From Squalus acanthias (taxonomy: Eukaryota), in contig CM059432.1 of the NCBI GenBank assembly GCA_030390025.1, positions 20,710,001 through 20,774,000 on the forward strand: DNA of 64,000 nucleotides, read 5' to 3'. The position numbers and the translations under genes were made by a program. The notes beneath the pieces were generated by a model that saw only the letters and a program-made list of their open reading frames with translations, was not told the origin of the DNA and made no database searches. This document shows, piece after piece, positions 1-64,000 of this stretch. Within the stretch, counting starts at the first letter, position 1. The number at the start of each line of letters is the position of its first letter.

Positions 1-316
1 ATTTACTCAGTAGGAATTTTTGCCTTTGGAATCAGAAACTTTACTTTTGCTTCTATTTATTCCTGTTATCTCAGTTGTGCATGAAAGTAGCCAGAAGGCA
101 CTGGAGCTCCTGCGTTTTGACATCAGTGGAGCTCAGTTAGCTTTGTACGTAGAACGTAATGTGAATAATATAGTTCCTAAAATTGTTAGAGAACACTGAA
201 CCCAAATTTACTAATTAAATTCCGTTCAGTCCAGTAGTGTTTCATTTCCCTGCTAGCTCTGTTGCTAAGTGCATCTTTCAAAGTAAAGCACTTACCAACT
301 GCAACAGTTGGCACTA

Positions 317-580
317 ACCCTCCATAAACTTCAGCTCATCCAAAACTCTGCTGCCCATATTTTAACTTGCACCAAGTCCAGTTCACCCATCATCTGTGCT
401 CTCTGACCTATATTGGCTCCTGGTCTGGCAATGCTTCAAATGTAAAATTCTCATCCTTGCATTGAAATCCCCCTGAGGCCTTGCCCCTGCCAATCTCTGT
501 AACCTCCTCCAGCCCTACAACCCTCGGAGATCTCTGCGCTCCTCCCATTCTGACCTCTTCCGCATCCCCGATTTGGCGAT
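317..580 (+). mobile_element. L2 LINE ORF2 3' fragment
   Basis: Encodes KLQLIQNSAAHILTCTKSSSPI, a typical L2 C-terminus; homologous to 22670-23260. Confidence 0.75.
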
Positions 581-1120
581 TTGACATTTTCCAATTTGCA
601 AGTTTCCCCAATATCTCACTAGCTTTGTAAGATTTTGGTTTAGTGCATCTCATTAAACTGCGTATGGAGATGGTGTCTGATGTGGTCGGTATTGTTTTAC
701 TTGTTACTCCTGTGCACTATCAAAACATCAAACAAGAGATGATTAATATAATTTCATGTACTTACAGGCAGTTCCCCCATGGGTGATGCTGATGGTAAGG
801 CAGAGGATACTCTGTCTTGTAACCGTATACCCTGTGGCACATAATGTATATTCTGCTTTTAAAGCCACATGGTCCAATTGCTGGGTCTTCCTAATGTCAA
901 TTAGAGTCTAATTATTCTTAAACAGATCCTGAAGTAAATTAAAGGTTGAAAGAAACCATCTGGTAGTGACTGGCTTTCTTTCTTTTTATTCTACTTATTT
1001 TTAAAAAGTGTGACACAGAAGCTTGCATCTGTGTCAAAGAATGGTAACTGAAGTACACACAATGCCTCAAAGCTTTGACATATGCTAGCAGAGCCCCATG
1101 GCATTTTTCACAAGTGAGTC

Positions 1121-4010
1121 ATAAGAACATAAGGACATAAGAAATAGGAGCAGGAATAGGCCACTTGGCCCCTCGAGCCTGCTCCGCCATTCAATAAGAT
1201 CACGGCTGATCTTGGGCTCAAAGCCACTTCCCTGCCCGCTACCCATAACCCTTCACTCCCTTATCTTGCAAAAATCTGTCTATCTCCACCTTAAATGTAT
1301 TTAATGACCCAGCCTCCACGGCTCTCTGGGGCAGAGAATTCCACAGATTTACGACCCTCTGAGAGAAGAAATTCCTTTATTCTGAAACTATGCCCCCGAG
1401 TTCTAGATTTCCCCATGAGGGGAAACATCCTCTCTGCATCTACCTTGTTGAGCCCCCTCAGTAACTTATATGTTTCAATAAGATCACCTCTCATTCTTCT
1501 AAATTCCAATGAGTATAGACCCAACCTGCTCAACCTTTCTTCATAAGTCAACCCCCTCATCTCTGGAATTAACCTAGTGAATCATCTCTGAACTGCCTCC
1601 AATGCAAGTATATCCTTCCTTAAATAAGGAGACCAAAACTGTACGCAGTACTCAAGGTGTGGTCTCACCAATACCCTGTACAGTTGTAGCAGGACTTCCC
1701 TGCTTTTATATTCCAACCCCCTTGCAATAAAGGCCAACATTCCATTTGCCTTTTTGATTACTTGCTGTACCTGCATGCTAACTTTTTGTGTTTCATGAAT
1801 AAGGACCCCCAGGTCCCTCTGAACTGTAGCATTTTGTAGTCTCACTCCATTTAAATAATAATTTGCTTTTTTATTTTTCCTGCCGAAGTGGATAACCTCG
1901 CACTTTCCCACATTATACTCCATCTGCCAAATATTTGCCCACTCACTTAGCCTGTCTATATCCCTTTGCAGATTCTTTGAGTCTTCTGCACAACTTGCTT
2001 TCCCACACATCTTTGTATCATCCGCAAACTTGGCTATATTACACTCAGTCCCTTCATCCAAGTCATTAATGTAGATTGTAAATAGTTGAGGCCCCAGCAC
2101 CGATCCCTGTGGCACCCCACTAGTTAACGTTTGCCAATCGGAAAATGACCCATTTATCCCGACTCTCTGCTTTCTGTTAGTTAAAATTGAGAGGTCGCAC
2201 AACACCAGGTTATAGTTCAACAGTTTTATTTGAAATCACAAGCTTTCGGAGCTATCGATTGCCCCTTCCCTACTTCACCTGAGGAAGGGGCAATCGATAG
2301 CTCCGAAAGCTTGTGATTTCAAATAAAACTGTTGGACTATAACCTGGTGTTGTGCGACCTCTCAATTTTGTCCACCCCAGTCCAACACCGGCATCTCCGC
2401 ATTCTGTTAGTTAGCCAATTCTCTATCCATGCTAATATATTACACCCAACTCCGTGAGCTCTTATCTTATGCAGTAACCTTTTATGTGGCACCTTATCGA
2501 ATGCCTTCTGGAAATCCAAATACACCACATCCACTGGCTCACCTTTATCTACCCTGCTCGTTACATCCTCAAAGAACTCCAGCAAATTTGTTAAACATGA
2601 TTTCCCTTTCATAAAACCATGCTGACTCTGCTTAACTGCATTATGATTTTCCAAATGCCCTGCTACCGCTTCCTTAATGAAGGACTCCAGCATTTTCCCA
2701 ACGACAGATGTTAGGCTAACTGGTCTATAGTTTCCTGCTTTCTATCTCCCTCCTTTCTTAAATAGGGGTGTTACATTTGCGGTTTTCCAATCTTCTGGGA
2801 CCTCTCCAGAGTCCAGGGAATTTTGGTATATTGCAACCAATGCATCCACTATCTCTGCAGCCACTTCTTTTAAGACCCTGGGATGCAGGCCATCTGGTCC
2901 AAGGGACCTGTTGTCTTTTAGTCCCATTATTTTACCAAGTACTTTTTCCTTAGTGATAGTGATTGTCTTTACTTCCCCACTCCCTGTGGCCCCTTGATTA
3001 TCCATTAGTGGGATGTTGTTAGTGTCTTCTACCGTGAAGACAGATATTTGTTCAGAGTCTCTGCCATTTCCCCGTTCCCCATTATTAATTCCCCATTCTC
3101 ATCCTCTAAGGGACCAATGTTTACTTCAGCTACTCTCTTCCTTTTTATATACTGGTAGAAGCTCTTACTATCTGTTTCAATATTTCTTGCCAGTTTACTT
3201 TCATAATTCATCTTCTCTCTCTTTATTATTTTTTTAGTCATCCTTTGCTGGTTTTTAAAAATTTCCCAATCCTCTGGCCTCCCACCAATCTTGGCAACGT
3301 TGTATGCCTTTGTTTTCAATTTGATACCATCCTTTACTTCCTTAGTTAGCCACGATAGTGCTCCCTTCTCTTAAAATCTTTCTTTCTCACTGGAATATAT
3401 TGAGAGTTATGAAATATCTCCTTAAATGTCCGCCACTGCATTTCAACTGTCCTACCTTTTAATTTATTTTTCCAGTTCACTTTAGCCAGTTCTGCCCTCA
3501 TGCCATTGTAATTGCCTTTCTTTAAGATCTTTAAGACTGGTTTGAGATACAACTTTCTCACCCTCCAACTGAATTTGAAATTCAACCATGTTATGATCAC
3601 TCTTACCGAGAGGATTCTTTACTGTGAGATCATTTATTAATTCTGTCTCATTACACAGTACGAGATCCAAGATAGCCTGCTCCCTGGTTGGTTCCATTAG
3701 ATACTGTTCCAGGAAACCATTCCAGATACACTCTATGAACACCTCCTCAAGGCTACCATGGCGAATTTGATTTGTCCAATCAATATGGAGATTAAAATCA
3801 CCCATGATTATTACTGTACCTTTTTTACGGGCCTCCATTATTTGTTGATTTATACTCTGTCCAACAGTATTGCTACTGTTCGGGGGCCTGTAGACTACGC
3901 CCACTAGAGACTTTTTCCCCTTATTATTTTTTATTTCCATCCAAACCGATTCTACATCTTGATCTTCTGAGCCAATATCACTTCTCACCACTGCACTGAT
4001 CCCATCCAGT
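1121..4010 (-). mobile_element. CR1 LINE, ORF2 (EN+RT) decayed, 3' tail intact
   Basis: Minus-strand ORF pieces with VVYRPP, GDFNLH, LDFQKAFDKVPH, GVPQGSVLGP and FADD; tail reads ATAAGAACATAAG on +; interrupted at 2184-2401. Confidence 0.95.
2184..2401 (+). mobile_element. Penelope-like pseudo-LTR fragment, inverted-repeat form with hammerhead-like core
   Basis: 87-bp arms 2183-2269 and 2283-2369 (1 mismatch); CTGAGGA...GAAA motif; 12-bp TSD TTCTGTTAGTTA at 2172-2183 and 2402-2413. Confidence 0.8.
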
Positions 4011-4101
4011 TTATGCTGTTGCAAGTTTGAGGTGAGGGCGCTGAAAGGATTTGGAAATCTTTTGAATTTTCTATCCAGATGGCTGTGGATGCTCAGTCAT
4101 T

Positions 4102-5867
4102 GGGCTGAATTTTGCCGGCGCTCAGAGGGCGGGTTCGGAGGTGGGTCCTCTGTCAAAATCAAAAGCGGGGCAGTATCCCGCTCTAAACCCGCCTCCTTGT
4201 GAGTTTCCCTAGTGCCGGCTCTGCCTGCGCTTTGCAGACCCGCCACTAAGCGACAGGTCATGCAATTGTGCGAGTTAAGAGGGTGTTTAAAGCAATTTAA
4301 TCACCATTTTACCAGATGCAAAGCATTTTCCCATGTTTTCCACGAGGTTCCCATCGCTCGGGGATCACGCCATGTAAGTGTGTCAGGGTTCTGAACAACT
4401 CTCCATTTCTTTGATTAGGTGACAGCTACAAAAGTGGTCTAAAAGCTAACATTTTACAGCTGGTCACTTTCCAATGTCAGAAGCTGGAGCATTAATGATT
4501 TGGAAACCACTTTTGAGCTTTATGCACTTTTGAAGCATTTGTAGTAATCTCTCTATCCACTGTCACCTCCTTGGAACAACCTATCTCAACATTGACAGAT
4601 CACTTCTGTCATCTCAACCTCACCTACCATCTATTCCATCAGCATCGGGGCCCTTGAAAAAATCTCACCTTGGTCCTCAGAATCCCAACACGATCAGCCC
4701 CAACACCAGCAGCACCGGGCACACCAGCAGCACCAACATCCACACCAACCTTCTCCGAAATCAACTGATGCTGCACTGAACACAGGGCATCATCACCCAT
4801 GCACATGCTGCCCGCGACACCAGCGATGGCCTCACCATGTCCAGATTTGCTTCACTTAACACTGTACACCATGGCTGTCACATGATGCACCAGGTTGGCA
4901 CCACCCCACACCAGCACCATAAAGCATCCCTACAATGTCCAAGCCATTCCTTTCACACTCATCACCATTGGGGGGAGGGGGGGTGCTGGGGACATTATGT
5001 CTCACCATTCACTGCAACTCACTAAGCCACTTCCAAAGGTGCACACAAATCTGTGCAAGAACGCAAAGTGTTCAAAATAAAGATTTCAATGTTTGACAGC
5101 ACATTACCAAAACTTCACATGAACATTGGCTAAAACATCCAAGTGCCTACCCTTGAGCGCAGTTAGTTGGTATACTTGCAGTAGGATGAGGGTGAGTGTG
5201 AGGGGTGGCTAGTGAGATGGGGATGTGATAATGTAGATAGAGAGGGATGGGTGGAGGTGCAATGTAAGTTGGTGTGAGTAAGGATGTGCAGGAGTAGGGT
5301 AGGGAAGGCAGAGTGATGGGGATGTGATGAGTGGCACAACAGGATGAGGTTGAGTGTGGCTTGGCAGTAACGTTTCGTGATCTACTGAGATCATTGAAAG
5401 GTTTGCGCCACTGCAGCCTGGTCCTCCTGACAACATCCCTGCTTGTGTCCTCCTGTGCAATGTGCAACCAGGAGGTCTCTTCCGCCCATTGGAAGGGAAG
5501 AGAACCTTCATGCATGCTGTGACTCCCTCCATAAGCATATAGAGGGAGAGCCTGGGTGCAGCTGTGCACCTTTGTACAGTGCTTGTCAGTGTTTGGAGCA
5601 CCTCAGTGCTGTAGAACATTGACAGCACAACTGTCAAAATGAATGTGGACATGGCCCCTTTAAGGAAACCGGATAATGACGTGTCATCAGATGACGTCAT
5701 CAGACCCGCTTCCTTTTAATTGGCTGGGAACCTCGCAGGGCGGGCTTAACAAGGCCAATCAGGGCAAAATCACTTGGAGGAGGCGTGCTGAAGACAGGTG
5801 CGGAGTTTGAGGCCGCTGTCTGCTCCGGCCACACCGGACTCACCAGGGCTGGTGAAACCACCGCCCC
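4102..5867. mobile_element. PIF/Harbinger DNA transposon, internally deleted
   Basis: Left end GGGCTGAATTTT after ATT, degenerate right end ...GCCC; contains a Myb/SANT remnant; interrupts a CR1. Confidence 0.75.
5378..5575 (-). pseudogene. Harbinger Myb/SANT-like DNA-binding protein remnant
   Basis: Frameshifted AAPRLS...VLFPSNGRKRP / WLHIAQEDTSRDVVRRTRLQWRKPFNDL matches the W..IA......RT..QCRKKFNDL trihelix pattern. Confidence 0.75.
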
Positions 5868-6851
5868 AGAGTGTGTTTAAGACTGAAATTGATGGATTTT
5901 TGGGCACGAAGGGAATCAAAGGATATGGAGATAGGGCGGGAAAGTGGACGATGTCAAATTTCAGTCATGATCTTATTGAATGGTGGAGCAGGCTCGAGGG
6001 CCCATGTGGCCTATCCTGTTCCTATTTCTTATATTCTTAGGTTCTTATGAAAGAAGTTTGTAAGAGATCTCCCAAGAGACACTGGAGTAAGTTTTATTTT
6101 GGTTCCTGGAAAATAAATAAATATATAAACGGGATCTTTTCCTTCTAGCAGCGATGTTTCGGTGGTATGGGACATCTGCTCGCCACCCCGACACTGTTGC
6201 AAACTCAACCCTGTTTCCTGGGCCAGGGCTCATTACAGATGCATGGCAGGCTCCCAGTGGGATGCCCGTCGCAAAAGGGAGCTCACCAGAGCTTGGCCAC
6301 AAAAGCCTAGCGTTGCGGCAACTAAAATAAAAAGAGGTGGCTGACCATTTGAAGGGGTGGAAAAGCTCCACGGACTGATGGGGCTTAAAAGCTCTACGGA
6401 CTGATGGAGCTGCAGCCTTGTAGGCCTCAGCAGAGAGCGAAGCCTACGCAGATGTCCTTTGGATGCCAGAGTGGGGAGAGAGAGAGGAGTCTGCTACAAA
6501 ACCGTGATCTCTACTTCCCATGGACAGCAGCTACCTTCGACATGGTGGTCCTGGGAAGCAACGGTAACACAGGCGGATGGGAGGGAATTTTCTGGGGAGC
6601 ACCCTTTGCATATGATGAACTGGGAAGAGTGGCTAGCAGCAGAACAAGTGGGGCAAGAGGGAAGAAATCCAGGTCAGCACTGAGGTGGCATTAGGACTAA
6701 CTTGCTGAATTTTCCCTTACTTTCCACCACTATCAGCGAGACTATGGACAAAAGCCCAGTCCATAGTGTTTTTCTTACCTACTACCGGCAGGTAGGTAGT
6801 GAAATAACTAAATAAACCTACTCACCTCGCATATCACATTTATATATGTCA

Positions 6852-7179
6852 TATCACAGAATCACAGAATCCCCACAGTGCAGATAGAGGCCATTTCAGC
6901 CCATCAAGCCTGCACCGACACATATCCCACCCTATCCCCGTAACCCCACGTATTTAATCCCCCTAACACTAAGGGTCAATTTATCATAGCCAAATCAACC
7001 TAACCCGCACATCTTTGGACTGTGGGAGGAAACCGGAGCACCCGGAGGAAACCCACGCAGACACGGGGAGAATGTGCAAACTCCACACAGACAGTTATCC
7101 TAGGCTGGATTCGACCCGGGTCCCTGGCGCTGTGAGGCAACAGTGCTAACCACTATGCCACTATGCCACCGTGTTGCCC
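6852..7179 (-). mobile_element. HE1-like V-SINE (tRNA-derived, CR1-type tail)
   Basis: Minus strand begins GGGCAACACGGTGGC...TAGTGGTTAGCACTG; V-domain reads GGAGGAAACCGGAGCACCCGGAGGAAACCCACGCAGACACGGGGAGAA on +; (ATCACAGA)n tail. Confidence 0.9.
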
Positions 7180-8189
7180 TAGTATGTCAAATAAATCAAT
7201 GAATCTCTGCCTGTTATATGGTGTAAGAGGTCCGAACCCTTACTGTTCATCTAATTATGGTGTGGGGAAGGGAGATGGATATTTCAAACAGCAAATCAGG
7301 GCATGATCTGTAAATGGCCAGTCTTGCTGTTAATCATAAAACTATGAATTGAAGGCCTAATTTCACGCTGAAAACTATAGCCTATTATCTTGTTCCATTT
7401 CTTCAACCGAGAGTCATGGGTTTAGGAGCTCCCATAAACTCCAGGCGCAGGTCTCTGACAGAAAACATTGGAGGCATTTCTAACACAAAATGCTATTGTA
7501 TTAGTGAGTTTAATCATTTTCTTGAATACATGTTAATGACAAATCATATTTCCAGACCTACGTTTCTTACCTTAGTAAGAATCCAAGGTGGCAACTGAGG
7601 GTAGTTTCAAAAACTTAGCTCCTTTTTAAAAAAAAGTTAGTTGTTATTTGCTGTTTGTGAATAGGACATTTGAGCCAATTAAGTGCAGTGTGACACAAAA
7701 TTTGCATATAGAGAGGCTCAATGCCTGAGGTGTCTGACATTAATAAGTGTTTAATAATGGATCTTCTGTTGATGGTAAATCAGATGTTTTATAAAGACAG
7801 GAACTGCTGCTAAGGTGAAGCTGAGAATGAAAATGCAAAAGATCGTGGTGATATTTGTTATATTGAGAGGCTTTGTTCTGGTTTTTACCCAGAAAATGTA
7901 CCACCCATTCCTTCCCCATCTTGGATTTAATGTTTAAAAATAAAAATGAAAATTTTTCAAGGAATTAACTGGAACCCTATTCATGAGGCCACATTCAGTG
8001 CAGAGATGCTGAGACCAAATGTTGCAACCCAGGACCTTGCAGCGCTACATGGTTCAATACCGTATTCCATGGCGCATTTACCTTCTGACCCAACAGCTCA
8101 ACATCCTATTAGCTTTGTTGATTGTCACTCTGCATTGATGGGACATGTTTAGCATTGAGTCTACTAAAACTCCTAGCTCTCCTTCAACT

Positions 8190-9000
8190 TCATTCTTGTC
8201 TGTTTCAATACCATATTCGAGTATCCATGTTATCTATTTTTCTTCTTGTGAGTAGCACTTTACATTTCTCTGCATTCAATTTCATCTGCCATTGTTCTGC
8301 CCACTTACAGATCTGTAATACCTGAGCAGCCTCTTCTAATTTCACTGCCCCTTGTAGTTTGGCATCATCTACAGAATTTGACCACTTTACATTGAGTTTC
8401 TAATCCAAGTTATTGATGTAAATTAGAAACAGTAATAGTCCCAGCATGAACCCCGAGACACCCCACTCAGTAGTTCCTACCACACTGACATAAGTCCTCT
8501 AATGACTATTCATTGTTTTCTACCCTTCAACCAGTTTCTTATCCAATCACAGGGTTTACTCTGAATCCACGCAGCTTTGAGTTTAATTAATAGCCTTTTG
8601 TGTGGAACTTTGTCAAATGCCTTTTGGGAGTTGAGGTACATAGAGTTTCCCAGAGTTCACTTGGGTTGTCATTTCCTCAAAGAAATCGAGGAGGTTGGGC
8701 AGGTAGAATTGTCCCCTTTTGAATCCATGCTCACTGCTGTTAACTAGGTTATTATTATGCAGATGATCCTTAAGTTTATTCCTGATAATGGATTCCATTA
8801 TTTTACATGGAATGGAACTAACACTAATAGATCTGTAGTTGCTTGTGTCTATTTTGTCACCCTTTCTGAATATACCTCCTCAGTGTCCAGTGACTCCCTC
8901 ATAATGATTGCCAGTGCCTTCGCAAATCTCCACCTTGGTCTCTCTCAGCATTCTGAGATAAGTATCATCTCTCCCTGGGGATTCATTGAGTCTGCTTGCC
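8190..9000 (-). mobile_element. Old CR1 RT fragment
   Basis: Degenerate RT (MESIIRNKLKDHL...NLLDFFEE). Confidence 0.7.
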
Positions 9001-9039
9001 CTGTGCACGACTTCCATCTCATTGATAACAAAAGTCATT

Positions 9040-9768
9040 GGGGGAGAAATTCCCCTGGTTTGTGCCTCCCGTTAGCGCCTGCGGGGGCGGTAACGGGACG
9101 CTAAGGGGTTACCGACCGGGCGCGGCGAATTCACCGATGCGCGCTGAGACTTACCGCCTCGTTCTCTTGCGCCCCGAAGATCATGACGTCATCCGGTGCG
9201 CAGCGCCCCGTTAGTGCCCTGGAAGTGATATTTGCTTCCGCCCCCTACAGCATCGTCAGGTGTCAATAACGACAGCTGCAGGAGGCGTTGTCACCTCGGC
9301 TGGCCGCTTGGGGAGCGCTATTTAAAGGCAGTGGTGGTCAGGTAGGGCAAAATTTATTTATGTCCCCACTCTGGTGCCTCCTGCATTCTTTTGCCCCCAC
9401 GATTGCTCAGCCCTGCACTCTCTTAGAGTGCTTGGGGCTGCTATTCGCGTTGCGCAGGTGCCATTGCCCAACTGACACAGCCTAAAGATTCATTCAACGC
9501 AGCATTGGCCCTTCCCTTTACGGGAGGGAAGGAGCCTGTAAAGACGGCAACGCTGCCCCGAACATTGCTCAGCGCTCTGCCGATACCGCCCCTCTCACTC
9601 CCTTTAGTGCTCCAAGGGAAGTGGTAGCGCTTGATTTAGCGCTCCACTTCCCACTTGGAGCACTGAAGCGGAAGTTCCTGGCAGCAGCAAATCTTTTTCG
9701 CCCGGCGATACTTTTGCGCTCCCTGAAAAGTTATCGCCCCAAATGGGGCGCTACGTAATTTCTAGCCC
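9040..9768. mobile_element. Harbinger-type non-autonomous TIR element (GC-rich family A)
   Basis: TIRs GGGGGAGAAATT / AATTTCTAGCCC, TSD ATT/ATT; homologous to 50826-51598. Confidence 0.85.
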
Positions 9769-11317
9769 ATTGATTTTACTTGTATTTCAAGAACCAAAAT
9801 CTTTGCTCAGTTAACACCTTGGTGCAATTAGCTCCAGATAAACACTGACGTGATCTGCACAGATGTCTCACCCACCAACCCAACCCACGATTTTTCCCTG
9901 TTTGCAGGTTTCCCTCTGTGAACTCCCACTGGACCACCACTGGCCAGAGATCTGGTTTCCCATCTCCTATGCAGGGAAGTGACGAGCGTCAGTTCAGGGA
10001 GTCTCTATAACAGTACAGTTGAAATCAGAATTGTCACAGAGTGGGGAAATTAAGCCTGTATTCCTTCCAGTCACTGTGCATTGATATCTCAATTTAATAG
10101 ATTATTTTGCACCAGCCCAGGCATTCAATTGTAATCCGTCAAACTGATTCCTATTCTTTCCCAATACATGCAATTCCTGATCCATGTTCAACAATTAAAT
10201 GCAAAGCTCTGATCCAAGCGTGAAATTTCCCAATCATTATTTGGTGCACTAACTAGAATCAATCTGCTGCTAAATTTCATCCAAAGATAGCAGCAAAAAG
10301 TTTGAAGTCTAATCAATTGTATGTAAAGCATCTGCTTTTGTTAAGTATTTTCTTTGAGATTGAACTGCTGATTGAATGATTAGAGGCGCTGTAGTTCTAA
10401 AGATTTGCAAATTGGCCACTTTTTTTTATCTTAGCTGTGAGGGAAGCCCTGATCCAAAGATGGGCTTCCTCAGCAAGCCAGTTAGCAGTTAACTGCTATT
10501 ACTTTAGAAGGAAGAAGAGAAGCATCAGCAGAGCCGTTGGTGTTTGTTTTCTTCAGACAGGCAGATTCAAACTTATGTTTTCCAGTGTCCTGGTTTCCTC
10601 AGCCTCCCCCTTTCCAATGGAATCTGTTGAGCATCACTATTTTTATGGAGGCGCCACTTTTAGTTACATACTTGTTTCTGTAGTGAATTTTTGTTGTGAT
10701 TTTTCCATTAGATTCCAACTGACATTAAAATGTATCGACATTTTCCTGATGCCCTCAGTACTATTCTCTTAAAGAATGCTTTCCCAAATGTCCTGATTTT
10801 GGTAAGAAAGCCTGCAAACAATACAGGGCATGCGATATATATCATCTCTACCTATACCATGTAGTCAGCTTGAGTTACCATGCATCAAAGCACCTACTTA
10901 CATGATACAGATGGGCATTATGCATTCAGTTAGTTATCATAACCAGCTTGGTCATATATACCACAAGATGTCACCATTGTGCTCTCTTTTGTGCTGGCCC
11001 CTGCAACCCTTGCAATCCTCCAGTAATGCCAATTGTTCCCCTTCCAAAATCAGTCTCGCCATTTCAGCTTTGACTTGTCACAGGGTCTTTTTGCAGCTGA
11101 TTTCTCTGCCATCAGCTTCAGCCATGTGGCACATGCTTTCTGGCCATCACAATCTTCTCATCATAACATACCACTGACTGCACACAGGCCATTCCTTCTC
11201 ATTATTCACTTGTTGCTCACTTTAACATTCCTCCTTAAAAAGTGTAGCCTAAAACTTTCTGCGCTTTAAATACCTTCATCAGGTTCTGGCTCTCAGGACC
11301 ATTCAAGTGTCAACAAT

Positions 11318-11880
11318 AAGAACAATGGTTTGCATTTATATCATCCTTTTTAATATAGTAAACGCCCAAAGAAGAAATGGATTCTGAACAGTAGAAGGGT
11401 TAGGGGAGGTGACCGAAGACATGGTCAAAGCAAAAGGTTTTGAGGAGGATTTTGAAGATGGGGAGAGAAGTAGAAAGGCAGAGGAATTTAGAGAAATCCA
11501 GAGAGTCAGAACGAAACGGCTGATGACTGTGGCACTAATAATTGAGCAGAAGGGGGGAGAAGTGCAGGAGGATAGATTTGGAAGACTGGAAGTCTCAAGC
11601 TTGAACCTAGGGCTAGAGGAATGTGCAGAAGCAGGATGGGAGGAGGCTATGGGGGCATTTTTAATTGAAGATGATGGGCAAGCAGAACTTAGTGTGGTAC
11701 TAGATGGAGGCAGCAAAGGATAGGATGAGTGTGAGTATATGTGAGGTGGAGCTTGGAAGGCTGGCAAAGTGAGCATTGGAGAAGTTAAGCTTGCATGTGA
11801 TTAAAAACATGAATAAATGTTTCAGCAGCAATGCGGGTAAAGTAAGGTAAGATACAAGTGATGTTGTGTGGCTAGAAATA
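11318..11880 (-). mobile_element. L2 LINE fragments
   Basis: TTGCATTTATAT tail and GGTGACC...TGGTCAAAG 3' UTR motif in reverse orientation. Confidence 0.6.
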
Positions 11881-11886
11881 TGCAAT

Positions 11887-13372
11887 ACATAAGAACATAA
11901 GAAATAGGAGTAGGAGTAGGCCATTCGGCCCCTCGAGCCTGCTCTGCCATTCAATAAGATCTTGGCTGATCTTCTACCTCAACTCCACTTTCCTGCACTA
12001 TCCCCATATCCCTTGATTCCCTTAATATCCAAAAATCTAGCGATCTCTGTCTTGAATATACTCAATGACTGAGCCTCCACAGCCCTCTGGGGTAGAGAAT
12101 TCCAAAGATTTACCACCCTCTGAGTGAAGAAATTTCTCCTCATCTCAGTCCTAAATGGCCGAGCCCTTATTCTGAGACTGTGACCACTGGTTCTAGACTC
12201 CCCAGCCAGGGGAAACATCCTCCCTGCATCTACCCTGTCAAGCCCTGTAAGAATTTTGTATGTTTCAATGAGATCACCTCTCATTCTTCTAAACTCCAGA
12301 GAATATAGGCCGATTCTACTCAATCTCTCCTCATAGGACAAAGCCCCCCATCCCAGGAATCAGTCTGGTGAACATTTGTTGCACTCCCTCTATGGCAAGT
12401 ATATCCTTCCTTAGGTAAGGAGACCAAAACAGTACACAATACTCCAGGTGTGGTCTCACCAGGGCCCTATATTATTGCAGTAAGACATCTTTACTCTTAT
12501 ACTCAAATCCTCTTGTAATAAAGGCCAACATAACCTTTGTTTTCTTAATTGCTTGCTGTATCTGCATGTTAACTTTCAGTGATTCGTGTACAAGGACACC
12601 CAGGTCCCTCTGAACACCAACATTTCCCAATCTCTCACCATTTAAAAAATACTCTGCTTTTCTATTTTTCCTACCAAAGTGGATAACTTCACATTTCTCC
12701 ACATTATATTCCATTTGCCATGTTCTTGCCCACTCACTTAGCCTGTCTATATCCCCTTGAAGCCTCTTTGCATCCTCCTCACAACTTACATTCCCACCTA
12801 GCTTTGTATCATCAGCAAACTTTGATATATTACATTTGGTCCCCTCATCCAAATCATTGATATAGATTGTGAATAGCTGAGGCCCAAGCACTGATCCTTG
12901 CGGTACCCCACTAGTTACAGCCTGCCAACCCGAAAATGACCCATTTATTCCTACTCTCTGTTTTCTGTCCATTAACCAATCCTCAATCCATGGTAATATA
13001 TTTCCCCCAATCCCATGAGCCCTAATTTTGTTCAATAACATCTTGTGTGGCACCTTATCGAATGCCTTCTGAAAATCCAAATACACCACATCCACTGGTT
13101 CCCCCTTATCTATTCTGCTAGTTACAACCTCAAAAAACTCTAACAGATTTGTCAAACATGATTTCCCTTTCATAAATCTGTGTTGACTCTGCCCAATCCT
13201 ATTATTATTTTCTAAGTGCCCTGTTACCACGTCCTTAATAATAGATTCCAGCATTTTCCCTACTATTGATGTCAGGCTAACTGGTCTGTAGTTCCCCGTT
13301 TAGTCTCTCCCTCCTTTCTTAAATAGTGGGATTACATTTGCTATCTTCCAATCCGTGGGAACCATTCTAGAA
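11887..13372 (-). mobile_element. 5'-truncated CR1 LINE (RT)
   Basis: 260-aa ORF 12472-13254 with RT motifs; 120-aa C-terminal ORF; (CATAAGAA)n tail on +. Confidence 0.95.
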
Positions 13373-13614
13373 TCAATATTGGTGTTAGATATGATATGTG
13401 GTTTGAAGGGCATCTCAATGTTGAACAAGCTACTGAGGTCGATGGAAAACTAGCCTCATACAATTGTTTGTCTCTGTTTCTCTCTTCTAGAGTATTTCAA
13501 CAGTCAGGATTTTCAAAAAGTAAGCTAGCAAATGATCTCTGTTGCTCAAATTGCAAGAATTGCATGTATATGAAAAAGCCACATTAGCCAACATAATGAA
13601 TACATTATTGTTGA

Positions 13615-14052
13615 GCTAAGTGGTAGCACTCACCTCTGAGTCAGAAGATTTTGGGTTCAAGTCCCACTCCAAGACTTGCGCAAATAATCTAGGCTGACAC
13701 TTCAGTGTAGGAATGCTGTATTGTTGGAGGGACCATCTTTTGGATGAGATGTCAAATTGAGGTCCTGTCTACCTGTCCAGTTGGATGCAAAAGATCCCGT
13801 GGAATGACTTGACAAAGAGCAGTGAGTTCTCTTGGCGTTCTGTTCAATATTCATCCCTCAACCAACACCACCAAAACACATTAACTGGCGGCTTATCTCA
13901 TTTATGGTTTATGGGATCTTGCTATGTACAATTGGCTGCCAAATTTACCAACAAAGCATCAATGACTACACTTTAAAAATAAGCAACTTATTAGCTATGA
14001 AGTGCTTTGGAACATCCTGACTACATAAAAGACACTATATAAATGCAAATTC
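13615..14052 (+). mobile_element. DeuSINE (SacSINE1-like)
   Basis: tRNA head (TGGTAGCACT...GGGTTCAAGTCCC), Deu-type body (AGGCTGACACTTCAGTG), L2-type tail CTATATAAATGCAA. Confidence 0.8.
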
Positions 14053-14716
14053 TTCCCATTTTAATTTATTCTGATCCATAAGTTAGTAGCTCTGTGTCAC
14101 ACATTGTATTTATCACACATTACAATAATTGAAAGGTTTTTGTTTAAAAATTTACAATGCCCTTTCCTTTTCAGTTTGAGCAAAATTAAGGGTAGTGGGT
14201 AAAGGCTGGAAATGGTAATAATATAGATCTGACTTCAGTCCCATGGACAGAGGCACATGTAACCTGGGTGCGAACCAATTACGTGGCTTAAAAGATTGCA
14301 GAATTATTGGTGAGTTACGCACGTAACTACAATTCACCCAAACCTCATCCATCTTTTTTTGGCCATCTATCGATCCCTCCGCCCGAATGCATTTCCACCC
14401 ATAAACCTGGCCGTAGCCCCAAGATACAGAGCCTTGTATATGAGTTTCCTGAAATTGGTCTTGCTCTGAGGTTCTCTTAAAATTACGACTAGATTTTCAG
14501 ATGCAGCAGAAAGTAAATGTCATTTTTCGAGTGTTTTATTGTAATTTTTTTTTTAGTGGTTTTTGAAAAATGTATCCTCGCTGAGACCTGCACTGTATTT
14601 TCTGGTTCTTTTAAGGGCCGAGATCAGTTTGTAGAGGTGCCTGCGAGAATAGGGCTTCAAAACTCAAAATGAACTTGGGAGCAAATGATGGATTATGAAT
14701 TTAATGAAGGAGACCA

Positions 14717-15505
14717 TTTGTGCATGAGTTAAAACCAAGAGTGTAATTGGATGCGAGCATTTAGTAATAAATTAACACAACGACTAATGGCGGGGAGTTC
14801 ATTTAGTAATAAGCTAAGAGGGAGGATGTAACTATGTGTGGAGAGAATCATTTAGTAATGTCTTAAGACAAAGTCTATGGCTGGGGAGGAGGGGCTTGAA
14901 GTCATAATTACCTGAGCCAAAGCGTTTAACAAGGGTTGGTCCTTTAACAAGGGTCTTCAACAGGGTGTAATTTAGTCATGAGATAAGACTGGGAGTAAGA
15001 GTTGGATGGGGGGCATTTTGTAATGAACTAAGCCAAAGACTGATGATAGCAGACCAATTAATATTGAGAGAGAGAAAGTAATGGTTGGGGATATTTAGTA
15101 ATGATATGCAGTGTAACTCTGGGGAGAATGGTCATTTAATAATGACCTAAGAGAGAAGGCGTAGCTGTAAATAGTCAGTTCATAGTGAGCTGAGATAAAG
15201 TGTGTAACTGGAGTGGGATCATTTATAATGATATACAACTCAGAGTGTAATGGGGGATCATTTAGGTAATAACCTAAAACAGAGAGTAATGGTGGGGGAC
15301 ATCATTTAGTAATGAGCTAAGACAGAGGATGCAATTGTGTGGAGTCATTTAGTAATGATCTACAACACAGCTTGTAATGGGGCATTATTTAGTTATGAGC
15401 TAAGACAAAGGGCATAATTACGGGGAGTAATTTAGTAATGAGATAAGAGAGAGAATGTTACTGTGGAGCTAAAAGCTCAGAGAGAGACTATAACTATTAT
15501 ATGGG
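14717..15505. repeat. Degenerate minisatellite, ~17 units of ~37-55 bp
   Basis: Recurrent CATTTAGTAATGAGCTAAGA core at e.g. 14758, 14800, 14849, 15133, 15259, 15303, 15346, each followed by a variable purine-rich segment. Confidence 0.85.
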
Positions 15506-15789
15506 GCTGCTAAATTCAAGAGATGAATTCCAATAAAATTGCCTTCTGATCACAGTAAAACTGACTTAATCATTTTTAAAGTGTGTGATAAATACTGAAC
15601 CAAACACAAGCAATGACTGTTGCAGCATTCAAACACCTCCCCTCACCACATGATGCATTCAGGAAAGACATCAACATTGAAAAATACTTGGCAAAGATGT
15701 CCTTATGACGGACATTGCTGGAAGCCAAGATACTGGTGCCATGATTAATGATCATATTTATTTAGGAATTTAAAGTAATTGTTATTCTC

Positions 15790-17390
15790 TCACTGTACCT
15801 CCTGCAATCCTCTCCAACCTGGACATCTGGATGATCCAGCCTCTATCAGAGCCACCCAGCTTCCAGACTTCTGTCATCTACTAGTTGATGCTGTGAAGGC
15901 TGCTTGGATAGGTTTTCTCCCCTCTGTAGCCCAACACTTTAACTACTTGTGTATTATACACAAGGACTTCACCAGAACCAGGGTATGGAATGAATCGGCT
16001 GATTAACACTTGCTTTTCCAAATTTTCTTATGTTTTTCATTCAGTGTATTTGTGCAAATGCCAACAGAGGCTTGGATATAACCTTGGGTTCCTATTCCAT
16101 GCATCTGTATGTTACCAGGCAGATTGGGAAATTTGACCTGCGAGATTACATGAAAACCTATAAACTGTATGTTTCACAAAGAAATCTATGAAACTTGCTG
16201 TATGCTCTGAGGGGGCAGGTTCAGAACAGATTTAGTTATGTGCTGAAGGAGTTCATATTCCTGGGAGATTTCCTAAAAGACCAAATTTTAAGTATTACAG
16301 TTGCATCTTCATCGGTTGCTGAGGAGCTTGCAACTTTTTGGGCTTTCCCCTCAACCTTTTTTTTCAAGCTACTAAGATTAATGCTTACTGGCAATCTAGC
16401 ATTGTGTAAGGTTTTACATTTCTTTATTGGTGACTTGTCTTTCTTAGCTTGTATACTAGCCAACTTAAAAAGTTGCTCAATTTGCTGTAATTGAGTTTCC
16501 TTGGTGTTATGGAAGCCTAATAATGTACTCAAACATAAGGCAGAATGGAGCTGGTCCAGTGCCTTCAAGCAATTGTCTACCTATGCCATAGTTGTCCTAT
16601 AAAGTTGAGCCAATTTATAGAAGCATTGTCCACTGGGATAATCAAACCCTGCAGTTGATATTTGTTTGAAATTGAGCTGAGTAGGCTGAGTCGAAAGCAA
16701 AATACTGTGGATGCTGGAAATCTGAGATAAAAACATGAAAATGCTGGAAATGCTCAGCAGGTCAGGCAGCATCTGTGGAGAGAGAAACAGAGTTAACATT
16801 TCAGGTTGGTGACGTTTCACCAGAACTGGTCTATTTTTATATTAGTAGGTTGAGTTACTATCTTCAAAATGACTCGAGATGATGGTATGCACAAATCAAT
16901 ACCATGATTAGCCCCATGTAATGTACCAAAACATTATAGCTTGGGATGAACCAAAGAACCAACACAATTAATCTGAAACTGCAGTGAAGATGAACCAGTC
17001 CCACTGGCACTGACATCAAATGTTATGTTTTAAGATCGCCTTTGAAATCCCATCCTATATGTGGTTATTTTTGGACACCATAATCTCAGCTTTTGAGCCT
17101 TTTGCAATGACAGGAATCTCTTATGGAAGAACATTTTATATGTAAGGCTTGCTTGCAGTTCTGTGCAGAGAATATCAAGTGTGACTAGTATAATGGATCA
17201 AATTAGGCAAGAATGAATGAGCTTAGGCAGCTATTATGTTCAGCATCTCATACAACTCGTCTCTAGAATCTTTTAAATCAAGGGTACACTGTAGATGCAA
17301 CGTGCTTCAATATCCAGGAATGGGTGACTTGGCAAAGGAAATAGTTTGAGGCTGAGAAGCTGATCTGGTGCATTAATAGCTTTATGTACC
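15790..17390 (-). pseudogene. Unidentified decayed coding-like region
   Basis: After removing the 16692-16843 insertion, one frame runs ~17020 to 16236 with only two internal stops; no family recognised. Confidence 0.35.
16692..16843. mobile_element. Penelope-type pseudo-LTR fragment (second family)
   Basis: AAATACTGTGGATGCTGGAAATCTGA...CAGCAGGTCAGGCAGCATCTGTGGAGAGAGAAACAGAGTTAAC; TSD AGTAGG(C/T)TGAGT at 16680-16691 and 16844-16855. Confidence 0.65.
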
Positions 17391-17524
17391 TGTTAAGAGA
17401 AACTATTTAGATATTCCTAACATTGAAATAGTTATTATACAATTAATTTTAGGTGCCAAAATTATTTTTTGGATCAATGCCATCACTTGAGTTGATTCTA
17501 AAAGGACCGAATGCACATAAGTCC

Positions 17525-17912
17525 TATTCCAGAGCCTTGAGCACCAAATCTAGGCTGACACTTCAGTGCAGTACTGAAGAAGTGCTGTAATGTCTGAGGT
17601 GGTGTCTTTCAGATAAGATGTTAAACTGAGGCCCCGTCTGCTCTCTCAGATGGAAGTAAAAGATTCCCATGGCACTATTCGAAGAAGAGCAGAGGAGTTC
17701 TCTCTGCTGTCCTGGCCAATATTTATCCTAGAACCAACACCTAAAATAAAAGATCTGGTCATTTATCTCATTGCTGTTTGTGGGACCTTGCTGTGTACAA
17801 ATTGGGTGCCATGTTTGCTACATTACTACAGTGCCTACACTTCAAAAGTACTTCATTGATTGTAAAGCACTTTGGGATGTCCTGAGGTCATGAAAGGCAC
17901 TATATAAATGTA
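17525..17912 (+). mobile_element. DeuSINE (SacSINE1-like), 5' truncated
   Basis: Homologous to 13615-14052. Confidence 0.8.
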
Positions 17913-19058
17913 ATTATTTTTTTTTTCCTTTTTAATAACCAGGAATTAATGTCACTTGGAAGCATTGAGAATTTCTATGTGCTTGAGGGAGCAATTAAAC
18001 AGAAGAAATAACTAAGAGCCTGATGAAGTATTGTGTCAATAACAAATTACTTTGATGTGAAAAGGTTGTATCTTAAAAAGACAACAAAAGTCAATTTTAA
18101 ATGAAATTTTTCAAATTTGATCATTTTTATAACAGTGATGATGGATAAATTAGGAAATATGAAATGAGAAGCAATGTAGAAAATATATTGGCCCAAGGAA
18201 TTTTCCAGTGGGGCTAGGTGAGAGTCACAACAGATCATAAAAGATCCGATAGAGCAAGAAAAAAGAAATTAAAAAACCAACAATGGAAATGGCAATATAA
18301 GCACCCTGTTGTCACTCATAAGTTAAGGAACATTAAAAAGCAAGGAAAAGCTGTATCATCCCATCAAGTTCATTCCTTCCACTGATCACATACAAACCAC
18401 TTTATAAACAACTGTTCCCAATCTATTTCATTCCCACAGCAATGCAGTTTTTCTCTGTTTCTCCAGACATAAAGCAAACAAAATTCCATAATAGCTACCT
18501 AAACTTACATCCTACATTATAACACCCTTCACCAGTACTTTACTTGATATGATGCTCTAAGGTGCCAGTGGCTCAGGAACCATCTTGTTCCAAACAACAT
18601 TGGCTCAGAAATGGCTTGAAAAATACTGGTGAATTAACGGCACCCTGCCATTAATAGTTTGTAAAACATCTCGTAGTTTGTGGCAAAGAAGAGATACGCC
18701 ATGAGTTCTGATTCTCCACAAATTGCTGGACGATTTGTGCTGCTCCGCCGTTAACTTCTACAAAATTGCAATCTCGCCGTGAGCCTCCCCATTGAAATTA
18801 ATTGCAAGTCATTAAATTGCTGGATTTATACTGTTAATGCAAATTAATCTCACCACAGCCATTTAGAGCTGGTAATTCATGTCAAAAGGAGCCAGTTAAT
18901 GGGTCATTTATGGTCCTGACATGCCATTCAACCTTGAAGACTAAGAAAGGGAATAATTAATCTGTGGAGTCACACTCCCGCAGGTAGTAAATTGTTCCTA
19001 GAGGGTTTTAAAAACTTTAAATCCATTTTAGCAGTATTTCTGTGCCAGTCTAAACAGA

Positions 19059-22000
19059 GAGCAAGTAGAAATAAATGGGTATGATCTGATAGCCATTAAA
19101 GAGACGTGGTTGCATGGTGACCAAGGCTGGGAACTGAATATTCAGGGGTATTTGACATTTTGGAAGGATAGACAGAAAGGAAAAGGAGGTGGGGTAGCTC
19201 TGTTAATAAAGGATGAGATCAGTGCAGTAGTGAGAAATGATCTTGGCTCAGACGATCAAGATGTAGAATCAGTTTGGGTGGAGATAAGAAATAATAAGGG
19301 AAAGAAGTCACTGGTGGGAGTAGTCTATAGGCCCCCTAACAGTAGCTACACTGTAGGACAGAGTATAAATCAAGAAATAATGGGGGCTTGTAAGAAAGGT
19401 ACTACAATAATCGTGGGTGATTTTAATCTTCATACAGATTGGACAAAACAAATTAGCAAAGGTAACCTTGGGGATGAGTTAATAGAGTGTACTCAGGACA
19501 GTTTCTTAGAACAATAAGTTCTGGAACCAACCAGGGAAGGCTATTTTAGATATGGTAATGTATAATGAGACAGGATTGATTAATGATCTCATAGTAAAGG
19601 ATCCTCTAGGGAAGAGTGATCATAACATGATAGAATTTCACATTCAGGTTGAGGGTGAGAAACATGGGTCTGAAACTAGTGTCTTAAACTTAAATAAAGG
19701 CAATTACAACGGGTAAGAAGACAAAGTTGGCTATAGTGGACTGGGAAAATAGATTAAAAGTTAAGACGGTAGATAAGCAGTGGCAGACTTTTAAGGAGAT
19801 ATTTCATAACTCCCAACAAAGATATATTCCAGTGAGAAAGAAAGACTCTACGATGAACCATCTAACTAAGGAAGTTAAGGAGGGTATCAAATTGAAAGAA
19901 AAGGCATACAATGTTGCGAAGATTAGTGCTAGGCCAGAAGATTGGGAAATTTTTAGAAACTTGCAAAGGATGACTAAAAAAATAATAGAGGGAGAAAATA
20001 GATTATGACAGTAAACTAGCAAGAAATATAAAAACAGACAGTAAGAGCTTCTACAAGTATATAAAAAGGAAGAGAGTAGCTAAAATAAACATTGCTCCCT
20101 CAGAGGATGAAACTGGGGAACTAATAATGGGAAACAAGGAAATGGCTGAGACTTTGAACAAATATTTTGTATCTGTCTTCACAGCAGAAGACACTAAAAG
20201 CATCCCAATAATAGTGGAAAATCAAGGAGCAAAAGGGAGGGAGGAACTTAAAACAATCATTATCACTGGAGAAAAAGTACTAGGCAAACTAACGGGACTA
20301 AAGACTGACAAGTCCCCTGGACCTGATGGCCTACATCCCAGGGTCTTAAAAGAAGTGACTGCAGAAATAGTGGATGCATTGGTTGTAATCTTCCAAAATT
20401 CCCTAGATTCTAGAAAGGTCCCAGCGGATTGGAAAAGCGTAAATATAATGCCCTGATTCAAGAAAGGAGGGAGACAGAAAGCAGGAAACTATAGGTCAGT
20501 TAGCCTAACATCTGTCACTGGGAAAATGCTGGAATCCATTACAGGAAACTTTCGTTTATCCGGCACCCAAATATCCGGAATTCTCGCTTAACCGGCAAAA
20601 ATCATCCTCCGAAAACTCCTCTCAAATAACCGGCAATGTTGCCGAGTCGCAGTCGAATCTCTGCGAACGCCGAGTGCTCCGAAAAATCCTCTCAAATAAC
20701 CGGCAATGTTGCCGATCCCGAGTCCGAGTCAGAGTCCGCGAACGCCGATTTAGTCAGTAGGGGTACTTTTCAAAAGTGCCACTATTCGGCCTCCTGGCGC
20801 TGTTGCAAGTCCGAAACATTGCAGTAGCATGAGTAGATTCTCCCGTGCTGCTTGGAGTCTCTTTGTTAAAAATAGCCTCGGTAGATATAACTCTCTGTTA
20901 TCCGGTACTTTCGATAAACCGGCACCACGCCGGTCCCGTCGATGCCGGATAAACGAAAGTTTCCTGTATTAAGGAAGTAATAGCAGGACACTTAGAAAAT
21001 CATAATACAATCAAGCAGAGTCAACATGGTTTTATGAAAGGGAAATCGTGTTTGACAAATTTATTAGAGTTCTTTGAGGATGTAACGAGTAGGGTGGATA
21101 AAGGGGAACCAGTAGATGTAGTGTATTTGGATTTCCAAAAGGCAGTCGAAAAGGTGCCACATAAAAGGTTACTGCACAAGATAAGAGCTCATGGTGTTGG
21201 GGGTAATATATTAGCATGGATAGAGGATTGGCTAACAAACAGAAAACAGAGAGTCGGGATAAATGGGTCATTTTCAGGTTGGAAAACTGTAACTAGTTGG
21301 GTGCCACAGGGATCGGTGCTGGGGCCTCAACTATTTATAATTTATATTAATGACTTGGATGAAGGGACCGAGTGTACTGTAGCCAAATTTGCTGACAATA
21401 TAAATAAATCAAGTTGTGAGGAGGACACAAAGAGTCTGCAAAGGAATATAGATAGGTTAAGTGAGTGGGCAAAAATTTGGCAGATGGATTATAATATGGG
21501 AAGTTGTGAGGTTATCCACTTTGGCAGAAAGAATAGAAAAGCAAACTATTATTTAAATGGAAAGAGACTACAGAATGCTGCGTTACAGAGGGATCTGGGG
21601 GTCTTCGTACATGAAACACAAAAAGCTAGCAAGTAATTAGGAAGGCAAATGAAATGTTGGCCTTTATTGCAAGGGGGATGAAGTATAAAAGAAGGGAAGT
21701 CTTGCAACAACTGTACAGGGCATTGGTGAGACCACACCGAGAACACTGCGTACAGTTTTGGTCTCCTTATTTAAGGAGGGATATACTTGCATTGGAGGTA
21801 GTTCAGAGAAGGTTCACTAGGTTGATTCCTGGGATGAAGGGGTTATCTTATGAGGAAAGGTTGAGCAGGTTGGCCTATACTCATTGGAGTTTAGAAGAAT
21901 GAGAGGTGATCTTATTGAAACATATAAGATTCTGAGGGGATTGGACAGGGTAGATGCTGAGTGGATGTTTCCCCTCGTGGGGGAATCTAGAGATTGGGGG

Positions 22001-22297
22001 CATAGTTTCAGAATAAGGGGTCGCCCATTTAAGACGGAAATGAGGAGGAATTTCTTCTCTCAGAGGGTCATGAACCTTTGGAATTATCTACCCCAGAGAG
22101 CTGTGGAGGCTGAGTCATTAAATATATTCAAGGCTGAGATAGACAGATTTTTGAACTACAGGGGAGTCAAGGGTTATGGGGAACAGGCAGAAAAGTGGAG
22201 TTGAGGCCAAGATCAGATCAGCCATGATCTTATTGAATGGCGGAGCAGGCTCGAGGGGCCGAATGGCCAGCTCCTGCTCCTATTTCTTACGTTTTTT
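19059..22297 (+). mobile_element. CR1 LINE, near-complete ORF2, decayed
   Basis: EN (VVYRPP, GDFNLH) and RT (PQGSVLGP, FADN) ORF pieces; 3' tail; interrupted at 20542-20966. Confidence 0.95.
20542..20966. mobile_element. Tc1/mariner (pogo/Tigger-like) MITE
   Basis: Perfect 24-bp TIR CAGGAAACTTTCGTTTATCCGGCA; TA TSD at 20540-20541 and 20967-20968. Confidence 0.92.
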
Positions 22298-22669
22298 GTC
22301 TTGCTATCCACACTCTCTTAGTGTCAGAAGGCAATAATTTTCTGTATGCAAAGCTGTTTCGATACTCAGAAATGTAAATTAGATAGATTTATTTCAGAAA
22401 CAAACATTTTTGGATACAGTATATGAGTAATTTGAGACATGACGTGGTAAATATAGTAGGCTTGGGAGGAAAAAGTTGACATTGGACCTACAATTCCCAA
22501 AGCTCTCCACCACCGGGGTTTTCCTCACCTCATGTTTGGGTCTATTGTAGAGTCATTCAAAGAGATTGATTGCTAAAATTAGTTAACAGCTCTAGTATCA
22601 TTGTATCATGCAACTACCAGGATGGTAGAAATGAGCTAGATGGATTTTGGTCTTTTTTCTCCATCACCA

Positions 22670-23260
22670 AGACTGCCTACTTCAGCTCATCTGCTGCTGA
22701 AACCCTCATCCATACCTTTTTTATCTCTAAATTCGACTATTCCAATGCTCTCCTGGCCGGCCTCCCACCGTGTGCTCTCTGTAAACTTGAGCTCATCCAA
22801 AACTCTGCTGCCTGTATTCTAACTCGCATCAAGTCTCGTTTACCCATTACCCCTGTGCTCGCAGACCCATATCAGCTCCCGGTGCAGCAACACCTCAAAT
22901 TCTCATCCTTGTTTTCAAATCCCTCCATGGCCTTGCCCTACCCTATCTCTGTAACCTCCTCCAGCTCTACAGTCCACCGAGATCTCTGCACTCTTCCAAT
23001 TCTGGCCTCTTGCGCATCCACGATTTTCTTCGCTCCACCATTGGCGGCCGTGCTTTAGCTGCTTCGGCCCGAAGCTCAGTAATTCCTTTCCTAAACCTCT
23101 CCGCCTCTCTATCTCTTCTCCTTTAAGACATTCCTTAAAATCTACCTCTTTGACCAAGCTTTTGGTCACCTGTCCTAATATCTCCTTATGTGGCTCAGTG
23201 TCAAATTTTGTTTGATAATTGCTCCTGTGATGTTCCTTGGGACGCTATATAAATGCATGT
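22670..23260 (+). mobile_element. L2 LINE 3' fragment
   Basis: AETLIHTFFISKFDYSNALLAGLP...KLELIQNSAACILT; tail CGCTATATAAATGCA. Confidence 0.9.
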
Positions 23261-23908
23261 TACTGTTTTTCATCTCTCAATTCCACTGTTCCTGATCATG
23301 ATGAGCATGCTGGTTCAATACTTCAGGGTTCAAGAATGTTTGTACATTTTGCACACCTACCCTGCCAATCACTCATAACTTCTCAAGGACCAATACAACA
23401 ATTCACAAAAACAACTAGGTTACAATGTCTTTCTTTTCTGTTTGTTCATCTAAATGTTTTTCTTACTTTTTCTTTCTGTCTCTTTTTTTCTCTCTCTTAA
23501 TCTATTCTCTCTCTTTCCCTCGCTATTTCTCTTTCTGTCTCTATCTTGACTAATTTACTCTATTTCCTTCTCCATTGTTTGCTCTATTTATTTCTCTATT
23601 CTTTACTTTCTTTGGCTAAGGAGATAGACCATCGGGCTTGACATTCATGAGGTCCCAGATGCAACATTGAATTCGCTGAGCCATTATCAATTCGCATTTC
23701 TAGCAATTTGTGGCCTAAATATAGTGCGATCTGAAGGGTGAGTTAAAAAGTCCAGTTCACGTGTCGCTTGCCACGAGATGCAACAATCTAGAAATCTCTG
23801 GGCCATTATCTCTAGTTATCCTGAGAGCTTTCAATCTGATTTCTAAGTAGAGATTCACCCAGTGCAGTTTCAAAAATGTTAATTCACACCGCATTAATTG
23901 CTTTAGTT

Positions 23909-24592
23909 ATCATAGAATCATAGTATCATAGAAACTGACAGCACAGAAGGAGGCCAATCGTGCCTGTGCTGCCTCTTTGAAAGAGCAGTCGTGGATGGTC
24001 GCACATCCCCGCAGTTTGTCCGTAACCCTGTCAGTTCCTCATCCTCAAGTATCTGTCCAACTCCCTTTTAAAATTATTTATTGGATCAGCTTCCACCACC
24101 TTTTCAGGTAGAGCGTTCCAGATCCGAAAATTCTGAGTGAAAAAAAATCTCCTCATCTTCCCTCTAGATCTTTTGCCAGTAATTTTGAATCTATGACCTG
24201 TAGTTATTGAATCACTCGCCAGAGGGAATATTTTTTCTCTGTTTACTCTATCAAAACCCCTCATCATCTTGAAAACCTCTATTAGGCCACCTCTTAACCT
24301 TCTCTGTTCCAAGGAGAACAGTCCCAACTTCTCCAACCTCTCCTCATAACTGAAGTCCCTCACCCCTGGTAACATCTTGGTAAACCTTCTCAGCACCCTT
24401 TCTAATGCCTTTGCATCTTTCCTGAAGTGTGGTGCCCAGAATTGTCCACACTATTCCTGCTGAGGCCTAACCAGTGATTTATAAAGTTCTCTAGTTATAA
24501 ACCCAAGTAAGCCATAAGCCTTTTTAACCACCTTATCAATTTGCCCTGCCACCTTGAAGGATCTATGTATATGGATACCAAGTTCTCTCTGT
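23909..24592 (-). mobile_element. CR1 3' fragment (TTCTATGA-tail subfamily)
   Basis: ORF 24031-24396 SYEERLEKLGLFSLEQRRLRG; ATCATAGAATCATAG tail on +. Confidence 0.9.
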
Positions 24593-24596
24593 TCAT

Positions 24597-24830
24597 TCAG
24601 GGGTGCTACAATTGGCTTCAGCAACACGAGCAGAATGAAACAATATGGATTCCTTCTGATTGGCATTCATTGAAACTAGAAAATGTATGTGTGTGGATGC
24701 TGGGTGAGGACAGGATCAGGTTCGATTGCAATGCCCTTTACAGTCAAATTGAATCTTGACGCATACTGCCGAAGTGAAGGATGGCCACTTGGGCAAGGTA
24801 CTGGAGGACAGCCATTAACTCCATGCCATT
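24597..24830 (+). mobile_element. Ancient SINE fragment (AmnSINE2-like, tentative)
   Basis: GGGGTGCTACAATTGGC...GTGTGGATG...GTGAGGACAGGAT...ATGGCCACTTGGG; related copies elsewhere in the window. Confidence 0.55.
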
Positions 24831-24904
24831 AGACTGCCATAATGCACATCAGTTGCGCATTATGGCAGCAATATGTAAAATCTAGAGGAAGCAACGCAGC
24901 CATT

Positions 24905-25218
24905 CACCAAGGTTACTTTGACCGCACCTCCCTCCCCTGTGACCTCTACTGTAGACAAGGACAAAAGCAGCAATGTAATGGGGGACACCATCACCCTCAA
25001 GTTCCGCTCCAACTCACACACCAACCTAATTTTGACAAATATCACCATTCCTTCATCGTTGCTGGGTCAGTATTCCGAAATTCCCTAACTGATACCACTG
25101 GGGAAACATCATCCAGACAAGGATGGCAGTGGTACAAGAAGGTGGCCCACCACCACCTTTGCAGGGCAACCTGGGAAATAAATGCGACCTTCCCCACATG
25201 ACGAGAACAATTCAAAAA
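24905..25218 (+). mobile_element. 3' fragment of the same LINE family as 26566-29988
   Basis: TTCCTTCATCGTTGCTGGGTCA...AAGAAGGTGGCCCACCACCACCTT matches 29798-29910. Confidence 0.75.
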
Positions 25219-25671
25219 ACTATATAGAGCCATATTCCAGTAAAAATCTGCGGCCTCAGTCGGTGAGGAAGGAAAAGGGGGGAAAATTGGGGTGGGGGGG
25301 AGCGGCTGGGGAGAGGGAAGTGAAAGCTAAATGAATGCTGTGTTGAAATCTAGTTAATTCAAAGCTGGGAAGAAGCAGGGATCTTGCTTTTGAATCTTGG
25401 ATTACTTAGTATTCTACACCATTTGCTGCATGACTTTCCTTGTGAAATCTCAGATTAATTGTCTGTTCCCTTAGCTATTACCAAATCTGTTTCTGTACTA
25501 ATCAGGTATCTGTGATCACTCAGCTAGCAAGTTCTTCAAGAGCGATTAAAATTTTCCATTACCAGTTGAACTGCCGAGTCACTTTCAATTTTCTACTGTA
25601 GTTTCACACTGTATCATGAAATGCCATTTAAACTGTATATGTTCTGCTCCACATGAACTAAAAATGGAAGT

Positions 25672-25845
25672 AAAAGAAAGACTTGCACTCCATTCATGAC
25701 CTCGGGACATCCCAAAGTGCTTTACACAAGTATTTTTGAAGTGCAGTCACTGTAGGAAACACAGCAGCCAATGTGTGCACAGCAAGCTCCCACAAATAGC
25801 AATGGATAATGACCAGATAATCTGGTTATTTTAGGTGTTGGTTGA
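25672..25845 (-). mobile_element. DeuSINE 3' fragment
   Basis: GGGACATCCCAAAGTGCTTTACA...GCAGCCAATGTGTGCACAGCAAG. Confidence 0.75.
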
Positions 25846-26565
25846 AAATGGAAGTAAAATGTTGTGTTAAAATGGTTATTTCTGACTTTCCATTATAGAC
25901 ACATGATCATAGGTTCTGCCAGCTTGGCTAACAAAGTGGCTCTTTTGTGCAGCAGTCACTCACAGCTGCGCTGTTATAAATTTCAGCTTCATCCTTCGGG
26001 GTGGGTAATTAGAGTGTCAACTGGCATTAAAGCAGGTCACAATGGGCATTAGCCTCTGACTGTGAACTCCAGTGCTTTTTGGTTTCTTTACAGTAATAGA
26101 TGAATGAGATTTGTCTTGTAATATTGAGCATTCATTTATTTATAAGAAAGTGGCCTTTTTTAATTGAATAACAAAACCAAAGTAAAGGTAAGGATATATT
26201 AATGGCTTTTTATTTAAAATCTGGGTATTAAAAATATAGAAAGACCAAATTATTTGCAGAAATTATTCCATTTATAAATATTCTGCTTGGGTTCACTGCC
26301 ATTGAATACGCCCATAACTGGTCCTTGTGACGTCCATACCAAAGTTTGATCGTACCTGCCTAATATCTGGTAAATGCAATTAGGCTCAGGAGTCATTGTA
26401 CTCTGGCTTACTGGATTATATTACATGAGAAATTAATTTAATATTAAACGGGTAAATGAATGGTATTCAGTACAAACAGTATTGTAGTAGTTGCAAATCT
26501 TACTATTTTTGAAATGTCAAAACAACTAAGATGCTTCTCTTGTGATAACCTTTAATATAAATATC

Positions 26566-29500
26566 GGGAACGGTAGCATAGTGGTTATGTTACTGGACTA
26601 GTAATCCAGAGGCCTGGGCTAATGATCCGGCGACATGAGTTCAAATCCCACCATGGCAGCTGTGGAATTTATAATTAATTATAACGCTTGATTTTAAAAA
26701 GCCCATCTGGTTCACTAATGCTCTTTAGGGAAGGAAATCTGCAGTCCTTACCTGGTCTGGCCTATATGTGACTCCAGACCCACAGCAATGTGGTTGACTC
26801 TTAACTGCCCTCTGAAATGGCCTAGCAAGCCACTCAGTTGTAACAAACCGCTACGAAAAACAACAATAAGAAGAATAAAACCAGACAGACCACCCGGCAC
26901 CGGCTACGGACAGGGCAATGGCACACCCAGCCCTGTTGACTCAGCAAAGTCTTCCTCACAAACATCTGGGGACTTGTGCCAAAATTGGGAGAGCTGTCCC
27001 ACAGACTAGTCAAGCAACAGCCTGACATAGTCATACTCACAGAATCATACCTTTCAGCCAAGGTCCCAAACTTCTCCATCCCTGGGTTAGTCCTGTCCCA
27101 CCAGAAGGACAGACCCACCAGGGGTGGCGGCACAGTGGTATACAGTTGGGAAGGGAGTGGCCCTGGGAGTCCTCAACATTGACTCCGGACCCCATGAAGT
27201 CAAACATGGGCAAGGAAACCTCCTACTGATTACCACCTACCGCCCTCCCTCAGCTGATGAATCAGTACTCCGCCATGTTGAACACCACTTGGAAGAAGCA
27301 CTGAGAGTAGCAAGGGCACAGAATGTACTCTGGGTGGGGGACTTCAATGTCCATCACCAAGAGTGTCTCGGTAGCACCACTACTGACCGAGTGGGCTGAG
27401 TCTTGAAGGACATCGCTGCCAGTCTGGGCCTGCAGTAGGTGGTGAGAGAACCAACATGAGGGAAAAACCTCGTCCTCACCAATCTACCTGTTGCAGATGC
27501 ATTGGTAGCAGCGACCACTGCACAGTCATTGTGAAGACGAAGTCCCGTCTTCACACTGAGGACACCCTCCATCGTGTTGTGTGGCACTACCACCGTGCTA
27601 AATGGGATAGATGCAGCTAAAACTGGGCATTCATGAGGCGCTGTGGGCCATCAGCAGCAGCAGAATTGTATTCCATCACAATCTGTAACCTTATGGCCTG
27701 GCATATCCCTCACTCTACCATTACCACCAAGCCAGGGGACCAACCCTGGTTCAATGAGGAGTGTAGAAGAGCCTGCCAGGAGCAGCACCAGGCGTACCTA
27801 AAAATGAGGTGCCAACCTGGTGAAGCTGCAACACAGGACTACATGCATGCTAAACAGCGGAAGAAGCATGCTATAGACAGGGCAAAGCGATCCCACAATC
27901 AATGGATCAGATCAAAGCTCTGCAGTCCTGCCACATCCAGCTGTGAATGGTGGTGATCCATTAAACAAATAACGGGAGGAGGAGGCTCCATGAATATTCA
28001 CATCCTCAATGATGGCAGAGCCCAGCACGTGAGTGCAAAAGACAAGGCTGAAGTGTTTACAACCATCTTCAGCCAGAAGTGCTGAGTGGATGATCCATAT
28101 CCGCCTCCTCCTGAGGTCCCCAGCATCACAGAAGCCAGTCTTCAGTCAATTTGATTCACTCCACGTGATATCAGGAAACAGCTGAGAGCACTGGATACAG
28201 CAAAGGCTATGGGCCCCGACAATATGCTGTTATGCTGAAGGCTTGTACTCCAGAACTAGCTGCACCTCTAGCCAAGCTATTTCAGTACAGCTACCACACT
28301 GGCATCTATCCGACAATGTGGAAAACTGCCGAGGTATGTCCTGTCCACAAAAAGCAGGACAAATCCAATCCGGCCAATTACCGCCCCATCAGTCTACTCT
28401 CAATCATCAGCAAAGTGATGGAAGGTGTCGTTGACAGTGCTTTCAAGCGGCACTTACTAACCAATAACCTGCTCACCGATGCTCAGTTTAGGCTCTGCCA
28501 GGACCACTCGGCTCCAGACTTCATTACAGCCTCGGTCCAAACATGGACAAAAGAGCTGAATTCCAGAGGTGAGGTGAGAGTGACTGCCTTTGACATCAGG
28601 ACAGCATTTGACTGAGTCTGGCATCAAGGAGCCCTAGTAAAACTGAAGTCAATGGGAATCAGAGGGACAACTCTCCACTGGCTGGAGTCATACCTAGCAC
28701 AAAGGAAGATGGTTGTTGTTGTTGGAGGTCAATCATCACCGGCTCAGGACATCACTGCAGTAGTTCCGCATGGAAGTGTCCTAGGCCCTACCATCTTCAG
28801 CTGCTTCATCAATGACCTTCCCTCCAACATAAGGTCAGAAGTGGGGATGTTCGCTGATGACTACATAGTGTTCAGTGCCATTCGCAACTCCTCAGATAAT
28901 GAAGCAGTCCATGCCCACATGCAGCAAGACATGGACAACTTTCAGGCTTGGGCTGATACGGGTAGCGTGCTGAGTCACTGTTCCACTGGATCAGGACAAT
29001 CATGGCCACGCCTACGGGATTCATCAGAAGCCTCGGCATGTATGACCAAGCTCGCAAACCATTCAGTTCTTATATTGAGCGGATGGAGATTTTTTTAATG
29101 GCCAAAAACATTATTGAGACTGAAGACACAGATGAGAATGTTCAAGCTCAAAATAAAGTAATTCGTGAACGAAAAAGCAATTTTTCTAATGGAGATCGGG
29201 CCAGATCGCGGTACAGAAGTGCCAGGCAATGACTATCTCCAACAAGTGAGAGTCTAACCACCTCCCCTTGACATTCAACGGCATTACCATCGTCAAATCC
29301 CCCACCATCAACATCCTGGGGGTCACCATTGACGAGAAACTTAACTGGACCAGCCACATAAATACTATGGCTACAAGAGCAGATCAGAGGTTAGGTATTC
29401 TGCGGCGAGTGTCTCACCTCCTGACTTCCCAAAGCCTTTCCACCATCTACAAGGCACAAGTAAGGAGTGTGATGTAATACTCACCACTTGCCTAGATGAG

Positions 29501-29988
29501 TGCAGCTCCAACAACACTCAAGAAGCTCGACACCATCCAGGACAAAGCAGCCCGCTTGATTGGCACCCCATCCACCACCTTAAACATTCACTCCCTCCAC
29601 CACTGGTGCACCGTGGCTGCAGTGTGTACCATCTACAAGATGCACTGCAGCAATTTGCCAAGGCTTCTTCGGCAGCACCTCCCAAACACACAACTTCTTC
29701 TACCTAGATGGACAAGGGCAGCAGGCGCATGGGAACACCACCACCTCCAAGTTCCCCTCCAAGTTACACACCATCCTGACTTGGAAATATATCGCCGTTC
29801 CTTCATCGTCGCTGGGTCAAAATCCTGGAACTCCCTCCGTAACAGCACTGTGGGAGTACCTTCACCACACGGACTGCAGTGGTTCAAGAAGGCAGCTCAC
29901 CACGACCTTCTCGAGGGCAATTAGGGATGGGCAATAAATGCTGGCCTTGACAGCGACGCCCACATCCCAGGAACGAAGATTAAAAAAA
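26566..29988 (+). mobile_element. CR1/L2-group LINE, single EN-RT ORF, tRNA-like 5' head
   Basis: A box TAGCATAGTGG 26574-26584, B box GTTCAAATCC 26639-26648; EN (PDIVILTESYL, YRPPS, GDFNVHH); RT (ANYRPISLL, PHGSVLGP, FADD); tail GGGATGGGCAATAAATGCTGGCC. Confidence 0.9.
28959..29205 (+). mobile_element. Ty3/Gypsy gag N-terminal fragment inside the LINE
   Basis: MATPTGFIRSLGMYDQARKPFSSYIERMEIFLMAKNI...ERK/AIFLMEIGP resembles the Y.ER...F..AN.I...K.A.FL..IG Gag pattern. Confidence 0.7.
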
Positions 29989-30102
29989 TTACATGAAAAT
30001 ATGCTATCACAGATCCCTCCGATTATCTCCTTCAGTGCTGGCTTCAAACCGACTGCTCTTTTATTGCAATGCAGCCAATCCCCAAATTCTGTTCAAGGGG
30101 CC

Positions 30103-30210
30103 AACAACAACTTGCATTTATATAGCACCATTATCGTAGTAAAATTTCCCAAGGTGCTTCACAGGAGCACTGTCAATCAAAATTTGACACTAAGCCACAG
30201 AAGGAGATAT
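30103..30210 (-). mobile_element. L2 3' tail fragment
   Basis: Reverse complement of the 23175-23258 L2 tail (CCCAAGGTGCTTCACAGGAGC...AAAATTTGACAC). Confidence 0.75.
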
Positions 30211-30814
30211 GTCTCCATCTATAATTAGAACAAGCAGGTTATGACATTTCAGGTGTACTACTTTTATCAGAGTATCAATGCCAGTAAAGTGGCCTTTTAT
30301 ATCCCAAACTATAATGTATATTCTCTGCTAATTGAAAAATCAGCTAACTGTACTTGTCAGTAGCGTGATCAGCGAGAAAAGAATCGAATAAATAATCCAC
30401 CATAGAAAATAAACCTTACGCTTTGTCATTTCTTGGCGCTTGTCAACCTGTGCCTAAGATCTCTGCACTGAGGTGAGTGGGGTGTGTACCTATAGGAGAA
30501 AATATGCCCTCCGTATTGGGCAAATAGAAGTTCTGCCTGTATGAATTAAACATGGTGATGGGATTTTATGCGTCATACATCTGGCTGATCATAAAAAACA
30601 CGATTGCTGAGTCAATTAGATTTACTGAATATTAAATCTTCAGAATTGAAGAATAAAATCCTGTCGATCTCACAGATAAAAATTTATGTGTAAAATAAGT
30701 TATTCTGCATCGTGAAGATCCTGTAACAAAGTTAATAGATGGACGTGCATCATTGTGCCTCAACTACAATGAGGAAGTAATGCCACGAATATCTTACCAC
30801 AGGTTAGTACATAC

Positions 30815-33056
30815 AAAGATAGACCAGGAGTAAAAGTTCTCAATTGGGGAAAGGCCAATGTTACTAAGCAGGAATGTGATTTAGCAAAAGTGGACTGGAA
30901 ACAGCTACTTGAAGGTAAATCAGTGTCAGAGCAGTGGGAGGCATTCAAGGAGGAGATAGTGAGGGTTCAGAGCAAAAATGTACACACAATGAAAAAGGGT
31001 GGGACTCCCAAATCTAGAGCCCCCAGATGTCAAGGGGCATACAGGGTAGGATAAGGCAAAAAAGGGAAGCTAATGTCAGATACCGAGAGCTAAATACTGC
31101 AGAAAGCCTAGAGGAGTATAGAAAGTGCAGGGGTGAAATTAAAAAGGAAATTAGGAAAGCAAAGAGAGGGCATGAAAAAATATTGGCAAGTAAAATCAAG
31201 GAAACCCCAAAGATGTTTTATAAATACATTAAGAGCAAGAGGATAACTAAGGAAAGAGTAGGGCCTATTAGAAACCAAAAAAGTTAACCTGTGTGTGGAG
31301 GCGGAAGATGTGGGCACGGTTCTTAATGAATACTTTGCGTCAGTCTTCAGGGAAGAGAGTGATGATGCAGACATTGTAGTTACGAAGGAGGAGTTTGAAA
31401 TATTAGATGAGATAAATGAGAGAGGAAGTATTAAGGGGTTTGGCATCTTTGAAAGTAGATAAATCACCAGGACCAGATGAAATATATTCCAGGCTGTTGC
31501 GAGAAGCAAGGGAGGAAATCGCGAAGGCTCTGACCATCATTTTTCAATCCTCTCTGGCTACAGGTGTGGTGCTGGAGGACTGGAAGACTGCTAACGTTAT
31601 GCTGTTGCTTAAAAAGGGAGAAATGGATAGACCAAGTAATTACAGGCCAGTCAGCCTAAACTCAATGGTGGGCAAATTATTAGAAAAAATTCTGAGGGGC
31701 TGTATTAATCGTCATTTAGAAAGGCACGGATTAATCAAGGACAGTCAGCATGGATTTGTTAAGGGAAGGTTGTGTCTGACGAACTTGATTGAATTTTTTG
31801 AGGAGCTAACAAGGACGGTTGACAAGGGTAGTGCATTTGATGTAGTCTACATGGATATTAGCAAGGCTTTTGACAAGGTCCCACATGGCAGACTGTTCAG
31901 AAAAGTAAAATCCCATGGGATCCAAGGGAAAATGGCAAGTTGGATTCAAAATTGTCTCAGTGGGAGGAAGCACAGGGTAATGGTTGACGGGTGTTTTTGT
32001 GACTGGAAGGCTGTTTTCAGTGTGGTTCCGCAGGGCTCAGTACTAGGTCCCTTGCTTTTTGTGGTATATATCAATGATTTAGACTTCAATGTAGGGGGCA
32101 TGATTAAGAAGTTTGCAGATGATACAAAAATTGGCCGTGTGGTTGATAACGAGGAAGAAAGCTGCAGACTGCAGGAGGATATCAATGGACTGGTCAGGTG
32201 GGCAGAAAAGTGGCAAATGGAATTCAATCTGGAGAAGTGTGAGGTAATGCCTTTGGGGAGGGCTAACGAGGCAAAGGAATACACAATAAATGGTAGGATA
32301 ATGAAAAGTGTAGAGGAACAGAGGGACCTTGGAGTGCATGTCCACAGATCCCTGAAGGTAGCAGGACAGGTAGATAAGGTGGTTAATAAGCCATACGGGA
32401 TACTTTCCTTTATTAGCCGAGGCATAGAATATAAGAGCAGGGAGGTTATGCTTTAATATAAAAGCAGGAAGGTTATGCTTGAACTGTATAAAACACTAGT
32501 TAGGCCACAGCTAGAGTACTGCGTACAGTTCTGGTCACCACATTACAGGAAAGATGTGGTTGCACTGGAGAGGGTACAGAGGAGATTTACGAGGATATTG
32601 CCAGGACTGGAGATTTTTAGCTATGAGGAAAGATTGGATAGGCTGGGGTTGTTTTCTTTGGAGCAGAGGAGGCTGAGGGGAGAATTAATTGAGGTGTATA
32701 AAATTATGAGGACCCTAGATAAAGTGGATAGGAAGGACCTATTTCTCTTAGCAGAGAAGTCAATAACCAGGAGGCATAGAGTTAAAGTAATTGGTAGAAG
32801 GATTAGAGGGGAATTGAGGAGAACTTTTTTTACCCAGTGGTGGGGGTCTGGAACTCACTGCCTGAAAGGGTGGTAGAGGCAGAAAGGCTCATCACATTTA
32901 AAAAGTACTTGGATTAACACTTGAAGTGCTGCAACCTACAAGGCTACGGACCAAGAGCTGGAAAGTGGGATTAGGTTGGATCGCTCTTTTTCAGCCGGCA
33001 CAGATACGATGGGCCGAATGGCCTCCTTCTGTGCTGTAAATTTCTATGATTCTGTG
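30815..33056 (+). mobile_element. 5'-truncated CR1 LINE (TTCTATGA-tail subfamily)
   Basis: 346-aa RT ORF 31416-32456 (NYRPVSL, KAFDKVPH, PQGSVLGP, FADD); tail TTTCTATGATTCTGTGA. Confidence 0.95.
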
Positions 33057-33184
33057 ATTATTGGTTCAGTGAGTCATGTTCACTAAATAACTTTAAAATC
33101 ATTCACTAACATAATTTAAGTCACATATTGGAGAACACCTTGGCACGTGGTGCTTACTTGAGATGGAGAAGTCTTTCTTTCCCA

Positions 33185-33530
33185 CATTTTTTTCTCTCAT
33201 CTTCCAAAGGTGCTATTGCCTGCTGGGCTCGGCACTCCCAGGACTTTGTCCCAGTGACTATTCTTTACGTGGGAACCTAATATAGTGATTGTCAGCAGGT
33301 TACTCTACTGTAGAGGACGTCATCGCTAAGCCTGATCCTGTTATCAACTGATTCCACATATTTGCCCATTCCAGATAAAGTAATCAGCAATGGCACTGAA
33401 GCACAGATGGAGCAGCCCAACTGTTCTGGCTCAAATCAGCTAACTCATCACAGACTGTCGATCTGAGACTTGCCAGTCTGTATGGCTTAGTACTATATTG
33501 GGCAGTGCCTTTGTCTATTAAACTCTAAGG
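33185..33530 (-). mobile_element. Ancient SINE (AmnSINE2-like, tentative)
   Basis: Degenerate reverse complement of the 24597 / 40960 family. Confidence 0.5.
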
Positions 33531-33809
33531 GGAAAGATAAAGGATGAGAGAGTTAAAGTGAAAATTCTAATCTTTAAAATATGTAATTGTATATATTTGG
33601 AAACTTGGAATATTCTCATTTTTCAACTAATTTAGTGAAGGATTTTAAACTTTTACAATTCAGGACACTGAACTCCTCTGACACTGACCTGCGACAAAAT
33701 AGCAGATTTATGGTTTCAGCAGAGATTCATGTGTTGAATTTCTAGCCGCCTGATGTAATCTCTACAATTTGGAGTGTTACAAGTCAGTAATGCAATAGGG
33801 GGAGCCAAA

Positions 33810-34272
33810 ATTGATTCCTGGGATGAGAGATTGTGTAGAATGGCCCGATACTCTCTGGAGTTTAGAAGAATGAGAGGTGATCTCATTGAAACATACAAGA
33901 TTCTGAGGAGAATTGACAGGGTAGATGCTGAGAGGCTGTTTCCCCTGGCTGGAGTGTCTAGAACTAGGGGGCATAGTCTCAGGATAAGGGGTAGGCCATT
34001 TAAGACCGAGATGAGGAGGAATTTCTTCACTCAGAGGGTTGTGAATCTTTGGAATTCTCTGCCCCAGAGGGCTGTGAATGCTGAGTCTTTGAGTATATTC
34101 AAGGCTGAGTGAGATAGATTTTTGGACTCGAGGGGAATCAAGGGATATGAAGATCGGGCAGGAAGGTGGAGTTGAGGTCGATGATCAGCCATGATCTTAT
34201 TGAATGGCGGAGCAGGTTTGAGGGGCCATATGGCCTACTCCAGCTCCTATTTCTTATGTTTTTATGTTCTTA
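33810..34272 (+). mobile_element. CR1 3' fragment
   Basis: YSLEFRRMRGDLIETYKI; TTCTTATG tail. Confidence 0.92.
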
Positions 34273-34614
34273 AAAGTACCATTGTGTTCCTGTCCATAAC
34301 TATATTTTGTATAAATGTAATAACTATGATAGTTAATTAAGGGTGGTTAAAATTCAGCTAGATCCTTCTGAACTATTAAGTTGGTTGGTCATTGAAGAGG
34401 TTTGGAGTAATGTTTCAGGATGAAGAGTACAACAGATTTAAACTAGTTTGTCAGGGGGCTGGGAACCTAAGTGTGGGCCCAGAACAGAGAGAAACAAAGC
34501 TGGAAGTGAAAGTTAGAAAAGTAGTCAGCAAAACTAGTAAGGAGCAGAAACAAAGGCTAACAGTAAAGAGGGTCAAAGTGCAGAAAAATATTAAATAGGC
34601 AAAGTTGAAGGCAC

Positions 34615-34808
34615 TGTGGTAACACAATACAGCTTCCTGTGACTCGAACTTTATTGCATCACTTCCTGTGATTAGTCCAGGATAAATACTGGACTGATCA
34701 GTTGGATCCTGGAGAGGCATAGAGTAAGACCTCTTTTGTATGTAGCACCTTTTTAGTTGATTAAAGCTTACTTTAAGTTCACCACGCGTAAGGCTCATTC
34801 TTACGACA
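34615..34808 (+). mobile_element. Solo LTR (194 bp)
   Basis: TGTGGTAA...TTACGACA termini; 5-bp TSD GGCAC; GATAAATA TATA-like and ATTAAA poly(A) signals. Confidence 0.88.
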
Positions 34809-35453
34809 GGCACTTTATCTAAATGCACATAGCATTCGCAACAAGGTTGATGAATTAATGGCACAAATAGAAGTAAATGGGTATGATATAATTGCCATTA
34901 CAGAGACATGGTTGCAGGGTAACCAAAGCTGGGAACTGAATGTTCCAGGGTACTCAACATTTAGGAAGGACAGACAAACAGGAAAAGGAGGTGGCGTAGT
35001 GCTGTTAATAAGGGATGAAATCGGTACGGTAGAGATAAAAGATCTTAGCTCGGCAGACCGTGATGTGGAAAGGAATCAGTTTGGGTGGAGCTAAGAAACA
35101 GCAAAGGGTGGAAAACATTGGTGGGAGTTGTGTATAGGCCACCAAACAGTAGTGGTAATGTAGGGCACAGTATCAATCAAGAAATTAGAAGTGCATTTAA
35201 CAAGGGCAATACGGTAATCATGGGGCACCTGAATCTACATATTGACTGGACAAATCAAATTACCACCAATGGTGTGGAGGACGAATTCTTGGAATGCATG
35301 CGAGATGGTTTCCTGGATCAGTATGTGGAGGAACCAACCAGGGAACAGGCTATTCTGGATCTGGTACAATGTAATGAGAAAGGGTTAATCAATAATCTTG
35401 TGGTAAAGGGGCCTTTAGGAACAAGTGACCATAATATGATTGAACTTTACAAT

Positions 35454-36196
35454 GGCCCAAAAATTAGTGCCGCTACGCGAGAGTACGCACTGTGTACTCT
35501 CGCGTATTCTGTCTCCAATTGCCGGTTTTCTGCATGCACTGCGCATGCGCTGAAAACCGGCACTTGGTGAATTCAAAAGGGGGCGGTTCCTAGGTGAACC
35601 GCGTGCGCGCTACAGGCTGCGCGCACGCAGTGCACTTAGTGCTTTGAACGCGCAGGTAAGCATGGAACATTTTAGACATAAAGAAAGGAGGCGTAAGACC
35701 CACTTTTAACAAGGTAAGTAGTTAATTAAGTATTATTTTGATTTTTTTTTAACAGGTATATCTTTTTTAGAGACTTTAAAGACAGGTAAGTTTATTTTTA
35801 TAACTTTTTAAAAGATTTTAAATTTTTTCAAAAATTTAATTTTTTGTTTAAAATGGTTAATTTATTTAACTATACTTATTTTATTAATGTGATGGTTTTT
35901 AAAAAAAATTTAATTGAGGTTTAGCTGTTCTTTTGGGGGGGTATAGATTCATAGCTTTCACAGCACTTATGTGAAAGCTGTGAATGAAAGATAGTGTGCT
36001 GCCATTGGCTCTAACTGAGTCACGTGATCCCACAGCTCGCACGAATTAACTGCGCCTGTGGGATACGGAAGCACTGCCCAGCTGCTGTCCAGAACATCAA
36101 GTTCGTGCGAGCTGGGACTGAAAAAGCCAGCGCGCAGTGAGAGATCGCGGGGAAGCCTTACCCTCGCACGAAGGCTCCCTCACGAATTTTTGGGCC
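35454..36196. mobile_element. Harbinger-type non-autonomous TIR element
   Basis: Perfect TIR GGCCCAAAAATT / AATTTTTGGGCC; flanks AAT/ATT; CR1 resumes after it. Confidence 0.88.
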
Positions 36197-36736
36197 ATTA
36201 AGTTTGAGAGTGATGTAGTCCAATCTGAAACTAAGGTCTTCAATCTAAACAGAGGAAACTACAAGGGTATGAGGGACAAGTTGGCCATGGTAGATTGGGA
36301 GACTACACTAAAAGGTACGAAGGTGGACATACAATGGCTAACATTCAAGGAAATAATGCACAATTTGCAACAAACATATATTCCTCTAGGGCATAAAAAC
36401 CCAAAAGGAAAAGTGATCCAACCATAGCTAACAAAAGAAATTAAAGCTAGTATTAAGTCAAAGGAGGAAGCTTATAAAGTTGCCAGAAAAAGCGGTCAGC
36501 CTGAGGATTGGGATCTTTTTAGAAATCAGCAAAGGGGGACCAAGAAATTGATAAAGAAAGGGAAAATGGAATATGAGCACAAACTAGCGAAAAATATAAA
36601 AACGGATTGTAAAAGCTTCTATAGGTATGTGAAAAGGAAAAGACTGGCGAAGGTAAATGTAGGTCCTTTATAGTCAGAGATGAGAGAATTTATAATGGGG
36701 AATGAGGAAATGGCAGAGAAATTGAATAAATACTTT

Positions 36737-37437
36737 GAGCTGGATTTTCATTGATCCGTGGAGGCGGGTTTGGAGGCGTGTGGGGGGTTAAAATTGCGAA
36801 AACTGGCGGGCGGGCACAAGTCCTCCTCCATCCCGCCTCCACGCAATTTTCATTAAATCGTGTCTGCTGGTCCCGCCTCTAAGAGGCGGGATAGGCTGTT
36901 AAGGCCCTTAACAAACAATAAATTGCCTCTATAAAGCCATTTTGAAAGGCCTTTGTGATTTTAACCCTTTTTCTACGTGAAGCACGCCTGTTCTGAACCA
37001 CGAATGTGAAACCTGGTGGGAGCACATTTGGCTGGCTGGCTGGCTGGCTATGGGGATGCATATATGGATGGCTATGTGGATGGATGGCTATGTGGATGGA
37101 TGTATATATGGATGGATGGAGAGGAGACATATCTAGGAGTGATGGTGTAAAAATATCTGGGAGCAGACTTAGGGCTGCTGCTGCTCATTTTGCAGGTCCT
37201 CTCACAGCAAAGGCCAGGCAGTCTCTGAAGAACTTCAATGCAGCTGCAATGATGACATCATCAGAGGCGACTTTCAGACTGAAAACATTAATTGGTTCAT
37301 GGGTTCCCACATGCTGGAACTCAATTGCCCAATTAGGTGAAAATTGCATCAATCTCCCACATCCAATTGCAGTCGGGTGGATAACACGAAAAGTGGATGA
37401 CACGACCCCAACCCGCCCCAGTATCAAAATCCAGCCC
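36737..37437. mobile_element. Harbinger-type non-autonomous TIR element (family B)
   Basis: GAGCTGGATTTT / AAAATCCAGCCC, TSD TTT/TTT; homologous to 42371-43158; internal (TGGC/TGGA)n. Confidence 0.88.
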
Positions 37438-37498
37438 TTTGTTTCTGTCTTCATGGAGGAAGACACAAAAAACCTCCCAGAAATATGAGAAAACCAAG

Positions 37499-37716
37499 TG
37501 ACATGAATCTTGTTATTCATGTATGAAGTAATACTGGGCAGCCTGCTGGTGGCGCTGTCCAGAGAGAGTATAAATACTCGGGCATGGGCCCAGCTTGCTT
37601 AGGACATTCCTCAACAGGAACTAGTGAAGGACACAACTAGATCTCCATGTTGAAAAACAGTTGATTAAAGCATTGTTTAACGCTTAGACCAAGTGCCTAG
37701 TAGTTTTCTTACGTCA
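37499..37716 (+). mobile_element. Solo LTR (218 bp)
   Basis: TGACATGA...TTACGTCA termini; 5-bp TSD CCAAG; TATAAATA and ATTAAA. Confidence 0.88.
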
Positions 37717-40700
37717 CCAAGGGTTTGGCGAGAATGAGGAACTTAAAAAAATTATTATTAGTAAAAAAACAGTACTAGCAAAATTAATGGGACTAAAAGT
37801 CGATAAATCCCACGGACCGGATGACCTACATCCTAGGGTTTTGAAAGAGGTGGCCATTGGGATAGTGGACGCATTGGTTGTCATCTTCCAAAATTCTATA
37901 GATTCTGGAAAGGTTCCTGCAGATTGGAGGATATCAAATGTAACCTTGCTATTTAAGAAAGGAGGGAGAGAGAAAATGGGGAACTACAGACCTGTTAGCC
38001 TCACATCAGTAGTTGGGAAAATGCTGGAATCTATTATAAAGGATGCAATAACTGGGCACTTAGAAACTAATACTGTAGTAAGATTGGGCAGAGTCAACAT
38101 GGATTTATGAAAGGGAAATCCTGTTTGACAAACCTATTGGAGTTCTTTGAGGATGTAACTAGTGGAGTAGACAAAGGGGAACCGGTAGATGTGGTGTATC
38201 TGGATTTACAGAAGGCCTTTGATAAGGTCCCACACAAGAAGTTGGTGAACAAAATTAGGGCACATGGAATTGAGGGTAATATACTGGCATGGATTGAGAA
38301 TTGGTTAACAGACAGAAAACAAAAAGTAGGGATAAACGGATCTTTTTCAGGATGGCAGGCTGTGACTAGTGGGGTACCGCAAGAATCGTTGCTTGGGCCC
38401 CAGCTATTCACAATCTATATCAATGATTTGGATGAGGGGACTAAATGTAACATTTCCAAATTTGCTGATGATACAAAGCTAGCTGGCAGTGTCAGTTGTG
38501 AAGAGGATGTGAATAGGCTTCAAGGGGATCTCAACAGGCTCAGTGAGTGGGCGGGAACATGGCAGATGGAATATAATGTGGATAAATGTGAAGTTATCCA
38601 CTTTGGTAGAAAAAACAGAAAGGCAGAGTAGTTCCTAAATGGTGAAAGATTGGGCAATGCAGATGCTCAGAGGGACCTGGGTGTCCTTGAACATGAGTCA
38701 CTGAAAGTGAATGTGCAGGTGCAGCAAGCCATTAGGTAGGGAAATGGTATGCTGGCCTTCATTACCAGAGGATTTGAGTACAGGAGTAAAGAAGTCTTAC
38801 TCCAATTATATAGGGCCTTAGTGAGACCACACCTGGAGTACTGTGTACAATTTTGGTCTCCTTACCTAAGGAAGGATATACTTGCCATAGAGGGAGTGCA
38901 ACGAAGGTTCACGAGATTGATTCCTGGGATGGCGGGACTGTCGCATGAGAAGAGATTGAGTAAACTAGGCCTGTATTCTCTTGAATTCAGAAGAATGAGA
39001 GGGGATCTCATTGAAGCATACAAAATTATTACAGGGCTTGATAAGGTGGATGCTGGGAGAATGTTTCTCTTGGCTGGGGAGTCTATAACCAGGGGCCACA
39101 GCCTCAGGATAAAGGTTAGGCCATTCAGGACTGAGATGAGAAGAAATTTCTTCATACTTCAAAGGGTGGTGAATCTTTGGAATTCTCTACCCCAGAGGGC
39201 TGCGGAGGCTCAGTCATTGGGTATATTCAAAACAGAAGTCAATAGATTTCTGACTAGTAAGGGCATCAAGGGATATGGCGATAGGGCCGGTGAATGGAGT
39301 TGAGGCAGAAGATCAGCCATGATCTCATTGAATGGCGGAGCAGGCTCGAAGGGCCGAATGGCCTACTCCTGCTCCTATTTCTCATGTTCTTATGTTCTTA
39401 TGTAACAGAAGTTCTGCTAAAGATCCTTAGGTCTATTGACAAAAGGATCAATGATACAGTAATGAGTTTGCCAGTGTGCTATTGATAAGCAAAAGAGAAT
39501 CTAATATATATGTTTTAACAGCATAACACTGATTTTTCAAAGACTGCCTTCTTGAAAGTGCTTGTCCAAGCTTTTTAAAAAAACACTTATTACATATACA
39601 CAGGGCTATAATGTAAATCACATCCTGTGTCACTTGTGTGTGACATTTCATTGTGACTAGAATCATGGACTGTTCTGTTGTCGCTTCTTCCTTGCCAAAC
39701 GAAAGTTGGCAAGCCACTTATTCATGAAAACTGTGCATCTTTGAGAGAAAATAACTGGCAGAGTTCAAAGCGTTATTGTTCAGGGTGTCCCATCACACTT
39801 GACCTACAGTGTAACACTGTTCATTGAAGATCTTCTACGGGTCTTTGCCTCATGGCCAATGTGTATTTGATGAAGTTAATTCATTATTATTAGATATCAA
39901 TATTTGCGATCAGATTATGATTTATCATTGTTGAATGTGGCGCTTTTCTCTGAAGCTCAGAATTTTTTCCCTCAACGACTGGAGATTGCATTTTATCCAA
40001 CATTAAATTATGCTCCCCCCCACCGACCACTTATGAAGCAAGTGACAGTGATCTTTTATTGTAAGCTACATTTTCATACAGGGCTATTTTTTGATGGCTA
40101 GTTGCTCAAGCAGTGATTTTACTGTGAGCTCCATGGACTTTCCCCCATTTATTTCTGTGAGACTAATAACAATTGCTCTCCATCAGGCGTATTAGACGGT
40201 AGAAAACCAAACAGAAATCGCTGCACGTCAGGTTACTGCATGTAAGGCTATATTTATGCCATGAAGAAGTTAGAATTTGTATTTCTTTTATTGATTTCAA
40301 TTTTAGCTTCAGAATGACTTTCCCTAGTTTGACACACAGCACCAGTACTTAAGATGTCATGCAGTGTCATTAACATTTATGAAAGGGTATTTCAGTACTT
40401 GGAGGAGTTTGAGACAACGACACCAATGCTCCCATTAAATGCATGCTTTACACATGAACAGAGCATCTCGTCAACAATCTCAAATTCCTGTGGTACGCAC
40501 AGCCTGAATTGAAGCGGACACATTTGTACAACAACTGTAGTACTTCAATATGTGGGGAAATGTTAGCAAAATGAACAGCAATGCAAACATGAGAAGAATG
40601 GAATGCAAAAAGAAAGCCATTCACCTATTGGGACTACTCATTCTAGCAGATCAAATCCAATATACTTGTCATAGACTCTCCTTGGTTTACTTTGTCTGCT

Positions 40701-40959
40701 GAAGGAGTTGAATAGCCATTTGTTAAAAAAACTGTAAACATTTCTCGCTTACTGGTGAATTAAGTAAAGGCTCCAGAAATCAGCCTAATGCGACAATGAA
40801 TGTTCAACTTGACAAACTGTTGCACAAATGGTTGCACAAATGACATTCCTACAGTCCCACTAGGACTGGAACCATCGTATGCCATAAAATATATGATTAA
40901 TTGCCCATATACTTAATTCTATAAATTTTCATCTTCTGGTGCATTACAATTAACCTCTA

Positions 40960-41190
40960 TGCTCCTTGGGTTAAGGAGAAGAAAATAAATAGTCAGAGGT
41001 CTTGCTCTTGCTCGTTATCCAGTGATTACTGCTAGGAAATGCTTATGTGTGGACATTTCGTGAGGACAGGATTGGGACTTGGAAGTGATGCCTCTCATAG
41101 AAATACTTGCCAACACTTGTTGTCTGGGTTCATACATGAAGAATGGCCACGTGATCAGGATGCTGGATGACTGCTTTCCCCTGTGGAACT
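40960..41190 (+). mobile_element. Ancient SINE (AmnSINE2-like, tentative)
   Basis: TATCCAGTGA...GTGAGGACAGGATTGGG...CATGAAGAATGGCCAC. Confidence 0.55.
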
Positions 41191-41819
41191 GCAAGACAAA
41201 ATCAAGAAAAAGGTACTTCTATCCCATTTACTTCCAGATATTTGTCAGACAACTGCACTAAAACCGTATGGCACCAAGTTAGATATAATATCAGCCAGGC
41301 TGCAGCATGGACATGTATTCATCAAGTGCCCCGGACCAGTCATTGCTTCCCCTTTCATGGACCCATGGACTGGAGCTCTGGTGACAGTAGGGGACAGAAG
41401 AGATAACATCTTTCCTCGGACAACCTGGGAGATGGGATGCAGGCTGCCGTCTCTCGGGGCTTTGAGTAGCTGATAGCTGCCATTAGACAGCCAGCCCGCT
41501 GATCAGTGGGAACAGATCCAGGACCTTGTAGAATGGTGACAGCTGGAGGTGACTTGCACGAGGCTGCTGTTTCTCAAGGCAGCAGCACATGCCAGGCCTC
41601 TGGCTCTCCCTCTCAGAACACCATGTTGGAGGTGACACCAGGCTGTCCAGGAAAAAGCTCCAGTGATGTAGCCAACAACAGCGCACTCCCAAAAGCAAGC
41701 TGCCAAGAGAGGCAGGCCACCTCAGTCCCATGAGCCTTTTATTGTACAGGAGCAGCTAAACACCTGGGCATAATACCGAGCTGTCGGGGTAGAGGATCTT
41801 GGCCGTGGGTCCTGCTTGT

Positions 41820-41941
41820 TATTAAAAACCCAACCACTTTGCTAATGTTCTTCAGGAATAAACCTGCCATTCCTACCTGGTCTATCCTACACTATGTGGT
41901 TGACTCTTAATGCCCTCAGGGATCGGTAATAAATACTGGCC
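41820..41941 (+). mobile_element. Head-tail (bipartite) derivative of the 26566-29988 LINE
   Basis: ATGTGGTTGACTCTTAATGCCCTC (LINE 5' part, 26788) joined directly to AGGGATCGGTAATAAATACTGGCC (LINE 3' end, 29923). Confidence 0.7.
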
Positions 41942-42370
41942 TGGAATTCGGAGCAATGGCGATCTTGGCGATGAATGTTATAAATTAGACCGCTATGTGC
42001 CTTGATATTCCAGTGACAAATTTACGCCAAAATTTGCTGGAGATCTGATTACAATATGCCGCAACAAGCAGACCAGTAAATTTGAAGCAGCACGGCCAAT
42101 AACCAGTTGATACCACCACTTACATTCCTATTAATGGAGCAGTGAAATAAAGTCATATCCCTCTGAATGATACTTCTAATTTAAATGTTAAACATGGCAC
42201 ATGAAGCATTCCATTGTGGCAAATTATAACTATTTAGGTTATGGCATTAGTGATATTAATTACTCTTGGTATTATTTAAACTATACTTTTATTAATTGAA
42301 ATATTTCTAGGAAATGCTTAGGTTTTGATATGTTGTGCCTAGTACTTTCTTGTCATAGAATAAACATTAG

Positions 42371-42841
42371 GGGCTGGATTTTGAATGACCCATGGAGTCA
42401 GGTTTGGAGGCGTGTGGGGGGTTAAATTTGCGGGGTCGGGGTTTCCGACCCCATCCCGACTCCATCCCGCCTCCACGCAATTTTGACATAATCAGTCGCA
42501 GGGTTCCCGACTCCGTCCCGCCTTCAAGAGGCGGGAGAGGCCATTAAAGCCCTTAACAAGCTCTAAATTGGCTCTGTAATGCCATTTTGAAACGCTGTAG
42601 CTAGTTTAACCCTCTTCTGACGTGAAGCACGCCTGGTGTGAAACACTCCAGTGAAACCTGGCGGGAGCACAAGTGGATAGCTGACTATCGGCTGCAGGTC
42701 CACTATTACAACGGAGATGTGGTGAAGGTAGTAGTAGTAGTATTAGGTCTGAACGTCGCCTCTGATGCTGCTGCATTGAATGTCTTCAAAGACTGCCTGG
42801 GAGGACTTGCTAGGCAAAAAAATTCTCTCTCTCTCTCTCTC

Positions 42842-42873
<32 letters not shown>

Positions 42874-43158
42874 CCCAACACCCCCCCATTTTTGCATCCA
42901 GGTCCACTCACATCAAAAGCCAGGCAGGTCCTCTGTCACCAACAGTCTCTGAGACTAGACAGTCAGCAATGATGACATCATCAGAGGCGCCTTTCAGACT
43001 GAAAACACTAATTAGTTCATGGGTTCCCACATGCTCCAACTCAATTGCCCAATTAAGTGAAAATTGCATCAGGCATCCACATTAATCTGGAGTCGGGGGG
43101 GGAAACACGAAATGCGGATTACACGACCCCAACCCGACCCCAAGACAAAATCCAGCCC
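42371..43158. mobile_element. Harbinger-type non-autonomous TIR element (family B)
   Basis: GGGCTGGATTTTG / CAAAATCCAGCCC, TSD TAG/TAG; internal (TC)n at 42823-42872. Confidence 0.9.
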
Positions 43159-44621
43159 TAGGTGTCTAGATATTCTGCTTGCATTGTTTAAAATTCTTCT
43201 TGAAATTGGATGGAAATCATGTACTTGTGCTTCTGTTCCCCCCGGCCGTAAACTTGTTGAGTTGGCTTGCACCACAGAATAAAGGAAGAGAAAATGCCAT
43301 TGACTTTGTCTGATGCAAAGTCCTTGGTCAAATGGGGCTGATGCCTTCCTCTGAGTCCTTTCTTTTCAATATAAAGACACAAATTCACAGGTTTCTGTAA
43401 GGAAAGTAATAAGAAGACAGATTTTTTGAAGCCTTTGTGCGAGAGAGACTGGCTTTGAAATCAGTCCTGCACTTTCCAACATTTCACTATTTTTATTAGC
43501 ATTGCGAACACTAAAGTGCTCTCCTGTGAAGGTAGGAAAAGCAATGAATCATGCCTCACACAATCACAAGCAGCATTGAAATCAGTATTGGTGGAAAGGT
43601 ATCAAGCAATCAGGACTTTGAGTGCTTAAAACCCCTTTTAAAAGAGTGAAACTCCATATAGGACAAACGTTTTAATGGGGCGGTGCGACAAAATGTTTAG
43701 CACTTCTGATGTAGACCAATGAAGGCAGTGACTGGAAACTAATGGCCAGTCCCAATATCCCAAAACTATTCATTTCCAATATTTTTTCTATTTTCAGAGG
43801 ATCTTAGTTGGATGAGTACCTCAATTCCTGATTAACGCAAACAATTATTTATTAGTGTAGACTTTTAATTTCAGATATCTTCGTCTATGCGTTGAGTCAT
43901 GTAACAAAAAGGTGCTGCTGTCTGCGACCAAAGTTTGGCTTGGATTCATGGAGTCGGAAGGCGTGGATATATCTCACAGAGGATCAGGCTGATTCCAAAG
44001 GCGACAGCTTTGTATTGATTAAGTTGAGATCGGGATTGCTTAGATCGTTTCCCAGTTATGTTCATCCCATGCTAATTTGGGTCAATAGGCAATAGTTGGT
44101 GTGTGGCCTATGGCAAGCTCTGCAAAACTCCCAAACCTTGGGAAATAAAACAACGTACTTTCTCAAATACCAGTCCAAACATTATGCCACTGCCAGGTCT
44201 CCAAAGTCATTATTTTTCATTCTAAGTGGCAGTGGTGTTAAGAATGGTTTAAATGCTGCAAATTCACGATCACCATTGATTTTGATGGGTGTGGAGCTGT
44301 TATAATTACCTCCTAGCTGTTTTCAGTGAGGGCTAATGGATGCAGAAGTCCCAACAAATTATGGCATAAGTCACTCGTGCCATTCTTCGCTGGAATTTTT
44401 GCACCATTGTAATGGTATACGCGATGGAATGGTGCAAGTTTTCAGCAAATTCAAGCCCATTGCCTTTTAAGAGTTACCCACATTCCAAGAAAAACAAATC
44501 AATGTTATAGCTGCTGGTTCCGAGATGTTCCCCCAACGCTTATATTCTACAAATACTTGCTTAACATAATTCCTCGAACTAGATGCAGTACTGCTCCTTC
44601 AATGTTGGGATTAGAAACAAT

Positions 44622-45014
44622 GACCCCAAAATTATTTGGATTGTGATGCTGGCCATTATCTCCTCAGTCCCCTGAGCAAAGGGCCAAATTTCAAATCTGG
44701 TGGTCTGTGGTGGGGTACTAGACTGCTTGCCTGGCCTAGACTCCACCACTCGGGCCCGGTACTACAACACCAGGTTCTGATTTAGGATCAGGAGTACGAA
44801 CCTTTGGATTAGGGAGTCCCTGCTCTTGGTAGTGCCCCCTGCCCATTCATTTGCCTTGTAAGGGGCAGATTGAAGTTCTGTCCCTTACATGCCATTGGGG
44901 AATTTCTCTGAAATGACGGAAACCTGGTTAAGCCTATCTCCTCTCATTTTCCTGGAGGTTCTGCTGGTGCAGTTACAATGGGAAACCGGCAAAATCCCCA
45001 TGGAATTTCAGGGG
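44622..45014. mobile_element. Old Harbinger-type TIR element
   Basis: GACCCCAAAATT / AATTTCAGGGGC with AAT/AAT flanks. Confidence 0.45.
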
Positions 45015-45391
45015 CAATGTTCCTTCATCTTCAATCTTAGAACCACTCCATACTGCAGTGTGTGAGAGCTTGATTTCCAAGACCAGTTAGCAGTCTAATC
45101 TCGCCGTGCCGATTTGTGATGATTGATGGGCAGTTGTCTGCTATGCTCTTTGTATAAGTCTGATTCTTTGCACCTATTAGCCATACGATACGTTTAGCCT
45201 AGAATTTTTGTATTTTGAGATAGATATTTGACTTATGCTGGGCTATCGCTCTACATGGACTGTGAACCTACTGGTACCTCATTCAAGTAGCCATTCTTCA
45301 TGCATAAGCTGGACAGGAAGCATTCAGACTAATCGAATGCGGGGAATCACTACAGTGGGCAATTCTATTCACATATGTGCTTTCCAGTAGA

Positions 45392-45705
45392 GAAGATGCT
45401 TCCACTTTGTGGGGGAGACCAAAACTAAAGGGCCATAAATATAAGATAGTAAATCCAATAGAGAATTGAAGAGGAACTTCTTTACTCAGAGAGTGGATAG
45501 AATGTGGAACCCGCTACCACAAGGCATAGTTGAGGCGAATAGCATAGATGCCTCTTAGGGAAAGCTAGATAAGTACATGAGGGAGAAAGGAATAGAAGGA
45601 TATGCAGATAGGGCAAGCTTAAGTAGGCTCTTGTAGAGCATAAACACTGGCACAGACCAGTTGGACCGAATGGCCTGTTTCTGTGCTGTAAATTCAATGT
45701 AATGT
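45392..45705 (+). mobile_element. CR1 3' fragment
   Basis: AGGAACTTCTTTACTCAGAGAGTGG...GACCGAATGGCCTGTTTCTGTGCTGTA. Confidence 0.85.
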
Positions 45706-46274
45706 AGTTCGTTTTCAAGTTCTGTTTACTGGAACGATTTAATTTTGTTATTACCATTTATTTTTGCAGTGTCACATTTGCCACACTGCTAAACAGGCTA
45801 GCTATCTAATTTGACTTCCTTGAATACTCATACTTCAACATTTCTGCAAGCAATCACATTTAATCTTGTGGTTGACTAGCGAGTGTGACAAAATCTCCTG
45901 ATAGGACAATTGCATTTATGCAAGATTACTGAGTTGTGCAAAGGAGGTGAAGGCAGTAATATCTTCCATAGCAGATAAATGATGGCAACCATGTGGCACA
46001 TACATTCAAAATGATAACAAGTAGAAGATGTAAAACAACTGTTTACAAACAGTGCTCAAAAGCAAGAAACCGTACAGTATGACCTATTTAACACGCTGTG
46101 GCCTACTTAATTGCATCAACGTCTGAAGACTTGATTGAAAAAAAAAATCACATGACATTTTATGTAAATATTAAGCACTCATTGAACATATTTATATCTG
46201 CAATTTATTGATTTGCAGGAGATTTTAATCTTCAGATTGCTTCCAGTCCCTCGTTATCTCGTGTTTCCACTCCT

Positions 46275-46640
46275 ATAATTCTCCCCAGTTTTGTCCTTCC
46301 TCTCGAAGTATTTAATCATCCTGGATTAGGGGATACTGGTCATCTTGTGGTACCTCAGCCATGTGGCAGTTCTTCACGTGTAAGCCTAGATATCAAGCAC
46401 TGAAGACTATTCAACCATGAGAGAATTTGCAGCTGTTGTCCAAACTGACACATTTTCCAGCTAAAGATCACGAAATGGCAATCATGAGTGGCATTTTTGG
46501 TTTATTTTCCCACTTCTTATCCTGAGGGACCAAAGCCAATTGTATTGTTCAACCAAGGCCCCCGTTAATATTAGCTAACTAAGCACAAACTGAGAATTGC
46601 AGCTGGGATCTTCCTGAGCAGTACGGCTCAGTTACACACT
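46275..46640 (-). mobile_element. Ancient SINE (AmnSINE2-like, tentative)
   Basis: GTACCTCAGCCATGTGGCAGTTCTTCACGTGTAAGCCTAGA...CCAATTGTA...AGCTAACT. Confidence 0.5.
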
Positions 46641-46831
46641 GGGTAGTCCAATGTGCAGAGAGTGGGAAATAAATTGTGGAGATGGGACGCAATTAATTTA
46701 ACACATAATATGGTATGAATTGGTTATCGCCCAGTTTCGAGCTTGTAACCAGTGGCACGGGTCAGTGCCTTCCAAACCAGGAGTCCAAGGCCATCCCGAA
46801 ATTGGATTTCAGGCTTCATTTACATTAACAG

Positions 46832-47232
46832 AAGAAAGAAAGAATTGCATTTATATAGTGCCTTTCACAACCTCAGGATGTCCCAAAGCGCTTTACAGAC
46901 AACGAAGTACTTTTGAAATGTAGTCAAGAAATGCGGCAGCTAATTTGCGCACTGCAAGGTCCCACAGACAGCAATGTGATAATGAGCGCATAATCTGTTT
47001 TAGTGAGGGATGAATATTGGCCAGGACACCAGGGAGAACTCCCCAGCTCTCTTTCAAAATAATGCCATGTGATCTTTAACATCCACCTGAGTGGGCAGAT
47101 GGGGCCTCGGTTTAATGTCTCATCTGAAAGACAATACCTCCGACAGTGCAGCACTCTAGTACTACACTGGACTGTTACCAAGAATTTGTGCTCAAGTTGG
47201 TGGAGTGGGACTTGAACCCACAATCTTCTGAG
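46832..47232 (-). mobile_element. DeuSINE (SacSINE1-like)
   Basis: TTGCATTTATATAG tail through GTGGGACTTGAACCC (reversed B box). Confidence 0.85.
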
Positions 47233-47239
47233 CCATGAC

Positions 47240-47715
47240 TAAAACACATTTAATCAACATTTAAACAAGATTGTTTAAGCGGGCTGCCATCAAGCCACGG
47301 GAATGGTCCACTGCAGTGGTGGGAGCGGGAGGTGATCGGGGGAGGAAGGGGGAAGCCCAGGTAAAAGGACGGGGTGGGAGACCCAAGATTTCCTTGTGGG
47401 GCCCGCAGGAGTACTCCTGCTCCTGGCCCACAAGGCAACCTATTTTTTTTTAATGTACCTGCCTGGGCCTCTTCTGGCCTGCGACCGCCCCCGCCCCCCC
47501 CCCCCTTGGGTTTGACCTGACGGGGAAGCCATTACTGCTCCTCCGCTCAGGCCTTGGACTAAAATTGCAATCGGGTCATGATGATGTCAAAAGAACAGGT
47601 TAATATTGGTGCCCGATAGGAAAGACCGCACAGGGGGTAAATCGCTACACTTATTTTACCTGCACACCCCATCAGATTTCCGCCAGATTGGGGGGTGGGC
47701 AGTTAAAATCGGGGC
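47240..47715. mobile_element. GC-rich TIR-element remnant
   Basis: Right terminus AAAATCGGGGCC; GGAGTACTCCTGCTCCTGGCCCACAAGG is shared (reversed) with 57300-58028. Confidence 0.5.
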
Positions 47716-47734
47716 CAAGTATTTTACAAGTACA

Positions 47735-48600
47735 TTAGTAAAAAATTATTATTAAAAGAAAGGGACTCCTGAGCGGAGAGGAATGTCGATATGTAGATGA
47801 TAAACAAAAAATGGTGGAGGTATTTAATAAGTACTTTGCTAAAAAGAACATCGGAGAAGAGATGAATTCTGAACTGGATGAGAACAAAATGAACAACACT
47901 ATGATGGATAGAAGGAAAATTTCAGATAAGCTAGTTAAGCTAAAATAAAAAACAAAGCACCAGGTGAGATGCATTTAAGGATCCTGAGGGAGATGAAGGA
48001 GAAAATTGCAGAGGTCCTAGAAATTATATTTTAGGGCTCTATTGAATGCAGATATGTGCCTGAGGATGGGAGAGTGGCCAATATAGTAGCCATTTTAATA
48101 GAGCTAATCTGTGTAACGTCTTTGCTGGGGAGATTTAAGGATGAAATTGCCACATATCTAGATCAAGAGAAAAATAGAAGTAGACAGCGTGGACTTCAAA
48201 ATGGACAATTGTGCTTGACAAACTTCAGAATTTTTTGAGGCGGTACTAGGCATGGGAAATGGGGGAAATACAGTGGATGTAGTGTACATAGACTTTGGGA
48301 AAGCCTTTGACAAGGTACCACATATGTGATCACTGGAGAATATTAAGGGGTATGGAATTAGTGATTACAAGAGAATATTAAGTGGTATGAAATTAGGAGG
48401 AGGATAGCAAACTAGATTTAAAAATTGGTTCGAAGGGAGAAAACAGAAAGTAGAAGTTGAGGGCAGTTTTTCTAGAGTAGTTGGAAGTGGGCGTCCCACA
48501 GGGTTCAGTCCTAGGGCCATATCTGTTCACTGTGTGTATCAGTGACTTGGAAATAAGTCTAGAGGGAGTGGTGTTGTAAATTGAAGATGATATCAAAATG
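47735..48600 (+). mobile_element. Old CR1 RT fragment
   Basis: AAAGCCTTTGACAAGGTACCACAT (KAFDKVPH), GTCCCACAGGGTTCAGTCCTAGGGCCA (VPQGSVLGP). Confidence 0.8.
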
Positions 48601-49808
48601 TGAGAATATCAAAATGTGAGAGGGCTGACATGAGCTCAGATATTGGCTGTACAATACTCCTCTATCTGATTAAACTGGCGAGGATGAAGCAAGACTGACA
48701 CGCTCCTACATACCTTCTGCTCCTAATTCCCCTCCCCCTTCTAAGTCCAACTTCCTTGGCATCAATCCTGTAAACACGAAGATCATGATGAGCATATTGA
48801 TTCCCTCAGAGCAACTCTTCTAGGGCTGCTCTCAGTCCTTAAGGATGGCCTATAGTGTATAGATTAGCACAGATCTAACTGCTAACAGTGGGAAGATGCG
48901 TTCTTCTACTGTGGTGAATCCCCTGCCCTTTCCATTATAAACATAAACTGAGCACCTTGTGCATAATACCAGTTAAAGTGGTGATGTGAGGCCTCTGCCT
49001 AGAACTAGGTCCGTATCCTCTCCCTGAGTCCCATCAAAAAAATCTTTGAGCATTACTGAGACCAAATAACCTCTTTAAACATTGTTACAATTGACACTTC
49101 CTTTATCGCTATTAAATTGTTCCAGATAGATTGAATGCTTCTAATGAAAATTTGGAGAATGGGAGATACTTTAATAAACTGTAGTTCATTTTTTCACTGC
49201 TTGATTCTAATTCTCCAATCTTGCCACGCTTAAGAGTTATAACTTGACGCTTTTCCATCTTTCTGCTGTGAAGGTTTCAGTAAATTGCCTGCATGATTGG
49301 CATGAATTTATATTTAGGTTTACACTTTAATGTATAGAGTCAGTAAAGTTTCATAGCAGTGTCTACATAAGGAACAAATGGAGCAGATAATATTCCATTT
49401 AAACATCACTAAAAATGAGCATTTAATAAAAGCAAGATCTTTTTGATTTTGTGCTGACTTGGCAATTCATTTACTTTCTGTAGTTAATCTCCTCCACCTC
49501 CCACCGCCCGCCCCCTCACCCCCACATAATCCCTTCCCTCTCATAAAGCGGATGCATGGCTAGCAGGAATACAAACCAAGTGATTCTCAGTTGGGGATTG
49601 ATTGTACATTATGAAAGCAGTTGCAAATCATCTGTAACTATTTAAGAATTTGTTTAAAACTAAGATTACTCAGCAGGAAAGCTTTGGGAAAGTAACTGGC
49701 AGTTAATGGAATTAATGGAAGCAATCACTGAAAATATAAAGCAATCTCTTTATACTCAAAGAAATATATGTTTGTTTCAATATTGGTGCAGTTGTACATT
49801 TGAAAAAA

Positions 49809-50310
49809 AAGCCTGAAATTCTCTATCCGGACCAAGGATAGAGAGCGGGTGGCTCACTCATTGGCAGCTGGACTTACGGGCTGGAACCCGATTCCAGTGG
49901 GAATCAACCCCATTTCTTACTGATCGCCATTTTCCAGTAAAGAAAGGGGGAGTGCGCTTCCTCTACGCAACTCCCATATCAAGGGGGCGGTCTGGTGGAG
50001 TTCACAGGCAACCCCAGGAATTCCACCCACTATGCCCTTATAAGGGCGCAGCAGAACAGACATGGGTTTTGCTGAGGCCCCACACCTTTAGCATGGCATC
50101 CGAGGATCTCAGATTGTTTGACTGTGGGCTGCTCTGCTTTACAAGGGTGGATTGGGGTGGGCATCAATCGGCCGGTGGTCTGCCCAGACTATGGTAATGA
50201 CCCCAACTCTGCAAATTGGGATGGGGCCCATGATCTTATAATTTGGAGAACAGGCATTCCACTCCTCTGCACTTACGCTGGCAGAGCAGGACCCAATGAA
50301 TTTCAGGCCC
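49809..50310. mobile_element. Old Harbinger-type TIR element
   Basis: GCCTGAAATTC (49811) / GAATTTCAGGC (50298) inverted termini; TSD not resolved. Confidence 0.5.
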
Positions 50311-50825
50311 ACGGTGTTTATTTGGAGCATACATGTTTAATAACATAAATGGGCAGAGAGTCCTCTGCCCTGGTTGGAGTAGTAGAAGGCTGGAAACTTC
50401 TAGTTTGTGCTGATGCTAATTTAAACTATTTTTAGGGAAGTTTAGGGAAGACAAGGTTGTGCAACGATGGCAACCAGTTTTGGTGTGCATCATTCCCAGC
50501 CTTAGGTAGTCTCACAACACTTTACTTCCACGCTGGGTGAAGTGTAACAGCAATATTGTGCAAACAAAAGTTTAAAAAGTTAACCACCTGAAATTCTGGT
50601 GGGATGGAAGGGTGAAAGTATAGCGTTTCACCTAAGGGGGTGGTGGGTCTGAAATTTGGGATGGAACCTGGATGTGCTGGTTTTCCACCCTATTTATGCT
50701 TAAATTCCAGGGGGACTCCTCCCCTTCCAGCTAGATAAGACTTTGTGGGCATGTCTGTAGCCACTCCCAGGTTATCCTGGGAATTCTGTTGAGCATGTGC
50801 CTCTGAGCTTCCTGCCTGACCCTTT

Positions 50826-51598
50826 GGGGGAAAAATTCAGCTGCTTGCGCCTCCCGTTAGCGCCTTAAGAGGGCGCTAATGGGGCGTAAAGCAGCTAACG
50901 CCCGGGCGCAGCGCCGCACACGCCTCCCGAAAAATTCAGCGGGAGGTTAGCGGCGGCGCCAGCCGGTAGCGCCCTGTGGCGCTGCGCCGCCGGCGATGAC
51001 ATCATCGCCGTGCGCAGCACCCCGCTCGCGCTCCAGCCGCGATCTTCAGTTGCGCCCCCTGATTTACCGCCAGACGCTATGTCCGACGGGTTCAGGGAGG
51101 CGTACGTGCGGCCGGGGCGGCGATATTTAAAGGGGAGGTGGCAGGCGGCCATTTTTGTTGCTGGCCGCCTGCCAGCACCTGCCCCCGTTGCTGTCCCCGG
51201 CCCCCGTGAAGCCCCCCCACCGTGAAGTGCCGGCTGCGCTCCAAGAGCCCGGCACTTCTCTTGAGTGCCGGGCTCTTTTGCCGGCACTCCCGATCCCTGG
51301 GGGCCCAGCTGGGCCCCGGTTCACGCTGCGCAGGGTCCCTCCCCTTTAAGAAGGGGAGGAAGGCCTGCAATACCGCGGCGCGACGTGCCGCAGCGCATGG
51401 CGCTGCGGCACGTAGCGCCAGGATATTCCCTCGCAGCGCCCCAAGAGGGATGCGGGGTGCTTCCAGTGGCACCCCGCTTCCCTCTTGGGGCGCAACCACT
51501 GAAGTTCCGGCGCGGGGCCGCTAATTTTTTCGGGGCGCTAAAAGTCACGCCCCGGTGAGGTTAGCGCCCCAAATGGGGCGTGACTCAATTTTTACCCC
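50826..51598. mobile_element. Harbinger-type non-autonomous TIR element (GC-rich family A), CpG-rich
   Basis: GGGGGAAAAATT / AATTTTTACCCC; shares GCCTCCCGTTAGCGCC and CGCCCCAAATGGGGCG with 9040-9768. Confidence 0.85.
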
Positions 51599-53605
51599 AA
51601 TTGTTACAGCGATCTGGGATGGATTCAATGTCTTCTGTTGCAGGTGGCTGAGAATCCCACTCCACCACACGTCTGACAATGGAGCAGGAACACTAACATT
51701 TCATTTTGATAAAGTTCAGTTTCTTGCCAGGAATATTACCCTTTTTGAGCATATTAAGCCCGTATTTAACTGACCTCGCGAATGGACTGCTGAAGATTTT
51801 TAATTCAATGCGGCGAGCACTCGCAGTCTATTTTACCTTGGGAGGAACACATTCACAGCAATCGTAATACTGTCTCGAAGGCAGAGGTTTACAATTCAAC
51901 TCTGGTAAATCCTGTTCGTAGGGTAATTTTCAGGATGTACAATTATTGACACTGCCATGTGTGCATATAGGACAATACACCATTCGGTTTGAGCGAGGGA
52001 CCCAGGCTACTCATAAGGAAGGGGCTGTGCTCCTGGAGCTGGTCATTGAAAGAGATTCCTATATCACGCATTTAATTGAGTATAAACAATATTGCGTGAC
52101 TGAAAGCTTGGGAAGTTTCTGAAGGTTTGTTCCAGTTGGTATGTTTTCCCTGCCTTCAGTTAATCCAGATGTCCCACAGTAGGGGAAGCTGGGCTGGGGC
52201 CATTGGGCTGCCAGCAATGGGAGGCAGATGAACTTCTGTCTTCGAGCTACAGGAGCAACTTTTACAATTGTCTGATTGTTTCTTAGGAAGATACTTAAAC
52301 AACTGGTACTGGTTTGAGACTAATTACCAGGTTATTGAGCTGACAGACCTGAGTTATACTGTTAGCCTCGCATTGCTCTCTGGTCAGTGAACTCAAAGCT
52401 CTATGACTGCCTTCCTGCACACAGGAGCAGAATTTTTATAATTGAAACCAAGTGCTGGTTAAACTTCAATGTCAGTAACCGGTCATTTAGCCCTCTGCCA
52501 ACATTCAAGAAGTTAGATGGCCAGGGAATATTTTATACTTGACTTTTGCACGTACAATTGTACGAAAATAACAGGCAGGTAACACCAGCTAGCCAATCTA
52601 GCCTACCCTACACTCGTGATACCTGGAGTATCATAACTAGACACTTCCTACTCTGCCCCTTCGCGCCCCCCCCCCCCGACCCTCCACCCCCCCCCCCCCC
52701 CCCCCACCTCCCCTGCATTCATGCAATCTTATACTGCAGCTGGTGCGACTAGGCCACTTTGCAATGATGTACACTGCGCAGGGTATCTGGCCTTTAACAA
52801 ATACTTGTCACATAGGCAATTTATTCACCAATTCCAACTGCAAATGCGAATGACAAATAATATTTACGCAATGACAATCACTGAGGACAGGCTACACAAA
52901 GTAATAAATGTTGTACATTGTACAGTCAACCAGCGATGATTATATCATTTTCTTAGCTTAGGAAAGATGTGTTTAGAGTGAGAAATCTATCTCTAAAATT
53001 AATAATGCTTTATGTTGTGTGTTCAAGTGGTTTTGCTACTTTTATTTTTGGAAGCTTAGATTTAGATTTGAACAGCAGTCTTTCTGGATGATAGAAATCC
53101 AGACAAGGAACACAGCATAATTGAATCCTTCAGCATGAATAGTTTTGTGTAGTGAATTATGTGGTGTTTTTGTGGTGTGGACTAAAACTCAATCTAATGG
53201 AGACTGTCTAAAATTATTTTGCTTGGAATACTTAGACGGTCATTAATTAGGAAAGCTTTGAGCAGGCTTGATACTTGGAACATCTGGCTATGAAAGCATC
53301 TGCTGTGATGCCTTGACATCAGTTCTTGGGTAAAGTACACACTGCAGGGGACCACTCTACATTCTGCAGGTTGAATGTGTGCTCTTTCTTTTCTATTTTT
53401 AATGTTTTTTTTAAAATTAAAGCTAAGATTAAGAAGATTCTCACACCCAGCTGAGAGAGGAGACATTTATAACCAAAGAATCTACGCTGGGTTTGAATTC
53501 AGGTGTCAGAGCTGAATACTCTATTGGAAAATCAAATCAAATCATTCGGGGGAAAGAATTCCTCTGAAGACTGTGTGTAGCAACATCATAAATGCAAGGG
53601 AAAAA

Positions 53606-53812
53606 AAAGAAAGCCTTGCACTTGTGCAGCACCTTTCCCGACCGCACGACGTCCCAAAGCACTTTCCAGCCAAGAAAGTACTTTTGAAGTCATTGTTGTA
53701 ATGTAGGAATTGCGGCAGCCAATTTGTGCACAGCCAAGGTCCACAGACAGCAATGAGTCCAGATAACCTGTTTTTCGGTGTCGGTTGAGGGATAATTATT
53801 GGCCAGGGCACT
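53606..53812 (-). mobile_element. DeuSINE 3' fragment
   Basis: GTCCCAAAGCACTTT...GCGGCAGCCAATTTGTGCACAG. Confidence 0.8.
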
Positions 53813-54098
53813 GCATTCTTTCAAAATGTGTTCAAAAGTCCACTAGAAATGCCTAACAAAGATCGTGATGAATACATTTATGATGTTGCCATACATAGCA
53901 ACTGAAAGGATTCTTGTCCACTAGATTTTAGTGTGGGTACTATGGACATCCATTGAATCAATCGAGCACAGAAAGAGTTGAGTTGGCCCACCGTGCCTGT
54001 TCCAGTGCTATCTCAACACAAAAGTTATCTTCTCTAACCCCATTTACTGTTCTTTCCTCATTAATTTTTCTTCTTCAAGTGTTTATTTGGTTCCCTCT

Positions 54099-55968
54099 TT
54101 CATAGAATCATACAATGGTTACAGCACGGAAGAAGGCCATTCGGCCCATCAAGCCCCGTGCCGGCTCTCTGCAAGAGCACTTCAGCTAGTCCCACTCACC
54201 CGCCATTTCCCCATAGCCCTGCAAATTTTTTTCCTGCAGGTACTTATCCAACTCCCTTTTGAAAGCCATGATTGAGTCTTTCCCCACCACCCTTTGAGGC
54301 ATTGTATTCCAGATCTTAACCACTTGCTGAGTAAAAAGGTTTTTCCTCATGTCGCCTTTGGTTCTTCTGCCAATCACCTTAAATCTGTGTCCTCTGGTTC
54401 TTGACCCTTCTGCCAATGGGAACAGTTTCTCTCTATCTACTTTGTCTAGACCCCTCATGATTTTGAACACCTCTATCAAATCTCCTCTCAATCTTCTCTG
54501 CTCTAAGGAGAACAACCCCAGCTTCTCCAGTCTATCCACATAACTGAAGTCTCTCAGTCCTGAAATCATTCTCATTAATCTTTTCTGCACCCTCTCTAAG
54601 GCCTTCACATCCTTCCTAAAGTGCGGTGCCAAGAATTGGACACAATAATCCAGTTGAGGCCGAAACAGTGTTTTATACAGGTTCATCATAATTTCCATGC
54701 TTTTGTACTCTATGGGGGTGATTTTGCCACTGGGGAACTTTTGGAGGCGGGACTCCCACTTGTCGGGTTTCAGTCCCGCCTCCATCAACTTCTGGCCAAC
54801 CCACTCTATTTTCCCTTGATTGACCTTGTTAAGCTTGCCCAGTGGGCTTAGCAGGCCAATTAAGGGAAAGCCGGTTACAGAGAACGTCAATGTATGATGT
54901 TTCATCTGTCAAAAATTTTTGACAGATGAATTGTCACCTTTTGACAGCTCTGTGAAGCTGTCAAACACTGACATTCTCTGTAGTTTGATGAGGTCTTGAA
55001 TTCAAGACCTCATCAAACCTCTTTCTTTTGCAGAAATGAGATGGTTGTTGCATTGGAGAATGCAACGACCATCTGTCATCTCTACCGCGGAGGTGCGAGA
55101 CTCTCCGCATACCCACCAAGTGAAGCCTGCAGGAAGAAACAAAGGTAAGTACACTTTTTCTAACACTTTCCACTTACCTCAGATACTCACCTCTCCACAT
55201 TTGCACCCATCAATTACCTTCACAGCGTACTTTTGCACCCCGCAGACCCCCGCAGACCCACTACTCGCCTCGTTAACCCTGGCGGGGTTCGGAGCCTTCG
55301 GGAAGCCCGCACTTGTGTAGGCAAAATGGTGATAAGCTTATTTTCTGCCTGTTAACTACCTGTTAACAGCCAGTTAAGTGGCTGTAATCCCTTCCCGCTT
55401 CCAAGGAGACGGGACCCAGCGTGGGTCAGCTACCCGCCTCCTGGCAAGATGTCATGGAGGCGGGTTGGGGGCGGGATGGGCACCCACCCCCAAATTCTGC
55501 CATTTTCCCGGAAGTCCCACCTCCATACCCGCCTGCCCAGGGCTGGCATGATCGCGCCCATAACCTCTATTCATGAAGCCGAGGATCCCGTATTCTTTTT
55601 TAACTGCTTTCTCAACCTGCCCTGCCACCTTCGACGATTTGTGTACATATACCCCCAGGTCTCTCTTTTCATGCACCTCGTTTAGGATTGTACCCTTTAG
55701 TTTATATTTGCTCTCTTCATTCTTTCTACCAAAATGCGTCACTCGCACTTTTCTACGTTAAATTTCATCTGCCACATGTCCGACCATTCCACCAGCCTGT
55801 CTATGTTCTCTTGAAGTCTATCACTCTCCTCCTCACTGTTCACTATACTTCCAAGTTTTGTGTCATCTGCAAACTTTGAAATTGTGCCCTGTACACCCAC
55901 GTCCAAGTCATTAATATATATCAAGAAAAGCAGTGGTCCTAGAACCGAGCCCTGGGGAACACCACTGT
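54099..55968 (-). mobile_element. 5'-truncated CR1 interrupted by a TIR element
   Basis: GVPQGSVLGP/FADD (55739-56014 ORF) and C-terminal ORF; CATAGAATCATA tail on +. Confidence 0.92.
54714..55559. mobile_element. Harbinger-type non-autonomous TIR element
   Basis: GGGGGTGATTTTGCCA / TGGCATGATCGCGCCC termini; CR1 is collinear on both sides. Confidence 0.75.
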
Positions 55969-56470
55969 GTACCTTTGTTATGATTGACTCCGGTTCAGTC
56001 ATCTCTTGTGGCAATTCATTTCATATTCTAATAAACTCTAATGTGAAAAATATCTTCAAAGATCGTGGGCACACAGTTCTGAGGAAAAAAATAAATGAAT
56101 GCTGCCCTGTGCACCAACAAGAACCTTCTGTTCTTTTCCAATTTTTAGATCAGGAGCAGGAAGGGAAAGCACCTCGCAATTATTTTATTATATTCAGCAG
56201 AATCTAATTAAAAGATTTAATTAACAATGGGGGAAAGTTGCGCTTTTCTTTATACAGGTTCTTAATAATTATATTTGAATTACTGCCGTCTAGTGCTTTA
56301 TGAGCCATGATTTGCTGATCGAATAATTTTAGAATTGGGAAGCCAAGGCAAAATCGTTATCCTTTTTTGTCACGTATCTTAAGAAGCTTAACTTGTACTA
56401 ATCCGTGTGCTGTGTAATAGATGTCATGCTGTAGCGGGTTTAAATTGAAAATGGATTTTAGGATTTACTA

Positions 56471-56671
56471 AGCTAGAAATTACCGTCGGCGATTGTTATC
56501 GTACAAACATATTTAATGTGGTCGTAGCAAATTCTCTCCATTATTTTTAAGAAGCATTATCCCCTTTATTTTAATAAAGGTTAATTCCCTCCGTTAAAAT
56601 ATTGGAGAGGAATTTGATAGGAGTGTGTTAAGCATTTGTACTATAACCATAGTGACAGTAATTTCTAGACT
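56471..56671. mobile_element. Fully palindromic ~200-bp MITE-like element
   Basis: Nested complementary blocks: CTAGAAATTAC/GTAATTTCTAG, GTTATCGTACAAA/TTTGTACTATAAC, CAAATTCTCTCCA/TGGAGAGGAATTTG, CCTTTATT/AATAAAGG. Confidence 0.75.
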
Positions 56672-57299
56672 GTTGATTATCATCTCTAATTTATGATTTT
56701 ATCTTCCTTTTAAAAAAAATCATTTCAATTCTGCCATACTCTTGAGGCGACAACATGAGGAAATAGAATGTCTTCAATGTGGAATGTTCAGAGAGCTAAG
56801 CTTGTCCGTCCATATGATACCATATGATGGGAATAAAACATAAAACACTCTGGGGTTGGTGGGGGTAGATTTTTGTGTTTACTACCTGGGTGTAAAGCAT
56901 TGCCTGGGCAGAAGGCAGAGAGGAAAATCAGGTGGGGAGGAACACATACCCCTAATGGACTCCTGCCCAATTTTCCAGTTTAATGGATGGAGAATCTTGC
57001 AGCCACTGCTATGGCTGTTTGTTCCTTCCTGCCCAATTTCCTCTATGTATTCTGCCCAGACGAAAACCTACCACGCTGTATCTAAGTTTATAATTTAAAT
57101 ACACACAGTACTGCTCAATTTATAGTTTATATACATACAGTATTATGTGATGGCTGGAAAATAATGTATAGTTAGACTGGCAAGAAACTATAATGTGATT
57201 CAGGGTCACTGTCATTCAGCAAGACTAGGCTCGTGTGAAGCATTAACACCGGCACAGACCAGTTGGGCCGAATGGCCTGTTTCTGTGCTCTAAACTCTA

Positions 57300-58028
57300 G
57301 GCCGGAATTTTCAGAGGTAAGAACGGATGGGTTAGCGGCGGGGCAAGTGAAAGTTGAAAAATTGTGACCCCCCGACCCCAACCCGCCTCCAACCTGCCCA
57401 ATTTCATCTTTCACTCAGTGGGGTGGGGCGGTGGACTGCCAACACGCTGTCAGGAGGCGGGTTCGCAATTTACATATTATTATGAGGCCTGAAGCCTCTA
57501 CTTTAACCTGCTTTGCAGTTTTACTGCAGGTGGCCGGGGTTCCCGGGGCTCGGGATTCCCAGTGGCTGCAACGAGATAGCCTCAGCCTCGGGGAGCAATC
57601 CTTGTGGGCCAGGAGGAGCAGGAGTGCTTCCACCCGGCCCCCCAAGCTCCCCCACCATCAGCCTGCCCCTCCCCGGGGTCGGGGATCGGACCCCCGCTCC
57701 CCAGGCCTGGAAGGCCACCCCCCACGGATTGTGATTTGGCCCCGGGATCGGGGATCGGACCCCCCCCCCCGGGATTAGACCCTCCGTCCCCACCATGCTG
57801 GGCCCAGCACTTGCCTGTTGCTGCAGCCTCTTTCTCTGCGCTCCCTGCATGACTGGAAGCCAGCCTGTCAATCGGGCTGACTTCCGAGCGGGGAACCTGC
57901 CTTTCCGTCGCACACACGCTGCGGAGTTCAAACCCCACAGCGTGCCGGGAAACCCGAACTTCCAGAGTTTCCGCCGTCTCCCGAGTCACCGCGCACCGTG
58001 CAGGTGGGAACCCGGGAAAATCCAGCCC
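57300..58028. mobile_element. Harbinger-type non-autonomous TIR element inserted in a CR1 tail
   Basis: GGCCGGAATTTTC / GAAAATCCAGCCC; preceded by CR1 3' end GGGCCGAATGGCCTGTTTCTGTGCT. Confidence 0.8.
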
Positions 58029-58784
58029 ATATGTGATTTTATGTAAAGATTCAAGGAAAGAAGCATACAGAGATATGATATGTGTTACCGCAGTTTCAAC
58101 ACTTTGACCAATTTCTTTGTTGGTACAATTTTTTTTTTAGTTTAACTCTGGAAAAAATACATTCCAAAATTTCTTGCTGTAATGTAGGATCTGTACACCA
58201 TAAATTCACCCTGTGACTACCATTGCGCACTATCACTTTTGCAATAGGCGATTCAGATACACTGCTACTTTGTAGTGATGGCTCTTACAGAGGGATACAG
58301 TATTCCCTGTCTAGAATATTCTAATTACTACCTCCAAAAAGTCATAACTGAAGCAAGCTTCAGACAAATGTAGAGAGAATGTATAGCTCACACTTTGGAT
58401 CTGCTCACTCAGCAGAATTACCAATATAATGCATAACCTTCAGGGTCAAAAGTCTCAGGTTATATGCATGGCATTGATTGTGCTGAGCAGACAGAAGATG
58501 CTTGTCTTAATGTCAATCAGTGCTGATTTGTTTCATGAAACATAATCACACCCGATTGCAGCCCTCAGTACAACCCATGAGAAACTACAGTCCTACCTTC
58601 AGCTGAAGGTGATCTATCAGCTTCTTTGCTGCAGAACAATTAACCATTATGTCTTCACTGCCTCTCGTTAACATTCATTTGTCTTGTCATCACATTTATG
58701 TGCTTCTTTGGAAACAGTCTCACAAATGCAGAGCGACTATCTTATCCTGAAAAAGTCAAACCTGACATAACAGATTGGAAAAAA

Positions 58785-59010
58785 AATGAAAATGCTGGAA
58801 ATGTATCATAATAAACTTCTGAAAGAGAAAGTTAGATTACTTTAACTCTAAGGTGGCAACCCTTCATCATCATTCAATTACAGTGGCAACATTGTTTTTC
58901 GAAGTTCTGGTAACTGATCCCACCCAAAACATTAACCTCTCTTGAAGGCACTGATTTGATATGCTGTACATTTCCAGCATGTTTGTTTTATTTCAGATGT
59001 CCTGCATTGC
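58785..59010. mobile_element. Old Penelope-type inverted pseudo-LTR fragment
   Basis: ATGCTGGAAATGTA...TACATTTCCAGCAT inverted arms; related to 16692-16843. Confidence 0.5.
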
Positions 59011-59289
59011 CTAGTTTATTCTGTTTATGCCTCGTGCTGGTTGATCATAGGATGATAGTGACAGGGAAGGTCATCTGTAGTCAATAAGCCGGAACCCATC
59101 TCCCACGACTCGTGTGGTGCGACTCAAGTGATGATGTAATGTGCAGCACTTGTGTGCCACCCTAGCATAATGGTTCCTTCATGACAATTAACAGTACAAT
59201 CACTTTACATTTAGAAAATCCAAAATGAATTAAAAATAGTCTCCTTTAACAGCTGGAAGAATACATACAAAGACCTTATCATGAAATTA

Positions 59290-60265
59290 TGACAAATTCC
59301 TTGGATGGGACAAAATATCCTGAATGTTGGCAGAACTGAGGCCATTCTCTCCAACTCCTGTCAAGATTCCTGTGCCTCTGACCTTCATTCCACCAATCTC
59401 TCGAGCTGCCATCTCAAAGTGAGTCAGGACATCCTTCAGACCTCGAGATCACCAACATCCTCTCCGTTACCAAATGTGCTTTCTTCTGCCTCCACAACAT
59501 GCCTGCTCCTTCTCCATCGCTCCCTTTATGCTGTGAATTCTAGTTCATGGATTTATTATCAAGGCTTGACCCTTCTAAAACCTTCCTAGCTGGCGTTCAT
59601 GCCTCAACCCGCCACAAGCTTCAACTCAACATCGCAGCCCACAACCTCACCTTCAGCAAGTGCCACACTCCCAATACCCTCATTCTCTGCAAGCTGCACT
59701 GGTGTAATTATAGAATTTTACAGTACAGAAGGAGGCCATTCAGTCCATTGTGCCTGTGCTGAGCTATCCCATTACCACCATGCCCCCCCTCCCCCCCCCA
59801 CCCACCACCACCCTCTCCAAATTTGTCTTTTTCAAATAATCATTCTCTTTGTTTTTAAAATCTATTCTGGATTCTGCTTCCACTAACATTTCTGATAGGG
59901 CAATCTACATCCTAACAATCTCTGAATGAAAGAAAATTAACCGAAACACTCTCTTTGTACTTTTGTGCTCCTCCTAGATCTGTAACCTCTGCAGCCCTAC
60001 AACCCACCCGAACTTTTCATTCCTCCTATTCTAGTATCTTGTGCACCCCACCCTCTCCCCCCTTGCTCCACCATGGTGGCTGTGCCTTCTGCTGTCCCGG
60101 CCCAACATTCTGAAATTTCCTCCCTAAATCCCTCCACCTCTCTACCTCCCTCTTCGCCTTTAAATTCCACCATTTTGACCAACCCCTCTTAATATCTCTT
60201 TTGGCTCGGTATTCATTTTTCTTTCTGATTATGCCTCTGTAAAGTGCCTTGGAATGTTTTGCTGT
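59290..60265 (+). mobile_element. Old L2 3' region with a CR1 tail (minus, ~59708-59940) inserted
   Basis: WMGQNILNVGRTEAIL (L2 LN..KTE motif), KLQL, L2 3' UTR. Confidence 0.65.
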
Positions 60266-61171
60266 GCTAAAGACACTAAAGGTGATGGTCTCTAATTACT
60301 GGCTCACCATACAGTGGAAATAGTATTTCCGGATTTACTTCATCAAAACCTCTGAATACCTCTATTAGATTATCTCTTACCCTTCTTCATTCTAATGAAA
60401 AGATCCCCAGTTTCTCTAGTCTGTCCTAATAACTAATGCCCCCTCATTCCTAGTATCATCTCAGTGAATCTCTTCTGCATCATCTGCATGGCCTTGGTAT
60501 TCTTCCTCAAGTAAGGATGCAATATTCTAGCTGTGGCCTAACCAATGATTTAAAGAAATTTAGATTTACCTCTTTGCTTTGATAAGCCAAGCGTTGAGGT
60601 GGGTTTTAAAAACCTGTAGATTGTAGAAGAGAGAATGTGGGAGGTAAGGAATTTCAAAGTCTTAAGGTCCTGGCAAGGAATGAGGTATACAAAGAGAAAG
60701 TGTGATGAGTCTTGATTTCAATGCAGGGAGGAGGAGGAGCAGGTAAGATGGTGTTTAAAAAAAAAATGATTTGAGAACTGACAGACAGTGAAAAGTGACA
60801 GTAATATTTGTGCACTGAAGTACGATAACACACCACCTTCTTCGCATTTTGGAAGAGCAGGGTGTTATCATGTTCCAAGGGTTCTGTTACATTTGTATGG
60901 GCCAATAATGGTTGATTAATGGAGCAGACTACAGCAGAAAACAGTGCAAGGTGACCTTCAATCAGTAAGGCGTGCTGCAGCTGAAAATTTAAAAGAAAAT
61001 GACTGCGAAAGAAGACAGCTTGTGCGCGGCCAAAACTCAACAACTTTTTCAAGAAAGGAAGGGGGAAAAAGCCATATGCTGAGGCAATAATTTCTTTTTA
61101 AGTTTCTGAACTGCATGGAGAATGGGCTTTGGCGAGAACATCCGTTTTTAGGGCAAGAATTTTTAGATTTG

Positions 61172-61560
61172 AATCATGAAATTTTACAGCACGGAAGCAG
61201 CCCATTTGGCCCATTTGTGCCTGCCCCAAATCTCTGAAAGAGCTATTCACTTAGTCCCATCTTCCTGTTATTTTTCCATACCTTCTTAAATTTTCCTTTT
61301 CAAATACTCACATCCACTCAAAGTTCAAAGCTGTTAAGGATCCTATTTCTGGTATGGTATTGAATGTCTTAACAACTCTCCCAAAATTATATTTAATTAA
61401 AAATTATATCTTAAATTTATGCTCTCAAGTTACTGATTCACTGCCCAGTGGAAATAATATATCCCTATTTACCTTATCAAAACCCCTCATAGTTTTGAAC
61501 ACCTCTGTGATCTCTTTACCTTCTCTGTTCTACTGAAAAGAGTCCCAGTTTCTCTAGTGT
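61172..61560 (-). mobile_element. Old CR1 3' fragment
   Basis: TACAGCACGGAAG...TCAAAACCCCTCATAGTTTTGAACACCTCT. Confidence 0.7.
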
Positions 61561-61959
61561 CTCATCAACAAGTTTCTAATGCCTGATTTGTTTCTCCCTT
61601 CCCTATATTTTTCATAGTTCTTCAGGTCCACGTGACTGACTGTAACTCACCACAAGGAGGCAGCAGGTAGCATTCAGGTGAAAAATGTCCTTATTTTGCT
61701 TCCGCTCTGCAGAGAGATGCTGCAGCCTCCACGTGGCATTTAAAAAAAAAAATAAGATGTCTTGGTGTTGTGCTACACATTATGCTTCACACTGGGCCTT
61801 TTAAGAGGAATGTATGTGATCTCTGCATGCTGTGTTCCTCTTGCAAAGAAGAGGGGTGGTGGTCTGCTCCCAGACCTCTACCAGCTCCTAAGGGAGATGA
61901 GAGAAATCTGACTGGGGAATGAAACACTTTTCCATTTTTGCACTTCATCCCAAGATCAT

Positions 61960-62320
61960 AATAGGATTAGATGCAGAGTTAAACTTCCGTCTCCTCTGTC
62001 GCAACAATGTCCTGCAGATCTAGCCTCAAGAGAATGCCCTTTTGTCTTCCGACTGCACCAGTGTGGGGCACCAGTGGGACGTTTCATCTCCTCGATCAGT
62101 CATCCCTATGCCCTGTCTTAAAATGTTGGTGAATTTAATATTGAAATAGCAGCCAGATTAGTGCTGTGGACCTGCATCCACTAGAAATTAAGTTGATGCT
62201 GCCCCAGAATTTCATGTAGGTTACTTATGGCTAGCAGAGGAGAGGAGGGATGCTTTCATCCCGTCAGTCTGGGATAGCCAAGGTGAAAGGACAGCATTCT
62301 TTCAACAAGTCCAGTCCCTC
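61960..62320 (-). mobile_element. LF-SINE-like element (tentative)
   Basis: Minus strand GAGGGACTGG...CCTTTCACCT...CCTACATGAAAT...TTTCTAGTGGA...TCCACAGCAC follows LF-SINE motif order as recalled. Confidence 0.45.
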
Positions 62321-63112
62321 ATAGTCAGGTATCCTTGCTTAAACATTGAGGGCAATTTTGACTTTAGACGTTAGTGTAAAACGCGCAATATCGGCTCGTT
62401 GACGTCAATGGAAACGAATTTTGGGAGAGGTGTATGACGGGTGGCCGTGCCAATATTGCCCATTTTAATCTATCATCTACAATCAACATTACCCACACTA
62501 GGTGATGGCATTGAGCATATATAGCATGAGAAGTTAAAATTAGTGAGCACAGTCTCAGGTTCCTTTTAATATAGCTTCCTATTAGATACATGCATTTGGC
62601 TCTGCCGTGAGCTATCATCTTGTTTAATTTTAAGGTTATCTAGGGGAGAAAGATACTTAGGTTAAAATTACTTGTGTGAGGAAAACCATTTTTCTTTTAG
62701 AACATTTACCCCAAGGTAATTTGAAATGATTTCATTCCAACACTGTCTTAGAGGTATAATAATTTTTGCAGTACCAATCAATTTTGATTATGCCTTTGGA
62801 TGAGTGTCTAATTTCTTCATCTTGGGTTATGCCCTGTTCCAATATGGGTATAACCCATTACTTTCTTTAAAAGAAAATCCTTTCAGTTTTCTCCCCTTCT
62901 TTGTTCTTAGTGGTGCTTTATCCATGGGTACATTTCAACAGGTGCCTTGTCCAAACAGTTCTTCTTCAAGTCCCATACTGGACAGTTATTCCAGTTCCTG
63001 TATCTGGGGCTATTGGATTATCTGGACGCAGCGAATATAGGAAAATCGGGATATTGGGAATAGCACATGCCCATAAGGGAGCCCGCTTGATTTTTCATCC
63101 ATTTAAGTTAAT

Positions 63113-63450
63113 AAAAGAAAGACTAGCATTTCTATAGCGCCTTTCACGACCACCGGACGTCTCAAAGCGCTTTACAGCCAATGAAGTACTTTTGAAGTGG
63201 AGCCACTGTTGTAATGTAGGAAACGCGGCAGCCAATTTGTGCACAGCAAGCTCCCACAAACAGCAATGTGATAATGACCAGATAATCTGTTTTTTTGTTA
63301 TGTTGGTTGAGGGATAAATATTGGCCAGGACACCAGGGATAACTCCCCTGCTCTTCTTCGAAATAGTGCCATGGACTCTTTTACATCCACCCGAGAGAGC
63401 AGACGGGGCCTTGGTTTAACATCTCATCCAAAAGACGGCACCTCCGACAG
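63113..63450 (-). mobile_element. DeuSINE (SacSINE1-like), well preserved 3' part
   Basis: CpG-retaining copy, homologous to 46832-47232. Confidence 0.88.
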
Positions 63451-63702
63451 TTAATGGATGAAAAAGGTGGCAGGTTCTGTTGGGATGTATGCTCATCCCC
63501 ACCTGATCTTGCATATTCACTGCACCTAAGCCCCAGGTACAGGAACAGGAAAGTCCTCCCCACAATCTCAATAGTCTATTTTACCATGGGGAACATCAAA
63601 GTCAAGTGTGATGCTGTCCTCATCTGAGATCCAGTCACTGGACAACAATCAAAAGTGGGAACTCGGGATGATTTTTCTCCTTCCTGTCCCAGGAGTGCTT
63701 AG

Positions 63703-64000
63703 AAAGAAAGATAGGCTTGCATTTATATAGCGCCTTTCATGACTGTCAGAATGTCGCAATAAAGTACTTTTGAAGTGTAGGAAACGTGACAGCCAATTTG
63801 CACACAGCAAGGTCCCACAAACAGCGACGAGATAATGACCAGATAATCTGTTTTATTGATGTTGGTTGATGGATAAATATTCAGCAGGATACCAGGGACA
63901 ACTCCTCTGCTCTTCTTTGATTAGTATCTTGGGATCATTTACATCCACCTGAGAGGCCAGAAAAGGCCCCGGTTTTAACATCTCATCTGAAAGATGGCAC
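63703..64000 (-). mobile_element. DeuSINE (SacSINE1-like), runs off window
   Basis: TTGCATTTATATAGCGCCTTTCA...CATCTCATCTGAAAGATGGCAC. Confidence 0.88.

Follow-up and report, generated by a model that had tools for sequence, protein, structure and literature searches.

The 64-kb window, i.e. the whole stretch of Squalus acanthias DNA analysed here, contains a LINE with a tRNA-like head at positions 26566–29977 of the plus strand, followed by an A-tail. The element is a member of an abundant shark and ray family. Without a foreign insert this copy is 3,151 nt long, plus short deletions; the family element measures about 3.2–3.3 kb. The features of the copy, and of two related fragments elsewhere in the window, are listed with the evidence for each.

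24863–25185, +, older remnant of the 3′ part of a related LINE, 70% identical, 1.4 kb upstream in the same orientation (BLAST)
26566–26660, +, tRNA-derived head with a long variable arm (weak Rfam tRNA-Sec match, tRNA alignment against shuffles, common 5′ end)
26574–26584, +, A box (pattern match)
26639–26648, +, B box (pattern match)
26661–26816, +, remaining 5′ UTR, hereafter the body, common with SINE-like deletion forms (alignments, contigs)
26817–26819, +, putative ATG start of the single ORF, in the same frame as the endonuclease (protein P0242 is open from the same ATG)
26820–26945, +, basic extension at the N-terminus of the ORF, interrupted here by three stops (translation, comparison with P0242)
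26946–27560, +, APE-type endonuclease domain, decayed, right end approximate (Pfam)
28232–28958, +, reverse transcriptase (RT) core, decayed (Pfam, protein matches, tree)
28959–29219, +, foreign 260-nt insert, repetitive (skipped by contigs of other copies)
29220–29924, +, RT thumb and C-terminal domain, down to the stop codon TAG (ORF list, alignments)
29925–29977, +, 3′ UTR of 53 nt with AATAAA at 29933, common with SINE-like forms (alignments, contigs)
29978–29988, +, A-rich tail (sequence, contigs)
41814–41945, +, headless diverged deletion derivative, body (26686–26812) joined to tail (29923–29950) (pairwise alignment)

The copy is dead because of stops, frameshifts and the 260-nt insert. 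An initial annotation made from the letters alone had called an endonuclease, an RT and a defined 3′ end. All three were confirmed by Pfam domains and by contigs that leave the element at 29977. Exo_endo_phos matches are weak (E values of 0.014 and 2e-05) and place the endonuclease from about 26950; RVT_1 matches have E values of 1.7e-06 and 3.8e-12, and the endonuclease and RT pieces follow in order up to the ORF stop TAG at 29922–29924. A search for a target-site duplication around the element gave none that was convincing, the best common word being 6 nt in AT-rich DNA. Compared with protein P0285, some linker sequence near 26680 (26660–26700, between head and body) seems to have been lost. 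The insert replaces about 28 nt of the LINE instead of inserting cleanly, and RT is thereby interrupted; it encodes a gag-like peptide whose Atlas features lie at 0.78 to Retrotrans_gag clusters, which we treat as a lead only. Both long T runs of the locus (T7 at 29090 and T5 at 29181) sit inside this insert.

The tRNA-like head

The initial annotation had placed an A box at 26574 and a B box at 26639, and both are present. The pair (26574–26584 and 26639–26648) is the sole match of its kind in the 64-kb window, and 0 of 100 shuffles gave one, with a pattern written after the head had been seen. A looser pattern matched once in the window, compared to 0.03 matches expected. Rfam returned a weak tRNA-Sec match to the head (19.9 bits against a gathering threshold of 47), and ARAGORN called no tRNA anywhere in the 64-kb window; both results are expected of a decayed SINE-type head. 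The head was next aligned with 26 tRNAs called in 35 viral loci that had been fetched with a head-derived pattern. The best alignment was to tRNA-Ser(GCT), with a score of 61 compared to a shuffle maximum of 40.5, followed by tRNA-Met with 56.5. Since the fetch was biased to that arm, we call the head Ser-like as a best guess. Folding of head and body was no better than that of shuffles (z of −0.21 and −0.05), which leaves a structured ribosome-entry site without support.

Searches with motifs of the body returned no match in viral contigs, none in plasmids, and 37 matches in prokaryotes, none of which extended to the element. The phage search yielded a single weak tRNA-Asp match. ARAGORN at a relaxed threshold made 131 calls in 80 metagenome loci, and these were judged to be noise.

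The head as 5′ end of a shark and ray family

The stretch or part of it is present in 20 of the 24 sequencing runs listed, from 9 studies. Four public runs were mapped on 26350–30100 at 85% likeness, small-share runs X19 and X20 being left out. Fitting contigs numbered 430,093 in X1, 237,240 in X4 and 11,781 in X17, and X23 contributed 137 reads; X17, only guessed to be RNA, was not counted toward transcription. Contigs define both boundaries of the family. The left boundary lies exactly at 26566, where at least 984 contigs (X1) and 671 (X4) pass into unrelated AT-rich flanks (agreement 0.32), and the right boundary at 29977, where at least 642 and 441, respectively, run into an A-tail. Insertion targeted to tRNA genes was considered and rejected, the flanks left of the head being unrelated between copies. 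The flanks left of 26566 in other copies in X1 and X4 are strongly AT-rich, suggesting a preference for AT-rich targets. In X17, a small group of 6 contigs leaves the element at 26723.

Among the loose ends listed for X1 and X4 (the best 21 of 9,414 rows), no headless or ORF1-type 5′ end was found between head and endonuclease. The smallest row among those listed holds 122 contigs in X1 and 64 in X4. With the first bin corrected (36 of its 126 bases are covered), sequencing depth immediately past the body amounts to 24% of that over the head in X1 and to 16% in X4. From this depth, a fixed headless end should give about 230 contigs in X1, where loose ends were partly counted, and about 110 in X4, which is near the detection limit. 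The corrected first-bin depth is about 1.5M (X1) and 2.0M (X4), compared to 0.3–1.3M in the 5′ part of the ORF; SINE forms dominate the depth of the head. Depth gives no measure of the share of head-bearing LINEs. The contigs are short, and head and ORF were seen directly on one molecule in this copy only.

The ATG at 26817 has a good context, lies within the body shared with SINE-like forms, 251 nt from the 5′ end, and is in frame with the endonuclease. The proteins closest to the element are whale-shark gene models and a manta protein (about 51–79% identity), which points to a cartilaginous fish as the source of the window. A protein search among 1.84 billion representatives returned 42 proteins. 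The best of the 42, P0242 from whale shark, aligns from its residue 1 and is open from ATG 26817 into the endonuclease, with 55% identity over 117 residues; the ORF thus probably starts at this ATG. Two further whale-shark proteins, P0246 and P0243 (gene models, perhaps spliced), and P0251 link peptide from the body with the endonuclease. When residues 1–31 of P0246 are back-translated, they match the 3′ part of the head with a score of 20.1, compared to maxima of 17.8 for 142 stretches of the window and 18.4 for 100 shuffles. This match is suggestive of an N-terminus derived from the head; the likeness was first noticed by eye, and the full-length alignment stops short of it. A search of gene models for a head-to-ORF span found one protein, the SINE form P0285.

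Taken together, the common 5′ end, the lack of another 5′ end among those listed, the start codon within the body, the body–endonuclease joins and the N-terminus of P0246 make chance adjacency unlikely and argue strongly for a family-wide linkage of head and ORF, indirect as the linkage is in copies other than this one. They bear out the earlier description of a single-ORF LINE with an integral SINE-type head. The description had also stated that there is no room for ORF1, and this holds, since just 251 nt precede ATG 26817.

Contigs of other copies reveal internal deletions. Skips from 26817–26856 to 29829–29917 account for 6 of the 15 joints listed and for 6 of the 12 rows of a second skip listing, the two listings running on for another 4,347 and 468 rows. 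Their right-hand ends are of at least eight different kinds, i.e. there are several breakpoints. As read from short contigs and from P0285, which is a translated SINE-like deletion form, these derivatives retain both UTRs together with the first and last codons of the ORF. The ends kept and the several breakpoints are those of a LINE that produces SIDEs, as in the Persaeus/Zenon type. The element carries an A/B-box tRNA-like head, as in tRNA-derived SINEs. Only its deletion forms, which may or may not all bear the head, are short and non-coding, the LINE itself being 3.2 kb long with an endonuclease–RT ORF. The short form presumably resembles AmnSINE2.

The derivative at 41814–41945 had been taken as support for an integral head, and in this the initial annotation was mistaken. 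Its body part scores 85 compared to a shuffle maximum of 41, and 24 of 28 tail positions are identical; a search for the head in it gave a score of 21 against a shuffle mean of 18.6, i.e. the head is absent. The derivative is therefore no evidence for the head being integral. The overall architecture, with one ORF, the head as a fixed 5′ end and SINE-like offspring produced by deletion, is nevertheless highly probable.

Relatives and comparison with known elements

A quick tree had placed the element in a 44-row group without finer placement. A maximum-likelihood tree was then built from 35 rows using RT plus the C-terminus; the metagenome locus L065 and short shark fragments were omitted because of their length. 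The element shares a 16-row clade (100/99) with five proteins labelled Zenon-like by eye against a figure of Zenon-1_Hmel, the tree itself holding no authentic Zenon sequence. Its branch is long, its place within the clade is not fixed by the tree, and its nearest relative is about 41% identical. The CR1 copies of the window fall on a separate 100/99 side, so that the element does not group with classic vertebrate CR1. The PDB profile search matched only L1 ORF2 and R2. The element has the single ORF, the APE endonuclease and RT, the length within about 3.1–3.7 kb, the short 3′ UTR and the poly(A) of Zenon, and lacks ORF1. Its 5′ UTR departs from the Zenon definition of a 5′ UTR without tRNA homology, carrying A and B boxes and no likeness by eye to Zenon 5′ UTRs. 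We file it as Zenon-allied, a placement that falls short of proven membership in Zenon.

In a metagenome scan of 80 loci, locus L001 alone is a full-length member of the same clade, and it has no head, so the head is not general to the lineage. As Zenon elements and L001 have neither ORF1 nor head, the single ORF appears to be inherited and the head to be a new trait. The initial annotation was thus right that ORF1 is absent, but its view of this absence as a departure from the norm did not stand, since the closest described relatives, the Zenon elements in the available part of PMC6740152, lack ORF1 too. The 5′ region of L001 contains two near-identical 45-nt repeats (380–425 and 440–485), in which Rfam found nothing. 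The repeats have what we take to be the look of a degenerate self-cleaving ribozyme core.

According to the part of the Zenon description available (PMC6740152), Zenon elements of Lepidoptera are 3.1–3.7 kb long, have one ORF and repeatedly yield deletion forms (Persaeus) without tRNA homology; neither Zenon nor these forms are described there with a tRNA head, and a LINE promoter is presumed. The shark element resembles Zenon in its single ORF, 5′ UTR of about 250 nt and short 3′ UTR with poly(A), and in the recurrent deletion forms, in which both UTRs and both ends of the ORF survive (PMC6740152). The start of the endonuclease and a C-terminal motif are similar by eye, and the element is a tree neighbour of Zenon-like proteins. 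It differs in that the Persaeus/Zenon 5′ UTR lacks tRNA homology or a Pol III promoter, as the same source states for SIDE, in that Zenon-1_Hmel carries runs of four or more T, and in forming a long separate branch.

Several other systems share individual traits with the family. Its short forms, composed of a tRNA head, a LINE 5′ part and a LINE 3′ part, are like tRNA-headed SINEs with bipartite RTE/Vingi bodies (PMC5786205, PMC7245038). In those SINEs, as far as PMC5786205 describes them, the head sits on a non-coding bipartite derivative of RTE/Vingi, whereas here it sits on a coding LINE of the CR1 group; bipartite LINEs are held there to be Pol II products, and an exchange of 5′ UTR from SINE to LINE is suggested for Ingi-3_AC. 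The shark pairs HE1/HER1, SacSINE1 and CmiSINE/L2-2_CM, and SINE2-1_CM/CR1-2_CM have in common with the family the host group, tRNA heads and a 3′ end shared by SINE and LINE (PMC5499810, PMC3747384). These SINEs share only the tail with their LINE, and no head-bearing LINE is described in the available text (PMC5499810), the distinction being drawn from descriptions, not from sequence. In U6-L1 and tRNA-L1 chimeras, too, the sequence of a Pol III gene is fused to LINE coding DNA on its 5′ side, and the head is likely to have originated in this way, but those described are mostly single insertions, unlike a high-copy family with one common 5′ end (PMC13174262). The class ‘CR1-Zenon like LINE’ of whale shark probably includes the shark family; in the portion available it is a RepeatMasker class count, with no structure or head described (bioRxiv 10.1101/443036).

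The literature searched contained no description of a tRNA-headed LINE, and the head-bearing family is apparently undescribed there; Repbase, Dfam and subscription journals were outside this coverage, so a deposit in them is possible. A possible precedent for SINE sequence in the 5′ end of a LINE, BovB, found no confirmation in the literature searched.

T runs and the putative polymerase

LINEs are taken to be transcribed by Pol II, and SINEs to be transcribed by Pol III and non-coding. A check of the sense strand for depletion of T≥4 terminators had been proposed in the initial annotation, and this copy shows such a depletion. Leaving the insert aside, a single T≥4 run occurs on the sense strand (at 26692 in the linker, absent from the 41814 copy), or 0.32 per kb. 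The corresponding densities are 3.2–6.0 for five stretches of CR1 in the window, 7.6 for L001, 2.8 for L065 and 6.8 for window background. Zenon-1_Hmel has 7 such runs in about 2.56 kb of the sequence available, as counted by eye. With protein and third-base usage fixed, the ORF has 0 T≥4 runs in 909 codons against 3.5 expected (P = 0.016) and 11 T≥3 runs against 20.6 expected (P = 0.001). The 17 control LINEs have 3–38 T≥4 runs, and in 3 of the 17 the T≥4 test likewise gives P < 0.05. Avoidance of TTT is no stronger than that of other codons ending in T (6/16 compared to 65/129, P = 0.64), and dinucleotide shuffles gave P values of 0.10–0.22. The depletion, observed in one decayed copy, is thus partly a matter of composition, and the ORF without TTTT is suggestive of Pol III but is not proof. 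AATAAA lies 40 nt before the tail in all three window copies, which is compatible with Pol II or Pol III.

Pol III-made Alu RNA needs no ORF1p, while Pol II-made Alu RNA does, and the cap that favours translation of L1 is missing from Pol III RNA, as far as the available part of PMC2666806 goes. Since Pol III RNAs can retrotranspose without ORF1p, an ORF1-less LINE is a plausible host for a Pol III head (PMC2666806). The loss of ORF1 itself would be no consequence of Pol III transcription, because it predates the head, as Zenon and L001 indicate.

We propose, at about an even chance, that a Zenon-allied, ORF1-less shark/ray LINE acquired, as its 5′ end, a SINE-type head resembling tRNA(Ser), and that this head became the internal Pol III promoter of the family. 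Pol III would initiate at 26566 from the A and B boxes, read about 3.2–3.3 kb, as the sense strand avoids TTTT, pass through the A-tail and, like Alu, terminate where the flank first offers a T run (30059 here). Lacking a cap, the RNA would be translated at a low rate and by some means other than simple scanning, seven ATGs preceding 26817 in this copy. Through TPRT the protein would copy both its own RNA and that of the deletion forms, and SINE-like offspring would arise by internal deletions that join the 5′ UTR and first few codons to the last codons and 3′ UTR. The case for Pol III as the main polymerase of the coding element is about evenly balanced. The complete picture of an autonomous coding retrotransposon, about 3.3 kb long, transcribed by Pol III, translated uncapped, purged of terminators and giving birth to SINE families by internal deletion, is tentative and falls somewhat short of an even chance.

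Full-length coding RNA may instead come from Pol II, through a promoter in the body or host read-through. The head, though integral, would then have been gained by recombination with a derived SINE via the shared body, and would serve only the short forms or act as a TFIIIC/chromatin helper. We consider this possible but rather unlikely. It agrees with the headless state and presumed LINE promoter of Zenon and its deletion forms, as far as described in PMC6740152, with the attribution of bipartite LINEs to Pol II and the 5′ UTR exchange suggested for Ingi-3_AC in the available part of PMC5786205, and with the conserved AATAAA near the 3′ end; capped RNA is easier to translate (PMC2666806, in the part available), and the low T content could have other causes. 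However, the 5′ end of the copies coincides exactly with the head's first base, where Pol III would start, the ORF of a decayed copy has zero T≥4 runs while headless relatives carry many, and the seven upstream ATGs would impede scanning of a capped RNA too.

The exact 5′ end and the T depletion would also be accounted for if Pol III made the full-length template while protein came from capped Pol II read-through of other copies, the element being in effect a very long SINE mobilised in trans. Such a split life cycle avoids the translation of uncapped RNA, and Pol III RNAs are good trans substrates in the available part of PMC2666806, but a 2.9-kb ORF under selection needs a benefit in cis, and a second species, the whale shark, still has the frame open from the ATG in the body; we regard this life cycle as improbable. 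Far less probable, and largely refuted, is a one-off event in which a SINE landed on, or template-switched onto, a 5′-truncated LINE, with true full-length LINEs starting otherwise. Chimeras of small RNA and LINE are common for L1 (PMC13174262, in the part available), no second head-to-ORF molecule was seen directly, and there is no clear target-site duplication. Yet in a whale-shark copy the frame runs open into the endonuclease from the start codon, which sits within the body common to the SINE-like forms, and body and endonuclease are joined in other copies as well. The loose ends listed include no other 5′ end, though depth right of the junction is 16–24% of head depth.

A high-copy LINE with a SINE head as its 5′ end breaks the division between Pol II for LINEs and Pol III for SINEs. 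Such a LINE offers a one-step route from LINE to SINE, and the complete picture, if true, reverses the usual model of SINE birth in which a head is added to a tail. If made by Pol III, its RNA would be a natural multi-kilobase coding Pol III transcript. Two questions become directly testable: can RT be provided in cis by Pol III RNA that has no cap, and does the type of polymerase govern the need for ORF1, as proposed from Alu/L1 assays in the available part of PMC2666806.

The window contains other repeats. Many decayed classic CR1-type copies, used here as controls, lie at 1200–4050, 8200–8900, 11900–13400, 19000–22300, 31400–32900, 33800–39400, 48200–48600 and 54200–56000. A diverged tandem array with a period of about 42 nt (family D7) occupies 14708–15458. 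Five copies of another SINE-like family, D6, which we assume to be of the SacSINE1 type, are found at 25741, 46913, 53692, 63205 and 63766 and have no BLAST match to the element.
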